Assembly: GCA_965222075.1 (NCBI GenBank)
Contig: OZ244937.1
Coordinates: forward strand, 2,592,001 to 2,656,000
Direction: 5' to 3'
DNA: 64,000 bases
Origin: Candidatus Latescibacterota bacterium
GTDB lineage: Bacteria; Latescibacterota; UBA2968; GCA-2709665
Notes under the pieces: generated by a model
What the model was told of the DNA's origin: nothing
Seen by the model: only the letters and a program-made list of their open reading frames with translations
Databases searched by the model: none
In this document: piece after piece, positions 1 through 64,000 of the stretch
Position numbering within the stretch: position 1 is the first letter of the stretch
Layout: each line of letters starts with the position of its first letter
Position numbers and translations under genes: made by a program

Positions 1-919
1 CGATCCTGGGCCCCTGGGTCACCCAGGACGCCTGGAAACTCGGCACATTGTCCAGGAAGATGCGGGACACCGCAATCGTGCGGAGGTAATCGTAGCCCGT
101 CGCCTTCCGCCCACCCCAGCGACTGGAATCTGCGGCCAGGTCGGTATAGTCCGGCTGGAAATTCCAGGCGATAAACGCCGTCAGCCCCCCCGTCTCATCC
201 TGCAGCTCCCGGATCAGCCGGAGGTGCTCCACCCGCTGCTCCACCGTCTCCACGTGCCCGTACATCATCGTCGCCGTGGTGTGCATCCCCAGCTTGTGCG
301 CCACCTGGTGCACCTCCAGCCACTCGTGCACCCGGTCCTTCCGGAACCCGATGATATCCCGCACCTCATCCGACAGGATCTCCGCACCCGCGCCTGGAAT
401 CGAATCCAGCCCGGCGTCCCTCAAACGGCGGATGCAGTCTTCCAGGGACAGCCGGGAAATGTGGGCAATGTAGATAATCTCCGTGGCCGACAGGCAGTGC
501 TGGTGCACCTGCGGATACCGCTCCCGGATCGAGGAGAACAGATCCTCGTAATAATCGATCCGCAGCTTCGGATTCAGCCCCCCCTGCATCAGGATCTCGT
601 TCGACCTGGGCGCGTCTCCGCCTACCGCCACCATCTCGTCGATCTTCCCGAAAATCTCCTCCCTGGGCAGCACGTAGCCCTCGTCCGAACCGGGAGGGCG
701 GTAAAACGCGCAGAAATCGCACCGCACCCAGCACACATTCGTATAGTTAATATTTCGCCCGATATTGTAGGTCACAATACCTTCCGGACACTTCCGTCTG
801 CGCACCGTATCGGCCAGCAGCCCCAGCTCCGTCAGATTGGGGTGGGCCATCAACCGCAGCCCCTCCTCAACGGAAATCCGCTCTCCGGCGTAGACCTTTT
901 CGGCAATATCGTCAATCAT
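1..919 (-). CDS. mqnC: cyclic dehypoxanthine futalosine synthase MqnC (radical SAM, CofH family); runs off the left edge
   Basis: Manual translation from ATG at 919: MIDDIAEKVYAGERISVEEGLRL...RNINYTNVCWVRCDFCAFYR (CxxxCxxC), later GGLTAFIAWNFQP and QASWVTQG; follows mqnE. Confidence 0.85.
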   Translation of the reverse strand, partial: MIDDIAEKVYAGERISVEEGLRLMAHPNLTELGLLADTVRRRKCPEGIVTYNIGRNINYTNVCWVRCDFCAFYRPPGSDEGYVLPREEIFGKIDEMVAVGGDAPRSNEILMQGGLNPKLRIDYYEDLFSSIRERYPQVHQHCLSATEIIYIAHISRLSLEDCIRRLRDAGLDSIPGAGAEILSDEVRDIIGFRKDRVHEWLEVHQVAHKLGMHTTATMMYGHVETVEQRVEHLRLIRELQDETGGLTAFIAWNFQPDYTDLAADSSRWGGRKATGYDYLRTIAVSRIFLDNVPSFQASWVTQGPRI

Positions 920-992
920 CGGGTAGTACCCCCGCAGGATGCATTTCCTTCTTGGGCAGTACGGCGTCACGCGTCAAGACAATCGCCTCCTC

Positions 993-2147
993 TCAGGAAA
1001 GCACCGGAAGCTCGCCGGGAATACCCACCGGTTGCTCTTCCTGGATCTCCCGCTCGGTCGAAATCACGTTGTAGAGATTGTCCCGCTCCACCGGGTCCCG
1101 CCCCGCCTCTACGATCCGCTCCATCAGTTGCTTCCGCGTCAGAAACTGCCGGGTCTCCTCGTAGGTCCGCCGCGTAATCTCGTACTCCTGGATCGTCCCA
1201 TCGATATCGTCCGCCCCGTACCACAGCGCGACCTGCGAGATCTCGATCGTATTCATAATCCAGAACGTCTTGATATGCGGGAAATTGTCCAGCATAAGCC
1301 GGCCTACCGCAATCTCTCTCAAATCGGACATCCCCGTCGGTCCCGGAATCTGTTCCATCTCGGTCCGCTCCGGATGAAAAGAAAGGGGAATATAGGTCAA
1401 AAACCCACCCGTCTCGTCCTGCAGCTCCCGCAGCAGAACCTGGTGTTCGACCTTCTCTTTCGGATTCTCGATGTGGCCGTAGAGCATCGTCGCATTGGAA
1501 GACAGCCCCACCTCGTGAGCCGTCTGCGCCACCTCCAACCACTCCTCCGAATCCGCCTTGGTCCAGAACAGGTCCCCGCGCACCCGGTCGCTGAACACCT
1601 CCGCGCCCCCGCCCGGAATGGACGAAACCCCCGCCTCCTTCAACTCCAGCATCGCCTCCCTGAGGGGCTTCTTGGCCGCCCGGGCGATCTGCACCCACTC
1701 AATCGCCGTAAACGCCTTCACCGCCACATTGGGACGGACCTCCTTCACCGCCCGGACGATATCCAGGTAATACGAATACGGCAGCTTCGGATTGATCCCC
1801 GCCACCATGTGGATCTCCGTAATCGGAACATGGAGGTACCGCCGCACCCGTTCCTGTACATCCTCCGGATAAAGCACATACCCCCGGGCGTCCTTTGGCG
1901 GCACATAAAAGGAGCAGAACTTACACAACTTGTTGCAAATATTGGTATAATTGATATGCTGGTTGCGCACGTACCAGGCCACATTGCCGCACATCCGCTC
2001 CCGCACGATATTGGCCATATACCCCACCGCATTGAGTTCAGGCGTGGCATAAAGCCGCATGCCATCCTCCGCCGAAAGCCGCTCCCCTGCCTGCACCTTC
2101 TCATAGATATCCCCAAGCGCGTCCGGTATGTTCGGCCTCACACGCAT
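993..2147 (-). CDS. mqnE: aminodeoxyfutalosine synthase MqnE (radical SAM)
   Basis: HINYTNICNKLCKFCSF, PGGGAEVF, SNATMLYGHIE, RLMLDNFPHIKTFWIM, GADDIDGT; start chosen at ATG 2147 (ORF open to 2237). Confidence 0.85.
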   Translation of the reverse strand: MRVRPNIPDALGDIYEKVQAGERLSAEDGMRLYATPELNAVGYMANIVRERMCGNVAWYVRNQHINYTNICNKLCKFCSFYVPPKDARGYVLYPEDVQERVRRYLHVPITEIHMVAGINPKLPYSYYLDIVRAVKEVRPNVAVKAFTAIEWVQIARAAKKPLREAMLELKEAGVSSIPGGGAEVFSDRVRGDLFWTKADSEEWLEVAQTAHEVGLSSNATMLYGHIENPKEKVEHQVLLRELQDETGGFLTYIPLSFHPERTEMEQIPGPTGMSDLREIAVGRLMLDNFPHIKTFWIMNTIEISQVALWYGADDIDGTIQEYEITRRTYEETRQFLTRKQLMERIVEAGRDPVERDNLYNVISTEREIQEEQPVGIPGELPVLS

Positions 2148-2249
2148 CCTCCCGATAAGTAGTGAAACGGCCCCCCCACCCTTCCCCGGAACCCTGGCTT
2201 GCTGGATTTGGGGGGGAGGCGGGATGACACGTTTCACGTTTCAGGTCTT

Positions 2250-3950
2250 TCAATTCTGACTCAACATCTCCCGGGCATGCGCCATCGTCACCTTTGAAAT
2301 CTCCTCCCCCCCCATCAGCTTTGCCAGCTCTTCGGCACGGTCCTCCCCGTCCAGCGCCTGCACCCGCGTTACCGTCCGTCCCTTCTCCATTTCCTTTCGA
2401 ACCGAGAAATGCCGGTCGGCCATCTTGGCGATCTGCGGCAGATGGGTAATCGACACTGCCTGGTAGGTCTGCGACAGGTCCTTCAATTTCTTCCCGACCA
2501 CCTCCGCAATCCGGCCCGAAATCCCGATATCGATCTCGTCGAAAATCAGCACCTGCACCGAATTGGTGTGGGCCAGCACCGTCTTCATCGCCAGCATAAT
2601 CCTGGAAATCTCTCCTCCGGAGGCCACCTTCGCTAAGGGACGGATCGCCTCCCCCGGGTTGGTGGACATATAGAATTCGGCCTGCTCGATCCCCTTCGGT
2701 CCTGCCTCAAACCGCCGGCCGTTCAGGGCCGCAACCCCCTCGGGGGTCTCCCTTCGGTTGAACTCGACCTGGAACGCAACACCGGACATCCCCAGTTCAC
2801 CCAGCGCCTTCCGGATATCCGATGACAGCCGGCGGGCGGCCTTCTCACGCGCCCTGGCAAGCTTTCCGCACAGCTCCGAAAACGTCGCCTTCACGGCCTC
2901 GATCTCCGCCCTGATCTCATCTAAGGAGACATCCAGTTCCTCTGAACGCGCCAGCTCCTCCGAGACCTTTCTCCGGTAGGCCAGCGCCGCCTCTAAGCTT
3001 CCACCGTACTTCTTCTTCAAATGGCCCAGCAGTTCCAGCCGTTCGGCCACTTCCGCCAGACGCTCCGGGTTATGCTCCACATGCCGGGCATAATCGGTAA
3101 AAAAGCGGGCCAGCTCGTCCACCCCGTAGCGCAGGGCGTTCAGCTCCTCCAGGCGGGGTTTGAGCGAACCGTCCATCCCCACCGCTTCGTCCAAAAGCCG
3201 GCTGGCCGCGCCCAGCCGGTCTTCAATGGAGTCCTCCCCCTGGTAGAGCAGCGTCTCCAGTTGAACGGCCGTCTCGATCAGCCGCTCGGCGTACATCAAC
3301 ACCGACTGCTCCTGCGCCAGGCGCTCATCCTCGTCCGTTTCGAGGGCCGCGGCCGAAATCTCCTCCACTTGAAATTCCAACAACTCCCGCCTCTCCCGCA
3401 GGCGCTTCGCCTCCGCTTCCTGCTCGTCCAGCCTGCCCTGGAGTTCGGCCAGCCCCCGGTACGCGGCACCGACCCCCTCTCGCACATCCTCCAACCCCCC
3501 GAACCCGTCTAAGAAATCGACGTGCCTGTCCACGTCTAACAGCGACTGGTGCTCATGCTGCCCGTGCAGGTCCACCAGCAACTTCCCCAGCGCATGCAGC
3601 GCTCGAACCGGAATCGCCAGCCCGTTGGCATAGCATCGGCTGCGCCCCCCCGCCAGCACCTCCCGGCGGAGGATCAACTCCCCTTCCTCCGCCCCAATCC
3701 CCATCTCCGCCAAGAAAGAAAGACAGGGATGGTCTGCGTGCAAATCGAAGATCGCGTCCACCACGCACCGCTCCTCACCCGTCCGGATCACCTCCGGGCT
3801 GGCGCGCATCCCCAGGACCAGCCCCAGCGCCCCGATCAGAATCGACTTGCCCGCGCCCGTCTCCCCCGTAATGATATTCAACCCCGGCCCGAACTCGATC
3901 TGTACATCGTCAATCAGGGCATAGTTGATCACGTGCAATCGACACAGCAC
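2250..3950 (-). CDS. recN: DNA repair protein RecN
   Basis: Walker A TGETGAGKS, DLHGQHEHQ, coiled coil, KVASGGEISR, IFDEID, ITHLPQIA. Confidence 0.97.
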   Translation of the reverse strand: MLCRLHVINYALIDDVQIEFGPGLNIITGETGAGKSILIGALGLVLGMRASPEVIRTGEERCVVDAIFDLHADHPCLSFLAEMGIGAEEGELILRREVLAGGRSRCYANGLAIPVRALHALGKLLVDLHGQHEHQSLLDVDRHVDFLDGFGGLEDVREGVGAAYRGLAELQGRLDEQEAEAKRLRERRELLEFQVEEISAAALETDEDERLAQEQSVLMYAERLIETAVQLETLLYQGEDSIEDRLGAASRLLDEAVGMDGSLKPRLEELNALRYGVDELARFFTDYARHVEHNPERLAEVAERLELLGHLKKKYGGSLEAALAYRRKVSEELARSEELDVSLDEIRAEIEAVKATFSELCGKLARAREKAARRLSSDIRKALGELGMSGVAFQVEFNRRETPEGVAALNGRRFEAGPKGIEQAEFYMSTNPGEAIRPLAKVASGGEISRIMLAMKTVLAHTNSVQVLIFDEIDIGISGRIAEVVGKKLKDLSQTYQAVSITHLPQIAKMADRHFSVRKEMEKGRTVTRVQALDGEDRAEELAKLMGGEEISKVTMAHAREMLSQN

Positions 3951-3955
3951 AGCAC

Positions 3956-4810
3956 CTATTCCTCGCGTTCCCGCCTGTCTATGCTCCAGTCCAGCTTCCG
4001 CCTGAGCAGATTGTAGAAAGAAATCCCCTGCAGGTTGACCAACCGTACCGGATGGGGCACCCGCTGCACAGCCACCCGCGTCTTGGGCCGCAGAGGGGCG
4101 ACCGTCTGTCCGTCGGCCGACAACATAATATCGGTATGCTCCGCGATCACCTCTACGGTAATCGACTGATTGCAGGGGATCACCAGCGAGCGCTGCGACA
4201 GGGAATGGGGGCAGATCGGGGTCACGATCATGGCCTCGACGCCCGGATGGATCACCGGGCCTCCCGCCGACAGGCTGTATCCGGTCGACCCTGTCGGGGT
4301 CGCTACAATCAGACCGTTGCCAAAAAAGGAGCTGATCTGCGCATCCAGCACCCAGGTCTTAACCTGCACCAAATGCGCCAGCACCCCCTTTTCAATCACA
4401 ACTTCATTGAGCGCAAAAGCCGTCTGCTCCTCAACCTGCGCTTCGAGCGCCATCCGCTCCTCAACCTCATACTCCCCCTTCAGCAGCCGCTCTAACCCCC
4501 CTTCCAGTTCCTCGGGCGCCGCACCCGCTAAAAATCCGAGCCGCCCCATGTTGACCCCCAGAATCGGGGTCCCGGCCGATCCCACGAGCCTCGCCGCCCG
4601 CAGAATGGTCCCGTCCCCTCCCGGCGCAATCACAATATCCACCCGTTCGGGCAAATCGGCGGGCCTGCAGAACTGCCCCTGGCAGATCTCGTTCAGATCG
4701 TCCGCCAACCATACCTCAACGCCGCTCTGTTCCGCCAGAGATACAAAGCGGTCAACCACAGGGCCAACCGCTGCAACCTGTGGATTTGCCAGAATCCCGA
4801 TCCGATTCAT
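3956..4810 (-). CDS. nadK: NAD(+) kinase
   Basis: GGDGT, GRLGFL, ALNE, TPTGSTGYSLSAGGP motifs; upstream of recN. Confidence 0.95.
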   Translation of the reverse strand: MNRIGILANPQVAAVGPVVDRFVSLAEQSGVEVWLADDLNEICQGQFCRPADLPERVDIVIAPGGDGTILRAARLVGSAGTPILGVNMGRLGFLAGAAPEELEGGLERLLKGEYEVEERMALEAQVEEQTAFALNEVVIEKGVLAHLVQVKTWVLDAQISSFFGNGLIVATPTGSTGYSLSAGGPVIHPGVEAMIVTPICPHSLSQRSLVIPCNQSITVEVIAEHTDIMLSADGQTVAPLRPKTRVAVQRVPHPVRLVNLQGISFYNLLRRKLDWSIDRREREE

Positions 4811-4871
4811 TCAACCCCTGCAAAGATAAAGTTAAAATACGCAAAACATCACCCGGGAACAAGAAGATCCC

Positions 4872-5120
4872 TCACGCCTCCTCAGAGGCATCCAGTTCCG
4901 TCAGACGAAACGCGCCCCCGCTTTCGACCACCAGCACCTCCACCTGCTGCTTGGCCTCTTCCAGCCGCGTCCGGCACAGGTTCGACGCCTTCAGCCCCTC
5001 CTCAAACAGCCGCAGCGCCTCGGCCAAGGGCAGATTCCCCTCCTCTAAGCGTTCCACCACCGCTTCCAGCTGCTTCAACGTCTCCTCAAACGTCGGCTCT
5101 TTCTTCTTTTTCTCAGCCAT
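4872..5120 (-). CDS. xseB: exodeoxyribonuclease VII small subunit
   Basis: TFEETLKQLEAVVERLEEGNLPLAEALRLFEEG; follows xseA. Confidence 0.95.
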   Translation of the reverse strand: MAEKKKKEPTFEETLKQLEAVVERLEEGNLPLAEALRLFEEGLKASNLCRTRLEEAKQQVEVLVVESGGAFRLTELDASEEA

Positions 5121-5131
5121 ACCTGTCCCTC

Positions 5132-6343
5132 TCATATCCCATCTTGATCCTGCACCACCTCATCCACCGTGCACATCACCTCTCCCGTCGCAAACCGGAT
5201 CTGAAGTCGATCTCCCGCGGAGAGGACGCCCGCATCCTGCACCACCGCCCCGTCTTCCGGCCGCTGCGTCAGGCTGTAGCCCCGGTCCAGCACCGAAAGG
5301 GGGCTGAGCGTCCCCAGTTGCGCGCTCAACCACCGGTAGACCCCCACCCGGGCCTCGTAGATCCTTCGGACGCCGGTGTGGAGATCCTTGTGCAGCTCAT
5401 CGATCCGCTGCATATTCTGAAACACCAGGTCATCCACCCGGCGAAGACCGTAGCTCTCCCGGTAGGCGTCCAGAAGCTCCTCATTCTCCTCCAGCAGCCG
5501 TATCAGCGTGTCGTAGGACCGCTGCTCCAGCTCGGCCAGCCCTGCCTTGAGCTCCGCACCATCCCGCACGGCCAGTTCGGCAGCCGCCGAAGGGGTTGGC
5601 GCCCGGCAGTCGGCCGCCAGGTCTGTCAGCGTAAAATCGATCTCGTGCCCCACCGCCGAAATCACCGGAATCTCCGACGTATAGACGGCCCGCACAACAG
5701 CCTCGGTGTTGAACGCCGCCAGGTCCTCAGCCGCGCCGCCTCCCCGGCCCACAATCAGCACATCCACCTGGCCGTAAGCGTTCAACTCCGCAATTCCCTG
5801 CGCAATATCTTCACCGGCCCCCTCTCCCTGGACCAGCGCAGGACGCAGCACAACCCGCACGCCCGGAAACCGTCGCCCCAGCACCTGGAGAATATCCCGG
5901 ATGGCCGCGCCCGTCTGCGACGTCACCACCCCAATCGACTGGGGATAAGTCGGCAGCGGGCGCTTGCGCGCTTCATCGAACAGGCCCTCCACCATCAGCC
6001 TGTGCTTCAGCTCCTCCAGCGCAAGCTGCTGCTGGCCCACACCGGCCTGGAAGAGCTGCGTCGCATTCAATTGGTACTGGCCACTGCGTTCATACACAGT
6101 CACCCGGCCCTGGGCCAGCACCTGCATCCCCGCCTCCGGCTCAAACCCCGACGGCCTGTGGGAGCGCCACATCACGCAGCGGAGCTGACAGCTCTCATCC
6201 TTCAGGGTAAAATACCGATGTCCGGACGCAGCCTGCGTATACTCCGAAAGCTCACCGATGACCCAGAGGGGTGGAAACGCCATTTCTAAGGTCTGACGAA
6301 CCGCCTGCGTGACCTCCGACACTGTGCAGGGACGCTCCGCCAC
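5132..6343 (-). CDS. xseA: exodeoxyribonuclease VII large subunit
   Basis: SGHRYFTLKD, TGAAIRDI, GRGGG, SAVGHEIDFT, APTPSAAAE. Confidence 0.97.
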   Translation of the reverse strand: MAERPCTVSEVTQAVRQTLEMAFPPLWVIGELSEYTQAASGHRYFTLKDESCQLRCVMWRSHRPSGFEPEAGMQVLAQGRVTVYERSGQYQLNATQLFQAGVGQQQLALEELKHRLMVEGLFDEARKRPLPTYPQSIGVVTSQTGAAIRDILQVLGRRFPGVRVVLRPALVQGEGAGEDIAQGIAELNAYGQVDVLIVGRGGGAAEDLAAFNTEAVVRAVYTSEIPVISAVGHEIDFTLTDLAADCRAPTPSAAAELAVRDGAELKAGLAELEQRSYDTLIRLLEENEELLDAYRESYGLRRVDDLVFQNMQRIDELHKDLHTGVRRIYEARVGVYRWLSAQLGTLSPLSVLDRGYSLTQRPEDGAVVQDAGVLSAGDRLQIRFATGEVMCTVDEVVQDQDGI

Positions 6344-6345
6344 CC

Positions 6346-7134
6346 CTAAGCCTCCTCCCAGTCGATCCGCAGCCTGTCGATCTGCCTCGCTCTGCCGGTC
6401 TCCTCGTCAACATCTAACAGCGCCCCACAGAGCTTCACATCACCGATTGCCGGCTCAAACCGGGCGGGCAGCTGGTTGATAAACCGCTGGATGGCAACCT
6501 CCTTTTCCGCCCCAATGACCGAATCGTGCGGGCCGGTCATGCCCGCGTCGGTAATGTAGGCGGTCCCCCCGGGCAGAACCCGCTCATCGGCCGTCTGCAC
6601 ATGGGTATGGGTGCCCATCACCGCGCTGACCCGACCGTCCATAAACCAGCCGAATGCAATCTTCTCCGAGGTAGCTTCCGCATGGAAGTCGATCACCACC
6701 ACGCGCACCTCCTGCCTGAGAGCGTCAACGATCTCCCGGCCCGTCCGGAAGGGACAGTCTAAACTCTTCATATTCGTGCGCCCCTGCAGACACACCACGC
6801 CCACCGGCATCCCGTTTTCCGACGGAAAAACACCCCATCCAACCCCCCCGACCTCAGGTGGGAAATTGGCCGGGCGCAGCACCCGGTCTCCCGCCATAAT
6901 ATAGGGTACACCATCCTTCTGATCCCAGACGTGGTTGCCTGTGGTGATGACATCTGCGCCATAGGCGTGGATCTTTCGGCCGATCTTCTCCGTAATCCCA
7001 GCCCCTCCGGCCGCATTCTCCCCGTTTACAATGCAGAAATCGACCCCGTGGGCCTCTCTCAGCCGGGGAATCAGTCCGGCCGCAGCCCGCCGCCCCGGTC
7101 TGCCGTACACGTCCCCCACAAACAGAAGCTTCAA
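6346..7134 (-). CDS. ymdB: YmdB/TIGR00282 family metallophosphoesterase
   Basis: GDVYG, NGENAAGG, TGNHVW, DFHAEATSEK, GTHTHVQTAD; directly after rny. Confidence 0.93.
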   Translation of the reverse strand: MKLLFVGDVYGRPGRRAAAGLIPRLREAHGVDFCIVNGENAAGGAGITEKIGRKIHAYGADVITTGNHVWDQKDGVPYIMAGDRVLRPANFPPEVGGVGWGVFPSENGMPVGVVCLQGRTNMKSLDCPFRTGREIVDALRQEVRVVVIDFHAEATSEKIAFGWFMDGRVSAVMGTHTHVQTADERVLPGGTAYITDAGMTGPHDSVIGAEKEVAIQRFINQLPARFEPAIGDVKLCGALLDVDEETGRARQIDRLRIDWEEA

Positions 7135-7142
7135 ACTGCCTC

Positions 7143-8723
7143 CTATCTTGCAAAATCGATGGCCCGGGTCTCCCGAATCACCGTAACCTTCACCGGCCCC
7201 GGACAGGTCGCGTCCGCCTTGAGCCGCTCGACAATTTCCGTGGCCAGCCGTTCGGTATCTTCATCGCTCATCATCTCACAGTCGGCAATCACCCGAACCT
7301 CCTGACCGGCATTGATCGCATAGACCTTATCCACCCCCTCAACCAGCCGGGCGGTCGACTCCAGCCGCTCCAGCCGGCGCACATAGTTCTCGATGACCTC
7401 CCGCTGCGCCCCCGGTCGCGACCGGGAAATGATATCGGCCGCATCTACCAGCACCGCAATGGGCGAAATAGGATCGGCATCCCCGTGGTGCGCCTCAATG
7501 GCATTGATCACAACGGGATCCTCTCCATACTTTCGCCCCAGGTCCGCCCCATTCTCCCCGTGCGTCCCCTCCGCCTCGTGGGTCAACCCTTTGCCCACAT
7601 CGTGCAGCAGCCCGGCGCGTTTGGCAAGCTGGGAATCCAGCCCCAATTGCGTGGCCATCGTCCCTGCTAAGAAGGCCGCTTCCTTGCTGTGGTTGAGCAC
7701 ATTCTGCCCGTACGTCGTCCGGAACTTCAAGCGCCCCAAACACTCGATCAACCGGTCGTGCAAACCGGGCACGCCCGCGTCGAACGCCGCCTGCTCACCC
7801 GCCTCTCGGATCACCTCCTGTATCGATTCCCTGGACCTCTGAACGATCTCCTCGATCCGTCCTGGATGGATGCGCCCGTCTAAAACGAGCCGTTCCAAGG
7901 CCATCTTGGCAACCGCCCGCCGGATCGGATCGAATGCGGACAGAACCACCGCCTCTGGCGTATCGTCAATCGTCACATCCACGCCGGTGGCCATTTCAAA
8001 CGCCCGTATGTTTCGCCCCTCTCGACCGATAATCCGTCCCTTCATATCATCCGACGGGAGGCGAACAATCGCCTGGGTCGATTCAACCGTATGGTCTGCG
8101 GCCAGACGCTGGATGGCGCTGGTGATAATCTCCTTCCCTTCGTCGTTGGCCCTGGCAAGGGCATCTTCCCGGATCTCCTTGATCCGCCATGCCGCATCCT
8201 GCCTCGCCTCATCCTCTAAATTGGCCATCAGAATCGCCTTGGCTTCATCCTGGGTCAGCCCTGCAATCCGCTCCAGCCGTGTATTCTGTTCCAAAATCCG
8301 GGCCTCTAAGCCCCGGGCCTTTGTCTGGATCTGTTCCTGCAGCCGGGCAAGCTCCTCTTCCCGGGACGCCGTATTCCGCTCCTTGTGGTTTAACAGATCC
8401 GCCCGCCTGTCGAACTGCCGTTCCCTGCTGCTCATTTTTATCTCTTCCCGTTTGAGCTGCTCCCACTTGTCCTCTATCTCCTGCTCAAACTGGAGGCGCT
8501 CCTGGTGCATCTGGTCCTTGGCCTCTAAGACCGCCGTCCGCTTCATCGATTCGGCCTCTTTTTGGGCATCATCGAGGATCTTTTCAGCCGTGACCTCCGC
8601 TCGGTACGTCTTGCTGTGCGCAAACTTGCTCCTGCCCAGCCATCCCAGAACGAATCCCAGCAACAGCAGACCGGCCGACAGGATCATGACCACCAAGGTT
8701 CCTTCTATCGACATATTCAGCAT
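7143..8723 (-). CDS. rny: ribonuclease Y
   Basis: N-terminal TM helix, coiled coil, KH domain MKGRIIGREGRNIR, HD domain LLHDVGK. Confidence 0.97.
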   Translation of the reverse strand: MLNMSIEGTLVVMILSAGLLLLGFVLGWLGRSKFAHSKTYRAEVTAEKILDDAQKEAESMKRTAVLEAKDQMHQERLQFEQEIEDKWEQLKREEIKMSSRERQFDRRADLLNHKERNTASREEELARLQEQIQTKARGLEARILEQNTRLERIAGLTQDEAKAILMANLEDEARQDAAWRIKEIREDALARANDEGKEIITSAIQRLAADHTVESTQAIVRLPSDDMKGRIIGREGRNIRAFEMATGVDVTIDDTPEAVVLSAFDPIRRAVAKMALERLVLDGRIHPGRIEEIVQRSRESIQEVIREAGEQAAFDAGVPGLHDRLIECLGRLKFRTTYGQNVLNHSKEAAFLAGTMATQLGLDSQLAKRAGLLHDVGKGLTHEAEGTHGENGADLGRKYGEDPVVINAIEAHHGDADPISPIAVLVDAADIISRSRPGAQREVIENYVRRLERLESTARLVEGVDKVYAINAGQEVRVIADCEMMSDEDTERLATEIVERLKADATCPGPVKVTVIRETRAIDFAR

Positions 8724-8776
8724 GTCCGATCTCCTTAAGGATAGCCCATTTTGTCCATAAAAAAAACCCGCTTGCG

Positions 8777-8952
8777 CCCCCCCAGCACCTATTCCGCTGC
8801 GCCATCCTGCACAAATCGCACAGCAGACGGATTCTCAAGTCAACGTGAACGCAGCAGGGAGTCTGCCCGGCATAGCCCTCATGTGGCCCGCCGCAACAGC
8901 ATACACCCCATTTCCTGGTTGGTCCCGACCACGCCCAGGGTGCCGGGAAACC
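8777..8952 (-). ncRNA. ssrS: 6S RNA (ssrS), probable
   Basis: About 180-nt non-coding gap between zapA and rny, the conserved 6S position; ends pair (CCCGGCACC with GGTGCTGGG); followed by a T-run. Confidence 0.65.
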
Positions 8953-8957
8953 CACTC

Positions 8958-9251
8958 TCAATCGCGCTGTGTGATCCGGTTCGTCGTATCGGCCAGTCGA
9001 TCGGCCTTCCTGCAAACGACCTGCTCCATACGCTGGCCGGATTCCTCTTCTTTGAACAGCTCATCGGCTAAGTTTACAGCCGTGAGCACCGCGATTTTGG
9101 CAACCGACCGTAGCGAAAGCGTGTTGGCAATTTCTCGCATCTTACGATCAACGTACCGGGCCACCTCACGGGTATGATCGGAATCGGTTTTAGACGCAAT
9201 TTTATATTCTGTGCCAAAAATATGGACGTGTACAAGCGGTAAATCCGACAT
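8958..9251 (-). CDS. zapA: cell division protein ZapA
   Basis: VHIFGTEYKI...VARYVDRKMREI...AVLTAVNLADEL. Confidence 0.9.
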   Translation of the reverse strand: MSDLPLVHVHIFGTEYKIASKTDSDHTREVARYVDRKMREIANTLSLRSVAKIAVLTAVNLADELFKEEESGQRMEQVVCRKADRLADTTNRITQRD

Positions 9252-9265
9252 GGGGGCAGATTTCC

Positions 9266-9571
9266 CTATTCTGTGTCCACAGCATCCAGCCGAGACAACA
9301 TCGCCTCGATTTTCTGTTGAATCTCCTCCTTATTCTCAATCAGAGAGGCATTTTCCTCACAGACCTTCCGGAGCCGATCCCGCTCGGCGCGTAACTCGGA
9401 AAGGGTCTTCTCCTGAAGCTCCACCTTCTCTCCAAGTTCCTGATTCCGTTGCTTCAGGTCTGCATTTTCGCCGCGTAAATGCTCCATCCTGTCGACCGCC
9501 CGGTCGATCTCTGCCACCAGACGATTGACGCCACCGTGCAACTCGTTTTCCTCCTGCGTGTCAGCGTCCAT
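9266..9571 (-). CDS. ZapB-like coiled-coil protein
   Basis: All coiled coil, ends EEIQQKIEAMLSRLD; immediately upstream of zapA. Confidence 0.7.
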   Translation of the reverse strand: MDADTQEENELHGGVNRLVAEIDRAVDRMEHLRGENADLKQRNQELGEKVELQEKTLSELRAERDRLRKVCEENASLIENKEEIQQKIEAMLSRLDAVDTE

Positions 9572-9844
9572 CCCAATTCCCTCCAAATGGGGGTCTCTTA
9601 CGACCAACACAGCCTCATAGGCCAATTTAACACCTCTGGCCCTTAAAGTCAAGCGTCTGACAACAACCTTCTGGTTCTTCTTAACTTATAAAAAAAACGG
9701 AATCTGCATAGAGGGCGATCCACCGTCTGAACCGCCTCCCCCATGCAGATTCCATCTTCAAATCAGACGTATCAAAGCAGGGAATCGGGAAGGTAAACCG
9801 CCCGGTTTTGGAGAGCAGGGAGGGGCCCTGCTCCCTATTCCCCT

Positions 9845-10198
9845 CTAAATGTGCTGCCTGGCCTGCTCGGACAGGGCCGCAAATGCCTCTGCATCTGTCA
9901 TAGCCAGATCTGCCAGCACCTTTCGGTTGACATCCACGCCGGCCTTTTTCAGACCGTTCATCAGGCGGCTGTAGGACAGCCCGTTGAGCCGGGCGGCCGC
10001 GTTGATCCGCACAATCCAAAGTGCCCGAAACGTCCGCTTCTTCTGTCTCCGGTCACGGTAGGCATAGGCCAGCCCGCGATTGACACTGTCGTCGGCAGTG
10101 CGGTACAGCTTGCTCCGCCCACCCCAGTATCCCCGGGCGGCCTTGAGCACCTTCTTTCGTCTGCGACGCGATGCAACTCGATTTGTTACCCTCGGCAT
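9845..10198 (-). CDS. rplT: 50S ribosomal protein L20
   Basis: MPRV...[26 protein letters not shown]. Confidence 0.98.
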
Positions 10199-10208
10199 CG
10201 ATTCCCTC

Positions 10209-10403
10209 CTAAACGACCAGCATCCGCTTGACCCGCTTTAGATCCGCTTTGTGGATCGTAGCCGGCTTCCGCAGATGCATTTTACGTTTACTCGACTTCT
10301 TGGCCAGGTTATGGGTAGCCGTTGACTTGCCCCGGCGGAGGCTTCCAGACTTTCGCCGCCCGAAACGCTTGGCAGCACCCCGATGACACTTCATTTTAGG
10401 CAC
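10209..10403 (-). CDS. rpmI: 50S ribosomal protein L35
   Basis: [14 protein letters not shown]; lies between infC and rplT. Confidence 0.95.
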
Positions 10404-10556
10404 GGATCACTCCTTGATGTTAATTTCGTGATTCTTCGCTCGATTCTCGTTATTCGATCACGCGTCGCGAGTCCAAAGCCGCGGGTCCTCCACCCAACCC
10501 CGGTTTGGGGTGACTCGTGATGCGTGACCCATAGACGGTCTTTTCACGATCCACAA

Positions 10557-11093
10557 TTACTTGGGAATCAGGATAATCACGACGTTGCGCCCTTCATCCC
10601 GCAGCGGCGTCTCTGGGGTTCCGACCTCCTTGAGGTCTTCTTCCACCCGTTTCAACAACGCCCGCCCCTGTTCCCGATACATATTCTGGCGACCCCGGAA
10701 TTCCACCGATACCTTCACCTTGTGACGCTGCTTCAGGAAATTCTCGGCGTGTTTCATCTTGAACTCATAATCGTGGTCGCTGATCATCGGTCCAAGCCGG
10801 ATCTCCTTGAGCTGCGAACCGCTCTTCTTTCCCTTTCTGGCCTTCTTGCTCTGCTCGTATCGGTACTTTCCATAATTCATAATACGGCAGACAGGCGGCC
10901 GGGCATTCGGCGCAACCTCCACCAGATCCAGGTCTTGCGCTTCGGCCATTTCCAGAGCCTGCTTCGTCTCTACAATACCGAGTTGCTCGCCCGACTCGGA
11001 AATCAGCCGAACCTGATGGATCCGGATCTGTTCGTTGACCCGGGATGTATTCTCCTGCCTGCGCTCTCTGAAACCTCTGGAACCTCGATTGAT
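10557..11093 (-). CDS. infC: translation initiation factor IF-3 (probable AUC start)
   Basis: RVNEQIR...VRLI...DLVEVAPNARPPVCRIMNYGKY; SD GGAGGTG precedes an in-frame ATC at 11093. Confidence 0.95.
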   Translation of the reverse strand: MNRGSRGFRERRQENTSRVNEQIRIHQVRLISESGEQLGIVETKQALEMAEAQDLDLVEVAPNARPPVCRIMNYGKYRYEQSKKARKGKKSGSQLKEIRLGPMISDHDYEFKMKHAENFLKQRHKVKVSVEFRGRQNMYREQGRALLKRVEEDLKEVGTPETPLRDEGRNVVIILIPK

Positions 11094-11179
11094 ACGATCA
11101 CCTCCAGCGTGAAACCCAGAGCACGCGACAGGCCGCCCGCTGCCCCGGGACGATAGATGGCTTCCTCTCTGCACACTCC

Positions 11180-13123
11180 TTACGACATCTTCTTTTCCTG
11201 GATCTCCTGCTGCATTTTGGCCGTCACATCTTCCAAAGACAACTTTCCCAGGTCTCCTTCCCCGTGTCGGCGCACCGAAACCGTTCCTCCTCCGACCTCC
11301 TGTTTGCCCACAATCAGCATATAGGGAATCTTCTGAACCTCTGCCTCTCGGATCTTATAACCCAGTTTGGCGTCCTGATCGTCCACCTCTGCACGGATGC
11401 CCGCCGCCTTAAGGCGCCGCGCCACCTCGGCAGCATAATCCGAAAACGGGTCGGAAACCGGCAGCACAATCGCCTGCACCGGCGCCAGCCACAGCGGGAA
11501 GTTGCCCGCATAGTGCTCGATCAACACCCCGAAAAACCGCTCCATCGACCCCAGCAGCGCCCGGTGGATCATATAGGGGCGGTGGTGCTTGCCGTCCTGA
11601 CCCACAAAACTCAGGTCGAACCTCTCGGGCAGGTTGAAATCGAACTGGATCGTGGTGCACTGCCACTCCCTGTCTAAGGCATCGTTAATCTTCACATCGA
11701 TCTTCGGCCCGTAAAACGCGCCGCCGCCCTCATCCACCCGGTAGGGCAGCTTCTGCGAGTCCACCGCCCGCCGCAGGGCATCGGTCGCCCGGTCCCAATC
11801 TTGAGGGTCTCCTACGTAGTCTTCCGGCCGTGTAGAGATATACACGTTAAAATCCTCAAACCCGAAAGATCTCAGGATGTAGAGCGTGAAGTCGATCACG
11901 CGGACGATTTCATCCTCTACCTGGTCCGGTCGGCAGAAAATGTGCGCATCGTCCTGCGTGAACCCACGCACCCGCATCAGCCCGTGGAGCACCCCCGCGC
12001 GCTCATACCGGTAGACCGTGCCCAGCTCCGCCCAGCGGAAGGGAAGCTCCCGGTAGCTCCGCAGCCGATTCTTGTAGATCATGCTGTGAAACGGGCAGTT
12101 CATCGGCTTGGCAAAGTACTCCTGCCCATCGATATCCATCGGGGCGTACATATTCTCCCGGAAGAAATCCAGGTGCCCGCTGGTCTGCCACAGCCTGGAC
12201 CGCCCGACATGGGGCGATCCGACCAGTTCATACCCACCCTCGTAGTGGGCCCCGCGCCAGAAGTCTTCTATCTCGTTCCGTATCCGGGCGCCTTTGGGGT
12301 GCCACAGCGCCAGCCCGGGACCGACGGTATCGCTGATCGAAAAGAGATCCAGCTGCGCTCCCAGCATCCGGTGGTCCCGCTGTCTGACCCCTTCCAGCCG
12401 TTCCAGATAGGCCTTCAGATCCTTTTTATCCGGAAACGAAATCCCGTAGATCCGCTGCAGCATCTTGTTGGATTCGTCTCCACGCCAGTACGCCCCAGAA
12501 GAACTCAACAGCTTGACCGCCTTGATCCGCCCTGTGCCCGGCACGTGGGGACCCCGGCAGAGGTCGCACCACTTATCCGCATTCCGGTAGATGCTGATCG
12601 TCTCGTCCGGCCCGATATCCTCTAAGATCTCCAGCTTGTAAGGCTCGTCCAGATCCGAAAAAATCTTCACCGCCTCATCCCGGGACGCCTCCACCCGTTC
12701 AAAGGGCTGGTCTTCTCGAATGATCTCCTGCATTCGGCCCTCGATCCCTTCCAGATCCTCCGGCGTAAAAGGCTCGTCCCGGTCGAAATCGTAGTAAAAC
12801 CCATTTTCGATCGGAGGGCCGATGGTTACCTTCGTATCCGGGAAAAGGTCCTGCACGGCCTGCGCCATAATGTGGGCCGTGCTGTGCCAGTAGACCTCCT
12901 TACCCCCGTCGCTGGCAAAGGTCAGAAGCTCGACTTCAGCATCTTCCCACAGCGGATAACTCAGGTCAACCGCTTCCCCATCCACCCTCCCGGCCAGGGC
13001 CGCACGCGCAAGCCCCGCACCGATCGATTCGGCGACCTCTAAAAGGGTGGCGCCTGTGGGGAAGTCTTTTTGAGACCTATCAGGCAGTGTAACGGCAATG
13101 CAACCGTTCTTCTCTTCTGACAT
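11180..13123 (-). CDS. thrS: threonine--tRNA ligase
   Basis: TGS domain, WHSTAH, DLCRGPH, KPMNCPFH, RVRGFTQDDAH, FYGPKID. Confidence 0.98.
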   Translation of the reverse strand: MSEEKNGCIAVTLPDRSQKDFPTGATLLEVAESIGAGLARAALAGRVDGEAVDLSYPLWEDAEVELLTFASDGGKEVYWHSTAHIMAQAVQDLFPDTKVTIGPPIENGFYYDFDRDEPFTPEDLEGIEGRMQEIIREDQPFERVEASRDEAVKIFSDLDEPYKLEILEDIGPDETISIYRNADKWCDLCRGPHVPGTGRIKAVKLLSSSGAYWRGDESNKMLQRIYGISFPDKKDLKAYLERLEGVRQRDHRMLGAQLDLFSISDTVGPGLALWHPKGARIRNEIEDFWRGAHYEGGYELVGSPHVGRSRLWQTSGHLDFFRENMYAPMDIDGQEYFAKPMNCPFHSMIYKNRLRSYRELPFRWAELGTVYRYERAGVLHGLMRVRGFTQDDAHIFCRPDQVEDEIVRVIDFTLYILRSFGFEDFNVYISTRPEDYVGDPQDWDRATDALRRAVDSQKLPYRVDEGGGAFYGPKIDVKINDALDREWQCTTIQFDFNLPERFDLSFVGQDGKHHRPYMIHRALLGSMERFFGVLIEHYAGNFPLWLAPVQAIVLPVSDPFSDYAAEVARRLKAAGIRAEVDDQDAKLGYKIREAEVQKIPYMLIVGKQEVGGGTVSVRRHGEGDLGKLSLEDVTAKMQQEIQEKKMS

Positions 13124-13269
13124 TTTAAAACCCTGAACCTCAACGAAAACAAAAAAACGCGCCACCTGCCATCTGCGCGCCCAATTCAGCAAAGCATCAG
13201 GTGGCATTCATCCGTCCCTTTGGCTCTCCTCGCAAATGGGTTAAGAGGGAATTGGACCTAAAGTTAGGT

Positions 13270-13298
13270 TAATTTATACTATATATCGTATATTGTCA
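13270..13298 (-). promoter_or_regulatory. sigma70-type promoter for thrS
   Basis: TTGACA-17 nt-TAAATT on the minus strand. Confidence 0.6.
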
Positions 13299-13389
13299 AG
13301 CGAAAACTCCAGACCAGGTGCCGTCCAAAAACAGCGTATAAAAAGAAAAATAAAAGGCTCCTGCCTCCCCTCTCTCATCCCTTTTCCTT

Positions 13390-14196
13390 TCAACCTCCCA
13401 AGAGATAGAACGTCTCAACCGGATACGCCATTTTACGCACAGAGACCTTCAGATCATCCACCATACGGTCCATCAAAGCGTCATAGTGCTGCGCCATCCC
13501 CTTCTCCCTTCCACCCAGCGTCCGGGCGGGAAAAGAGACCACCACATAATCCGCCCGCAATCGCCTCAGTAAATCCCCCGTGGCCCCCTTCATCTGCTGC
13601 TCCAAACAGGGGACTGACTTGAACAGGAAGACCACATCCGCTTCCAGGTCCGGCCCCGACACCAGAATATCCCTGCAAACCGCCCCCGGATCGTGCCCCA
13701 CGCATCTGAAAAAATCGTTGGCCGCGCAGACCAGCCGGTGGTCAATGTCGTACGCCACGTATCGGGCCGCCCGGTCCAACTCCATCCAGAGCAGCGCAAA
13801 AGGATTCAGCCCGCAGGCCAGGTCCAGGAGGGTGCGCGGCTGCCCGATCTCCTCGAACAGATCCCGGTAAAACCCGGCCATGATAGGCAGGCGCTCCGCC
13901 GTTGAAGCATGGCACTGAAGAATCTCATAACAGGCCGCCCGCAGGTCGGCGTCCGGCAGGGAAGGAGAAAGCCTGCCCAGCAGTTCCTCCACCCGGGCAA
14001 ACTGAAAAGCATCGAAATACGCGCCGTAAACCTGGTGCAGCTTCCGTTTTGCCGCCCTCACCGCCGTCTTGCCGTTCGGATGGCGGCGCCCTGCCCAGTC
14101 GGCCACACGGTAGAGCGTATCCTCACACAGGTGCCGGTACTTCCTGGCCTGCCTCAGCCGGTCCACAACCTCCTGACAAAAATCGCTGTGTGTCAA
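13390..14196 (-). CDS. Rmt/ArmA/Sgm (FmrO) family 16S rRNA m7G1405 methyltransferase homologue
   Basis: AKRKLHQVYGAY, HASTAERLP, LDLACGLNP, YDID, FKSVPCLEQQ, VVSFPARTLGGREKGM..Y and terminal ETFY match the family. Confidence 0.85.
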   Translation of the reverse strand: MTHSDFCQEVVDRLRQARKYRHLCEDTLYRVADWAGRRHPNGKTAVRAAKRKLHQVYGAYFDAFQFARVEELLGRLSPSLPDADLRAACYEILQCHASTAERLPIMAGFYRDLFEEIGQPRTLLDLACGLNPFALLWMELDRAARYVAYDIDHRLVCAANDFFRCVGHDPGAVCRDILVSGPDLEADVVFLFKSVPCLEQQMKGATGDLLRRLRADYVVVSFPARTLGGREKGMAQHYDALMDRMVDDLKVSVRKMAYPVETFYLLGG

Positions 14197-15329
14197 AGCG
14201 GAAGCCCCTTACCCGGCCGGTCCAGGGCTCGAAGACGGTCTATCAGGTTGCCGTAAAACTTGAGATTGTGTATCGTCGCAAGCCGGTGCGCAGAGGCGTC
14301 GTTAACCTCGAAGAGGTGATGCAGATAAGCCCGGGTATACCGCCTGCAGAACAGACAGTCGCAGCGCTCGTCAATCGGCAGCCGATCCCTGGCATACCGC
14401 TCGTCCCCGATGTAGAGATACCGGTAGAACGCCCTGCCCTCTAAGCCGCTCGTCTCCAGCGCATCGTTTAAAACGTAGAGCCGCTTCTGGCGGGCGTCAC
14501 GCGTCGGGATCGTGCAGTCGAACGTATCGTACCCCATCCCGAACGCCTCCACCAGATTTTCCGGTTTGCCGATCCCCAGCGCATGTTTGGACAACGCTTC
14601 GGGAATCAACTCGGCCACATACCCCACCCCGTCCACCAGCATCCCTTCCAAATCGATTGGCCACCCGCCATACCCGTACCCGTCGAACCCGATCTCTAAC
14701 AGCGCGTCGGCGCATCGTTTTCGAAGGTCGGGATTTTCTCCGCCCTGGACAATACCGTAAAGCAGAGGCCGTTTTCCCCCCAGTGCCCCCTTCTCCACCT
14801 GGCGATCGTATTCCACCTTGCATCTGCGGGCCCATTCAATCGTGTGTTCAACGCTCTCCACCTGTGCCGTCTCAGGCTCATTGGGATGGGTGCAGTGATC
14901 CAGGCAGAACATCAGATCCGCCCCTATACTAAACTGTTTCTGGATGCACTTTTCGGGCGTCAGCACCCGCCGCTTCTGCTTTTTTCCCAGCCGGTACGTG
15001 AACCCCCGGCTGGAAATGCGGCCCCCTCCGGGATCTTCCGCAACCAGTGAAAAAACCTGAAACCCGCCCGAATCCGCGGCCACCGGACCGTCCCATCCCA
15101 TAAATCGGTGGATGCCACCCAAACTTGAGACCAAAGAAATCCCCGGATGGGACGAAAGGTGCAAGGTGTTCACCATCACCCCCCCCACGCCGCAGGCTGC
15201 CAGATCGACCGAATCCAGCGTTCGCACCACCCCCCGCGTGCCGTCCGGCAAAAACGCGGGCAGCCTGAGTTCCCCGCGGCCCGTCTGCAAAACCTTCACC
15301 CCATCGGCCTCCTTCTCCTCAGAACGCAT
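14193..15329 (-). CDS. tRNA-guanine transglycosylase family protein (divergent TGT paralogue)
   Basis: DSGGFQVFSL, LDHC, GIVQGG, FDCTIPTR, Zn site CDCLFC...HNL; pocket loop GGWPID is atypical; start uncertain (15299-15374). Confidence 0.85.
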   Translation of the reverse strand: MRSEEKEADGVKVLQTGRGELRLPAFLPDGTRGVVRTLDSVDLAACGVGGVMVNTLHLSSHPGISLVSSLGGIHRFMGWDGPVAADSGGFQVFSLVAEDPGGGRISSRGFTYRLGKKQKRRVLTPEKCIQKQFSIGADLMFCLDHCTHPNEPETAQVESVEHTIEWARRCKVEYDRQVEKGALGGKRPLLYGIVQGGENPDLRKRCADALLEIGFDGYGYGGWPIDLEGMLVDGVGYVAELIPEALSKHALGIGKPENLVEAFGMGYDTFDCTIPTRDARQKRLYVLNDALETSGLEGRAFYRYLYIGDERYARDRLPIDERCDCLFCRRYTRAYLHHLFEVNDASAHRLATIHNLKFYGNLIDRLRALDRPGKGLPL

Positions 15330-15384
15330 CCAGCCCCAGCCCTCCCGGATCCGCCACCACATCCACGGCCGCAACCAGATCCAC

Positions 15385-16038
15385 TTAAGGCAAATGCAGC
15401 ATCCGGTGAATCCGGCACGACAGCCGCCAGTTGGGGTGCCGCGTCAAAATCTCCAGCGCCTTGTGAATATACTCTGACCTGCTCGACTCCGGCTGCAGGT
15501 AGATATACTCGGCCCGGTCTTCTTCGACCATATCCTCCCGAAACGTCTTCCCCACCACGTACTTCAACTCCGTAATCCGCGTCAACCCCGCTGCAATCGT
15601 CCGCCGCTTGGGCGACACCGTCCAGTGCTCGATCAGTTCATAAAGCGCCGGGGCCGGATCGATCGTCCCGTTCGTTTCAATATGCAGCCGGTAGCCTGCA
15701 TCCTTCAACGACCCGCAGAGCGGAATAATATTCTGCCCCAGCGGCTCCCCTCCCGTCAAACAGACCCACTCCACCGTATGCCGCCCCACCTCCTCCAAGA
15801 CCTGTTCGACCGACATCTCCACATAGGAATCGAACTCCGTATCGCAGAAAAAACAGCGCAGATTGCACTTGGCGAGCCGTACGAAGGTTGTGGGCTGCCC
15901 CACCCGAAGCCCTTCCCCTTCGATCGAGTAAAAAATCTCATTGACCTGTAAGACCCGTCCCTCCTCCCGCCAGACCGGCATCCGATCCGCGGGGGCAGGG
16001 GGAATCCCTTCCAGGCTATCGAGCTCGCGTTCCGACAC
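15385..16038 (-). CDS. queE: 7-carboxy-7-deazaguanine synthase QueE (radical SAM)
   Basis: EIFYSIEGEG...FVRLAKCNLRCFFCDT, TGGEP, HIETNG, TVSPK, YLQP; start uncertain (16038 GTG or 15981 ATG). Confidence 0.85.
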   Translation of the reverse strand: MSERELDSLEGIPPAPADRMPVWREEGRVLQVNEIFYSIEGEGLRVGQPTTFVRLAKCNLRCFFCDTEFDSYVEMSVEQVLEEVGRHTVEWVCLTGGEPLGQNIIPLCGSLKDAGYRLHIETNGTIDPAPALYELIEHWTVSPKRRTIAAGLTRITELKYVVGKTFREDMVEEDRAEYIYLQPESSRSEYIHKALEILTRHPNWRLSCRIHRMLHLP

Positions 16039-16071
16039 CAAAGTGCTCCTCATCCAGGTGGCCAGTGACCC

Positions 16072-16106
16072 ACCTGCCTGCAGCGCAGAGCACTGCGCAG
16101 GCAGGT
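16072..16106. repeat. REP-like palindrome, copy 1
   Basis: ACCTGCCTGC-AGCGCAGAGCACTGC-GCAGGCAGGT; its reverse complement matches 53956-53990 at 31 of 35 positions. Confidence 0.7.
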
Positions 16107-16282
16107 CCCTCCCTGTGAAATATACTACCCATTCGCTGCATCCGCAAGAACAAGCCCTTGAAATTTCTTGACAACGCCTCCTGGAGTCAAGAAATTGTAG
16201 CAATCAACCGTCTCCAAAACGGAACGGCCCTGGTCTCCATTCTCCCGTATCTGACAATCCGCCTTCAAAAAGGAGATCCCCA

Positions 16283-17074
16283 ATGCACCCCTTCGAAGCC
16301 CTCAAAGTACCCCAGGGCAGCGTCGGCATCCACTGGTTCGGACAGAGTTCCTTCGCCCTTAAAAACACCTCGGACCCCATCGTCCAGGTCGACCCCTACT
16401 TTCCCAGGGAGCGTCCCGCCGACCGGTTCATCCACGCCCAGCCCCCGCTGGATGAGGCAGCGCTCAAAACCGACTTCGTCCTCCTCACCCACAACCACGG
16501 AGACCACACCTGCGTCGAGTCCCTCCGCCGCATCCACGCCGCCTTCCCCGAAGCCCGCTACATCGGCCCTCCCGAAAGCGTGGCGAACATGCTGGAGAAC
16601 GACATCCCCGAGGGCCTCCTCACAACCGTCACGGCCGGAGAGTCTGCCTCTCTGGGCCCCATAACCGCCCACGCCGTCTGGTCCAAACCCATGGAAGGCG
16701 TGCCGGAAGAGGAGATCAAGCCCCCCGACGTCCAGCACCTCGGCTACGTTGTCGAAGCCGGGCCGGTACACGTCTTCATCTCCGGAGACCCCATCAACAC
16801 CATTGCCGACCACGACGAACTCCTTCAACCTATTGCCTTCCTCCAGCCCAACATCGGCCTGCTCACCACCCACCCGGACGAAGGCGAATTCCCCTTCTTC
16901 GCCGGATCGATCGAAACCGCCCTGAAACTCGGCCTGGAGGCGGCGGTGCCGGCCCACTACGACTGTTTCGTCACCCGCACCTACGACCCCAACAAATGGG
17001 CCGCCATGTTTCCGGAGATCGGCCCTCAACCAATCATCATCCCGTACAACGACTCAATCGTCTACCCGGGTTGA
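16283..17074 (+). CDS. MBL-fold metallo-hydrolase (UlaG-like)
   Basis: WFGQSSF, VDPY, THNHGDH, ISGD, VPAHYD. Confidence 0.85.
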   Translation: MHPFEALKVPQGSVGIHWFGQSSFALKNTSDPIVQVDPYFPRERPADRFIHAQPPLDEAALKTDFVLLTHNHGDHTCVESLRRIHAAFPEARYIGPPESVANMLENDIPEGLLTTVTAGESASLGPITAHAVWSKPMEGVPEEEIKPPDVQHLGYVVEAGPVHVFISGDPINTIADHDELLQPIAFLQPNIGLLTTHPDEGEFPFFAGSIETALKLGLEAAVPAHYDCFVTRTYDPNKWAAMFPEIGPQPIIIPYNDSIVYPG

Positions 17075-17128
17075 CCTCTTCCCTTCCAGCGAAATAATCG
17101 ACGCAAATCAAATTAAAGAAAGGACAAT

Positions 17129-17815
17129 GTGCAAATCCGGAAACACCACGCCGTCATTTTCGATGTGGACGGCCTCATCATAGATACTGAAGAACTCTAC
17201 TGGAAAACGTTCAACAAAACCCTCGGCGATTACGGCTTCTCGCTCACCCGGAGAGAATACACCGTCTGCGTGGGGCACCCGGTGGAAGACAACTGCCGGT
17301 ATGCCGTTGATCGCTATCATCTTGAAACCTCGCCCGGGGCCTTCTGCAAAATCTGGATGGCGCGGTTTGAGCGGGCCATCTCCGATCCGGAAAAGATCGC
17401 CCTCATGCCCGGCTTCCTGGACCTGTTGGCACACGTCAGGCGCAAACCCTACCGCCTCGGTATTGCCTCTGCCACGCAGCGCTCCCGCATGGAAAAGACC
17501 CTCCGAAACGGTTTGCTTTCCCGCCTGGAAGGCCTCTCTTCCCTGAATGAAATCTTCACGGCCATGCTCTCCGGCAGCGACATTGAACGGCCCAAGCCCG
17601 CTCCTGACATCTACCTCCTGACCGCAGAACGCCTCGGCGTATCCCCCAAAACATGCCTGGCTTTGGAAGACAGCGAAGCCGGCGTCCGGTCTGCGAAGGC
17701 TGCGGGCATGGCCGTCATCGCCGTCCCCAACCTCTTCACCGCCCACCAGGACCACAGCGCGGCCGATGCTGTACTGGCGCATCTGATGGATGCGGTGAAG
17801 GAAGGGCATGTGTGA
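17129..17815 (+). CDS. HAD family phosphatase (beta-PGM/CbbY-like)
   Basis: FDVDGLIIDTE, KPAPDIY, LEDSEAG. Confidence 0.9.
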   Translation: MQIRKHHAVIFDVDGLIIDTEELYWKTFNKTLGDYGFSLTRREYTVCVGHPVEDNCRYAVDRYHLETSPGAFCKIWMARFERAISDPEKIALMPGFLDLLAHVRRKPYRLGIASATQRSRMEKTLRNGLLSRLEGLSSLNEIFTAMLSGSDIERPKPAPDIYLLTAERLGVSPKTCLALEDSEAGVRSAKAAGMAVIAVPNLFTAHQDHSAADAVLAHLMDAVKEGHV

Positions 17816-17950
17816 CAAGCAACTTATGTTCTCTCTTCCACAAATGACCTCTCAACGCCCTCAGGCGTGAGGAGCCTGCAACGATCCTACCCGGAGCACC
17901 CGCGTTCTGGACTTCCACAAGGCCAAATTTGAAATTTTTTCAAAACCACC

Positions 17951-18676
17951 TCATGCATACGCTTCCGCATCATCCTCCGGTTCGTAGCCAAGCTCCTCAC
18001 GCGCGTTCTGGAGGTCCCAGTAGGCCCGGGTATTGTTGGAAATCCCGAAGTAGACCCCGAACCCCACCGACTCGGCCTCAATGCTTCGCCACACAAGCTG
18101 CACCGTATCCCGGTGGCTCAGCCAGGAGGAGAGAATCCGGTCGCCCTTCCGGTTGATTACCGCCTCGGCCGGTTGAAAGGACCCGATGCGGAGGCAGATC
18201 ACGGACAGCCCGAAGGCGTCCACGTAGTACCTCCCCAGGTCCTCTCCGAATGCCTTGCTCACCCCGTAGTAACTGTCCGGCCGCGCCGGCATCTCCGGCG
18301 TCGTATAAACCCCGTTCTTTTCGTAGTACCCGATCACGTGGTTGGTGCTGGCGAACACCACCCGGTTCACCCCGGTCCTCCGGGCAGCCTCATAAATATT
18401 GTACGTCCCCCGGATATTTGTCTCCAGCACCTCCTCGAACGACGCCCCCCCGGACGGATTGCCGGCCATGTGCACCACCGCATCAACCCCGTTCACGGCC
18501 TCGACCATCCGGTCCAGGTCGGTAATGCTGGCAACGCAGACCTCTTCTCCCGGCGCGCCCGGCAGCACGGTGTTGTGATACAGCAGCCTCAGATCGTAGC
18601 GCTCTTTCAACCCCTCTCGCAGCACCTGTCCGATCCTTCCGGCTGCGCCGGTAATCAACACCTTTTTATGGCACAT
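17951..18676 (-). CDS. NAD-dependent epimerase/dehydrogenase (uronate dehydrogenase-like)
   Basis: TGAAGRIG, ASTNHVIG, YGVSKAFGE, LRIGSF, WLSHRD. Confidence 0.85.
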   Translation of the reverse strand: MCHKKVLITGAAGRIGQVLREGLKERYDLRLLYHNTVLPGAPGEEVCVASITDLDRMVEAVNGVDAVVHMAGNPSGGASFEEVLETNIRGTYNIYEAARRTGVNRVVFASTNHVIGYYEKNGVYTTPEMPARPDSYYGVSKAFGEDLGRYYVDAFGLSVICLRIGSFQPAEAVINRKGDRILSSWLSHRDTVQLVWRSIEAESVGFGVYFGISNNTRAYWDLQNAREELGYEPEDDAEAYA

Positions 18677-18713
18677 ACCCCTTCCTTTCACCGCATGGAT
18701 GAAGTGTCATATC

Positions 18714-19472
18714 CTATCCTTTTACAGTAAGAATACGCTCTGCGTTCCCACCCAGGACCGCCGTCGCGTCCTCGTCGGACAGATCGGTCACAACGCGGGA
18801 CAGCGCGGCGTAGGGAATGAACAGAGGGGCATGGGACCCGAAAAGGAGCTTCTCTCTCAACCCATCCTCTACCAGCACCTTCAACGCATCCATCCCATCG
18901 GCCTGGGACACGTCGGCATAGAGGTTGGGCAACCCCAGCAGCCGGTCTCCGAGCGCCCGGATTTCGGCCGTCCTCGGCCCCCCGATGACCACCGTCAAAC
19001 CGGGATGCCGTTCAGCAGCATCTGCGACCTCGGCCGCAGCGACGTCGGGCACCTGCGCCAAGGGGTGCTGCCGCCTGGGGTCTTCCAGGCGCGTCTGCAC
19101 AATAACCGCCAGCCCCTCCCGTGACAGGGCCTGGAGGAGACCATCGGCGTCGGCAAGCGCGTAGGGCGAATAGGCGGGCAGCAGCCGGACCAGTCTGACC
19201 CGCAGTTCCCGAACCGCCCGGTTCAGTTCGTCCCGCCAGGTCGCCACGGTGGGGTCCAGCACGGGCACCGGCCAGATGTTGTCGGTGGTGCCGGCCGCCC
19301 GGTAAAGCGCGCCGTTGAAGCGGTGGGGGTTGCGGCACCAGGCCGCTTCTAAGGGCGAGATGCAGATCCGGTCCACCCCGTATTCCTGGAGCGAAGCCCG
19401 TACGCTGTTGAGGTCTCCGACCACCGGGTGCGAGGGCCAGTATCCTGTAAATGCGTTCAGGTCGATAATCAT
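18714..19472 (-). CDS. amidohydrolase family protein (degenerate metal site)
   Basis: IDLNAF in place of DxHxH, LLFGSHAP, GGNAERI; ATGA overlap with the upstream gene. Confidence 0.7.
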   Translation of the reverse strand: MIIDLNAFTGYWPSHPVVGDLNSVRASLQEYGVDRICISPLEAAWCRNPHRFNGALYRAAGTTDNIWPVPVLDPTVATWRDELNRAVRELRVRLVRLLPAYSPYALADADGLLQALSREGLAVIVQTRLEDPRRQHPLAQVPDVAAAEVADAAERHPGLTVVIGGPRTAEIRALGDRLLGLPNLYADVSQADGMDALKVLVEDGLREKLLFGSHAPLFIPYAALSRVVTDLSDEDATAVLGGNAERILTVKG

Positions 19473-20317
19473 GGTGCATCTCCTTCCGGAACCCCGACCC
19501 CTGCCCACTCTGGCAGCAGCCGGGCCGTGTTGTTCCAGAGGATGTCCTGTTTGGCCGCATCAGGCAGGTGGGTGCCCAGCGTTTTGCCCAACTGCACCCC
19601 GAAGTGGCGGATGGGGGCGTCCGAGCCGTACACCACCCGCTCCGGCCCCAGGGCATCCACGGCGATCTCCACGAAGCCGCTTTCCGGATCGCCTCCGGAG
19701 GTATCCACGAAAATGTTCGGACAATCGACCACATCTTCGATCCCGCGCAGGCCGTGGCCGTTGAGGTGTGCCATCACAATCCGTGCTTCCGGATGGCGTT
19801 TTGCCAGGCCCGCAACATCCGCAGGAAACGACTCGCCCACGAGATTCCCCGTCGTCTTCATCCACGCGTGCTGGAGCACCGGTACCCCCAGCGCCACCGC
19901 CCGCTCCAGAATCGGGTCCAGCCCCGGGTCCGTCGCCCGCCGCGCCACCCACAACTTGATCCCGCTCATCCGTTCGCCCGCCACACACCGATCGATCTCC
20001 TCCACCGCCTCGTCCGGATACATCGGGTTCACATAACAGAACGGCAGAAACACCTCCGGCGCGGCCTCCCGCATCCTCAGCGCATAGTCGTTCGCCTCCC
20101 GGCACTCCGCCACCGACGGCTCCCGGGGACAGGTCGTATACAGCGAAAACAGGCACATCTTCTCCACCCCCGACCGCTTCGCCGATTCCACCAGCAGCCG
20201 CGCATCCTCCCGGATCGACGCCACCTTGTAAAGCCCGAAACAGTCCAGCGGATGCACGTGCACATCCAGCGCAGGCCAGGGCGGCCGCAGCCGGTTTCGT
20301 ACATCGTCAGGCGTCAT
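19469..20317 (-). CDS. amidohydrolase_2 family protein
   Basis: DVHVH, GIKLW, VLQH, MAHL, YGSDAP, WNNTARL. Confidence 0.85.
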   Translation of the reverse strand: MTPDDVRNRLRPPWPALDVHVHPLDCFGLYKVASIREDARLLVESAKRSGVEKMCLFSLYTTCPREPSVAECREANDYALRMREAAPEVFLPFCYVNPMYPDEAVEEIDRCVAGERMSGIKLWVARRATDPGLDPILERAVALGVPVLQHAWMKTTGNLVGESFPADVAGLAKRHPEARIVMAHLNGHGLRGIEDVVDCPNIFVDTSGGDPESGFVEIAVDALGPERVVYGSDAPIRHFGVQLGKTLGTHLPDAAKQDILWNNTARLLPEWAGVGVPEGDAP

Positions 20318-20355
20318 TCTCTTACCTCCGGATGTGGGATAACCGATAAAGAATC

Positions 20356-20384
20356 TTGACCTCTATACCAAACCTATCTATCTT
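20356..20384 (+). promoter_or_regulatory. sigma70-type promoter for the orphan transcript
   Basis: TTGACC-17 nt-TATCTT. Confidence 0.5.
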
Positions 20385-20386
20385 TC

Positions 20387-20510
20387 AAAAGGAGAGCAAG
20401 ATAAATTCTCTAAAAATTGACACCGGAGAAGATATCCTGCCGGGATTTTCCATTCTGGTCTCTCAGATTTTCGAATAAGGCGACCCGATCGGTCGCTGCT
20501 GTCCCTTTTA
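20387..20510 (+). ncRNA. candidate structured small RNA
   Basis: Long imperfect rod hairpin between a promoter and an intrinsic terminator; no plus-strand ORF. Confidence 0.4.
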
Positions 20511-20514
20511 TGCG

Positions 20515-20544
20515 CCCCTGGAACACCTGATCCAGGGGTTTCTT
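20515..20544 (+). terminator. intrinsic terminator
   Basis: CCCCTGG...CCAGGGG followed by TTTCTT. Confidence 0.6.
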
Positions 20545-20555
20545 CATGATTTCCC

Positions 20556-20584
20556 TTGCCCCGATACATCCCGTCGTATATAAT
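20556..20584 (+). promoter_or_regulatory. sigma70-type promoter for the nucleotidyltransferase gene
   Basis: TTGCCC-17 nt-TATAAT. Confidence 0.6.
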
Positions 20585-20715
20585 TACACCGCCAGGAAAA
20601 ACCGGTCGGCGCGCATCGATCACCAGCTCCGGGCGGTAACCGCCATGGCCTATGGACCTGACGCGGAATGCCCCCGTCTTGATGTGTGCGGTTCAGACCC
20701 CAGAGCCTGAATTCT

Positions 20716-21480
20716 ATGAACGTCCTCATCCTCGCCGCCGGATATGCCACGCGCCTCTATCCGCTAACCCGCGACTTTCCCAAGCCGCTCTTGAAAGTCG
20801 GGAACAAAACCATCCTGGACCACCTCGTCGACCAGGTCCGCACCGTCCCTGAAATCGAGCACGCCTTCCTTATCACCAACCATCGGTTTGTGGACCACTT
20901 CCGGCGATGGGCTGCGCATAAAGCCGCAACCGCGCGTCAAAGCAGGCGCGTGCACACCGGCCTCCGATTCGACATCATCGACGACGGAACGGCCTCCATC
21001 GACGACCGGTTAGGCGCAGTGGGCGACATTCAGTACGCCATTGCGCGCCACGGCATTGCGGACGACCTTCTGGTGTGCGCTGCAGACAACATCCTCCAGT
21101 TCCCCTTAGAGCACTTTGTTGGAGTCTATCGCGCCAACCCCGTGTCCCACATCTGTGTGCGCGCCATCGAAGATGTGGAAGACCGCAAGCGGCGGGGCAT
21201 CGCCGTCTTGAACGACGGAGGCCGCATCGTCGAATTCGCCGAAAAGCCCGGGTGTCCCAAATCCCATTGGGGATCGCTGCCGCTCTACATCTACCCAGCA
21301 GCCATCCTCCCACGCATCGGCGAATACCTCAAAAGCGGTGGAAACCCCGATGCGCCGGGCCACTTCATCGAGTGGCTCTGTGGGGTAGAACCGGTCCACG
21401 CCTACAAAATTCAGGGGTCAGTTCTGGACATCGGCAACCATGAATTGCTCGCCGAGGCAAGAGAAGTATTCCGTTCGTAA
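20716..21480 (+). CDS. sugar-phosphate nucleotidyltransferase family protein
   Basis: LAAGYATRLYPLT..PKPLL, DDGT...RLGAVGD, EKP, DIG. Confidence 0.9.
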   Translation: MNVLILAAGYATRLYPLTRDFPKPLLKVGNKTILDHLVDQVRTVPEIEHAFLITNHRFVDHFRRWAAHKAATARQSRRVHTGLRFDIIDDGTASIDDRLGAVGDIQYAIARHGIADDLLVCAADNILQFPLEHFVGVYRANPVSHICVRAIEDVEDRKRRGIAVLNDGGRIVEFAEKPGCPKSHWGSLPLYIYPAAILPRIGEYLKSGGNPDAPGHFIEWLCGVEPVHAYKIQGSVLDIGNHELLAEAREVFRS

Positions 21481-21525
21481 CCGGTATATGGCTACGGCAC
21501 ACACCTTATTCAAAGAGGGAGTCCC

Positions 21526-22728
21526 ATGGCAAACGTCAACATCATCCGTCACCAGCCGGGCGCCGTTTTCTGCAGTACCTGCGAAGTCGTCATCACCGAC
21601 AACGACCACAACATCGTCCGCCTCGTAGAGCCCAGCGGCAACGTGGGCACCCAGTACCCCAAAGAGCTCGCCGCCCAGTGGTTCGGCACGGTCCAGAACC
21701 TCAACGCCGGCCTCGCCCGGGGCGGCGTCACCTGGGCCGATGTCTACAAAACCGACGTCCTCTGGACCACCCCGTCTGACGACCGCGATGCCTGCGACGC
21801 CTACAAAAACGCATTCAATGCCGTCTACGCCCCGCTCGTCCAGGCCGTCACCGGGTGTGCGCTCAACGCCAACCGCATGGCCCGCTTCACCCATCCCGAA
21901 GGCTTCCCCGACCCCGAAGCCCTCTTCGAGGTCCAGATCAAAGCGATTCGGGGCGAGGGGGTCACTGTAGGCGGCGGCAAAATCGACTACGGCGCCTGGG
22001 TCGACCACCAGCCCAGCGGCGCCTCCGTGCTGCACACAGACGCCGGCGGAAACACGATCACCACCCTGGGTTCGGATCTGGCGACAGAGGTGGAATTCGT
22101 CCTGACCGAACAGTACGAAAAGAAACTCGCCGGCCAGGGCGTCGACTTCAAAACGCAGACCGCCTGGATGGAGATCCTGGTCGCCGTGGACGACGACCCT
22201 GCCCAGACCTGGAACCGGGTCGAAGCGGTCCGCCAGGCCATGGCCGATTATTTTGGCGACCACCGGCCTGCAGGAAAGATCTACCCGGTCTCCCGTATCC
22301 CCAACTTAGACGGCATCGTGGAGCCTGAGCCCCGCTGCGTGGTCGGCGACGGCGTCGAAATCGACCGCTCCGGCGAGATCGTCGACGGCTTCAGCACCTG
22401 GACCTCTATCCGCCGCTCCGGCGTCACCGAAGTCATGGTCAGCGGCATAGGCGGAGACAACGCCGCCGCCATCCTGGAAACGATAGACGGCCACGTTCGC
22501 ACTGCCGGCGGAGCGGGCCTCAAGGCTGACGGCGTCTTCAACAACGCCTACATCGTCGCGGCCGAAAACAGCGCAGCCAGCCGCAACCGGTTGACCGAAT
22601 TCAACGCTTCATTCTCCGGCTACTACGAAGGTGTGGTCCCCGCCGGCCGCACCGCCCAGTTCGTCCCCGGCTTTATGGCCGAGGCCTGCACCTGCGGCAT
22701 CTCCAACCGGTCGGTCTTCGCCGGGTAA
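21526..22728 (+). CDS. hypothetical protein with repeated RidA/YjgF-like segments
   Basis: QNL.AGL..GGVTWADVYKTDV...FNAVY...LFEVQIKA, then DYFGDHRPA and FNASFSGYYEGVVPAGRT. Confidence 0.55.
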   Translation: MANVNIIRHQPGAVFCSTCEVVITDNDHNIVRLVEPSGNVGTQYPKELAAQWFGTVQNLNAGLARGGVTWADVYKTDVLWTTPSDDRDACDAYKNAFNAVYAPLVQAVTGCALNANRMARFTHPEGFPDPEALFEVQIKAIRGEGVTVGGGKIDYGAWVDHQPSGASVLHTDAGGNTITTLGSDLATEVEFVLTEQYEKKLAGQGVDFKTQTAWMEILVAVDDDPAQTWNRVEAVRQAMADYFGDHRPAGKIYPVSRIPNLDGIVEPEPRCVVGDGVEIDRSGEIVDGFSTWTSIRRSGVTEVMVSGIGGDNAAAILETIDGHVRTAGGAGLKADGVFNNAYIVAAENSAASRNRLTEFNASFSGYYEGVVPAGRTAQFVPGFMAEACTCGISNRSVFAG

Positions 22729-22930
22729 CCGTGCAGCGTTAAACAGCTCCACCATGCACACACCCTCCCGCATGTCAAGCAACAAAAAAGACGATTGTTG
22801 AGACGTTCGAGGACGAAGACGTATCGGGCGTTGATCCGGTAGAGACTGGTCATCGACTCCCGGATTCCCTGTATTTTCGATGATTCAAATGCCAGAACAA
22901 ATCGGGAGTTATCGAAAAAAACGAACTGCC

Positions 22931-24388
22931 ATGAGCCTCACCAGAACCCTCCTGACCCTCTGCCTGTTCGAGCTCCTCGCCGGATCGGCGTCTGCCCACG
23001 TTTCTGGCCCGGACTTCGACGGCGACCACTACGTCGGACTCTCCGACTTTGTCCTCTTCGCCCAGGCCTTTGGCTCCACCCAGGCCCGGTTCGACCTGAC
23101 CAACGACGGACGGGTGGACTTTCAGGACTTTGTCGCCTTTGCCAGAGATTTTGGGAAGGTGGTCCGCGAAGAGGGGGAAACAGCAATCGTCGTCACACCC
23201 TCCACCTTCGAGAACTTGCAGCGCTACGTCTTCAACGAAAACTGCATCAGCAGCTCCTGTCACACCACCGCAAACGCTGCGGGCGGCCTCTCCCTGGAGC
23301 CCGACGTGGCCTACGAAAACCTGGTGGACCGGGCTCCCATGAATCCCACCGCGTTCGAAAACCGCATGAAACGCGTCGTTCCCGGCGCTCCGGATCAAAG
23401 CTTCCTCATCAAAAAGCTGACCGGCTCCGGCGTGGGCTATGGAGACCCGATGCCGAGGGGGCCCAGCCTCAGCGGGGTTCAGATCGACGCGGTTCGCACC
23501 TGGGTCGCCGGCGGTGCCCCCAGGCAGGGTGTTGTGGAAGGCATGCCCGACCTGAGTGCTCTTGCAATCAAGCGGGTCTTTGAACCGCCGTCGCCGCCAG
23601 AGCGGGGCATCCAGATCCACCTTGAGCCCTTTGCGGTCGAACCCGGCAAGGAACGGGAGATCTTCTCGGCCATGAGACTTGGCGCCACAGAAGACCTCAT
23701 GGTCAATAAGGTCGAAATCGTACAGCCCGAAGGCAGCCACCACTTTATCATCTACAAAGTTGACGACGAGGAGGCCCAGAAACTCCCGCCCGGACTCCGG
23801 GACTTCAATCCCACCACCCCCCTTCAGAACCTCGGCATCTTCACCCGCCGGTTTATCGTCGGCACTCAAACGCCTTACACCCTCCTGGAATTCCCGGAAG
23901 GCGTCGTCATCCCCATGCCCGCAAACGCCGTCTATGAGCTCAACTCCCACTTTGTCAACACCTCGGGGGTAAACACCCTCGTCGGCGAGGTCTACATCAA
24001 CCTCCACACCATCCCCGCAGACGAGGTAAAACACGCCACAAAACCGATCTTTGTCGCCCACCTCGGCTTTGCAATCCCCCCCGGCCAGACCGTCACCTCC
24101 GGCGCGTCCTGGACGCTCGACCGGGATATCAACCTTCTTCTCCTTTTCTCCCACATGCATCGGCACGGCAGACAGTTCGACATCTTCCTGGAAGAAAATC
24201 GGATCTACCGGAGCCTCCACTGGGACGACCCGGAAACCCTGCTCTTCAACCCGCCCCTGTTTGTCAAGTCCGGCCAGAAGGTCCGGTTCGAATGCACCCA
24301 CGAAAACGACGACAAACCCTTCACCATCCGCTTCGGATTTACCGCCGAAAACGACGAAATGTGCATTATGCTGGGCTACTACTACTGA
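22931..24388 (+). CDS. secreted protein: dockerin/EF-hand-like domain, CxxxxCH domain and copper type II (PHM/DBH-like) monooxygenase domain
   Basis: Signal peptide; DFDGDHYVGLSDF..FAQAFG; CISSSCH; SHH, NSH, HMH and DEMC copper-ligand motifs. Confidence 0.7.
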   Translation: MSLTRTLLTLCLFELLAGSASAHVSGPDFDGDHYVGLSDFVLFAQAFGSTQARFDLTNDGRVDFQDFVAFARDFGKVVREEGETAIVVTPSTFENLQRYVFNENCISSSCHTTANAAGGLSLEPDVAYENLVDRAPMNPTAFENRMKRVVPGAPDQSFLIKKLTGSGVGYGDPMPRGPSLSGVQIDAVRTWVAGGAPRQGVVEGMPDLSALAIKRVFEPPSPPERGIQIHLEPFAVEPGKEREIFSAMRLGATEDLMVNKVEIVQPEGSHHFIIYKVDDEEAQKLPPGLRDFNPTTPLQNLGIFTRRFIVGTQTPYTLLEFPEGVVIPMPANAVYELNSHFVNTSGVNTLVGEVYINLHTIPADEVKHATKPIFVAHLGFAIPPGQTVTSGASWTLDRDINLLLLFSHMHRHGRQFDIFLEENRIYRSLHWDDPETLLFNPPLFVKSGQKVRFECTHENDDKPFTIRFGFTAENDEMCIMLGYYY

Positions 24389-24499
24389 TTCTTCTCAACA
24401 CCACCCCGGTCGCTTTCGACATCGACTCGCGTAATCTGAAGCTCGTGCCGCACTCTGTATCCGTCGTCTGTCGTCTGTCGTCAAACTTCACAAAAATCC

Positions 24500-25576
24500 C
24501 TATTCCCCGCCCCCTAACGCTCCTTCCGTGTCCTTCCCTACCCTTCTGTGTTCTTCGGTGATATCAAAGCCTACCTCTTTCAAAGACACCCGTTTGCCGG
24601 TCTGGTGCGCCTGGCGGGCGGCGGTAGCGACCGCAGTGTTTTCAAGCATCTCCCCGTAGGACACCGGCGGTTTCCCGGTCTCAACCATCTGTTTGACCTT
24701 CTTGAGGATCTCAAAAGCGCCATAGGGGAACTCAAAATCCCCCAGATCGGAGGAATGAATGGCCCCCAGGGGACCAAAAGCGCTCGCGTAAAACGCGCAG
24801 TGATAAGTAGCGCCGGTGTCGGCATTCAGCATCACCCCGCATGGGGGAAAGCCCGGTTTGTCGGGGTAGTTTAAATGGATAAACCCAAGCGGATTCTCCC
24901 CCATGCATTCAACGGACGCCACACCCGGGCCGAAAAAATTCTGGGCCAGCGAAATCGCGTGGATCTGTCCGGCAAGGCTCGGCCCTCCCCCTTTTATCGA
25001 CACAAACTCCACCTCGCCCACCTCGGGAAACCGATCGGCAAAAAGCCTGGCCTGCGGCAGCATGCGAAGGATGGACAGGGACAGGACGGGGACCTGATGT
25101 CTTTGGGCCAGGTCAACAATCGCCTGCGCATCTTTCAAATCACAGGCAAGCGGTTTGTCGATAAACGTCGGCACTCCTTTCTCGATACCCGGCGTCGCCA
25201 GTTCCAGATGGTCCGAGCCGTCGTAGTTGCAATCCGCAACAAACACCAAGTCCACATCGTCGGAGACCTCGTCGAAGGTCTGACAGACGCCTGGCCGGGT
25301 CTCAAAGACCGTCGCGAAAACCTCCGCCGCTTCCGGCGACTCGTCCCATACCCTGGTAATTTCAAAATCGTGCAGCGAGGGCACCGTCATGTGCGTGGGA
25401 TCGCTGTAGTGGGTATAAAAGTAGAAATGCGCCCCACCCGTCTGCCAGGTATATGTGGCCTCAGACCGATCGGGCATGGGGGCCTGCAAACGCATGGGAT
25501 CGTGCTCGGCCATCAATGCCCCATAATACATCCCATGCATATCGCACCGGATCAGGCCAACTCGAATCTTATCCAT
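24500..25576 (-). CDS. Gfo/Idh/MocA family oxidoreductase
   Basis: IRVGLI, DHLELATP, PTFIDKPLA, AGQIHAI. Confidence 0.75.
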   Translation of the reverse strand: MDKIRVGLIRCDMHGMYYGALMAEHDPMRLQAPMPDRSEATYTWQTGGAHFYFYTHYSDPTHMTVPSLHDFEITRVWDESPEAAEVFATVFETRPGVCQTFDEVSDDVDLVFVADCNYDGSDHLELATPGIEKGVPTFIDKPLACDLKDAQAIVDLAQRHQVPVLSLSILRMLPQARLFADRFPEVGEVEFVSIKGGGPSLAGQIHAISLAQNFFGPGVASVECMGENPLGFIHLNYPDKPGFPPCGVMLNADTGATYHCAFYASAFGPLGAIHSSDLGDFEFPYGAFEILKKVKQMVETGKPPVSYGEMLENTAVATAARQAHQTGKRVSLKEVGFDITEEHRRVGKDTEGALGGGE

Positions 25577-25689
25577 AACACACTCCTATCTAAGTGTCCA
25601 AATTTTTAATATGTTATACGGATACCAGAAAACACCCCGGAGATGAAATCAAGATACGTAAAAATTCCTCGAAGAACAAAAAATTTTGC

Positions 25690-25718
25690 TTGACAAATGA
25701 ACGAATGTTCACTATATT
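25690..25718 (+). promoter_or_regulatory. sigma70-type promoter of the sigma factor gene
   Basis: TTGACA-17 nt-TATATT. Confidence 0.6.
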
Positions 25719-25803
25719 TGGAGGAGCACTGAAGTCCAGTACATCAGCTCAGGCAACGTGGTTCGCAATCGGCCAGGAAACTTCAGTTACGGAGGGTAAA
25801 TCC

Positions 25804-26664
25804 ATGAGTATTGCACGTTCAGAAGGTCAATGGTTCGATGGTGAAAAATCTCTGGAATACTACTATCAGGAAGTGGATCGGTACCCGCAAATCACGGCCC
25901 AGGAGGAACAGGACCTGGCAGCCCGCATAGAACGTGGAGACGAAAAGGCCCTGGAAAAGCTGGTCCAGGCCAACCTTCGGTTCGTCATCCACATTGCCAA
26001 AGGCTTCCAGAACCAGGGGCTCTCGATGGCCGACCTCATCAACGAGGGCAATCTCGGCCTCCTGACCGCCGCCCGCAAGTTCAACCGCCGCAAAGGCTCC
26101 AAATTCATCACCTATGCCGTCTGGTGGATTCGCCAGAACATCCTCAAAGCCCTCGAGGTCCAGACCCGGAACATCCGGGTTCCCGCCAACGTCTTCAACG
26201 ACCTCAACCGACTGCGCAGGGCCGAAGCCGGCCTTGCCCAGGACCTTAAGCGCGATCCCACGCTGGAAGAGGTCGCCGCCGAGGTCAACTTCCAGACCGA
26301 AAAGGTCGCCCATCTCCTCGATGCAGCGTCCAATACGATCTCCCTGCATACCCCCTCCTGCGGTGAGGCCGACGTCGGCCTCGAGGAATCGGTCCCGGAT
26401 CTCCAAACCTCGCTGCCGGACGAATCCCTTTTCCAGAAATCCAGGTCTCAGGCAGTTAGCGACGTATTGCGTACCCTTTCCGACCGCCACCAGCAGGTCC
26501 TCTCCCTCGCCTTTGGCATGGATGGGGCAGAACCTGCCACCTATCAGCAGATCGGAAGCCGGCTCGGCATCAGCCGGGAACGGGTCCGCCAGCTCAAGGA
26601 AGACGCCCTCAACAAACTGAAGCAGCCGACCCTCCGCAAACGCCTCGCCGCGTATGCCGAGTAG
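25804..26664 (+). CDS. RpoD/SigA-family sigma factor paralogue lacking region 1.1
   Basis: ANLRFVIHIAK, DLINEGNLGL, KFITYAVWWIRQ, ISRERVRQL. Confidence 0.93.
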   Translation: MSIARSEGQWFDGEKSLEYYYQEVDRYPQITAQEEQDLAARIERGDEKALEKLVQANLRFVIHIAKGFQNQGLSMADLINEGNLGLLTAARKFNRRKGSKFITYAVWWIRQNILKALEVQTRNIRVPANVFNDLNRLRRAEAGLAQDLKRDPTLEEVAAEVNFQTEKVAHLLDAASNTISLHTPSCGEADVGLEESVPDLQTSLPDESLFQKSRSQAVSDVLRTLSDRHQQVLSLAFGMDGAEPATYQQIGSRLGISRERVRQLKEDALNKLKQPTLRKRLAAYAE

Positions 26665-26704
26665 AAGATATATCCGGCGGTTTTCACCCCCTTCCAGAGG
26701 AGAA

Positions 26705-26744
26705 GCGCCCGGCCATTTCGGTTTACGAGATGGCCGGGCGCTTT
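26705..26744 (+). terminator. intrinsic terminator
   Basis: AGCGCCCGGCCAT...ATGGCCGGGCGCT followed by TT. Confidence 0.7.
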
Positions 26745-26916
26745 ATATCTGGCCCTCCCAGCGAGGAATGTCCCCGTCCCCTCTTGCCCCCAGCCTGAAT
26801 GCACTCACTCACCCCCTGCAATTTTCCTGCCTATCTTTCTTCTTGACTTAGCAGGGCAAAATTCTTCAATTTAGAAGCCGTATCTTTACCCTCATCATAC
26901 CAAAGAGGTCCGCACG

Positions 26917-27732
26917 ATGAAGATTATTCTGCTTACCACAGTTGCCGCCCTGATCCTGATCTGGGGCGCTATCCTGGCCATAATCAAGTGGATACATCCC
27001 TTCGAAACAAAACACCTGCTGGGGTTTGGCGGCTACGTCAGCGTGGTTTCCAGCATCCTCATCTACCTGGTCATCCAGACCTCCATCACCCGGCAGGAAG
27101 CCGCACTCGCCAACACCAGGGCACAGCTCAATCAGGAACTGGACAACTTCCGGGAAAAACTCGGCGAGGTTCAATCTCGGGTCATGCAACAGCTTCAGGA
27201 AAAGGCCGAACTCACCCAGTCGGAGATGGAAGTCCGCGGCAATCTGCAGACAGAACGGGCCGGGCATGCCCGCACCCGGGAAGAACTCGCCGACGCTCAG
27301 GCCCAACGGATGGACACACAGGCGGAACTCATCCGGGAAGCCGATGCCCACCGTGCTTATAGGGACAGCCTCAACACCGAACGTGCCCTCCACCGTTCCA
27401 CCCAGAGAAGCCTGAGCCAGGAAGAAAAAAGGCACAAGCAGGCCCGGCACAATCTGAACACCACCCGGGGATCCCTGGAAAAGGCCCGGGAGCGGCTGGC
27501 CATTCAGACGGCCGATATCGGCCGTCTCCGGGAGGACCTCAAACAGACCGAAACACGCTCCCGGAAGGCCCTGGAGAACGCCGAAATCGCCCAGAAAAAA
27601 CTCGTGCAAAAAGCCGCCTCTCAGCAGCAAGCCCTAAAGCTGCTCCAGGCCTCTGTGGATTCAATCTACCGGAAGGTCCTCAAAAGACCCAGAGTCCCTC
27701 CCCCCCCCAAACCGAAGAGAAAGAGGAAGTAG
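26917..27732 (+). CDS. membrane-anchored coiled-coil hypothetical protein
   Basis: Two N-terminal hydrophobic helices, long heptad region, basic Pro/Lys tail. Confidence 0.7.
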   Translation: MKIILLTTVAALILIWGAILAIIKWIHPFETKHLLGFGGYVSVVSSILIYLVIQTSITRQEAALANTRAQLNQELDNFREKLGEVQSRVMQQLQEKAELTQSEMEVRGNLQTERAGHARTREELADAQAQRMDTQAELIREADAHRAYRDSLNTERALHRSTQRSLSQEEKRHKQARHNLNTTRGSLEKARERLAIQTADIGRLREDLKQTETRSRKALENAEIAQKKLVQKAASQQQALKLLQASVDSIYRKVLKRPRVPPPPKPKRKRK

Positions 27733-27894
27733 GAGCAAGGCATGCCTTGCCCAGAGAGTCTCCTCTAAGGTAGACGATAAGACCCCCTGAGTCCGGGTTT
27801 TTATCGGCATTTTTCAAGTCGAGAATAGATTTTGCTTGCCCTGTATGGAGATTGAATTTATCTTAAACTGGCGTTTTGACCTCTGGAGGCACCT

Positions 27895-28749
27895 GTGGAT
27901 AATGGAAATGGGACGTCTGCGGACAGCAGGAAGATCATCCTGATCGTTGGTGCGGTCACCGTTGTATTGGCCATTATCCTGTTGATTGCGTTCATTCCAA
28001 AAGAGCCTGAAGTCGATCCGTACGTCGTGCAACTCGAAAAGGAAGTGGCGATGTACACGGCGCGCATCGACTCCCTGAACACCATTGTAGATGGGCTCAA
28101 CGGCCGTCTCAACAACATCCGGGCGCAAATGGACACCGCCAGGACCGCCAACCGCACCCTGATTGCCTCCCTCCACAGAGTCACAAACAAGATGAAAGAG
28201 TTTCAGCGCCTCTACCAGGAACAACAAACGCTCAACAGAAAGCTGGTCACCGAACTGAGGCAGGTCAAACAAGAAAAAGAACGGACCACAACGCAGACCA
28301 GACAACTCAAAATCCAGGTCGACAGCCTCAACAGTGAATTGTATGAAAAAACCGTTCGCCTCGTCCGGCTCGAGTCCAGCCTCGAAGAGGCCCTGCAGCA
28401 GGTACAGACCGTGGTGGAGACCGTCACCTCCGTCCTGGTCTACGCCGGCACCGAAGACGAACTCAAACAGGCCGGCTATCTCAAGACCGGCAGATCCGTC
28501 ATCTTCAGAAAAAACTACCGGGCGGTCAGCTTCCCCGATGTAATGGAAAGCGCTGTCCTCCGGATCTCGCTGGGTGAAACCCTGGCGCTTCAGGGCAAAC
28601 TGGCTGCCTTGGCCGACAGGCACGGCAAACTCAGCAAAGGTGAAGAATACGAAGTCAGCAAAGGCCCTCCCGGCCAGACCCTCGTCACCTTCATCGACTC
28701 CACCCTCCAGGGACAGCGCATCCTGGCTGTGCTCAAAAATAAAAAATAA
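27895..28749 (+). CDS. membrane-anchored coiled-coil hypothetical protein
   Basis: Single TM helix, coiled coil, globular C-terminus VYAGTEDELKQAGYL. Confidence 0.7.
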   Translation: MDNGNGTSADSRKIILIVGAVTVVLAIILLIAFIPKEPEVDPYVVQLEKEVAMYTARIDSLNTIVDGLNGRLNNIRAQMDTARTANRTLIASLHRVTNKMKEFQRLYQEQQTLNRKLVTELRQVKQEKERTTTQTRQLKIQVDSLNSELYEKTVRLVRLESSLEEALQQVQTVVETVTSVLVYAGTEDELKQAGYLKTGRSVIFRKNYRAVSFPDVMESAVLRISLGETLALQGKLAALADRHGKLSKGEEYEVSKGPPGQTLVTFIDSTLQGQRILAVLKNKK

Positions 28750-28829
28750 AAGGGGCGATGCCTCTGATTCAACCTCTGACCGGTCCTCGGATGACCGGTC
28801 TTTTTTTACCCCACCCGATCCCTGCATTT

Positions 28830-29252
28830 TCACCACATGTGCACAAACACCGCCGGTCGCACCTTGGCCCCTGTCGGCGCCGTTGAGAGCAGCGAATCTG
28901 CATACGCCGCGTCGTTCACCAACCGCTCCCGGCTGCCCCCCCTCAAAAAAAGGTGCAAATTCCGGTCGGGTTGCGCCACCATATCCGCGACCGCCTGCTT
29001 GAGTTCTCCCAGCCTCAGCATCCGGCTCACCGACCTGCCGTCTCGTGAGAACCCCGGTCCTTTCGAGGTGTAAACCACCACCATATCCCCCGGATTGGGG
29101 TCATGGTGGTGCACGCGCCACACCGGTTGGGACACGTTCAGGATCATAATGCCCAGGGTAAGCATCAGCATCATAATCCCCAAGAAGAGCTCCTTGCTCA
29201 CATCGTGCTCTTCGGCCTCAACAACCGCCCGCTTGAGGAACCGTCCCCTCAT
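28830..29252 (-). CDS. small single-TM protein, ExbD/TolR-like by position
   Basis: One TM helix after an acidic N-terminus; ATGA overlap with the upstream ExbB-like gene. Confidence 0.45.
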   Translation of the reverse strand: MRGRFLKRAVVEAEEHDVSKELFLGIMMLMLTLGIMILNVSQPVWRVHHHDPNPGDMVVVYTSKGPGFSRDGRSVSRMLRLGELKQAVADMVAQPDRNLHLFLRGGSRERLVNDAAYADSLLSTAPTGAKVRPAVFVHMW

Positions 29253-30052
29253 TGCCCGTCCCTCCCCTCAAGCGCCTCGTCCCTCAGCGTCAGCCATCTG
29301 CGTTCCAGCACCGCCATCCGGGCCAACAGCACATCGAACGCCTTCCGGAGCGGCAGGTAAGCCAGCAGGGCCACCAGGGTCGTCTGAAACGCCAGCACCA
29401 GCCCGCCGGCCATATTCCGCAGCACCCGGAATGTTTCGGTGGCCTCATCCAGCCCGGTCAGTTCCTGGGCCATCAAGAGAATCCCGCACACCGTGCCCAG
29501 ATACCCGTAAAACGGAACCCGGCTGAGCGCCCGCTGTCCAACCAGCAGCCGCTCTCCGAAAACCCCCACCAGTCCATCCACAGCCTCGTCGTCGCGTGCC
29601 TTCAAATCGGCGTAGGCCGCAGTGCTCCGCAGAAGGTCGTCCAGTGCCGTTCGCCGGTGCAAAGACAGCGTCGCTTCCTGCGCCCCCTTTCCCTGCTTCC
29701 GGTGATCCCGTTCCTCGGTGTCCAGACGGATCCAGATGTGGATCAGCACCACCAAATGCCCGGCCGAAGCCGCCAGGACCAGCGCGTAAGACGAGCGTCC
29801 CACCCACGCGATCCATCCCGCCCCGTCCCCCGCAAACAGATAATAGTAGATACACAGCGCGGCAATCCCCAACCCCGCAACCCCCCCCACAATCGCACCG
29901 ATCAGATTGGCATGTCCGTGCGGCAGCCCATAGCGGCGTTCCTCCCGGCAGACCGCTGCCATTCGCTGCATCAAGACCAGGGCCCCGGCCATCGCGCAGA
30001 CCGCCGAAAAAAGGACCGATGACAGCATCTCCACCCAGGTCAATCCCCCCAT
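29249..30052 (-). CDS. MotA/TolQ/ExbB proton channel family protein
   Basis: VPFYGYLGTVCGI...MAGGLVLAFQTTLVAL; extra N-terminal TM helices; start 30052 or 30088. Confidence 0.7.
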   Translation of the reverse strand: MGGLTWVEMLSSVLFSAVCAMAGALVLMQRMAAVCREERRYGLPHGHANLIGAIVGGVAGLGIAALCIYYYLFAGDGAGWIAWVGRSSYALVLAASAGHLVVLIHIWIRLDTEERDHRKQGKGAQEATLSLHRRTALDDLLRSTAAYADLKARDDEAVDGLVGVFGERLLVGQRALSRVPFYGYLGTVCGILLMAQELTGLDEATETFRVLRNMAGGLVLAFQTTLVALLAYLPLRKAFDVLLARMAVLERRWLTLRDEALEGRDGQ

Positions 30053-31323
30053 GGAAACCTCGTTTTTCCTCCGGTCAAATCCTGCCATCGTGAAATCACA
30101 TAGCCCATATAAAGCGCCAGAACCAGGGTCGGCACCCACAGGCCCAGCCGGGACGCCCGCCCCCCTCCGCCCCATCCCCCTCCGCCCACCCCCTGGCCGC
30201 TCTCCGTCTTCCCGCTCCCCTGCCTCCCTGCCTCCCTGCTTCTCTGCCCCTCTCCCGCCTTGCCTTCCGCCTCTCCCGATGGAACGCTCTCCCGCTCCTC
30301 CGGTGGTCGATACGCAAGCTGTCGCTCTCCCCTTTTCCCTCCCGTCGGCGCCGCCTGCTCAAACGCCGGGGTCATCCCCCATTCCCCCTTCAACCCCCGC
30401 CGTTCTGGATAGATCAGCCGCTTCTGCGCCTCTGGAAGCGCCCGGGCCCAAGCCTGCACCTGCTCGGCCACCCGCAGCGCGGCATCCTCCTGCAGCGGCC
30501 CGGCCTTGCCCAGCGTCAGGCTCAGTGACCGCCGCGCCTGCCCCTCGTAAGCCGGAAGATCCATCTTCAACAGCCCCCGGGCCTGCAGCATCTGTCTCAA
30601 TGCCTTTCGCCGCTCCTGCAGCTGCGCCAGACTCTGCACAAAGGCATGGTAATCCATCCGGCGCACCTGTCCCTTTGGCGAGAGGCCGACCGCCGGCGCC
30701 GACGCCGCCTGTTGAATCGCCTGCCTATCGAACGTCTGCACCAGCTCAACGGCGCCAAAAATACGGGGTCCCCATACTACCTCCGCACCCGGAATGTCCG
30801 GCATCGGATGGGCGTACGTAATCTCCTGCGCCGGTCCGTCCCCTGTCTGCCAGCTCCCGTCCGAGACCAGAACCGGATGCAGGTTCCCCCCCTGGTCCCG
30901 CAAATAGAGACCGCACAGAAAACCGCTTTCCACCCAGTCCGTATCCCAGCACCGGGCCCGGATCCGGTTGTGGCCCCCAAGGTAGAGGGGCGGAATCGTC
31001 ACCTCGACCGGAGCCAGGCGCGTCTCCCCCACCAGGTAGTCGTTGATCCACACCCGCGCCTCGTCATCCGCCCAGAAGATCAACACCACTGCCATCCCCT
31101 CCAGGGCCGGCCCCTGCTCCTCTCCCGCAGGCAACCCCTTTGCATCCAGCGCCTTTGCATCCAGCGCCTGCATCGCCCGGACCAGGCTGTCAATCCGGAC
31201 AGAGACCGCATTGTAGTCCTGCCGCAGGGCAAACAGATCCGGGGCACCATCGGCGGCTTCAACCGTCAGCACGCAGGTCAGGCAGAGCATACCCGCCCTC
31301 GCCAGATGTCCAAAGTGTGACAT
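30040..31323 (-). CDS. exported hypothetical protein with a beta-sandwich (lectin-like) segment and C-terminal TM anchor
   Basis: Signal-like N-terminus, WADDEARVWIND...SDGSW motif, Gly-rich linker, C-terminal hydrophobic helix. Confidence 0.6.
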   Translation of the reverse strand: MSHFGHLARAGMLCLTCVLTVEAADGAPDLFALRQDYNAVSVRIDSLVRAMQALDAKALDAKGLPAGEEQGPALEGMAVVLIFWADDEARVWINDYLVGETRLAPVEVTIPPLYLGGHNRIRARCWDTDWVESGFLCGLYLRDQGGNLHPVLVSDGSWQTGDGPAQEITYAHPMPDIPGAEVVWGPRIFGAVELVQTFDRQAIQQAASAPAVGLSPKGQVRRMDYHAFVQSLAQLQERRKALRQMLQARGLLKMDLPAYEGQARRSLSLTLGKAGPLQEDAALRVAEQVQAWARALPEAQKRLIYPERRGLKGEWGMTPAFEQAAPTGGKRGERQLAYRPPEERESVPSGEAEGKAGEGQRSREAGRQGSGKTESGQGVGGGGWGGGGRASRLGLWVPTLVLALYMGYVISRWQDLTGGKTRFPWGD

Positions 31324-31374
31324 TACGCCCACAAACGTGTGCCTTGAAAATTTAAATATCAAGCCGGGATCGAT

Positions 31375-32499
31375 TCAATAATCCGCAAACGACCCATCCT
31401 CCTCAGATCGCCACATTCCTCTAAACCGGAAGCTCTCGTTCCGCGCCGCCTCCAGCGCCTCGTCGTCGATCTCCACCCCCAGTCCCGGACCCGTGGGTAG
31501 CTCGATAAACCCGTCCTTGAACACCAGCGGCTCCCTGAACAGCCCCTGCCCCCGGCTCGTTCCTCCCTCGCAGATCAGGAAGTTGGGCACCGTCGCCATC
31601 GCATGAACCGACGCCGCCACCCCCAGCGGTCCCGCCGCGTTGTGGGGCGCCAGCGCCAGGTCGTGAATCTCCGCCAAGTTCGCGATCTTCCGCATCTCCG
31701 AAATCCCCCCCACGTGCCGGATATCGGGCTGCAGAATCGCGCACGCCCTCCGCTCCACAACCTCCCGGAACCCCCAGCGGGCCAAGTGCCGTTCCCCCGT
31801 CGCAATCGGCGTCGTTGTAGACTGGGAAATGTTGATAAGCGCCTCCGTATTCTCCGGGTGGCAGGGCTCCTCCGCAAACAGCAGCTTGAACGGCTCCAAC
31901 GCCTTGACCGCGATGATCGCCATCGTGGGGCTGAACCGCCGGTGCAGGTCCACCGCGATATCCACCTCGTCCCCCACCGCCTCCCGCACCGCCGCTACCC
32001 GCACGACCATCTCCTCCACCGCCTTCGGCGTATCCACATACCGCACCGGCCTCGTCGCCACCCCCATCTTCACCGCCGTAAACCCCGCCTCCACCTGCCT
32101 CCGGGCGTTCTCTGCACAGGCCTCCGGCGTATCGCCCCCGGTCCCGGAGTAAACCCGCACCCGGTCCCGTACCGAGCCCCCCAGGAGCTTCCACACCGGC
32201 ATTCCCAGCGCCTTGCCCATCACATCCCACATCGCCATCTCAATCCCGCTCAATGCCCCCAGGATAATCGGCATGCTCCGGCTGTACGTGGACCGGAAGA
32301 ACGTCTGCCAGTGGTCCTCGATCTGAAACGGATCCTTCCCCACCAAATATTCCGCCATATCCTCTATCGCCTGCGCCACAATCCGCCAGTGCGTATAATC
32401 CAGCGGCTCCCCGTATCCGACGATCCCTTCATCGGTAAACATCTTCAGCATCAGCGCCCGCTTGCTGATCGGAATTGTCTCAAATCCGGTGATTTTCAT
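31375..32499 (-). CDS. galactonate dehydratase-like enolase superfamily protein
   Basis: TDEGIVGYGE, MWDVMGK, DLHRR, EEP, TGER, QPD, APHN. Confidence 0.85.
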   Translation of the reverse strand: MKITGFETIPISKRALMLKMFTDEGIVGYGEPLDYTHWRIVAQAIEDMAEYLVGKDPFQIEDHWQTFFRSTYSRSMPIILGALSGIEMAMWDVMGKALGMPVWKLLGGSVRDRVRVYSGTGGDTPEACAENARRQVEAGFTAVKMGVATRPVRYVDTPKAVEEMVVRVAAVREAVGDEVDIAVDLHRRFSPTMAIIAVKALEPFKLLFAEEPCHPENTEALINISQSTTTPIATGERHLARWGFREVVERRACAILQPDIRHVGGISEMRKIANLAEIHDLALAPHNAAGPLGVAASVHAMATVPNFLICEGGTSRGQGLFREPLVFKDGFIELPTGPGLGVEIDDEALEAARNESFRFRGMWRSEEDGSFADY

Positions 32500-32612
32500 A
32501 CATTTCCCCTGAATATGTACGGACCCACCGATGAACACAAATAAACACAGATCAACTGTAAAAAATCATGATCTGTGTCCACCGGTGCGCTGTACAGACT
32601 TTATCTTTCCGC

Positions 32613-33470
32613 CTATGCTTCTGGATAGTCCTCCTGCGCCGCCGTGATAACCTCCGCAATCTTATCCGCAAATCGAATCTGGCTGTTGTCCTCCGGGTCG
32701 TACGCAATTGTCCGTCGGGCGTTTGCAATGCTCCAGAAATTGTGCGTATTCCCGCTAATACCGTAAAAGATCTGGAACGACACCCCGTTTTCATCCTCGA
32801 TATTCTCTGCCTCGATGCTCTTCACCACAAGCTGTACCTGATCCCGCGTGCTCAGATACGCCCCCAGCCCGCGGTGCATCCCCTTCAAATCGTTCGGGCC
32901 GGCGTTGTCCACAACCGTCTCTCGAGGCGCACCAATTCGGATCTGAACATTCTCCAGCTTCTTGCCGTTGTTCATCGCTCCCGTCGCAAAAACGAATCCC
33001 AGTGCCTCGTAGGAAATCTTCCCCCACCCATAAAAATTATCCGACAGCGGAATCATATCGGGCGTCACAAATGCCATCTTCTCCGCCCAGATCAGCCGCT
33101 CGTAGTAGTCCGCCGCGTGGTTGGAACTCATCACCACAACCCGCCGGACGCCTTCCTCCACACACGTCTGATAGACGTTGTAGCACATGCAGACATTGTC
33201 CACTTCCTTCCGGAAATCGGTGTGTTCGTGGTGGACCGTCCCTTTAAAACCGCTGTGGATCACCGCATCCGCCCCCCGAAAATACGCCCGGTACGCATCC
33301 CGGTCCCGGTTGAGCAGATCCGTCACAATCACCCCTTCCACCGCTTCCCCCTCGGGAGTTGTGGTCCTGATATCCAGCAGCGTCAGATCGTACCGCTCAC
33401 GGAGCGCAGGCAGCATCCGTTCTACAATATAGCCCGCAGCGCCGGTAACCACCACTTTGCGTTTGGCCAT
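32613..33470 (-). CDS. NAD-dependent epimerase/dehydratase family protein
   Basis: TGAAGYI, SSNHAAD, YGWGK, IRIG. Confidence 0.8.
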   Translation of the reverse strand: MAKRKVVVTGAAGYIVERMLPALRERYDLTLLDIRTTTPEGEAVEGVIVTDLLNRDRDAYRAYFRGADAVIHSGFKGTVHHEHTDFRKEVDNVCMCYNVYQTCVEEGVRRVVVMSSNHAADYYERLIWAEKMAFVTPDMIPLSDNFYGWGKISYEALGFVFATGAMNNGKKLENVQIRIGAPRETVVDNAGPNDLKGMHRGLGAYLSTRDQVQLVVKSIEAENIEDENGVSFQIFYGISGNTHNFWSIANARRTIAYDPEDNSQIRFADKIAEVITAAQEDYPEA

Positions 33471-33506
33471 ACAAATAATCCTTTAACTTTCTTTGCCCTC
33501 TCCTCT

Positions 33507-35081
33507 TCAAGATAAAGTCTCAGCCTCGGTCAAAGACCGTTTCACACCGCGCTTTGCTTGCTCGGCTTTGAGATACGCATTGGGATCGTGATAAATTGCC
33601 CCTTCCGGCAGCCATTCCCACAGCGCACCCAGATCTCTCTTGATGATATTGATGTAGAATTGCGGAAGCTCCGTTGATTTGCCTTCAAAATAGTCCCGGA
33701 ACGGCCTGTCTTCATCCAGGCGGCGGCGCACTTCCCGATAAAATTTGAGCCGGCCAAACCCTTCGGAGGAGACGGCCCGCACAACGTTGAGCCAGCGTGG
33801 AAGTCTGGCTGCGCTGGCCTGGAAGCGATTAACAATAGCACGCCGGGAAAAAGAATAGGCAGTCACATCGATCGCGTGGTCATAAAACTCCGGCCAGGCA
33901 TAGTTCTTCGGATTCACATTCATAGCCTGGTTGTTGTTCAGAAAATGGAATGGAAAAGGGAGCACCCGCCCCTCCTGTTGATAATCCAGATTGAGGGGCG
34001 CAGCCTGACCAAATGCAGAAAGCAGCGAATAAGCGGGAAATGCAGCCGGTGTCAGATCGATGAAATTTTTGGTCAATTCAAAGGGTTCGGGCCCTTCATC
34101 ACTATCCAGGCCCAGCACAAAGTTGGTCTGGACATACGGCAGATAGTCCATAATCATATTGACATGGTCCGACACTTGTCGAAGCTTCTCCAGCCCCTGC
34201 TGGCTGCCGGTCTTGGATTTATCTCCCATCTCGTACCAGGATTCAATACCGGGCAAGATCGCTGTAAATCCATTGCGTTTGAGACGCTGCACATGGGGTT
34301 CCGACAGCAGAGATAGAGTGCTTTCGGCCGCAAAATCGATACTGTTGGCCGGTACGGCCGCCTCAATGGCCTCCATATAGTCGTTGAAGCGAACCCCGAA
34401 ATTCGGATCTTGCCAGCCCACGCGGGGTCGTTTGTACTTGGTCAAAAGGAAGCGCAGGTCCGCTTTGATGCCGTCAAAATCCAGCGGCTGATAGGGCACC
34501 GTCGAATCGATACAGAAGCTGCACGTATAGGGACAGCCCATACTGCCGATCATCGGCACATACTTAATCAGCGGTGCTTTGTTCAGCGTCTGTTCGATAA
34601 ACTTCCAGCGCTCGCGGACACCGGGGAGGGCCACAGGCTGCCGAGCCGCGGCCAGATACTGTCCAAACGGTCGATGCTGGGCACAGTCTTGTAACACATC
34701 TCGAATAATCTCTTGGTCGGTAAAGCCGAGGACATAATCAAAGTACTTCTGGGCATCCTGTGGATAACAGCGCGCATGCGGACCGCCCAGTACCGTAACA
34801 GCGCCGCTGGCACGAAAACGATTACTGAGCGCATAGGCCAGTTGAGCTGCGTGGGTGTAGGCGCCGATAAACACGATATCGACGTTTTGCGGTATGGCTT
34901 CGGTCAGATTCTCAGGACCGGTATAGCAGACAAACGTGACCTCATGTCCTTCCTGTTCGCACCAGGAAGCGATAGCCTGGGGCATAATATTGGCTAAATT
35001 GGCATACATGATGCGTGCCCATAGTGTCTGGGTGGAACCTTTACCAACCAGATCGACGATCCCAACAGCGAGCTTTCGCAT
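33507..35081 (-). CDS. B12-binding-domain radical SAM protein
   Basis: VLGGPHA cobalamin-domain motif, GCPYTCSFC, DPNFG, GIES, NFVLGLDSD. Confidence 0.85.
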   Translation of the reverse strand: MRKLAVGIVDLVGKGSTQTLWARIMYANLANIMPQAIASWCEQEGHEVTFVCYTGPENLTEAIPQNVDIVFIGAYTHAAQLAYALSNRFRASGAVTVLGGPHARCYPQDAQKYFDYVLGFTDQEIIRDVLQDCAQHRPFGQYLAAARQPVALPGVRERWKFIEQTLNKAPLIKYVPMIGSMGCPYTCSFCIDSTVPYQPLDFDGIKADLRFLLTKYKRPRVGWQDPNFGVRFNDYMEAIEAAVPANSIDFAAESTLSLLSEPHVQRLKRNGFTAILPGIESWYEMGDKSKTGSQQGLEKLRQVSDHVNMIMDYLPYVQTNFVLGLDSDEGPEPFELTKNFIDLTPAAFPAYSLLSAFGQAAPLNLDYQQEGRVLPFPFHFLNNNQAMNVNPKNYAWPEFYDHAIDVTAYSFSRRAIVNRFQASAARLPRWLNVVRAVSSEGFGRLKFYREVRRRLDEDRPFRDYFEGKSTELPQFYINIIKRDLGALWEWLPEGAIYHDPNAYLKAEQAKRGVKRSLTEAETLS

Positions 35082-35260
35082 AAGCAGACGCCTCCGAATG
35101 AGAGGGGTAAACTACCTTTTCCCAATGAACAAAGTAGTACTCACAGTAATCTACGCCGAACAGTCCTCCTGTGCAACCCTGAAATGTATTGAAAATTAAT
35201 TCCTTCTGAGCTTCCGGTTCCATGCATCCCGCAATTCCTGCCTGAGCGCATCGGCCGGTT

Positions 35261-36142
35261 TCACCCCTTCCTCCCACGCAGCGTACGGACAAACGAGGGG
35301 CTCAGCGCCCCCCGGGCCACCTCGGCCACGGCCCCCTGCATCGTCAGGTCGAACCCCGCGCTCACATCGATGTGCAGCGTGCCCCCGGGGGCATTCACCC
35401 TCACCGGAGGCACCACAAGCCCCAGCCGCACCGCCGCGCCGGCCGCCGCGCAGGAAGAAGACCCCGAAGCCTGGGTCTCGCCCGCGCCCCGTTCCCAGAT
35501 CAGGATAAAGATCTCACGCGGTCCGGTCGGTACTGCCAGCTGCACGTTGGTCCGCCTGGGAAAAACCCTGTGATTCTCCAGTTTGGGCCCCAGCTTCAGC
35601 AGGTCTTCACGCGTCCATGCCTTCCCCCTGGGTTTGAAGATCACGCAGTGGGGATTGCCCACACTCACCCCGGTAAATCGAAACCGCTCTTTCCCAACCG
35701 CAATCGGCTGCTCGATCAACTCAGCCACCTCCAGCGAACAGGGCAGGGCCTTCGGCGCAAACGTCGCCCGCCCCATCTCTACTGTGGCCGCGCTCGCCTC
35801 CCCATGCCGGTCAATGTGCAATTCAATCTGAACCAGCCCCCCTTTGGTCTCCACCGAAAATTGCTTGCGCCTCGTCTTTCGGGCCGCGTGCAAATACCGG
35901 CCGAAAATGCGCAGTCCGTTGCCCGACTTCTCCGCCTCGCTGCCGTCTGGATTGTAAATCCGCAGCCCGAAATCGGCCGCCACCGAGGGCTCCAGCGTCA
36001 GAATCCCGTCGCTCCCCACCCCCCGGTTGCGGTCGCAGACCGCGCGGATGTTCCCCGGCGTCAACCGGAAGTCCAGTTCATCCGGATCCATCACAATATA
36101 GTCGTTGCCCAGCCCGTGGCCCTTGAAAAAGCCGTTCTTCAT
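35261..36142 (-). CDS. dapF: diaminopimelate epimerase (Ser at the catalytic positions)
   Basis: KGHGLGNDY, GVGSDG, NPDGSEAEKSGNGLR, GNPHCV, WERGAGETQASGS. Confidence 0.85.
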   Translation of the reverse strand: MKNGFFKGHGLGNDYIVMDPDELDFRLTPGNIRAVCDRNRGVGSDGILTLEPSVAADFGLRIYNPDGSEAEKSGNGLRIFGRYLHAARKTRRKQFSVETKGGLVQIELHIDRHGEASAATVEMGRATFAPKALPCSLEVAELIEQPIAVGKERFRFTGVSVGNPHCVIFKPRGKAWTREDLLKLGPKLENHRVFPRRTNVQLAVPTGPREIFILIWERGAGETQASGSSSCAAAGAAVRLGLVVPPVRVNAPGGTLHIDVSAGFDLTMQGAVAEVARGALSPSFVRTLRGRKG

Positions 36143-36208
36143 GGCCTCCTCCCAAAAAGGTTCGGAATAAACGGGTTAGGTCCAAATTCGATATGCTTCT
36201 CTTCGCCC

Positions 36209-37180
36209 TCATCCCTCCCACACCAGCACCACCCCCATCGTCTCGCCCAGCCGGGTGTAAAGCAGGTCAAAGGCCTCTGCTGCCTCCTCAAATGGGAATC
36301 GGTTCGTAATCATCTCCTCCGCCCGGATCTTCCCCTCCGCCAGCAGCCGGAGCGCCTGGTCCGACCCTTCCGGCCGCCGGCTCCCGTCTAAGTACCCGCC
36401 CACCAGCCGCTTGCCCTGGATCTTCCCCGAATCCAGCGGCAGGGGTTCGCCTTCGTAAAGGCCGATCACCTGGATCAGCCCCCCTCGCCTCACCATATCC
36501 TGTGCCTGCTTGAAAGCGTTTGGCCCGGCCCGTCCGCCCACCGCCTCTACCACAATATCGGCGCCCTTGCCGTCCGTCAACTTATGGACCGCCTCGACCG
36601 GGTCCTCCTTTGAGGCGTCCACCACCGCATCGGCGCCCAGCCGTCGGGCCAGGTCGCACCGCAGGGGCAGCGCATCCACCGCAATCACCCGCGGATGGGT
36701 ATCCCCTTTAACGGCCTGCATGCACCCGCTGCCCACCAGCCCCTGCCCTAAGATCACCATCGTATCTTCCGCCGCCGCGCCCGTCTCCCACATCCACAGC
36801 ACCGAACTCGTCCCCAGCGGCCAGAACGTGGCCGCCTCCGTCGAAACCCCGTCCGGAAGCTGGACGACCGGGGGACGGTGCCTCGACTGCACGACCTCAA
36901 CAGCCACGTACTCCGCATGGGGCGCCACTGCGGCCACCCGGTCCCCCAAAGAAAAATCCTCCACCTGCGCCCCGACCTCCGCCACGGTCCCGGCCAGGGA
37001 GTAGCCCATCATCTGATGGTCAATCGCCTCCGGGCGGATATACCGCCGCCAGATCTCCGACCCCCGGCTGATCAACGTCCGCTCCGCTCGGATCAGGACC
37101 TCCGTCTCCGAAATCTCGGGAACCGGGACCTCTTCGATGACAATATTGTATTCGCCCTCCGGCTTGGCCACCCGTTTCAT
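36209..37180 (-). CDS. MDR family (zinc-binding type) dehydrogenase
   Basis: ISRGSE, GYSLAGTV, GQGLVG, GADIVVEAVG. Confidence 0.85.
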   Translation of the reverse strand: MKRVAKPEGEYNIVIEEVPVPEISETEVLIRAERTLISRGSEIWRRYIRPEAIDHQMMGYSLAGTVAEVGAQVEDFSLGDRVAAVAPHAEYVAVEVVQSRHRPPVVQLPDGVSTEAATFWPLGTSSVLWMWETGAAAEDTMVILGQGLVGSGCMQAVKGDTHPRVIAVDALPLRCDLARRLGADAVVDASKEDPVEAVHKLTDGKGADIVVEAVGGRAGPNAFKQAQDMVRRGGLIQVIGLYEGEPLPLDSGKIQGKRLVGGYLDGSRRPEGSDQALRLLAEGKIRAEEMITNRFPFEEAAEAFDLLYTRLGETMGVVLVWEG

Positions 37181-37211
37181 AGCGTCCCCTTTCCATATCT
37201 GTCAAACGGCC

Positions 37212-37340
37212 TCATTTCTCCCACACCCGCCTGAAAAACCGCACCCAGTTCCCGTGCATGATCCCCCCCACATCCGCCTCGCTGTAACCCTGTTTCAGCA
37301 AGAGATCCGCGATCTTCTGCAAATCGGCGATCGTATCTAA
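37212..37340 (-). pseudogene. C-terminal remnant of a membrane dipeptidase (peptidase M19)
   Basis: Manual translation LDTIADLQKIADLLLKQGYSEADVGGIMHGNWVRFFRRVWEK-stop; no start codon or N-terminus. Confidence 0.65.
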
Positions 37341-37358
37341 GTTGGACGTCTCAACCTC

Positions 37359-38360
37359 TTATGATCGCTCCTTGATATAGGCATCCGGATCGATCCGTCC
37401 TTTGTCGATCAACTCTCGGAACATCTCCACCGTCTCGGCAACCCCCTCTTCCAGCGGGCGGTGCGTCACCTTCCCAATTGCCCGTTCCAGCCCGCTGCCG
37501 TCCACCTCCGGTGGAAAGGGAAGCTGAAAATCCTCGAACGTGATCCTCCCGGCCGACTCGGGAGCGGCCTTTTCGATTGCCGCTACAACCTCGTGCATAT
37601 GGGGCATCAGCCCGCCCAGGTTAAAGACCGCGGCGCCTTCAAACCGCGCCCGCGCCGACTGAATAAACGCCCGCGCCGTATCGTCCGCATACTGAAACAC
37701 CGTCCGCCCGCCGTAGGAAATGTGATAAGGCCTTCCCCCAGCAGCGGCCAGCAGCGCCGTCGTCGGAGTCGAGGTCACCCCCTGGTCCCTTCCCACCCCG
37801 TACACCACATAGGGCCTAAAACCGATCGAAGCAACCCCATCGTCCTCCCAGTAGACATGGGCCGTGCCTTCATTCGCCTGCTTGTAGACCCCGTAGTGCG
37901 TATGGGGCTTCAGGGCGGCATCGTCGGTCAGCACCGCTCCCGGTTCATAATCCTCCGGCGCTCCGAATACCGCCACCGAACTGGCGTACACCACCTTGCC
38001 GATCCGGTCGAGCCGCCGTTTGACCGCCTCAAACACGTTCACCGTGCCCACAACATTTACACGCGCCCCAAGCGGCGGATCAGCTCTGCAAAAAGGCACT
38101 TGCAGGCCCGCTAAGTGGACCACATGCGTAACCTCGTGCGCATCCAGCGCCCCTTCAAGCGCCTCCAAGTCCGTAATATCTCCCACCACAAACACCACCT
38201 GCGCCAACTCCTCCTCCGAAAGCAACAGACGCAGCCTGTGGGGTTCCGACGCCAGGTCGAACACCACCACCGGCGTCCCCTCACGCACCAGGTTGCGCAC
38301 TGTCCAGGCGCCGATACACCCCAGCGCCCCTGTTACCAGAAACCGTTCCTGTTGAGGCAT
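37359..38360 (-). CDS. NAD-dependent epimerase/dehydratase family protein
   Basis: TGALGCIG, ASSVAVFG, YGVYK, YGVGRDQG. Confidence 0.85.
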   Translation of the reverse strand: MPQQERFLVTGALGCIGAWTVRNLVREGTPVVVFDLASEPHRLRLLLSEEELAQVVFVVGDITDLEALEGALDAHEVTHVVHLAGLQVPFCRADPPLGARVNVVGTVNVFEAVKRRLDRIGKVVYASSVAVFGAPEDYEPGAVLTDDAALKPHTHYGVYKQANEGTAHVYWEDDGVASIGFRPYVVYGVGRDQGVTSTPTTALLAAAGGRPYHISYGGRTVFQYADDTARAFIQSARARFEGAAVFNLGGLMPHMHEVVAAIEKAAPESAGRITFEDFQLPFPPEVDGSGLERAIGKVTHRPLEEGVAETVEMFRELIDKGRIDPDAYIKERS

Positions 38361-38462
38361 AAACCCTATAAAAACCCATTGATGTTGACAGAAGCTCCGA
38401 CAGGTCGTATCATAAACGAAAACCCAAACATTCAGGCGTTTGATTCATTCTGGATCTGTCCC

Positions 38463-39299
38463 TTGGAAAACCATCACACCACCGCACCCATTCCCCAACC
38501 TTTCCCCAACCTCAAAGGCGCCATCCTGCTCATGCTCGGCGGCTGGGGCCTCATGTTTTTGACCGGCGCTGCGGTCAGCCCTTTCCTCGGCATAGAGGCC
38601 ATGACCGCCGCAGGCAACATCGTCGGATTGAGCCTGATGACGTGGTTCGGCGTAAGAAAAGCGAGGGCGCCTGCAGTGGACGTCCTCTCTCTTCGTCCCT
38701 TTCCGCCCCGGCTCCTGGCTCCCCTGCTCCTTCTGGCGTTCTCCGGATCAATCCTGGTCGCGGAAATTGGCAACCTGGTAGAAGAAATCTTCCCCATCCC
38801 TCAATCCCTGCGCGACCTCTTCCTCCGCATCCTGCTCGCCGGGAACTGGCCGGAATTCCTGCAGCGGGCGGCCCTCATCGTCTTCATAGCCCCGGTTACC
38901 GAAGAGCTGATGTTCCGGGGCGTGTTCCAGCATGGACTGGTGAAAAACTACGGACCCAAAAAGGGGATCGCAATCGCCTCAATCTGTTTCGGCATCTTCC
39001 ACCTCATCCCCTGGCAGGCCCTGGGAGCTGCCCTGGTAGGCATCCTGCTTGGAATCGCGGTAATCCGCACAGGCTCTATTCTTGCAGGGATGGTCCTGCA
39101 CGCCATCTGGAACCTCCTGCCGCTGCTGGCGGTTTCCGCCCTGAAAAACGCCTCCCTGCCCGGCTATGGACTCAACGTGGACAAAATCGCCCACATCCCG
39201 GTTCCTGCCATCATTCTGGCTTTGGGGATCTTTCTGGTCGCCCTCCACAACTTCTGGCGCCAAACCGCCCTCCCGCACGACGGCGTCGAATGCGGCTGA
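38463..39299 (+). CDS. CPBP (Abi/CAAX) family intramembrane metalloprotease
   Basis: APVTEELMFRG, FGIFH, HAIWN; upstream promoter TTGACA-17-TATCAT at about 38385; start uncertain. Confidence 0.85.
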   Translation: MENHHTTAPIPQPFPNLKGAILLMLGGWGLMFLTGAAVSPFLGIEAMTAAGNIVGLSLMTWFGVRKARAPAVDVLSLRPFPPRLLAPLLLLAFSGSILVAEIGNLVEEIFPIPQSLRDLFLRILLAGNWPEFLQRAALIVFIAPVTEELMFRGVFQHGLVKNYGPKKGIAIASICFGIFHLIPWQALGAALVGILLGIAVIRTGSILAGMVLHAIWNLLPLLAVSALKNASLPGYGLNVDKIAHIPVPAIILALGIFLVALHNFWRQTALPHDGVECG

Positions 39300-39368
39300 G
39301 TCGATCGATACACAACACAGTGAAAGCGGATGACGGAGACCCAAAGGTTATTTTCCAAGCAGCAGTTT

Positions 39369-41789
39369 CTAAAACACCAGGACCGAAACCGCCTTCTGGA
39401 TCATAGCAATAGAAACCGACGCCATCCCCACCAGGGCCATGCCAACCTGAAAACCGACCATGAGCACGGCGGCGTAAAGGCGCCACTGCTGCTTGCCGTA
39501 CTTCTTCCAGAAATAGTAGCGTGCCAGGAGCGCGCCGATGATCTCGGTGATCAGATAGTGGGGGATGCTGGTAAGGCTCCGTATGTATCCGAAAACCAGA
39601 AGGATCGGCAGGCCGAAGACCGAAAGGACCACAAAGGAAATAACACCTACGATAAAGCCAACCCCGATAACATTCGGCTTGAGGGCCTCGAACAGGATCG
39701 GTTTGTCGTCCGAACTCTGGAGAAAGGCCCCGTCAAAGGAAGGAACCTGATCGACCTCGAACTGGTAGACCAGCTCCCGCCCCTGAGGGTCTCGCGCCTC
39801 TAAGATCAAGAGCTTGGGATTGGGCGTACCTGCACGAACGCCGTTCTCAGGCCCCTGGACCACCGGCGCAGAGGGCAGGCCTGCCTCAAGCGCCTCCGAG
39901 ATGTCGGGTTCTGACGGATCGATCGGCAGGGGTGGGTTCGGAGGCGGGTCGGTCCCCTCAAACCGGGTGTATAAGTACCCGACCCGGGACCAGGGGCCGT
40001 AGGTGCGTTTCCTGGAATCGTCGATATCCACATCGGCCGAGGCCCGGGCGCGCCAGTACCACCACGCTCCGTCGGGCAGGTTGCTCGGCTTGAAGGTGAC
40101 CGTCCTGGCCGACGCATCCTGTTCGACCTCGCCTCGCATGGTACTGGTGAACCACACGCACGAATTCAGCGCCCGGAGGGGCCACATCAACTGGACATAA
40201 GGGTAGGCGTCGGAGGGAATCGGCGCCAGTTTCCAGATATAGGACCAGTACAAAAAGCTGGTGATGAGCACCACCGGAATCATGAAGACCTCGGCCCTCA
40301 GGATACTCGTAAACCGCGTTCCGGTCAGCTCGATCTGCCGGAAGCGCTCGGCATGCGCCCCGTAGTTGTCCAACGGGAAGGGTACGAACCAGATCTCGAT
40401 CCCCTTGAAACCGCTCAGGAAGATCGTCGCCTCCCGGATATACGGAATATTCACGTTCTGCCCGATCAACCCGTCCAGCCGCGCGTTGACAAAGGAGATG
40501 AGCGGGGTGTAAACAAAGGCAAAAACAAAGAAGAACGCCAGCAGGATGTTGCTCACCAGCTCCGGAAAGAGGATCTTCGCCAAGACGATCGTATACATGC
40601 TGGAGATGCAGAACAGGACCACGCAGATCCAGATCCGAAAGTCCCCCCGCCCAGGCGGCGGCGTCCAACTCCCCTTTTCCTGCTTCTCAATCCGGGCGTT
40701 GCGCACCCCCGTAATGACCTGGTAAAGTCCGATCACCGTAATGGCAAAAGTGATCCCGATACCGAAACTCATCCAGAAATCGATGTTGGTCACAAAGTGG
40801 GTCTGGATCGTATCCATCCCCATAAACCAGTGGGGCATATACCCGTAACTGTGCAGTATCGGGCTGGCGATCGTATGGATCACCACCCCGATAAAGGCCC
40901 CCATCACTGCCCAGAACGGCGCCAGGAACCCGGCGAAGATCGGCGCTAAGTGGCACGTAAACCCGATCGGCGTGGCCGCCAGGAAATAGCCCGTGTACTG
41001 CGTGAAATCCACAAAGGGGATCGGGATAAGCTGAATCGGCCGTTCCATAAAAGCCCCGGTAATCGCCGGGACCGCCACGTAAATCGCACCCCAGACCACC
41101 CCCACAACCGCGCCGATGCTGAACACCCGCCACTTCCACGTATACTCCCCGCTGCTCTCCTCGGCCAAGGCCATCGCGCCCTGCGCGTTGATAGGGGCAA
41201 AGGGAAAAGGCAGGCGTTCGTAGTCGGAGGTAAGCCGGAAGAGCACGTAGCTGGCCGTGAACCACTCGATGCGCGTCATAATCATGCCCAAAACCAGCAG
41301 CGAGATCGGCCAGAACCAGTCCGCGTGGAGAAAGGTCCGTTCGATCAGCGCCGGGGAGTCGGGCGGGGGCGCCCACCAGAAGGGAATGAGGTGGGAAATG
41401 CCAAACTGCTTGGCCGCCGGAGACTGCACGAAATACTGGTGCCACAACAGCCCTTCAAAGGCCCCGGTCTCCCGTCCGATGAGGGCGCTGGTGACGTAGT
41501 AGAGCAGGTAGAGCTCCTGCTTTTTGAGCACCGTAAAGGAGCGCTTGGCCAGTTCCAGGAAGAGAATGATCGTCACCCACTGCGCCGCCGCCCCGATGGA
41601 GCCTCCAATCATCAGTTCCAAGTAGATATTCCCCGGAACCATGATCACCGAGACGAAGAGGGCGCCCAGGATCGTCTTGGTATTAAACCCGTCTTCAAAC
41701 TCCTCGGGCGCCTCCAAAAGATCCCGGTACTCTTCGATCTCCTCGAACTGGGAGGTCCTTCCCCTGCGAAAAATGTTCGCTAAAGCCAT
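39369..41789 (-). CDS. OPT-superfamily-like multi-TM peptide transporter with an inserted soluble domain
   Basis: FEDGFNTKTILGALF, AAQWVT, many TM helices, ERLPFP, PIPS..YP. Confidence 0.65.
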   Translation of the reverse strand: MALANIFRRGRTSQFEEIEEYRDLLEAPEEFEDGFNTKTILGALFVSVIMVPGNIYLELMIGGSIGAAAQWVTIILFLELAKRSFTVLKKQELYLLYYVTSALIGRETGAFEGLLWHQYFVQSPAAKQFGISHLIPFWWAPPPDSPALIERTFLHADWFWPISLLVLGMIMTRIEWFTASYVLFRLTSDYERLPFPFAPINAQGAMALAEESSGEYTWKWRVFSIGAVVGVVWGAIYVAVPAITGAFMERPIQLIPIPFVDFTQYTGYFLAATPIGFTCHLAPIFAGFLAPFWAVMGAFIGVVIHTIASPILHSYGYMPHWFMGMDTIQTHFVTNIDFWMSFGIGITFAITVIGLYQVITGVRNARIEKQEKGSWTPPPGRGDFRIWICVVLFCISSMYTIVLAKILFPELVSNILLAFFFVFAFVYTPLISFVNARLDGLIGQNVNIPYIREATIFLSGFKGIEIWFVPFPLDNYGAHAERFRQIELTGTRFTSILRAEVFMIPVVLITSFLYWSYIWKLAPIPSDAYPYVQLMWPLRALNSCVWFTSTMRGEVEQDASARTVTFKPSNLPDGAWWYWRARASADVDIDDSRKRTYGPWSRVGYLYTRFEGTDPPPNPPLPIDPSEPDISEALEAGLPSAPVVQGPENGVRAGTPNPKLLILEARDPQGRELVYQFEVDQVPSFDGAFLQSSDDKPILFEALKPNVIGVGFIVGVISFVVLSVFGLPILLVFGYIRSLTSIPHYLITEIIGALLARYYFWKKYGKQQWRLYAAVLMVGFQVGMALVGMASVSIAMIQKAVSVLVF

Positions 41790-41822
41790 TGGATATCTTC
41801 TGTTAAAAGGTGGATGTCAGGC

Positions 41823-44800
41823 TTATTTCGGATTCTCGCCCACTGCCTGTTCCTTCAACATCTGTTCGCCCTGCTCCCGGTATTTCGCCTTATCCGCCGC
41901 ATCCACGGTCCGCCAGATCAAAAATTGTTTCCGCAGCGCATTCGTAAACCCCTGGTTCACCCGCCGCCATGAGGCCGCATCTCCGGAGAGCCGGTCGATC
42001 GTTAGCGACAGCGTGTAGATATTGTACTCCCCGGTCGGCACTGCCTCAAAGTGGACCTGTTCGCTCACGCCCAGATCGAACGGCGCCAGCCAGATGGCCG
42101 TATCGATCGTATATCCCTTTCCCTTTTCAGTCTCGATTGCACCCAGCGTCGCGCCGTCGGTGTAAAACGTCCCCATCGCTTCGCCGCTGTGCGACTCAAA
42201 ATAGCCCACCAGAAAGACCGAGAGCCCAAACACATCGCTGCCCCCTACCGTAAATGGGAACTCGAAGTGCCAGCGGTCGCCGTCCGGCTCCGGCAGCTTC
42301 CAGCGGCGGGTGACATCCGGCACCGCCATCAAAGAGGCCTGCCGGGCCGGATAGAGGGTGGAAAGGATCACCACCGCCATGACCAGACCCGAAGAGGAAA
42401 TGGCCGAAAGCGACGAATAATTGAGCGTAACCCCCTCAAGCCAGCCCTGCGCAAGCAGCACCTTGGCCACCCCCTGTCCCATCAGGTACCCGCTCACCGT
42501 GCCTAAAACCGCATACACGCAGGCCTCGGCGACAAAGAGGAAGGCAATGTGGACCGGCGCCAGGCCCACCGCAGAATAGATCCCGATCTCCCGAAAACGT
42601 TCGTAGACCGACCCCATCATCGTATTCAGCACAATCAGGGCCGCAACCAGGATCGGAATAAAGAGGTTGCCCAGCCCTCGCAGCGAGGTATGGCCCAAAG
42701 AGCTGTAGACCGAAATCCGGATCCGCCCCTCATCGTCGGGAATACCCACAAAGAGGACCACCGAAAGCCGCGAAAGAAAGGCCTTTACCTGCGCCTGAAT
42801 ATCCACACCCGGATGGAACCGGACGGCCACAGACTGCAAGGGGCTGCCCACCTCGCGCAGCAGATAGTAAGGGATAATCAGGATATTGTCCGGGTCGAGG
42901 TGTTCGAAGGGCAGGATATCGACCTCCGGCTCTTCCAGCCCCTTCTTCTCTCGCCGCGACTGTGTATACATCCGGGAGATCGCCTCTTCATCCGTCTCTT
43001 CAAAGTCGGCCGGGCTGAGAATCTCGCCGTCTAAGTCCTTCACCTGCTGGAATTCCTCCGAATCGATCAGGCCGATAACCGTCAGCTGCTCCCCGAAGAG
43101 CCGAACCTGACGGTTGCCCACGTCATCAGGCGTAATTCCCAGCAGATCCGCGACCTTCCCCGGCAGGATACAGGCCCGTTCTCCCGGCCGGAACCAGCGG
43201 CCGGTACTGAGACAGCGGTCAATACCCGTCACCTCGGCCTCCTGTGGGGCCATTCCAAGCACACCCAGTGCCACGGTGGTCTTGTTCTCCGACTTCACTG
43301 GAATCTTCTTCTTGTCCCGGGTGTAATACCAGCTCCGGGGGGCCACCACGCCCAGATCCTTAAAATGGGTCACCGCATAGTCGTAGGCCACCTCCTCCAG
43401 GGCGCCCCAGAACTGGCTGCGGACCAGCACGCCCGGGTAGCCCCCCTCGCTATCCCGGTGGAGCTGGTGGAACTGTAGGGTCGACTTGATCGATGTGAAA
43501 GAAAGGACGGTAAAAGTGAGCAGCAGCAGCGTCACAAAGGTCAACCAGGTGCGCAGCTTGCGGCGCTTCATGTTGGCAATGCCAAGGTGGAAGGCGGCTA
43601 AGGAGGCGCTGATGCGGCCCACATCGGTCTCGTGCAGCAGAACCTCGTCGGTCCGCAGCCGGCGCATATTCTCGTTAAACCGGGAAAATACGAGCCAGAT
43701 CACAAAAATTGCAAGCGCCAGAATGACGAAAGCCAGAAGCACCACAAAGGGGTTGGAGAGGTCAAACGCCGGGTGGACCACGGAGAGGAACATCCAGATC
43801 ACCGCAAAGATTCCGGCAAACCCGACAACCTGCCAGCGGATATCGGGGGCGGTAAAAATCAGGCGCTCGGTAAAAAAGGCACAGGGGATGACCAGGGCCA
43901 TAAAGAAGATAATCCCCCGGATCACATCGTTCTGGGTTGCCTTCACATCCGGATATGCCCGCGACTCGATCCCCAGCGCCGCCCGGGTATGTTTCATAAA
44001 AGCATCCCAGAGCTTCTCCGCCATCGCCGCTTCGGCCTGCTTGAGGTGATACGCCGCATCGGCATGGAGGGTATTCAGCCGGTGATTCTCAATCGCATAC
44101 CGCTTCAACTCCTGCATCCGGGCCTCATCCAGCGTCCACATATCCTTCGCAGCCTGGAAGGACGTACGCGCAAACGACCCGTGGGTCAGCGTCGTAAACC
44201 CCTTGCCGCGGGCGGCCTCCTTGCTCTTGGCGCTCTGGGCGTTGAGCAGCAGGAAGCGCACGCCGATAACGCCTGAGCGCATCGCAATCTTGACCTTTTC
44301 CCCGGGCCGGGTGAAAATCGTTCCCACCGGCTCGGTCGGTCCAAATCCAATCGCATAGCCGTACTCCTGAGGGGCCGTATGACCCTCCCCGTAAATGCTG
44401 ATCTGCGAGAGCTTGGTCAGATAGCGGGGATCGACCGTGTCGTAGAAATCTGTGGCAATGCACGGAAAGAGGATGAGGGTGCGCTTGGAGATCCACCAGT
44501 CCATGTCAAACTCGCCCCGGTAGATCTGTGCCTGCTGCCCGAAGTTGGGCGCATAGGTAATCTCCCCCGTATCCGGATCGAGGTAATAGGCGGACACCGA
44601 CACCCGGCGTTCCGCGATGCCGGGCATGTAGAACTCCCCCTTCTCATCGGCCACATCGTAGTAGATTCGGCGTACCCCTTTGATCGACTTGTCGATGCCC
44701 ATCCGCAGGGCGGCCACCGCCCCCGGTTTGGGACGGTCGGGCACAATGCTGCGTCTGGGAAAGGTCCGCACAAACCCCTTCAACCCCCGCATCCGGTCGT

Positions 44801-46334
44801 CTGGATTGAGCCGGTAATCGGGCAGAAGGTCGGGACTGTTCAGGGCCAGGTCGAGTACCCCGGCCAGGAGGCGAACCTGTCCGGTCAGGTTCTGGTAGTT
44901 CACAAACGCCGGCCGGTCTAAGGGCGTATCCACCCGGAACCGGGCGTCGTTCACCGTAACCAGAGACAGCGCAGGGGTACCCGCCTCTAAGACAACCTCC
45001 CCGTCCGTCTTCAAATCCTTTCCCGGAATGTACATATCCCAGGTCATGCCGCCCGTCGGATTGATCCCATCCGCCAGGGCACGCTTCGGATCCAGCCCGA
45101 ACCCCTCGGCGATCGCCTTGGAAAATCGGACAAACGTCTTCCCAAAAGGCGTAAAGAACCGCTGATAGTAAAAACTCCGGGTGCTGTTCCAGACCCCAAC
45201 CTCATCGGTCTGGCTGGTCAGATCCAGTCCGATGAAGAGGCGAATATCGATCGGGTCGGTCACCAGCGCCCTAAAATGCCTCTCCTTCCGGGCGTGGCGC
45301 CCCAGAAAGTCGCAGATCCCACGAAACCCCAGGTGATGCGAGGAAGTGGCCAGAAAGAGCACCGTGCGTGCAGGCGGATACCGGCTGAAGTAGTCCACCA
45401 GTTCCATCAAAGCCACAATACCGCAGGCCATCTCCGCGCCGGGAGCCAGGGCCGGCACAACCGACATGGCGTCGTAATAGGCGCTGATCACCACAATCTG
45501 GTCCCTCAGCTCCGGATCGGTCCCCGGCACCGTCCCCAGGATGTTGTGCGCAGACAGCTTCTCCCAGTCCATCCGGGCGTTCAGTTCAACCTCGAGTTCC
45601 CCCTCTTGGGCCAGGAGCCGCTGCAGCGTCTCCCCGGATGCCTTGTCAATCCAGAACCGCTCCACGCGGTTGGGCACCTGGAGAAATTTCTGCTCGGCCT
45701 CTGTATAAAACGTGGAATCGGGTTCGATAAAAATAACCTGCCCGGCCCCCAGGGTGGCGGCATTGAGCCAGTTGTTCCAGGAGTTAAACACCATCAGAAC
45801 CGCCACACCTTCCATATCGTGGCCGTTAAATTCCCCGAACGTCCCGCTGCCGCCGTAGACAAGGCGGGTGCGAACGCCCCAGCGGGGGAGCGTGGAGGTC
45901 TTCACCAAATTCGGCCAGACCGCATAAATGGGAAAAGAGACCCCGCTTTTCACAAGCGTAAGCCTCCCCCCCTTGTCCACTGGAGACGTCACATCAAAGG
46001 CCTCGGTCCTGACATCCTCAAGCCCGAGGCGCTCAAATTCCTGCTGGATAAACCCGGCGGCGGCCTCGTGGCCGGGATAACCCGGAACGCGGGACCCCTG
46101 CTCGGTAAAACGGGCCATCAACCGGCGTACATCTGCCCCGGAGACCGCGTCTAAGACCCGGGCGGTCACTTCTTCGGCCCTTGAAACCCCCTTGGGAAAC
46201 ACGGGAGTGGGAGGCCTCAGGCCCAGGAAGTCCGACAGCCAGGGGTTGATCCGGTCGGGCCCTGCGCCTATCGCAAAAAACGCAAATGCCGCGAACCCGA
46301 CAAGCAGAATCAATCCGATGCGGCGAACGGCCAT
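41823..46334 (-). CDS. M28 peptidase-like domain fused to an FtsX/MacB-like ABC permease (1503 aa)
   Basis: SRVPGYPG, NILG, ISAYYDA, GLDL near the N-terminus; NMKRRKLRT and NTMMGSVYERFREIGIYSAVGL (FtsX) near the C-terminus. Confidence 0.75.
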   Translation of the reverse strand: MAVRRIGLILLVGFAAFAFFAIGAGPDRINPWLSDFLGLRPPTPVFPKGVSRAEEVTARVLDAVSGADVRRLMARFTEQGSRVPGYPGHEAAAGFIQQEFERLGLEDVRTEAFDVTSPVDKGGRLTLVKSGVSFPIYAVWPNLVKTSTLPRWGVRTRLVYGGSGTFGEFNGHDMEGVAVLMVFNSWNNWLNAATLGAGQVIFIEPDSTFYTEAEQKFLQVPNRVERFWIDKASGETLQRLLAQEGELEVELNARMDWEKLSAHNILGTVPGTDPELRDQIVVISAYYDAMSVVPALAPGAEMACGIVALMELVDYFSRYPPARTVLFLATSSHHLGFRGICDFLGRHARKERHFRALVTDPIDIRLFIGLDLTSQTDEVGVWNSTRSFYYQRFFTPFGKTFVRFSKAIAEGFGLDPKRALADGINPTGGMTWDMYIPGKDLKTDGEVVLEAGTPALSLVTVNDARFRVDTPLDRPAFVNYQNLTGQVRLLAGVLDLALNSPDLLPDYRLNPDDRMRGLKGFVRTFPRRSIVPDRPKPGAVAALRMGIDKSIKGVRRIYYDVADEKGEFYMPGIAERRVSVSAYYLDPDTGEITYAPNFGQQAQIYRGEFDMDWWISKRTLILFPCIATDFYDTVDPRYLTKLSQISIYGEGHTAPQEYGYAIGFGPTEPVGTIFTRPGEKVKIAMRSGVIGVRFLLLNAQSAKSKEAARGKGFTTLTHGSFARTSFQAAKDMWTLDEARMQELKRYAIENHRLNTLHADAAYHLKQAEAAMAEKLWDAFMKHTRAALGIESRAYPDVKATQNDVIRGIIFFMALVIPCAFFTERLIFTAPDIRWQVVGFAGIFAVIWMFLSVVHPAFDLSNPFVVLLAFVILALAIFVIWLVFSRFNENMRRLRTDEVLLHETDVGRISASLAAFHLGIANMKRRKLRTWLTFVTLLLLTFTVLSFTSIKSTLQFHQLHRDSEGGYPGVLVRSQFWGALEEVAYDYAVTHFKDLGVVAPRSWYYTRDKKKIPVKSENKTTVALGVLGMAPQEAEVTGIDRCLSTGRWFRPGERACILPGKVADLLGITPDDVGNRQVRLFGEQLTVIGLIDSEEFQQVKDLDGEILSPADFEETDEEAISRMYTQSRREKKGLEEPEVDILPFEHLDPDNILIIPYYLLREVGSPLQSVAVRFHPGVDIQAQVKAFLSRLSVVLFVGIPDDEGRIRISVYSSLGHTSLRGLGNLFIPILVAALIVLNTMMGSVYERFREIGIYSAVGLAPVHIAFLFVAEACVYAVLGTVSGYLMGQGVAKVLLAQGWLEGVTLNYSSLSAISSSGLVMAVVILSTLYPARQASLMAVPDVTRRWKLPEPDGDRWHFEFPFTVGGSDVFGLSVFLVGYFESHSGEAMGTFYTDGATLGAIETEKGKGYTIDTAIWLAPFDLGVSEQVHFEAVPTGEYNIYTLSLTIDRLSGDAASWRRVNQGFTNALRKQFLIWRTVDAADKAKYREQGEQMLKEQAVGENPK

Positions 46335-46446
46335 TGAACAATCACCTCAACCAACTTAAATATTGCGGATTGAATGGCTTTTATTCCAGGCAGGGGAGAC
46401 GATCCGGCTGGGCGTTAGCCAATCGTCCGGGGTGGGGGTCCGAAAT

Positions 46447-48468
46447 CTAAAATCGATGGACATAATGCCCCCGTTCCGGAAACCAGATCATATCCACAAA
46501 CGTAGACAGCGCGATCCCTAAGACATAACCCACCAGCGCTCCGACGAAAAACGGCCGGGATTTCCGGTAAACCGACGGCCCGCCCACCTTCAGCATCACC
46601 AGCTTGATCAACCAGGCCATAAAAATCGTAAAACTCGTCCGTCGGGCCAGATAAGACCCCGAAATGGCCAGCCCCACCGGGTGCAGCGGCCACCAGACAA
46701 ACCGGTGGCGAAGGTAGATCAGCCCGGCCATGGCTACCCCGCCAATGCCGAAAAAGACGAGCTGGCCGGGATTTTCCATATAGACGGGAAGACCTGGATC
46801 TTTCGTAAAAAAATTCTTAACGGAAGTCGCCGTATATTTGAAATGCCTCATGCCGCCGCGTACGACCTGGTAACTGTGGAAGTTGTAAGCGCCGTCCCGG
46901 TACCCCAGATGGAGCGTTAGAAACACGCTCACCAGAAGGCTGATCAGAAACGCAAGGGCGATCGCAGCCATCAACGACCGCCGGTTGCGCCGAACCCCTT
47001 CGGCAATCCGCCCGGCATGGGCCAGAGCCGGAAGAAACAGCCCTTTGTAGTGCGAGACCATCCTCGACGCGAACCGGTAGGCCACGCGGGTGCTCGGACC
47101 AATGGCATAGCCACCGATAAAGGGGCCCACCAGTCCCCAGGGACCGGCCGGCACGTTGGTGTAGGGCATCCCCGTATCCGCCAGGATCTTGGCCATGCCC
47201 ACATAGGTGAAAATCACCGCCAGCAGCAACAGCACCGCCTGCAGAGGGTCGAACCCGATGCGGAAAAGCCAGACCCACATATAGGCCAGGCCGATGAGCA
47301 GCCCGATGAGCGCGGTGCGGTAAGAAAGGAGTTCGTCCCGGTCCTCAAGCGGATAGTCGCGGTTCAGCGCCTTATGGAACACATCCCGGATGTGGCGGCG
47401 AGCCACCCAGAACATGGAGAGGACCAGGACAAAGTAGGCTCCTTTTGTCTGCCAATAGTAATCGCTTCGGTAGTAGTAGGGCGAGATAACACTAAAGCCT
47501 ATCTTGTTGAGGTTACCCCCTTCAACAATAAAGAGCAGGTCGAAGAGCCAGATGCTGAGCAAAACGTCCAAGCTGGCAAAATAGGAAAAGAAAATCGTAA
47601 AAAGACCGAAAAATCCCCAGATTGGAGGGAACTGCCGGTCAATCCAGTACCAGCGCCCTCTGTATACCGGAAACCGGGGAAAACCGGGGAAAAAGTAGTT
47701 GAGACAGTTCCAGGCGATCATCCCGAAAGAGATCCCGAACCCGATCCAGAAGAGATAGTTTCTTGTAAATTCCGGCAGCCAGCGCTTCCCCGACCCCGGC
47801 CTGGAGGCCATATCGATCAGCGGGGCCACAGCCGGAAACACGAGGCGCTCGTGATGCACCCACTGCTTCCGGAAAATCACGGCCACACAGGCCAGGGCCA
47901 CAAAGGCGGCCACAATCATCGTAGTCCACCAGAACAGCGGCAACAGCCAGACCCCCCAGGGCACCTCTGCCCCCTGGGGAAGGCCCTCGTAGAACCAGGA
48001 GACGGCCTTTCCCTCATTTGAAGGCACCAGCCAGTTCGGAATGTAGGGATGGAGATACTTGTCCCACTCATTCTCAAGAGTGGCAAAGTAAAAGGGCGCA
48101 GCCATATAGCCGATCAGGTAGCCGCTGAGCCCGTAGACGGGTATGGCGGCGCCCACAAGCCCCATGGCCAGGATGGTGTGCCACTCGGAGGGCGAAAGCA
48201 CCACCCCGGTCAAACGGGAGATGACCGCCCCCCCCATCATCATCAAGGCAAAAACGATGAGCATCGCCATAGGAATATGGCTGTAGCTCATCAACGAGGC
48301 GTGTAAGACGTAGCGGACGTAAATGGCAAAAACGTCCAGCCCAACGACCAGAACCAGACCCAGCAGGACGGCCCGGGTGGTAACTCCTGTAGGTCTCAGA
48401 GCATCAGAAAGGGCGCCCGATGGGGCCTCAACGGTCTCTGTCTGAACGATTCGAGGGTCGGTTGCCAT
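46447..48468 (-). CDS. DUF6785/DUF6784-type multi-TM membrane protein (OPT-related)
   Basis: TTRAVLLG, RKQWVHHERLVFP, WWPLHPVG, AWLIKLVMLKVGG...PFFVG. Confidence 0.7.
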   Translation of the reverse strand: MATDPRIVQTETVEAPSGALSDALRPTGVTTRAVLLGLVLVVGLDVFAIYVRYVLHASLMSYSHIPMAMLIVFALMMMGGAVISRLTGVVLSPSEWHTILAMGLVGAAIPVYGLSGYLIGYMAAPFYFATLENEWDKYLHPYIPNWLVPSNEGKAVSWFYEGLPQGAEVPWGVWLLPLFWWTTMIVAAFVALACVAVIFRKQWVHHERLVFPAVAPLIDMASRPGSGKRWLPEFTRNYLFWIGFGISFGMIAWNCLNYFFPGFPRFPVYRGRWYWIDRQFPPIWGFFGLFTIFFSYFASLDVLLSIWLFDLLFIVEGGNLNKIGFSVISPYYYRSDYYWQTKGAYFVLVLSMFWVARRHIRDVFHKALNRDYPLEDRDELLSYRTALIGLLIGLAYMWVWLFRIGFDPLQAVLLLLAVIFTYVGMAKILADTGMPYTNVPAGPWGLVGPFIGGYAIGPSTRVAYRFASRMVSHYKGLFLPALAHAGRIAEGVRRNRRSLMAAIALAFLISLLVSVFLTLHLGYRDGAYNFHSYQVVRGGMRHFKYTATSVKNFFTKDPGLPVYMENPGQLVFFGIGGVAMAGLIYLRHRFVWWPLHPVGLAISGSYLARRTSFTIFMAWLIKLVMLKVGGPSVYRKSRPFFVGALVGYVLGIALSTFVDMIWFPERGHYVHRF

Positions 48469-48537
48469 TTTCAGCCGAGGGGAATCTCCTGCAATTCTTC
48501 GACATAGGAATAAAAATAATGTTGAGTATATCGTCAC

Positions 48538-48781
48538 GGTACACGACAAAAAATCAAGGTCCTATATAACCCCTTGATATACAATGAGATCTATTAGCCC
48601 CACAACGTGCGTTGGATCGGAAATGGTGAGCAACCAGTGACTTCTCGCTTCCTGTGCAGTGCAAAAGCAGGGTTTACACAGCATATCCGAGGCGAATAAA
48701 GCATATGCGTTACGGAATCTGGAGGCTTTTTAGTCCGTAATTAACTGCTTTACAATGTATTAGAAAGTTTTGTCGTGTACC
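48538..48781. repeat. 14-bp perfect inverted repeat flanking an AT-rich segment
   Basis: GGTACACGACAAAA (48538-48551) and TTTTGTCGTGTACC (48768-48781). Confidence 0.7.
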
Positions 48782-49046
48782 TTAGTATATCGTACAACTT
48801 TCGTTTTGTCAAATAAATATTCATAGGCACCAAAATACAGGCTCTGGTTTCATGCCCTTCATTATTATGGGAGCGGTTCTACGCCTATTCCCCAGGAGGT
48901 CCCCATGCGTCATACCGTCTGTTCACAATCTGCCAAAGGCTGACACAGAGGCGTATTCCTTTTCGAGATTCTTGACTTCAGCAGGCCATTTTGTTAGATT
49001 TTCCTTATGCCGATTGAAGTCCGAAACAAGCCTCGGACAAGATGGA

Positions 49047-49122
<76 letters not shown>

Positions 49123-49140
49123 CCTCTTCCGATGCGTCGA

Positions 49141-49183
49141 GGCATCTGTGGCCCCGTTGAGAGGGTGTGCAGATGCCTTTTTT
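49141..49183 (+). terminator. intrinsic terminator after tRNA-Phe
   Basis: GGCATCTG...CAGATGCC followed by TTTTTT. Confidence 0.75.
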
Positions 49184-49337
49184 GCGTTAGCAAGTTCACA
49201 AACGGTGACCACAGCGGCCCGGTCCCGGCCAGACCACCTTCATACTTGTCATGATTGACTTCCTTAAAAAGATACATTACCTTCATAAAGCGGAACAAAA
49301 GCGGAACAGAACAGGATTCTCACCGTGACCGGAAGGT

Positions 49338-49514
49338 ATGGATATGGCCGTTCCTGAGCATATTGTGGATCGGGACCGCCTGATCGAACTGGTTCGGCAG
49401 GGGAGCACTCCCGAACAGATCGCGGAAATATTCCGCGTGGATGGAGGCATCGTTCGCGATATGATCCGGCGTCTCGAACAGAATGGGTATTACGACCTGC
49501 TCCGGAGAAAATGA
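49338..49514 (+). CDS. small helix-turn-helix protein (58 aa, absent from the ORF track)
   Basis: SD GGAAGG; MDMAVPEHIVDRDRLIELVRQGSTPEQIAEIFRVDGGIVRDMIRRLEQNGYYDLLRRK. Confidence 0.6.
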   Translation: MDMAVPEHIVDRDRLIELVRQGSTPEQIAEIFRVDGGIVRDMIRRLEQNGYYDLLRRK

Positions 49515-49579
49515 CCCGAAAGACGGGCATCGCAGTTCTTGCCCTCTTCCATATACCACCATGGCTGGCGCCCCGGAGA

Positions 49580-50443
49580 TCACGCCCGAGGCTTCCATCG
49601 AAACCGCCCGGCAGGAAGAAGGAAGGGGCGCTTGCCGTATGCGACAAACGCCCCTTTGAGCCCCTCCTGAATGTCACCCTCGATCTCCTGAATGTCAATC
49701 TCGTCACGTCTCCGCACCCGTTCCACGTAACCGTCACGCAGGTCCACCACACGGTCGGAAGCCACCAGCATCTTGTGGTCGTGGGTGTTGGTCACAACCG
49801 TAACGCCGCTCTCTTGCTGGAGCCTTTTGAGAAGCTCGATAATCTCCTGCCCCGTGTTCAGATCCAGGTTTCCGGTGGGCTCATCGGCCAAGATCAGATC
49901 GGGGTCGTTGGCCATCGCGCGGGCAATGGCTACCCGCTGTTGCTGCCCCCCGGAGAGTTCGAACGGTTTGTGGTGCAAGCGATCTTCCAGGCCGACCAAA
50001 TTGAGTTTGTAAGCGGCTTTTTCTTCATACTCCGACTTGTTCATCCCGGAGAAAACCATCGGAAGCGCCACATTGTCCAGCGCCGTCATCACCGGAATCA
50101 GATTGAAACTCTGAAAAATATAGCCGATATTGTGACAGCGGTGGTAGGCGATTTGAGACTGGCTCAATGACGCCATGTTAATCCCGTTGACCCCCACCTC
50201 GCCCTTTGTAGGCCGGTCCAGAGCGCCAATCATATTGAAGAGGGTCGTCTTCCCCGACCCGGATGGACCCATAATGGAGAGGTATTCGCCCCGGATCACA
50301 TCGAGCGTGACCCCCTTGAGGGCGTGAACTTCCACATCGCCCATCCGGTAGGTCTTCCAGACGTCTCGAACCCCGATGATATAATCCTCTTCAGCACCTT
50401 GCGGCCCGGCGGCTGCGGGTTGCTCTTCAGGCTCCTGTGCCAT
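49580..50443 (-). CDS. ABC transporter ATP-binding protein (LolD/MacB type)
   Basis: GPSGSGKTT, FQSFNLI, LSGGQQQRVAIARA, ADEPTGNLD, THD. Confidence 0.95.
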   Translation of the reverse strand: MAQEPEEQPAAAGPQGAEEDYIIGVRDVWKTYRMGDVEVHALKGVTLDVIRGEYLSIMGPSGSGKTTLFNMIGALDRPTKGEVGVNGINMASLSQSQIAYHRCHNIGYIFQSFNLIPVMTALDNVALPMVFSGMNKSEYEEKAAYKLNLVGLEDRLHHKPFELSGGQQQRVAIARAMANDPDLILADEPTGNLDLNTGQEIIELLKRLQQESGVTVVTNTHDHKMLVASDRVVDLRDGYVERVRRRDEIDIQEIEGDIQEGLKGAFVAYGKRPFLLPAGRFRWKPRA

Positions 50444-50619
50444 CTATCCGCTCCCTTGAATTGTCCTGGACTGAAATATAAAATCGACCTGCTTATGGTA
50501 GAAAAATTCGCCCAACCTGTCAAGCCTTTTATGACCTTTCATTCATAAAAACAAATGCAACCACCGATAAACACGGATTATCCACGATGCTGTTTTTTTA
50601 TCCCGGAGAGGAGCTATTG

Positions 50620-51444
50620 ATGAAACTCGCCGTATGCAACGAATTTTTTGACGGCTGGAAAATTGAACAGATCTTCGACTATGCAGCGGAAATCGGATGT
50701 GACGGCGTGGAAATCGCCCCCTTCACCCTCGCCGATTCCGTCAACCGTATCTCTGCGGCCCGGCGTAAAAACATCCGAAAAGCCGCCGATGCGGCCGGTG
50801 TCGAAATCGTGGGCCTCCACTGGCTGCTCCTCAAACCCGAAGGCCTCTACATCACCCACCCCGACGCAAAGGTCCGAACGCGCACCCAGGACTACATCAA
50901 AGCCCTCATCAACTTCTGCGGAGACATCGGCGGAAAGGTGATGATCCACGGCTCGCCTCAGCAGCGCAACATCCAGAAGGGCTGGGACCCCGAGGAATGC
51001 TGGAAATGGGCCGTTGACCTCTTTGCCGGCTGCACCGACCTGATGGCCAGGCGGGAAATCACCTACTGCATCGAACCCCTTACCGGCCAGGAGACCAACT
51101 TCATCACCTCCATGGCCGACGCCCTGAAACTGGTCGCCGCCGTGGACCACCCCAACTTTCAGACCATGGTCGACTGCAAGGCCGCCGCCTCCGAAAACAA
51201 GCCCCACGTGGACGTCATCGCCCAGGCAGGCAAGGCCCTGCGGCATGTCCACGTCAACGATCCCAACCTGCGCGGACCGGGGTTTGGAACCCTCGGCTTT
51301 GCCCCCATCCTCAAAGCCCTCAAAGACCGGGCCTACACCGGCTACGTCTCCGTCGAGGTCTTCGATTTCGAACCCGACCCGCAGACCATCGCATCTCGCA
51401 GCATCGGCTACCTGCGCGGCATCCTGGAAGGGCTGTCCGCCTGA
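50620..51444 (+). CDS. sugar phosphate isomerase/epimerase (tagatose/psicose 3-epimerase-like)
   Basis: DGVEIAPF, GLHW, IEPL..ETN, HVHVND..GPG, SVEVF. Confidence 0.85.
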   Translation: MKLAVCNEFFDGWKIEQIFDYAAEIGCDGVEIAPFTLADSVNRISAARRKNIRKAADAAGVEIVGLHWLLLKPEGLYITHPDAKVRTRTQDYIKALINFCGDIGGKVMIHGSPQQRNIQKGWDPEECWKWAVDLFAGCTDLMARREITYCIEPLTGQETNFITSMADALKLVAAVDHPNFQTMVDCKAAASENKPHVDVIAQAGKALRHVHVNDPNLRGPGFGTLGFAPILKALKDRAYTGYVSVEVFDFEPDPQTIASRSIGYLRGILEGLSA

Positions 51445-51518
51445 AAAACGGTGTGATATTTATGCCTCTTCCGATAGAGGATAGCCGTCCTCATAATCTT
51501 TATGCAACAAAGCCTGCA

Positions 51519-52022
51519 TCAGAGTAATAGGCTTATGGCTGGACCGGACACCATGATGATTATCATGGCAATGCCCAGAATCGTGCTTCTCTCACGCACT
51601 GCGAGAAACGTGTTCCAGAACGTTCCCTCTACTTTAATGCCAGCCTTTGAAAGCAGGAATAAAATATCCGATAATATGAGAATGCCAAGCATCAATTGAG
51701 TAAGATCTGTTATAAAGCGGTCCCAATAACCCCATATTGCAAAAAACTGAGCTGGATGCCATCCAGGCGGGGAACGCTGTGCAGCCGTGCTCTCGGCGAT
51801 TGGTATTGGGATCACAGAGGTTACGAATGACAGTGTCACGGATAGAACCAAATAGGCTCCCAACCACGGCAGACTGTTAAGCTTGAATTTTCGGTGTATC
51901 CAGATGCCGGAAACCAGAATCAAGCTCCACAGCGCAAGCCTGGAAATACTTGACAGACTAAAGAGTGTATATGCCATATTGTCCATAATTTTCCACCTTT
52001 CAGACCACTGCTGGAGCATCAA
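51519..52022 (-). CDS. low-GC hypothetical membrane protein
   Basis: About four hydrophobic helices; AT-rich composition. Confidence 0.5.
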   Translation of the reverse strand: MMLQQWSERWKIMDNMAYTLFSLSSISRLALWSLILVSGIWIHRKFKLNSLPWLGAYLVLSVTLSFVTSVIPIPIAESTAAQRSPPGWHPAQFFAIWGYWDRFITDLTQLMLGILILSDILFLLSKAGIKVEGTFWNTFLAVRERSTILGIAMIIIMVSGPAISLLL

Positions 52023-52420
52023 GCTCTCTCAGCTTCTATTGGATTCCTTTTGAGCTCACCCATTCCCCTTGTTTGGGGAGAAGCTTAACTGTACAACTTA
52101 AACAGCACTGGCATATCGTCTACCCGTTCACTCTCAACCTGGATATTCTGGTATCATGCCAGAAATTTACTAAATTCTCGATTTCTTCTCAAGAAATACG
52201 CGAACGGGGGTATCTTCTACATCTTCGTGCAACAAAGCCGACCTCCTTCATATTCAGAAACAACATCCACACGGAGCTTCTGTCCTTTGCAATTTGATAT
52301 TCCCCTTGACATCTCTTATTGATTCGTATAGATTCCATGCCCCAAAAAAGGGTTAGATAGAAGTTTGGATTTAAAATGAGCACATGTAAGTAATTGAAAA
52401 TTAAGCAGTTTGTAATAGGT

Positions 52421-52494
52421 GGGCGATTAGCTCAGGCGGTTAGAGTGCCTGCTTGACATGCAGGAGGTCACTGGTTCAAGTCCAGTATCGCCCA
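52421..52494 (+). tRNA. tRNA-Val (GAC)
   Basis: GGGCGAT acceptor stem, CCTGC-TTGACAT-GCAGG anticodon arm, GGTTCAAGTCC T arm. Confidence 0.95.
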
Positions 52495-52518
52495 CATCAA
52501 GTCCAGTATCGCCCACCA
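52476..52518 (+). repeat. tandem duplication of the tRNA-Val 3' end (att-like)
   Basis: TCAAGTCCAGTATCGCCCAC at 52476-52495 and again at 52497-52516. Confidence 0.9.
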
Positions 52519-52533
52519 TAAGATACCATAAAA

Positions 52534-52565
52534 TAGCGGCTTATGTGCTTCAGCATAAGCCGCTA
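52534..52565. terminator. hairpin after tRNA-Val
   Basis: TAGCGGCTTATG...CATAAGCCGCTA. Confidence 0.6.
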
Positions 52566-52709
52566 TTCGGGTTTTAAAACGTTTAAAAAACCCGCGACCG
52601 ATTCCACCGCGACCGGCGGGACTTCGTGATCCAGCCCGGCGATACAGGCAAGCCGGAGGACTATCCGGTCAACCCGGCATATCAAAGTTGAATCACCTGG
52701 GGGTAACTT

Positions 52710-53761
52710 ATGACTGACGATGCCACGTTGATGGCTTATCTGGTTCCAAGGCTCACCAGACAAGTCGAAAATGCCGCCACTGACGCACTCGGCTACATCC
52801 TTAATCAGTCCACCGGTGCCATGCAGGCGTTGAACGACCTGTTCCGGGAAGGCAGCTTCGACATTGAGCCGATCGCCAAGGTGGAAACCCAGGTGACTTA
52901 CGAAGATGGTTCCCGGCCCGACATGGCTGGCTATGACAAGAACAACGTGAAGCGCCTGCTCATTGAAGCGAAGTTTTGGGCTGCCCTCCGAGAAGATCAA
53001 GCGAGCGGGTATGCCCGCCAGTTTGACCGACCCGGCCCGGCGGCGCTGCTGTTCATTTCTCCCGAGCTGAGAATGCAGACATTGTGGGCTGAGATAGAAC
53101 GGCAGATGGCAAAGGAGAGCAGACTGGAACCCATCGACTCGGCTCCGGGAGTACGGAGAGCCAGGGTGACCTGGACAGAACTAAGCGACACGGAGCTACG
53201 GTTGATGCTGGTCAGCTGGGTCCGACTGCTCGACAGGATGGAAGCTATGGCAGGCGATGATGGTGTCAAATCAGACATTAGACAACTTCGAGGGCTGGCT
53301 CAGGTACAAGATGCGCAGGCGTTCTTGCCGATTCACTCCGAAGAACTGAGCCCCACCCTCGGACGTCGAGTTGTTTGGTACAACCAACTTGTCGACGACG
53401 TGGTCGGTGTCAGAGGAGTTCGAGATGGGTGGATGGACACCAGGGGACTGAAAGCAACGTCACAACGGTATGGGTACGGGCGGTATTTCCGCTTCTCTGG
53501 CATGTCAAACGTAGACTTCTGGTTCGGAGTCAACCATGAACGGTGGGCTAAAAAGGGAGATACTCCTTTATGGCTCCACGTCGGCGTCCCGGTATCGATG
53601 TAAACATGGATGAAATCGGTAAAGAACTGAACGTACAGTTCCAAGACCGCTGGGTCCCAATTCATCTCAAAGCAGGCGTGGAATATCCTGAAGTTCTGGA
53701 CGATGTGGTGTCGCAGTTGAGGGTGATAGCCAGGAATTGTAGGGACTCATCTGCCGAGTGA
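52710..53761 (+). pseudogene. PD-(D/E)XK nuclease-like protein, frameshifted near the C-terminus
   Basis: RPDMAG...LIEAKFWA...Q..GY; frame stops at 53603 while a protein-like continuation runs in the -1 frame to 53761. Confidence 0.6.
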
Positions 53762-53848
53762 GTAATCGCTTAAGGGAACGGATATACCTGTTCGTCCCTC
53801 GCTTCCAGATAGTCGCTCAGAGGGGTCAGCCCAGTTCTCCAGTCATGA

Positions 53849-53940
53849 GACCTCCGGCAAAGCCGGAGGCTTGCAAACCGTGAACCGCTCAAAGCGGTTA
53901 CCACCTACCGCCACCTGAAGGTGGCGCTCACTTAAATGAG
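53849..53940. mobile_element. IS200/IS605-like end remnant (hairpin array without transposase)
   Basis: CCTCCGGC-AAA-GCCGGAGG, AACCGCT-CAA-AGCGGTT and CGCCACC-TGAA-GGTGGCG hairpins. Confidence 0.5.
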
Positions 53941-53955
53941 AGCCGTGCATAATTC

Positions 53956-54062
53956 ACCTGCCTGCGCAGCGTCCTGCGCTGCAGGCAGGGATGGCTGAGG
54001 AAAGGTTTTACGCGATCCAACCTGCCTGTGCGTTGCGCGCAGCGCGCAAGCAGGCAGACAGG
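53956..54062. repeat. REP-like palindromes (copy 2 and a related copy)
   Basis: ACCTGCCTGCGCAGCGTCCTGCGCTGCAGGCAGG and CCTGCCTGTGCG...GCAGGCAGACAGG. Confidence 0.65.
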
Positions 54063-54313
54063 CGCACAGTGCGGGGTTTGACCCTCCCCGGGTCAAACCA
54101 CCACCGCGAACAATCTGCTGTCCTCTGCTGAGCGGCAGGCCACAAAGAGGGAGCGCATAATAAGACTTTCCATTTGTCGTCATTTTGTTTAAGCTTATAC
54201 GCAAGGCGTTCCCGGATGCACCGCTCATGACGCTTCCACAACCGCCGAAATCCGTTGCGCCTGCACCCACGTGTGAAAACCGACTGTCCCATAACAACCG
54301 GGAGTATAAACGT

Positions 54314-55060
54314 ATGAACCTCAGACCCAATCGCATCAAACACAAACTGGCTGAGGGCGGAACCGCCCGTATCGTCTCCGGTCTCACCCACCCCGACGAC
54401 ATCGACGCCTTTGGCCCCAACGGGTTTGACGGTGTGTGGCTGGAAGGCGAACACGGCGGTGTAGACGCCGCCGACCTGGGCAACCTCACTCGCGCCTGCG
54501 ACATCTGGGGCCTGACCTCTCTCGTGCGGGTCAATCGCAACGATCAGGCCCTCATCTACCGCACGCTCGACCGGGGCGCGCAGGGCATTGTTGTTCCCCA
54601 CGTCAACACAAAAGCAGAGGCCCAAAACGTGGTCGACGGCGGCAAATTCGCCCCCATCGGCAAGCGGGGCATGTTCACCAGTCGCCAGGGCTACGGCGTG
54701 CCCGACTATTTCAATGTCGCAAACGACGAAACCCTCCTGGTCGTCCTCATCGAAGACATCGTTGCCGTGCACAACCTGGACGAGATCCTGAGTGTGGACC
54801 ACATCGACATCTTCTTCGTTGCCCCGTCCGACCTGGCCACCTCAATGGGCCACATCGGCGACCTCCAGCACCCGGAAGTGCAGAAAACCATCGATGACGC
54901 CCTGAACCGCATCCAGGCCGCAGGCCGCACCGCCGGCACCCTGGCCGTCAACAACACCGCGGCCACCTACGCCGCCGCTGGCGTTCGCTTCCTCCTTACG
55001 CCTACCGGTCCCTGGCTGGCTGCCGGCGCGGCCGAATTCATCAGCCGCACCGGAGGGTGA
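54314..55060 (+). CDS. HpcH/HpaI aldolase family protein
   Basis: FDGVWLEGEHG, LDRGAQGIVVPHV, PIGKRG, LIED, FVAPSDL. Confidence 0.9.
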   Translation: MNLRPNRIKHKLAEGGTARIVSGLTHPDDIDAFGPNGFDGVWLEGEHGGVDAADLGNLTRACDIWGLTSLVRVNRNDQALIYRTLDRGAQGIVVPHVNTKAEAQNVVDGGKFAPIGKRGMFTSRQGYGVPDYFNVANDETLLVVLIEDIVAVHNLDEILSVDHIDIFFVAPSDLATSMGHIGDLQHPEVQKTIDDALNRIQAAGRTAGTLAVNNTAATYAAAGVRFLLTPTGPWLAAGAAEFISRTGG

Positions 55061-55076
55061 ATCAGGCTCTTTTTTT

Positions 55077-55574
55077 ATGGAGAAAAAGATGGCACGACGC
55101 ATTGAAATCACCCTTGAAAAACGCGGCGTCAGCTGCGTCGCGGAGCTGCTCGATGACCTCGCGCCCAAAACCTGCGAAGCCCTGTGGCAGGCCCTGCCCC
55201 AGGGAGACAACGCCTTCCACGCCAGGTATGCGAACCACGAAGTCTACACCCTGGTCTCCCCCTTTGCCAACCCCGAGCCCGGCCTCGAAAACCCGACCAT
55301 CCTGCCCATCCCCGGCGACGTGCTCTATTTCTTTTTTCCCCCCGGCACCATCCCCATCCCGGACGTGCGGGAGGCCGCCTACAGCACCGGCATGGTCGAT
55401 CTCGCCATCTTCTACGACCGGGACAACTTCCTCTTCTCACCCACAACAGGGCCCGTGCCCGGCAACCGCTTCGCCACCATCACCCGGAACCTGGAAGAGA
55501 TGGCGCAGGCCTGCGACAACATCTGGCGCGAAGGCTTTGTCGGCGAAAAACTCGTCTTCCGCCGGATGGAATAA
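55077..55574 (+). CDS. DUF3830 family protein (cyclophilin-like fold)
   Basis: APKTCEALWQALP, HARYANHE, ENPT..P.PGD, GNRFATI. Confidence 0.75.
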   Translation: MEKKMARRIEITLEKRGVSCVAELLDDLAPKTCEALWQALPQGDNAFHARYANHEVYTLVSPFANPEPGLENPTILPIPGDVLYFFFPPGTIPIPDVREAAYSTGMVDLAIFYDRDNFLFSPTTGPVPGNRFATITRNLEEMAQACDNIWREGFVGEKLVFRRME

Positions 55575-55591
55575 GCAAAAGGAGCGCCCGC

Positions 55592-57052
55592 ATGCCAGGC
55601 AAGCCCAATATCCTTATCATCATGTCCGACCAGCACAGCAAGCACGTGCTGGGCTGTTACGGCGACCCCGTTGTGCGTACCCCCCACCTGGACCGCCTCT
55701 CGGCGGAAGGGATTCGGTTTACGAATACCTACTGCGCCTCTCCGGTCTGCTGTCCCAGCCGGATGAGCTTCATGACCGGCCGCACGCCTGCTCGCAACCG
55801 GGTCTGGAACAACCAGCAGATCCTGAATCCGGCCATCCCTACCTGGGCGCACACCCTGGGCATCACCGGCTACGAAACCAGCCTCCTCGGCCGGATGCAC
55901 TTTGAGGGACAGGACCAGTACCACGGCTTTGAAAATCGGCCCATTGGCGAAATGTTCGCCGTTCATCCCGGCGGATTCAAAGGCGAGAAGTATCCCTCCG
56001 GGCAGAGTCGGCAGGTGATGGAGCTCTCCGGCAGGGGCACCACCACCTACCAGTGGATGGACGAAAAAATTACCGATGCAACCTGCGACTACCTCAAAAA
56101 CCGGTCGGGGAAGTCGCAGAACAGACCCTTTGCCGCCGCCGTCGGCTTCGTCCTTCCTCACTGCCCCTTCATCGCCCCCAAAGACCTGTTCGATTATTAT
56201 CACAACCGCATCGACATTCCCCAAATAGAGGCCGACCAGCCCGCGATGATCCGGTGGTACCGCAAAAGTCGGGGTATCGATACTCCCTTAGACGACCGCC
56301 GGGTGCGCATCGCTCGCGCCGCCTATTATGGCCTCTGCGAATTCACCGACGCCCTCATCGGCCGCATCCTGGCCTGCTTAGACGAAACCGGCCTGGCCGA
56401 GAACACCCTGGTCGTCTACTGCTCCGACCACGGCGAAATGGCCGGCGAACACGGCTGCTGGACCAAGAATACCTACTATGAAGGCAGCGTCGGCGTGCCC
56501 CTCATCGCCCGTCTGCCCGGCACCATTGAACCCGGGCTTACCTGCGGTGCGGTCTGCAACCTCCTGGACCTCGGGCCCACCTTCGCCGACCTGGCCGGCG
56601 CAGAGACCCTGCCCGACTGGGACGGAAGCTCCCTCTGGCCCACCCTCTGCGGAAACCACCCCGCAGACTGGCCCGACGAGACCTGCAGCGAGGTCGTGGA
56701 TGGAAGCACCCGTCCTAACATCCCCTCAAGAATGATCCGCTCCGGAAAGTGGAAGCTGTGGGCCGACCAGGAAGTGCCCGGGCAGGCGCCGAACGTAGCG
56801 CTGTTCGACCTGGAAAACGACCCGCAGGAACTTCAAGACCTGAGCCGGGACCCCCGGTGCGCAGAAATCCGTCGGCAACTCCTGGAAAAAGTCTTTCACG
56901 ACTGGGATCCGGACGCCGTCCGCCGGGCTGTAGACCAAAAACGCCAGGATTACACGCTCGTCCAGGAGTGGGTGCGGGCCGTCAAGCCGGTTCTACCCGA
57001 AACTCTGCCGCCCCCACCTCCCAAAATCGAAGACGACGTGGAAATCCTGTGA
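55592..57052 (+). CDS. sulfatase (choline-sulfatase-like)
   Basis: PNILIIMSDQH, CCPSR formylglycine motif, GRMH, PH, SDHG. Confidence 0.92.
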   Translation: MPGKPNILIIMSDQHSKHVLGCYGDPVVRTPHLDRLSAEGIRFTNTYCASPVCCPSRMSFMTGRTPARNRVWNNQQILNPAIPTWAHTLGITGYETSLLGRMHFEGQDQYHGFENRPIGEMFAVHPGGFKGEKYPSGQSRQVMELSGRGTTTYQWMDEKITDATCDYLKNRSGKSQNRPFAAAVGFVLPHCPFIAPKDLFDYYHNRIDIPQIEADQPAMIRWYRKSRGIDTPLDDRRVRIARAAYYGLCEFTDALIGRILACLDETGLAENTLVVYCSDHGEMAGEHGCWTKNTYYEGSVGVPLIARLPGTIEPGLTCGAVCNLLDLGPTFADLAGAETLPDWDGSSLWPTLCGNHPADWPDETCSEVVDGSTRPNIPSRMIRSGKWKLWADQEVPGQAPNVALFDLENDPQELQDLSRDPRCAEIRRQLLEKVFHDWDPDAVRRAVDQKRQDYTLVQEWVRAVKPVLPETLPPPPPKIEDDVEIL

Positions 57053-57248
57053 CCGGACACCGCGCCCGGCTCTGAATCCGAACAAGGCGCTTCCGTCCAG
57101 GACCCGCCATAACACCCCTGGGTGCCCCTTTAGAAATTATTGACAAAAAGGCTCTTTTTTGTTAGTTTGGAACAACTTACGGAAATTTGCCTTCAGGTCC
57201 GAGCGCGCTGTCTGGGTGCGCTCTCTTAACAACCGATCCGGACAGACG

Positions 57249-58214
57249 ATGCTCAACCAGATTATCCAACCCATTCTTCCCCAGATCCAACGCTTTGAAG
57301 AGCGTCTGAAACAGGTCCTCACCTCGGATGTGGGGCTGGTCCAGGCCATGGCCGACCACCTGGTGGAAAACCGGGGAAACCGCATTCGCCCCACCCTGTC
57401 CTTCCTCACGGCCCAGGCCATCGGGGAATGCTCCGGCCGGGTCATCGACGCCGCCATCGGCATCGAAATCATCCACAACGCAACGCTCATCCACGACGAC
57501 GTCATCGACTTCGCGGACAAGCGCCGGGGTGTGGAGGTGCTCAACCTCCTCTGGGGCAACCAGGCGGCGGTCCTGATGGGGGATTTCCTCCTGGCCAGGG
57601 CCCTCCAGATCCTGGTCGGCCTCCATTCCATGGAAGTCATGGAGGCCGCCACCCGAGCCGTCAGCCGCATGATCGAAGGTGAAATTCTCGAAATTCAGAG
57701 CGGCAGCGACGCGGAAACCGCCCTCTACTTCAGCATGATCGACAAAAAAACGGCCTCCCTGATGGCCCTCTCCTGCGAGGTCGGCGCCATCCTGGGAGGC
57801 GGCACGTCTGAACAGATCACGCAGATGTCCACCTTTGGCAAAGAGGTCGGCATCGCCTTTCAAATTACCGATGACCTGCTCGACTTCGTTGGAGACGAGG
57901 AAGTGCTCGGCAAACCGGTTGGAACCGACGTGCGGGAAAAGAAGCTGACCCTCCCCCTCCTCCGGGCGCTGGCCAACTGCCAGAACGGCGGGGGCGCTAA
58001 GATCCAGGCCAAAGTGAAAAATGGCGTAGAAACCGATGAAGACGTACAGGAAATCTTCCGTTTTGTCCATCGTTACCGGGGCATCGAAGAGGCCAGAGAA
58101 GAGGCGAGGACATACGCCAACTCAGGGCTGAAAAGCCTTGCGCCTCTGCGATTTTCAGATGCCCGGGAAGCCCTCGAACTCACGGCCCGTTATGTCGTAG
58201 ACCGCGAGCGATAG
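57249..58214 (+). CDS. long-chain polyprenyl diphosphate synthase (IspB/HepT-like)
   Basis: LIHDDVID..RRG, GDFLL, KTA, FQITDDLLD, GKPVG. Confidence 0.92.
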   Translation: MLNQIIQPILPQIQRFEERLKQVLTSDVGLVQAMADHLVENRGNRIRPTLSFLTAQAIGECSGRVIDAAIGIEIIHNATLIHDDVIDFADKRRGVEVLNLLWGNQAAVLMGDFLLARALQILVGLHSMEVMEAATRAVSRMIEGEILEIQSGSDAETALYFSMIDKKTASLMALSCEVGAILGGGTSEQITQMSTFGKEVGIAFQITDDLLDFVGDEEVLGKPVGTDVREKKLTLPLLRALANCQNGGGAKIQAKVKNGVETDEDVQEIFRFVHRYRGIEEAREEARTYANSGLKSLAPLRFSDAREALELTARYVVDRER

Positions 58215-58216
58215 AA

Positions 58217-60742
58217 ATGACCCGAGAAACCTTGCGAATCCTGATTGTTGCGGCAACGGTGATAGCCGCGCTCACCTTCCTCTACCCGACCTATGAGTTC
58301 TACTTTGATCCGCCAAAAAACGCGGACAAATTGGAAGAGGTCAAACGGAAGTCCATCAGTCTGGGGCTGGACCTGCAAGGCGGCATCCACCTGGTCTTAG
58401 AGGTCGATCCCAGCCAGGTCCCCGAAGCGCAGCGCCACGATGTTATGGACCGGGTCAGAGAGATCATCACCAACCGCGTGGATCAGTTCGGAGTGTCCGA
58501 GCCCATTATCCACCAGCAGGGCGACTGGCGGATTGTCGTCGAACTCGCCGGCATCCAGGATGTGGAACGGGCCAAGGCCATTATTGACAGAACCGCCCGC
58601 CTCGAATTCAAAATTCTGAAGTCCAATGCCGACCTGGCCATCCTTCTCAACAAGGTTGACACCCACCTCGCCGCCGCAGCTGACGACACGGCCAAAAAAG
58701 AATCCGGGGGCCTCTTCGAAGAAGTGCCCGAAGAGGTCAAGCACGCGTTAACAGCCTTATTCCTCCCAGGTTACAGGGAAGAGGACTTGAAGGTCTCCGT
58801 AGACAACCTGCAGACCGTGCGCCAGATCCTGAGGGAAGTCGAGCACCTGATCCCCGACGACGCGGAGTTCATCTGGGGAAGCAAAGATGAGGATTCCAGA
58901 GACGGACAGAAGTACCGCCGGCTCTATTACCTGAAGAAGCGGGTTGAGATGACCGGCGACATCGTCAAAGACGCCATCATCACAACCGGACAGTCTTTCG
59001 AATACGCCGGAATGCCCATCATCAATTTTACGACCACCGATAAGGGCGTCAACCTCTTCAAGCGCGTGACCGGCGCTCACGTGGGCGAGCAGATGGCCAT
59101 CATCCTGGATAACCAGGTCTATTCTGCGCCCACCATCCAGGTCAAAATCCGGGACGGTCGGTCCATCATCACCGGCTCCTCCACCCTGGAAGAGGCCAAA
59201 GACCTGGCCATTGTCCTGCGTGCCGGCGCCCTTCCCGTCGATGTGGTCCCCGTGGAAGATCGCACCGTGGGCCCCTCTCTGGGGCGGGACTCCATCGAAC
59301 AGGGCAAAAAGGCCGCCGCCATTGGCATGGCCCTGGTGATCGTTTTCATGGTTTTTTACTACGGCCTCTCCGGCCTGGTGGCCAACCTGGCCCTCGTCCT
59401 CAACCTGCTCTTTGTCCTGGCCGTTCTGGCCGGTTTTAGAGGCACCCTCACCCTCCCCGGCATTGCCGGGATCATCCTCACCATCGGCATGGCCGTAGAC
59501 GCCAACGTCCTCATCTTCGAACGCATCCGGGAGGAGCTCCGCACCGGGAAAACCCTCCGCCCGGCGGTCGAAAACGGCTACGACCGGGCCCTGCTCACCA
59601 TTGTCGATGCCAACCTCACCACTGTGATCACCGCCGTGGTCCTCTACCAGTTCGGCACCGGGCCCATCAAGGGCTTTGCGCTTACCCTGATGATCGGCAT
59701 CATCTCCTCGATGTTCACGGCCCTCTTCGTCACCCGCACCATTTTCAACTATATCATCCAGCGGTGGCAGCTCACCTCCATCAGCATCGGCTGGCTGACC
59801 ATCTTCCGCGAACCGAAGTTCGACTTCCTCCGCCTGCGGCGGGCCGCCTTTGCCGGGTCTGTCCTGCTCGTTCTCGTCGGTCTGAGTTCCGCCATCACCA
59901 AAGGGGGCTACAACCTGGGCATCGACTTTGCCGGAGGCACCCTCTTAGAGCTTCACTTTGATCCGCCCGTTCCCGTGGGAGAGTTGAGAGATGTGCTTGG
60001 AAGCGTCGAGATCGACGACAGGACCGCGGATCTGAGGCAGAGCGAAATCAAACAGTTCGGCCCGCCCACCGACATCCTCATCCGGGTGGAAGAGGAGGCC
60101 GAAGGCACGCAGATGGCCGATGCCATCAAAACAACGCTCAAAACCCGCTTTGCCTCCCACATCGGCGACCCGACGACGTGGCTGCGCCGCCAGGAGGCGG
60201 TCGGCCCCAAGATCGGAAGCGAGTTGAAGAGCGACGCGGTCTGGGCCATCTTCGTGTCTATGCTCCTCATCATCCTCTACATCTGGTGGCGGTTCAAACA
60301 GATCCAGTTCGGTATCGCCGCCGTCGTGGCGCTCTTCCACGACGTGCTCATCACCCTGGGGATCTTCTCCCTGATGAACAAGGAGATCTCCCTGGCCATC
60401 GTTGCCGCTCTGCTCACCATCGTAGGGTATTCGCTCAACGACACCATCGTCGTCTTTGACCGCATCCGGGAAAATTTGCGCCTCTACCGCAGGGAGAGCT
60501 ACGGCAGTGTGATCAACCGGAGCATCAACGAGTGCCTCAACCGGACCGCCCTCACCTCAGGCACAACCCTGCTGGTGGTCCTGGCGCTGCTGTCCCTGGG
60601 TGGAGAGGTGATCCACGACTTCGCCTTCGCCCTCCTCATCGGCGTGATCGTAGGGACCTACTCCTCCTCTTTCGTGGCCAGCCCCATTGTGATGGAGTGG
60701 CACACCGCCGCCGAACGCCGCAGCGCCACCCGCGCATCGTAA
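58217..60742 (+). CDS. secDF: fused protein translocase subunit SecDF
   Basis: LGLDLQGG, LRAGALP, GMAVDANVLIFERIREE; then GIDFAGG and GYSLNDTIVVFDRIREN. Confidence 0.96.
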   Translation: MTRETLRILIVAATVIAALTFLYPTYEFYFDPPKNADKLEEVKRKSISLGLDLQGGIHLVLEVDPSQVPEAQRHDVMDRVREIITNRVDQFGVSEPIIHQQGDWRIVVELAGIQDVERAKAIIDRTARLEFKILKSNADLAILLNKVDTHLAAAADDTAKKESGGLFEEVPEEVKHALTALFLPGYREEDLKVSVDNLQTVRQILREVEHLIPDDAEFIWGSKDEDSRDGQKYRRLYYLKKRVEMTGDIVKDAIITTGQSFEYAGMPIINFTTTDKGVNLFKRVTGAHVGEQMAIILDNQVYSAPTIQVKIRDGRSIITGSSTLEEAKDLAIVLRAGALPVDVVPVEDRTVGPSLGRDSIEQGKKAAAIGMALVIVFMVFYYGLSGLVANLALVLNLLFVLAVLAGFRGTLTLPGIAGIILTIGMAVDANVLIFERIREELRTGKTLRPAVENGYDRALLTIVDANLTTVITAVVLYQFGTGPIKGFALTLMIGIISSMFTALFVTRTIFNYIIQRWQLTSISIGWLTIFREPKFDFLRLRRAAFAGSVLLVLVGLSSAITKGGYNLGIDFAGGTLLELHFDPPVPVGELRDVLGSVEIDDRTADLRQSEIKQFGPPTDILIRVEEEAEGTQMADAIKTTLKTRFASHIGDPTTWLRRQEAVGPKIGSELKSDAVWAIFVSMLLIILYIWWRFKQIQFGIAAVVALFHDVLITLGIFSLMNKEISLAIVAALLTIVGYSLNDTIVVFDRIRENLRLYRRESYGSVINRSINECLNRTALTSGTTLLVVLALLSLGGEVIHDFAFALLIGVIVGTYSSSFVASPIVMEWHTAAERRSATRAS

Positions 60743-60765
60743 CCCAGAACCTTGTTGGGGAAAGG

Positions 60766-62901
60766 TCAAAACTGGTATTCCCGCTTCCGCTCCTTCTTCT
60801 CCGAAGGATATTGTGTCACCACCGTATGCCGCGGACACGGCTTCTTCGGGTCCGCTCCGGGTACAAACACCTCCTCCAAGCGTTTGGGACAGTAAATAGA
60901 TGCCACCTTGTAGGTGTCTTCGCACACCTCCACTTGTGCTAAGGTCGTCGGCAGTTCAAAGTCCTCTTCCGGCAGTTCGAGCGTTTCGTGCACCCGTTTC
61001 ATAAACTGCGCCCACACCGGCAGAGCCACCACCGCCCCGGACTTTCGCTTTCCCAGAGAGACCTTTGAATCGAACCCGATCCAAACCCCGGCCACGATCT
61101 GGGGGGTAAACCCGACGAACCAGGTATCTGCGAAATTCTGGGTTGTCCCCGTTTTGCCCGCCGCCGGGCGCCGGAAACCGTAAATAGTCCGGGCTCCCCG
61201 TCCGGTACCTCTCCACACGCCCTGATCGGTCTGTTTCTGCATATCCAGCACCGACTGGAGCAGACTCGTCATCACAGCCGTCGTCTCCGCGCTCAACACC
61301 ACGTGCTCGTTCCCCTGTATCCGCTCTTCCAAAATATTCCCTTCCTTGTCCACAATCTTCAGCACCGCCGTTGGCTCCACCCGAATCCCCCGGTTTGGAA
61401 ACACCCCGAACGCCGACACCAGATCGATCATCTTGACCTCGCTGGTCCCCATCCCCAGCGACCGAACGGCCCGGATACGGGTGGTGATCCCCATCCGCTT
61501 TGCATACGACACAACCGTCTTCGGACCGACCCTCTGTAAGAGCTTGGTCGTCACCACATTCCGGGACATGGCCAGCCCTTCCCGCATCGTCATCCAGCCC
61601 ATGAACCTCCTGTCGTAGTTCTCCGGCTGCCAGAGGCTCCCGTCTTCCATCGGGATCGACACGGCCGTATCCGGCACCCGCAGGGTCGGCGGATATTTTT
61701 TGTCAATCGCCGCCGTGTAGATAAAGGGCTTGAACGCCGACCCAGGCTGCCGCAGCGCCTGCACCGCCCGGTTGAACTTGCTCTTGTTAAAATCCCGCCC
61801 GCCCACCATCGCCAAAACGTGTCCGGTGTGAGGGTCCAGCGCCACCAGCGCCCCCTGCACCACCGTAGCGGCAAGCGTATCTTCCCGCGTCTGCAGGCCC
61901 GCCCAGAACGTCGAGTCCGGCGGATTGCGCCGCCGGTTCCGGTCCACCGTCCGCTGGATCTCGTCTATCTGCCGCTGAAGCTGCTCCTCGGCGATCCGCT
62001 GGATCCGGCTGTCCAGCGTCGTGTAAATCGACGCGCCGTCTTTGTAGAGAACCCCCAGGCCGTGGGTCCTCTCCACATACCGACGAATATACTCCGTAAA
62101 ATAAGGCGCCTCTCCGGTCTCCTCATCCGATTCTTTAAGCACAATAGGCCGCTGCACCGCCGATCGATACGCTTCCCGGGAGATCTTTCCCATCCATCTC
62201 ATTGCCCGCAAAACGACCTTGTTGCGGCGTTCCAGTGCGCGTTCAGGGTGGGTAATCGGAGAGTACGTATAAGGCCCCTTCAACAACCCCACCAACAGTG
62301 CGCTTTCGTCTAAGGTTAAGTCTCTGGCATCCTTTCCAAAAAAACGCCGGGCGGCTGCCTGAATACCCCATGCCCCGTTTCCGAACAGGACCTTGTTGAA
62401 ATACATCTCGATAATCTCTTGCTTGGTATAGGTCCGTTCAAGCAGAACCGCGGTCAGCTGCTCCTTGATCTTCCGCGTCCAGGTCTGTTCCTGGTCCAGG
62501 AACAGATTTCGCGCCAACTGCTGTGTGATCGTGCTCGCCCCGTGCCCCTTCAGACTCCCCTCCCTCCAGATATTCCTCAACACAGCTCGAAAAATATCGG
62601 GCAGGCTGACCCCCCAGTGCCGCCAGAAATGCTGATCCTCCGTAGCAACCAGCGCGTCAACAGCCGCCCTGGGCATCTCATCGTACGAGATCGGATCTCG
62701 CCGCTGCTCCCAGAACCGCTTGAGCACCACCCCATCCGTCGAATAGACGGTCGTCGTCCGCACCGGATTGACCTGTTCCAATTGGGCAAACGAAGGCAAC
62801 CCATCCTTGAAACACCACACCACCCCCGCAGTCACCCCCACCCAAACCAGCGAAGAGATCGAACAATAAAGCACAATATGCAAAATATAATGCCGCATCA
62901 T
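60766..62901 (-). CDS. penicillin-binding protein 1A (class A PBP)
   Basis: EDQHF, GASTITQQLARN, RKIKE; SAFK, SRN and KTG transpeptidase motifs. Confidence 0.95.
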   Translation of the reverse strand: MMRHYILHIVLYCSISSLVWVGVTAGVVWCFKDGLPSFAQLEQVNPVRTTTVYSTDGVVLKRFWEQRRDPISYDEMPRAAVDALVATEDQHFWRHWGVSLPDIFRAVLRNIWREGSLKGHGASTITQQLARNLFLDQEQTWTRKIKEQLTAVLLERTYTKQEIIEMYFNKVLFGNGAWGIQAAARRFFGKDARDLTLDESALLVGLLKGPYTYSPITHPERALERRNKVVLRAMRWMGKISREAYRSAVQRPIVLKESDEETGEAPYFTEYIRRYVERTHGLGVLYKDGASIYTTLDSRIQRIAEEQLQRQIDEIQRTVDRNRRRNPPDSTFWAGLQTREDTLAATVVQGALVALDPHTGHVLAMVGGRDFNKSKFNRAVQALRQPGSAFKPFIYTAAIDKKYPPTLRVPDTAVSIPMEDGSLWQPENYDRRFMGWMTMREGLAMSRNVVTTKLLQRVGPKTVVSYAKRMGITTRIRAVRSLGMGTSEVKMIDLVSAFGVFPNRGIRVEPTAVLKIVDKEGNILEERIQGNEHVVLSAETTAVMTSLLQSVLDMQKQTDQGVWRGTGRGARTIYGFRRPAAGKTGTTQNFADTWFVGFTPQIVAGVWIGFDSKVSLGKRKSGAVVALPVWAQFMKRVHETLELPEEDFELPTTLAQVEVCEDTYKVASIYCPKRLEEVFVPGADPKKPCPRHTVVTQYPSEKKERKREYQF

Positions 62902-62949
62902 CGCCCTATCCGCATGACCCGTGTTTATCCATACCCATGCCCTCTGTAA

Positions 62950-64000
62950 TCACGAGGCCAGGGCAGCCAGATTTTCGTTGAGCTTACCCAGCGTGTTCTG
63001 GTATTCCACACGCCGCTGGCGCTCGTTTTCCACCACCTCGGCCGGGGCCTTCTCCAGGAACCCTTCGTTAGAAAGCTTCTTCTCCAGCCCCAAAAGCGCC
63101 TTCTCCAACCCGCCGATCTCCTTCTCCAACCGCCGCTTCTCCACCTCCAGATCGATCAACCCCTTCAGTGGAACGTAGACCTCTACACCCACCAGCACGG
63201 CACTGGCGGAAGCCGGCGGTCGGGCCAGACCCTCGCCGATTTGGAAGTCGGCAGCCCGGGCCAGTTCACAAATGGTGACCTGCGCCTCCTCCAGCGTCTT
63301 CCGAACCGTCTCGGAGCCGGTTCTTAAAATCAGGTCCGCCCGCCGCGCCGGAGGCACCCGCATCGTTCCCCGGATGTTTCGCACTGCTCCCACCACCTCC
63401 TGAACCAGCGCCATCTTCCCTTCCGCAGCCTCATCCAGCCGCCCCTCATCGGCCCTCGGCCAGGGAGCGGCGATTAAGGCCTCCCCCTCGTGGGGAAGCT
63501 GCTGCCAGACCGCCTCGGTGATAAAGGGAGCCATCGGGTGCAGCAGCCGCAGGATGCCCTCCAACGCGTGCACCAGCACAGATTGCACCGCCTGCCGCGC
63601 CTCCGGATCGCCTCCGTTGAGCCGCACCTTCGCCATCTCTAAGTACCAGTCGCAGTATGAATTCCAGACAAATTCGTAAAGCGTACGGGAGGCCTCGTCA
63701 AAACGATAGACCTCCAGCGCCTCCGTGACCGACCGGACCGTGCGGTTGTACAGGCTCAAAATCCAGCGGTCCCCTAAGTCGGCAGGCGCCTCCGGGGGGA
63801 GCACCTTGGGGTCATAATCCTCTACGCGCATCTGCACAAACCTCGCCGCGTTCCAGATCTTATTGCAGAAATTTCGGCAGGTCTCGGTAATTGGAGAGTC
63901 CTGCACATGGTTGTCCACCACCTCCGCGTCAAACCGAATATCCTGCGAACTCCCGCACTGGTACAGCAGCGACAGCCGCGTGGCGTCCGCCCCATAGCGC
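62950..64000 (-). CDS. valS: valine--tRNA ligase, C-terminal part (runs off the right edge)
   Basis: YGADATRL, RNFCNKIWNA, CDWYLE, LHPMAPFITE, KLSNEGFLEKAP. Confidence 0.96.
   Translation of the reverse strand, partial: RYGADATRLSLLYQCGSSQDIRFDAEVVDNHVQDSPITETCRNFCNKIWNAARFVQMRVEDYDPKVLPPEAPADLGDRWILSLYNRTVRSVTEALEVYRFDEASRTLYEFVWNSYCDWYLEMAKVRLNGGDPEARQAVQSVLVHALEGILRLLHPMAPFITEAVWQQLPHEGEALIAAPWPRADEGRLDEAAEGKMALVQEVVGAVRNIRGTMRVPPARRADLILRTGSETVRKTLEEAQVTICELARAADFQIGEGLARPPASASAVLVGVEVYVPLKGLIDLEVEKRRLEKEIGGLEKALLGLEKKLSNEGFLEKAPAEVVENERQRRVEYQNTLGKLNENLAALAS

Follow-up and report, generated by a model that had tools for sequence, protein, structure and literature searches.

A divergent tRNA-guanine transglycosylase gene paired with a probable 16S rRNA G1405 methyltransferase gene in Latescibacterota

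Organization of the locus

A QueE-like, a TGT-family and an FmrO-family ORF lie co-oriented on the minus strand of the DNA examined here, a 64,000-nucleotide stretch (the window) of a Candidatus Latescibacterota bacterium genome (Table 1). A first-pass annotation had proposed these three families and had drawn the genes as one cluster beside thrS. Profile searches agree on the families (the QueE and equivalog scores lying below their cut-offs), the common orientation is real, and Pfam places thrS-infC-rpmI-rplT alongside. The annotation's remark that an antibiotic-biosynthesis context is missing also holds among the annotated window genes.

Table 1. Features of the locus and its surroundings (positions in the window)
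Feature	Position	Strand	Evidence
thrS, then infC, rpmI, rplT downstream (translation-gene context)	11180..13123	-	Pfam
Promoter-like site TTGACA-17-TAAATT ahead of thrS	13271..13299	-	Consensus scan only, 10/12 matches
Terminator-like hairpin then T run, 21 nt past methyltransferase stop	13352..13369	-	Consensus scan only
FmrO/Rmt-type SAM methyltransferase, 268 aa, probable 16S rRNA G1405-N7	13390..14196	-	PF07091, NF000466, predicted fold, RmtC residues
TGT2 stop (TGA)/methyltransferase start (TTG) overlap	14193..14196	-	Sequence read directly
TGT2, divergent tRNA-guanine-transglycosylase paralog, 368 aa	14193..15299	-	PF01702, TIGR00430, catalytic residues, tree, model
queE, 7-carboxy-7-deazaguanine synthase, radical SAM; neighbour by synteny, outside the conserved pair	15385..15981	-	QueE models, CX3CX2C

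On the minus strand, the junction between the transglycosylase gene, here called TGT2, and the methyltransferase gene reads CCG CTT TGA. The TTG start (14196-14194) shares letters with the TGA stop (14195-14193), an overlap which had been correctly noted before, and an AAGGGG Shine-Dalgarno-like run is found 8 nt upstream of the TTG. The same sort of frame overlap or abutment is seen in the relatives and plasmids discussed below. The longest TGT2 ORF spans 14193-15374; the start is most likely the GTG at 15299, because it has AAGGAGG 8 nt upstream, gives the length of a 95%-identical homolog (P0001, 368 aa), and a related strain carries 12 different letters in place of 15334-15385. The longest queE-like ORF is 15385-16203, but translation probably begins at one of two ATG codons, 15981 or 16053. 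The promoter-like site ahead of thrS suggests that this gene forms a separate transcription unit. An Rfam scan of 9000-18000 with E values up to 1 gave a single chance-level match and no riboswitch, preQ1 or otherwise. Two RNA libraries of one study contain contigs identical to 13817-14211, 13821-14217 and 14923-15110; such contigs may include DNA and none bridges the TGT2/methyltransferase junction by a 31-letter rule, and they are a weak hint that the locus is transcribed, with uncovered stretches carrying no information.

The methyltransferase

The downstream gene product matches PF07091 (FmrO) over residues 17-254 with 160.7 bits and NF000466 with 224.6 bits, close to but below the equivalog cut-off of 250. 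Its best solved relative is Sgm (3lcu, 140 bits). Domain search and the AlphaFold model (pLDDT 93.9) indicate a full-length FmrO domain and fold, with N1 and N2 helical subdomains and a class I methyltransferase core. The model gives TM scores of 0.84-0.87 against Sgm and 0.79-0.85 against the RmtC, RmtF and RmtB chains listed, and each of its 15 best matches in the PDB is a structure of Sgm, RmtC, RmtF, RmtB or ArmA. While the fold matches Sgm (PDB 3LCU/3LCV) and RmtC (6PQB, 8GHU) over the full length, identity to the Rmt/Sgm structures listed is only 23-36%.

Residue equivalences were taken from a HMMER alignment to 8ghu, and the roles of the RmtC residues in SAM binding, 30S docking and G1405 positioning from the available text of PMC10288597. 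Of the 22 RmtC residues named there, 15 are retained, K/R swaps counted, and these cover every one which that text calls essential or critical (K20, R50, H54, Y60, K204, M245). RmtC S107, D160, H54, Y60, K204, K236, R241 and M245 correspond to S98, D150, H54, Y60, K193, R225, R230 and M234 in the window enzyme, and most of the SAM-contact and G1405-positioning residues are invariant or near-invariant across 33 relatives. The 30S-docking residues of N1 (RmtC K20, Y21, R39, K47, R50) are all kept, as K19, Y20, R38, R47 and K50, whereas of the four basic residues of N2 only R68 is present (as R68), K67, K71 and K72 being absent. RmtC R211 is replaced by Gln, with a Lys three residues on. The 16S rRNA gene of the genome has the canonical 1392-1407 sequence, G1405 included. 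That the downstream gene encodes a built-in Rmt/Sgm-type m7G1405 enzyme is thus a well supported prediction. There is no sign of the new methyltransferase target which the first-pass annotation had entertained, the N1 docking residues and the G1405-positioning residues of RmtC being retained as described.

TGT2 is an additional and divergent transglycosylase

TGT2 scores 298 bits with PF01702 (Pfam TGT) and 288.2 bits with TIGR00430, below the cut-off of 306.75; the other TGT of the genome reaches 497.5. The canonical tgt of the same genome (526.6 bits) is 1.28 Mb distant, and its product is 37% identical to TGT2, the identity of TGT2 to Tgt ranging from about 37 to 40%. The earlier description of this TGT as divergent was right, and it is not the ordinary queuosine enzyme of the genome. 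Two TGT matches are present in 18 of the 20 pair-bearing genomes described below, and canonical tgt was found in G000, G168, G174, G264, G037, G106 and G070. TGT2 is an additional copy beside the ordinary queuosine Tgt; queC, queF, queA and queG of this genome all lie away from the locus.

The TGT2 model (pLDDT 88.7; TM 0.85 to Z. mobilis TGT) shares the TIM barrel and zinc subdomain of Z. mobilis Tgt (PDB 1OZM, 1Q2R). Equivalents of the nucleophile Asp280 and of Asp102, Asp156 and Cys158 are retained, as are the Cys3His zinc ligands; on sequence grounds TGT2 is competent for catalysis as an enzyme of guanine exchange. The base pocket is different. In canonical enzymes the N7 of guanine, and then preQ1, is read by a peptide switch at Leu231/Ala232 that Glu235 supports (PMC3660597). 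The canonical GGLAVGE is replaced by GGWP (GGWP[IV]xx) in TGT2, and the switch is lost: Trp-Pro stands in its place, hence there is neither the Ala232 NH nor Glu235. In our alignment position 232 is Pro in 40/40 TGT2 rows and in 0/41 canonical rows, and position 45 is Asp in 95% of the TGT2 rows and Val in 90% of the canonical ones. The bottom of the pocket for ribose 34 and phosphate 35, whose residues Val45, Leu68 and Val282 have roles described in the accessible part of PMC5395182, is changed to Asp, Met and Thr, respectively. TGT2 further carries insertions of about 14 residues after the PTRDAR motif and of 3 residues in the loop following DSGGFQ.

A TGT tree built by a quick method has a branch with SH-aLRT support of 100 that sets 42 TGT2-like rows apart from 29 canonical ones. 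Four early-branching TGT2-like genes (L043, L105, L045, L048) have no FmrO gene nearby yet possess Asp45 and Pro232, so the pocket change is not strictly tied to the partner, unless the partner is elsewhere in those genomes. A Firmicute TGT2 copy exceeds the Tgt equivalog cut-off (330.5 versus 306.75). Membership in the DNA-modifying DpdA family (17.4 against a cut-off of 200) and in archaeosine TgtA (75 against 350) was rejected. Tyr106Phe was discarded as a meaningful change, being neutral according to PMC3660597, and the tRNA-contact residues outside the active site were dropped as a test of substrate, since these differ even from one canonical TGT to another (PMC13416341, section 7).

Conservation of the gene pair

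The tgt-rmt adjacency to which the first-pass annotation had pointed is strongly conserved. Among 168 Latescibacterota genomes, 20 have an FmrO match above the cut-off, and TGT2 is found in exactly the same 20, at no less than 53% identity and at least 409 bits; the best match in any other genome reaches 41% and 252 bits. At 19 of the 20 loci TGT2 is directly upstream of FmrO on the same strand, and the remaining locus is cut by a contig end. Three of 300 sampled Clostridia possess FmrO, in each case with a GGWP-type TGT2 directly upstream (3/3). Nine metagenome loci with a GGWP-type TGT were inspected: FmrO is adjacent in four, three run into a contig end and two lack it. Beside other TGT types in the metagenomes FmrO was found at 0/69 loci. 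Since the adjacency is kept in every relative having either gene, it is far beyond chance. The TGT2 and methyltransferase trees have their main groups in common, and the pair is passed on vertically, in two families of the phylum and at one locus. Thus the adjacency is conserved and TGT2 is not the only, ordinary queuosine TGT of its genome, the two points on which the first-pass annotation had let its proposal depend.

The conserved unit consists of TGT2 and the methyltransferase only; the inclusion of queE by the first-pass annotation does not stand. The five best NCBIfam matches of the queE ORF are all QueE models and all fall below their cut-offs, so that it is a QueE subtype without a model of its own; its CX3CX2C radical-SAM motif is CNLRCFFC. 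It is a single-copy housekeeping gene, present in 154/168 Latescibacterota genomes. In relatives without the pair queE and thrS adjoin, and in three pair-less genomes queE is upstream of thrS with neither TGT2 nor the methyltransferase in between; the pair occupies this interval in the window. In four pair-bearing genomes (G106, G107, G037, G039) queE is located apart from the pair.

A search for longer proteins with the methyltransferase as query yielded two RsmI-FmrO fusions, both Actinoallomurus proteins, and no TGT-FmrO fusion; protein-atlas look-ups gave no mixed TGT/FmrO cluster. A complex prediction for the two proteins scored 0.00, which is uninformative either way on binding.

The recurring further partners act on the ribosome. 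In G037 rsmI, TGT2 and the methyltransferase gene form a single operon, and rsmH, tgt and rmtG are found together on plasmids (also in PMC9311965). RsmH and RsmI (m4Cm1402) act at the top of helix 44, as the methyltransferase of the pair probably does, though neither gene adjoins the pair in the window. In a Firmicute the pair is ahead of the S10 operon, and in one relative it is located between two Mutator-family transposase genes.

Plasmid-borne relatives

All four matches inspected on clinical plasmids (NZ_KT935446.1, NZ_CP021956.1, NZ_CP118864.1, NZ_LC511996.1) carry a tgt-like gene followed by rmtD2, rmtG, rmtB2 or rmtE2. The order is that of the window, with a gene of TGT2 type immediately upstream of one for a G1405 methyltransferase, and at the rmtG and rmtE2 loci the two frames overlap as they do here; at the rmtE2 locus the tgt ORF is shortened. 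Identity to window TGT2 is 45-52% for the plasmid TGTs, compared with about 37% for canonical tgt, and the plasmid TGTs are placed within the TGT2 clade. In the methyltransferase tree, by contrast, the window enzyme and the four plasmid enzymes fall in different groups, and the window enzyme is thus not their direct source. The plasmid copies adjoin IS91/ISCR, IS26 and Tn3-family elements in pathogens (IS91/ISCR elements alongside each of the rmtB2, rmtD2, rmtE2 and rmtG pairs), whereas the window copy is chromosomal. The earlier statement that the cluster has no mobile-element context consequently holds for the annotated window genes but not for the pair at large, given these plasmids and the relative with flanking transposase genes. 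In their account of the rmtD environment Doi et al. in 2008 reportedly named a gene for a tRNA ribosyltransferase ahead of rmtD. A 'tRNA ribosyltransferase' upstream of rmtG is already in print (PMC3904158 and PMC9311965).

Possible function of the pair

We propose tentatively, at slightly less than even confidence, that the pair is a conserved two-gene module for the decoding site of the ribosome, in which TGT2 exchanges a guanine of decoding-centre rRNA. On sequence grounds the two proteins are made in translational coupling. The methyltransferase would dock on the assembled 30S subunit, flip G1405 out of helix 44 and methylate this base at N7, and m7G1405 would bring with it resistance to 4,6-disubstituted aminoglycosides. 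TGT2 may exchange a small-subunit rRNA guanine at the decoding centre, a step that we infer with some hesitation. In the most economical version it would act on the N7-methylated G of its partner, since in m7G the glycosidic bond is labile and N7 offers no lone pair, which would fit a pocket that is unable to donate an NH. The incoming base would be guanine, or a 7-deazaguanine from the preQ pathway of the cell.

As the substrate of TGT2 we favour, cautiously, 16S rRNA at the decoding centre over tRNA, which is itself a serious though somewhat less probable candidate. TGT2 could be a second tRNA-guanine transglycosylase, acting on anticodon loops in another set or context of tRNAs or with another 7-deazaguanine, and kept beside the methylase because both tune decoding at one site, namely the tRNA wobble base 34 and the top of helix 44. 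All TGT-family enzymes with a known RNA substrate act on tRNA. TGT2 is built like bacterial Tgt in both its fold and its catalytic machinery (TM 0.85 with the Z. mobilis enzyme; TIGR00430 scores of 288-330 bits), V45D at the pocket floor could imply a neighbouring nucleotide other than U35, and the genome has all of the preQ0/preQ1 genes that were looked for (queC, queE, queF). A tRNA substrate would, however, leave unexplained the strict co-occurrence with the methylase and the recurrence of 16S C1402 enzymes, never queA/queG or other tRNA/queuosine enzymes, as extra partners; moreover, a canonical Tgt is always there too.

Several observations count against action on rRNA. TGT2 retains an identity of about 37-40% to Tgt, and with the Firmicute copy above the Tgt cut-off this likeness leaves tRNA a natural candidate. 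We know of no report of base exchange or of 7-deazaguanine in rRNA. Rmt enzymes act without a partner; RmtC alone methylates E. coli 30S subunits, and G1405 is base-paired and buried, RmtC gaining access only by distorting helix 44 strongly (both from PMC10288597). Any further enzyme would have to have an access route of its own. The boldest form of our proposal is that TGT2 is the first rRNA-guanine transglycosylase, swapping G1405 itself after N7 methylation has made the base a good leaving group. Such methylation-primed exchange on the ribosome, in which the incoming base could be a stable 7-deazaguanine from the preQ pathway, we regard as unlikely.

It is less likely still that TGT2 is an eraser or proof-reader replacing 7-methylguanine by guanine, which would reset m7G1405 or clear off-target m7G left by the methylase. 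The base exchange of Tgt-type enzymes is reversible and also uses free guanine (PMC3660597), the pocket is without the NH by which an N7 free of methyl is read, and expression of the two genes appears coupled; but a writer and an eraser at a fixed ratio would form a futile cycle, and an intact copy accompanies rmtD2, rmtG and rmtB2 on isolate plasmids, where an efficient m7G1405 eraser should face counter-selection. Very improbable is an antibiotic self-resistance or acquired-resistance island of queE, TGT2 and the methyltransferase with the TGT an unlinked passenger: FmrO-family genes are known in both roles (NCBIfam names) and Mutator-family transposase genes flank the pair in one relative, but the annotated window genes include no biosynthetic or mobile genes, inheritance is vertical at a single locus in two families with agreeing trees, and a passenger would not remain adjacent and catalytically intact across phyla.

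Conclusions

Pan-aminoglycoside resistance of Gram-negative pathogens is caused by G1405 methyltransferases. In nature these seem to have a housekeeping role as partners of an enzyme dedicated to base exchange, and this partner was carried to plasmids along with rmtB2, rmtD2, rmtE2 and rmtG. The pairing with TGT2 offers a synteny marker for tracing the origin of plasmid rmt genes, and it defines a distinct TGT clade which current annotation pipelines label 'Tgt'. The function of a guanine-exchange enzyme beside a ribosomal guanine-N7 methylase is now testable. If TGT2 does swap an rRNA base, a new kind of modification would be added to those of rRNA, and in the methylation-primed form of the proposal clinical rmtB2, rmtD, rmtE and rmtG plasmids would hold half of an undescribed pathway.

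Organization of the locus

The genes considered here lie on the minus strand and comprise a queE-like gene, a divergent TGT-family paralog (TGT2) and a methyltransferase of the FmrO/Rmt type (MT; FmrO is the PF07091 family), after which come thrS, infC, rpmI and rplT, in that order (Pfam, window). The overlap between the TGT2 stop and the MT start described in the first-pass annotation, TTGA at 14193-14196, was read directly in the sequence and is preceded, at 8 nt, by AAGGGG. The start of TGT2 is probably the GTG at 15299, since AAGGAGG is found 8 nt upstream of it and a homolog of 95% identity has a length of 368 aa. A third indication is that a related strain (sequencing run X17) differs at 15334-15385, the 52-nt stretch separating queE from TGT2, for which it has 12 other letters. 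The contig of that strain is 4.3 kb in length and carries 102 differing letters over 12900-15333. The RNA evidence for the locus consists of contigs only.

Coordinates of features in the window, its genome and comparison loci
Sequence	Feature	Coordinates	Strand	Basis or remark
Window	queE-like ORF	15385-16203	-	ORF and profile searches
Window	TGT-family ORF (longest frame)	14193-15374	-	ORF and profile searches
Window	FmrO-family methyltransferase	13390-14196	-	ORF and profile searches
Window	Terminator-like hairpin	13369-13352	-	Between MT and thrS; consensus scan only
Window	Promoter-like site	13299-13271	-	Between MT and thrS; consensus scan only
Window	GC-rich imperfect palindrome, 33 nt	16073-16105		Directly upstream of queE
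Window	MBL-fold hydrolase, HAD phosphatase, two overlapping Amidohydro_2 genes, Azf-like NAD-dependent dehydrogenase	16283-20317		Neighbouring genes
Window genome	Two queC copies	G000:C1:1887181-1887789 and 2875526-2876122		Outside the window; both above model cut-off
L034 (genome G070)	Two Mutator-family transposase genes	4054-5304 and 7905-9152		Bracket the pair between queE and thrS
L036 (plasmid)	Metallophosphoesterase gene	5131-5940		Between TGT2-type gene and rmtB2
L006 (Firmicute)	PNPOx-like and glyoxalase-like genes	5085-5994		Between TGT2 and FmrO
L042 (metagenome)	Two different FmrO genes in tandem	949-1773 and 1734-2594		Behind one TGT2
L045, L048 (metagenome)	Early-branching TGT2-like lineage	948-3013; 345-1541		G-A-R-P replacing G-G-W-P

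The palindrome has three exact copies in the genome, is skipped in the X17 strain and is matched by many unrelated contigs, so that depth spikes there; its appearance is that of a small REP-like repeat. The genes beyond queE are ordinary-looking, the Azf-like dehydrogenase scoring 211 bits against a cut-off of 400.

TGT2 as an additional TGT

The question of whether a canonical tgt exists elsewhere in the genome (5.36 Mb, one contig) is settled by a second TGT which scores 526.6 bits on the Pfam TGT model (TGT2, 297.7) and 497.5 on the Tgt equivalog model (cut-off 306.75), and to which TGT2 is 37% identical. Two copies of queC, together with queF, queA and queG, are located elsewhere in the genome, and the queE of the window is the sole copy found; the queuosine-pathway genes searched for, these five and tgt, are all present without TGT2. 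One queC copy belongs to an open frame of 509 aa, possibly coding for a fusion protein. A canonical copy was also seen in 18 of the 20 pair-bearing Latescibacterota genomes, the other two being 90% and 95% complete. TGT2 is supernumerary. The window genome has a single FmrO gene.

Conservation within the phylum

FmrO scored above cut-off in 20 of 168 Latescibacterota genomes, a 21st giving a match of 21 bits, which is at chance level. When the same 168 genomes were queried with TGT2, some TGT was recovered in 163, and a match of TGT2 grade (at least 53% identity and at least 409 bits) in exactly the 20 FmrO genomes; the best match outside these was 41% and 252 bits. The suggested tgt-rmt co-occurrence is borne out, TGT2 lying directly upstream of FmrO on the same strand at 19 of the 20 loci. 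At the twentieth (G044) the pair is split by a contig end: the contig begins at MT, and TGT2 ends another contig, where it adjoins queE. In G042 an oxidoreductase gene lies between queE and TGT2.

The inclusion of queE in the cluster, as first proposed, could not be upheld. A QueE-like protein occurs in 154/168 genomes, as a single housekeeping-type match in most, and is 65-82% identical in genomes that have no pair. Three such genomes, picked from the QueE list (G057, G087, G082), have queE some 0.4-1.2 kb upstream of thrS with neither TGT2 nor MT in between, while in G106 and G107 queE is megabases from the pair, and G037 and G039 have a different QueE type located elsewhere. From these locations the pair fills the queE-thrS gap only in two families of the phylum, f1 and f2 (16 genomes), and its placement there looks like one ancestral event. 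Gene queE is a synteny neighbour only.

The pair outside the phylum

Among 300 sampled Clostridia genomes FmrO was found in three, all of which have a TGT2 directly upstream with overlapping frames and GGWP, the TGT2 motif, in place of the GGLAVGE of canonical Tgt; a canonical tgt is likewise present in 3/3. In the genome of a Firmicute (Defluviitaleaceae) the order is TGT2, two small and unrelated genes, then FmrO, directly ahead of the S10 ribosomal-protein operon.

A metagenome scan with the TGT2 alignment retained 80 loci, nine with GGWP. FmrO is adjacent in four of these (upstream in L039; also L040, L042 and L046), three stop right after TGT2 (L041, L044, L047), and L043 and L105, both of which adjoin uvrC, have no FmrO in the available flanks. 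None was found near the TGT2-like genes of L045 and L048, or beside the remaining TGT loci (0/69). The second FmrO of L042 is very divergent, with a long tree branch, and the TGT2-like gene of L045 adjoins a PolyA_pol-family (CCA-adding-like) gene and rplJ. By comparison of tables, in which adjacency is not read directly, at least 19 of 120 listed TGT2 relatives share an exact longest-contig size with one of 120 listed MT relatives, including records named Armatimonadota, Zipacnadales and Aminicenantes.

When 72,556 plasmid records were searched with TGT2 by tblastn, 70 gave a match. Identity to TGT2 is 45-47% for twelve hits of full length and 52% for two partial ones, as against 35-37% for the listed tgt hits of chromosomal type. 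In all four records inspected a named G1405 methyltransferase gene has a TGT2-type gene close ahead of it: the latter precedes rmtD2 in one, is separated from rmtB2 by an unrelated metallophosphoesterase gene in another, stands between rsmH and rmtG (rsmH-tgt-rmtG, frames overlapping) in a third, and is a shortened tgt ORF ahead of rmtE2 in the fourth. IS91-family transposase genes adjoin the pair in all four, and three of the records also have transposition genes of IS26, the Tn3 family or Tni nearby.

Phylogeny of the two proteins

A quick maximum-likelihood tree, built from 71 TGT sequences, has a branch of SH-aLRT 100 that parts 29 canonical from 42 TGT2-like rows. One 38-row clade (support 97) holds all the rows with a known adjacent MT and the three plasmid TGTs, seven database rows being labelled 'with MT' without context evidence; lineages without a nearby MT branch earlier. 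The MT tree (43 rows) has the same main groups, namely RmtD2 and RmtG, then RmtB2; L040 with L042a; and a 32-row Latescibacterota-like group. Judging by this match, TGT2 and MT diverged together. Matching trees show joint inheritance and not contact, since related sequences have a common history.

The methyltransferase

The best solved relatives of MT are Sgm, RmtF, RmtC, RmtB and ArmA. Its model (pLDDT 93.9) gives TM values of 0.77-0.89 to all of these but ArmA, which has a shorter chain and is matched at 0.58-0.77. Of the 22 functional RmtC residues named in work on the RmtC-30S complex (PMC10288597), pairwise HMMER alignment indicates that MT retains 15, K/R swaps counted: K20, Y21, R39, K43, K47, R50, H54, Y60, R68, S107, D160, K204, K236, R241 and M245. 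Y40, K67, K71, K72, T207, R211, S239 and N248 are missing, and a Lys is found three residues beyond the R211 position, where Sgm has Arg. Most of the retained residues are invariant or nearly so in 33 relatives, and the 16S rRNA gene of the window genome has the canonical 1392-1407 sequence. Given the residues kept, the fold and the canonical target, MT is likely an ordinary G1405-N7 enzyme, and the earlier idea of a new target loses ground.

The TGT2 active site

Aligned pairwise (HMMER) with the Zymomonas mobilis enzyme, TGT2 retains Asp102, Asp156, Cys158, Asp280 and the zinc ligands, so that its catalytic residues are intact; the model (pLDDT 88.7) has a TM of 0.85 to TGT. Comparison of 40 TGT2-clade rows with 41 canonical rows revealed few fixed differences: Val45 to Asp, Lys52 to Arg, Ala227 to Gly, one Asn to Asp, a clade-specific insertion, and Ala232 to Pro (40/40 versus 0/41). 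Trp takes the place of Leu231, and the position of Glu235 has no conserved residue. In canonical Tgt, as described in PMC3660597, the Leu231/Ala232 peptide, backed by Glu235, flips to present either its NH toward guanine (Ala232 amide to N7 via water) or its C=O toward preQ1; Tyr106Phe is neutral in that enzyme (same source). With its catalytic residues intact and the peptide switch lost to Trp-Pro, TGT2 looks like an active base-exchange enzyme that lacks the usual means of reading an unmethylated N7; it also appears to hold the neighbouring backbone differently from canonical Tgt. The parts modelled with lowest confidence are the insertion, the loop after strand 1, which in canonical TGT is a loop-helix motif (PMC5395182), and the loop after DSGGFQ, which apparently corresponds to the dynamic, tRNA-contacting loop of canonical TGT (PMC13416341).

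Partner genes and possible function

We found no paper treating the TGT-Rmt pairing functionally; what was found are passing mentions of gene context, of a 'putative tRNA ribosyltransferase CDS' placed directly ahead of rmtG (PMC3904158) and of the rmtG operon with tgt, which a review states as rsmH-tgt-rmtG-rsmL (PMC9311965). Further partners recur. In G037 rsmI lies directly upstream of TGT2 (TIGR00096, 189.2 bits, cut-off 167.9), rsmH is upstream on rmtG plasmids, and two Actinoallomurus proteins (P0121 and P0122, 560 and 614 aa) are fusions of FmrO with RsmI, the 16S C1402 2'-O-methyltransferase (PF00590). These partners all act at the top of helix 44, and besides queE no queuosine or tRNA-modification genes were found in their clusters.

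Several points tell against a TGT2 substrate in rRNA: early-branching TGT2-like genes without a nearby MT already have Asp45 and Pro232, Rmt enzymes function alone, G1405 is buried, and one TGT2 exceeds the Tgt equivalog cut-off. The main rival, that the substrate is tRNA with a changed context or base, is in our view only slightly less probable than the preferred reading. That TGT2 is an eraser seems unlikely. The pair is a conserved, co-inherited and translationally coupled unit, and a mere passenger role for TGT2 is very improbable. That MT would methylate G1405 is well supported, and our tentative preference is that TGT2 would act on the decoding centre of 16S rRNA and exchange a guanine there, which may be the m7G that MT produces.
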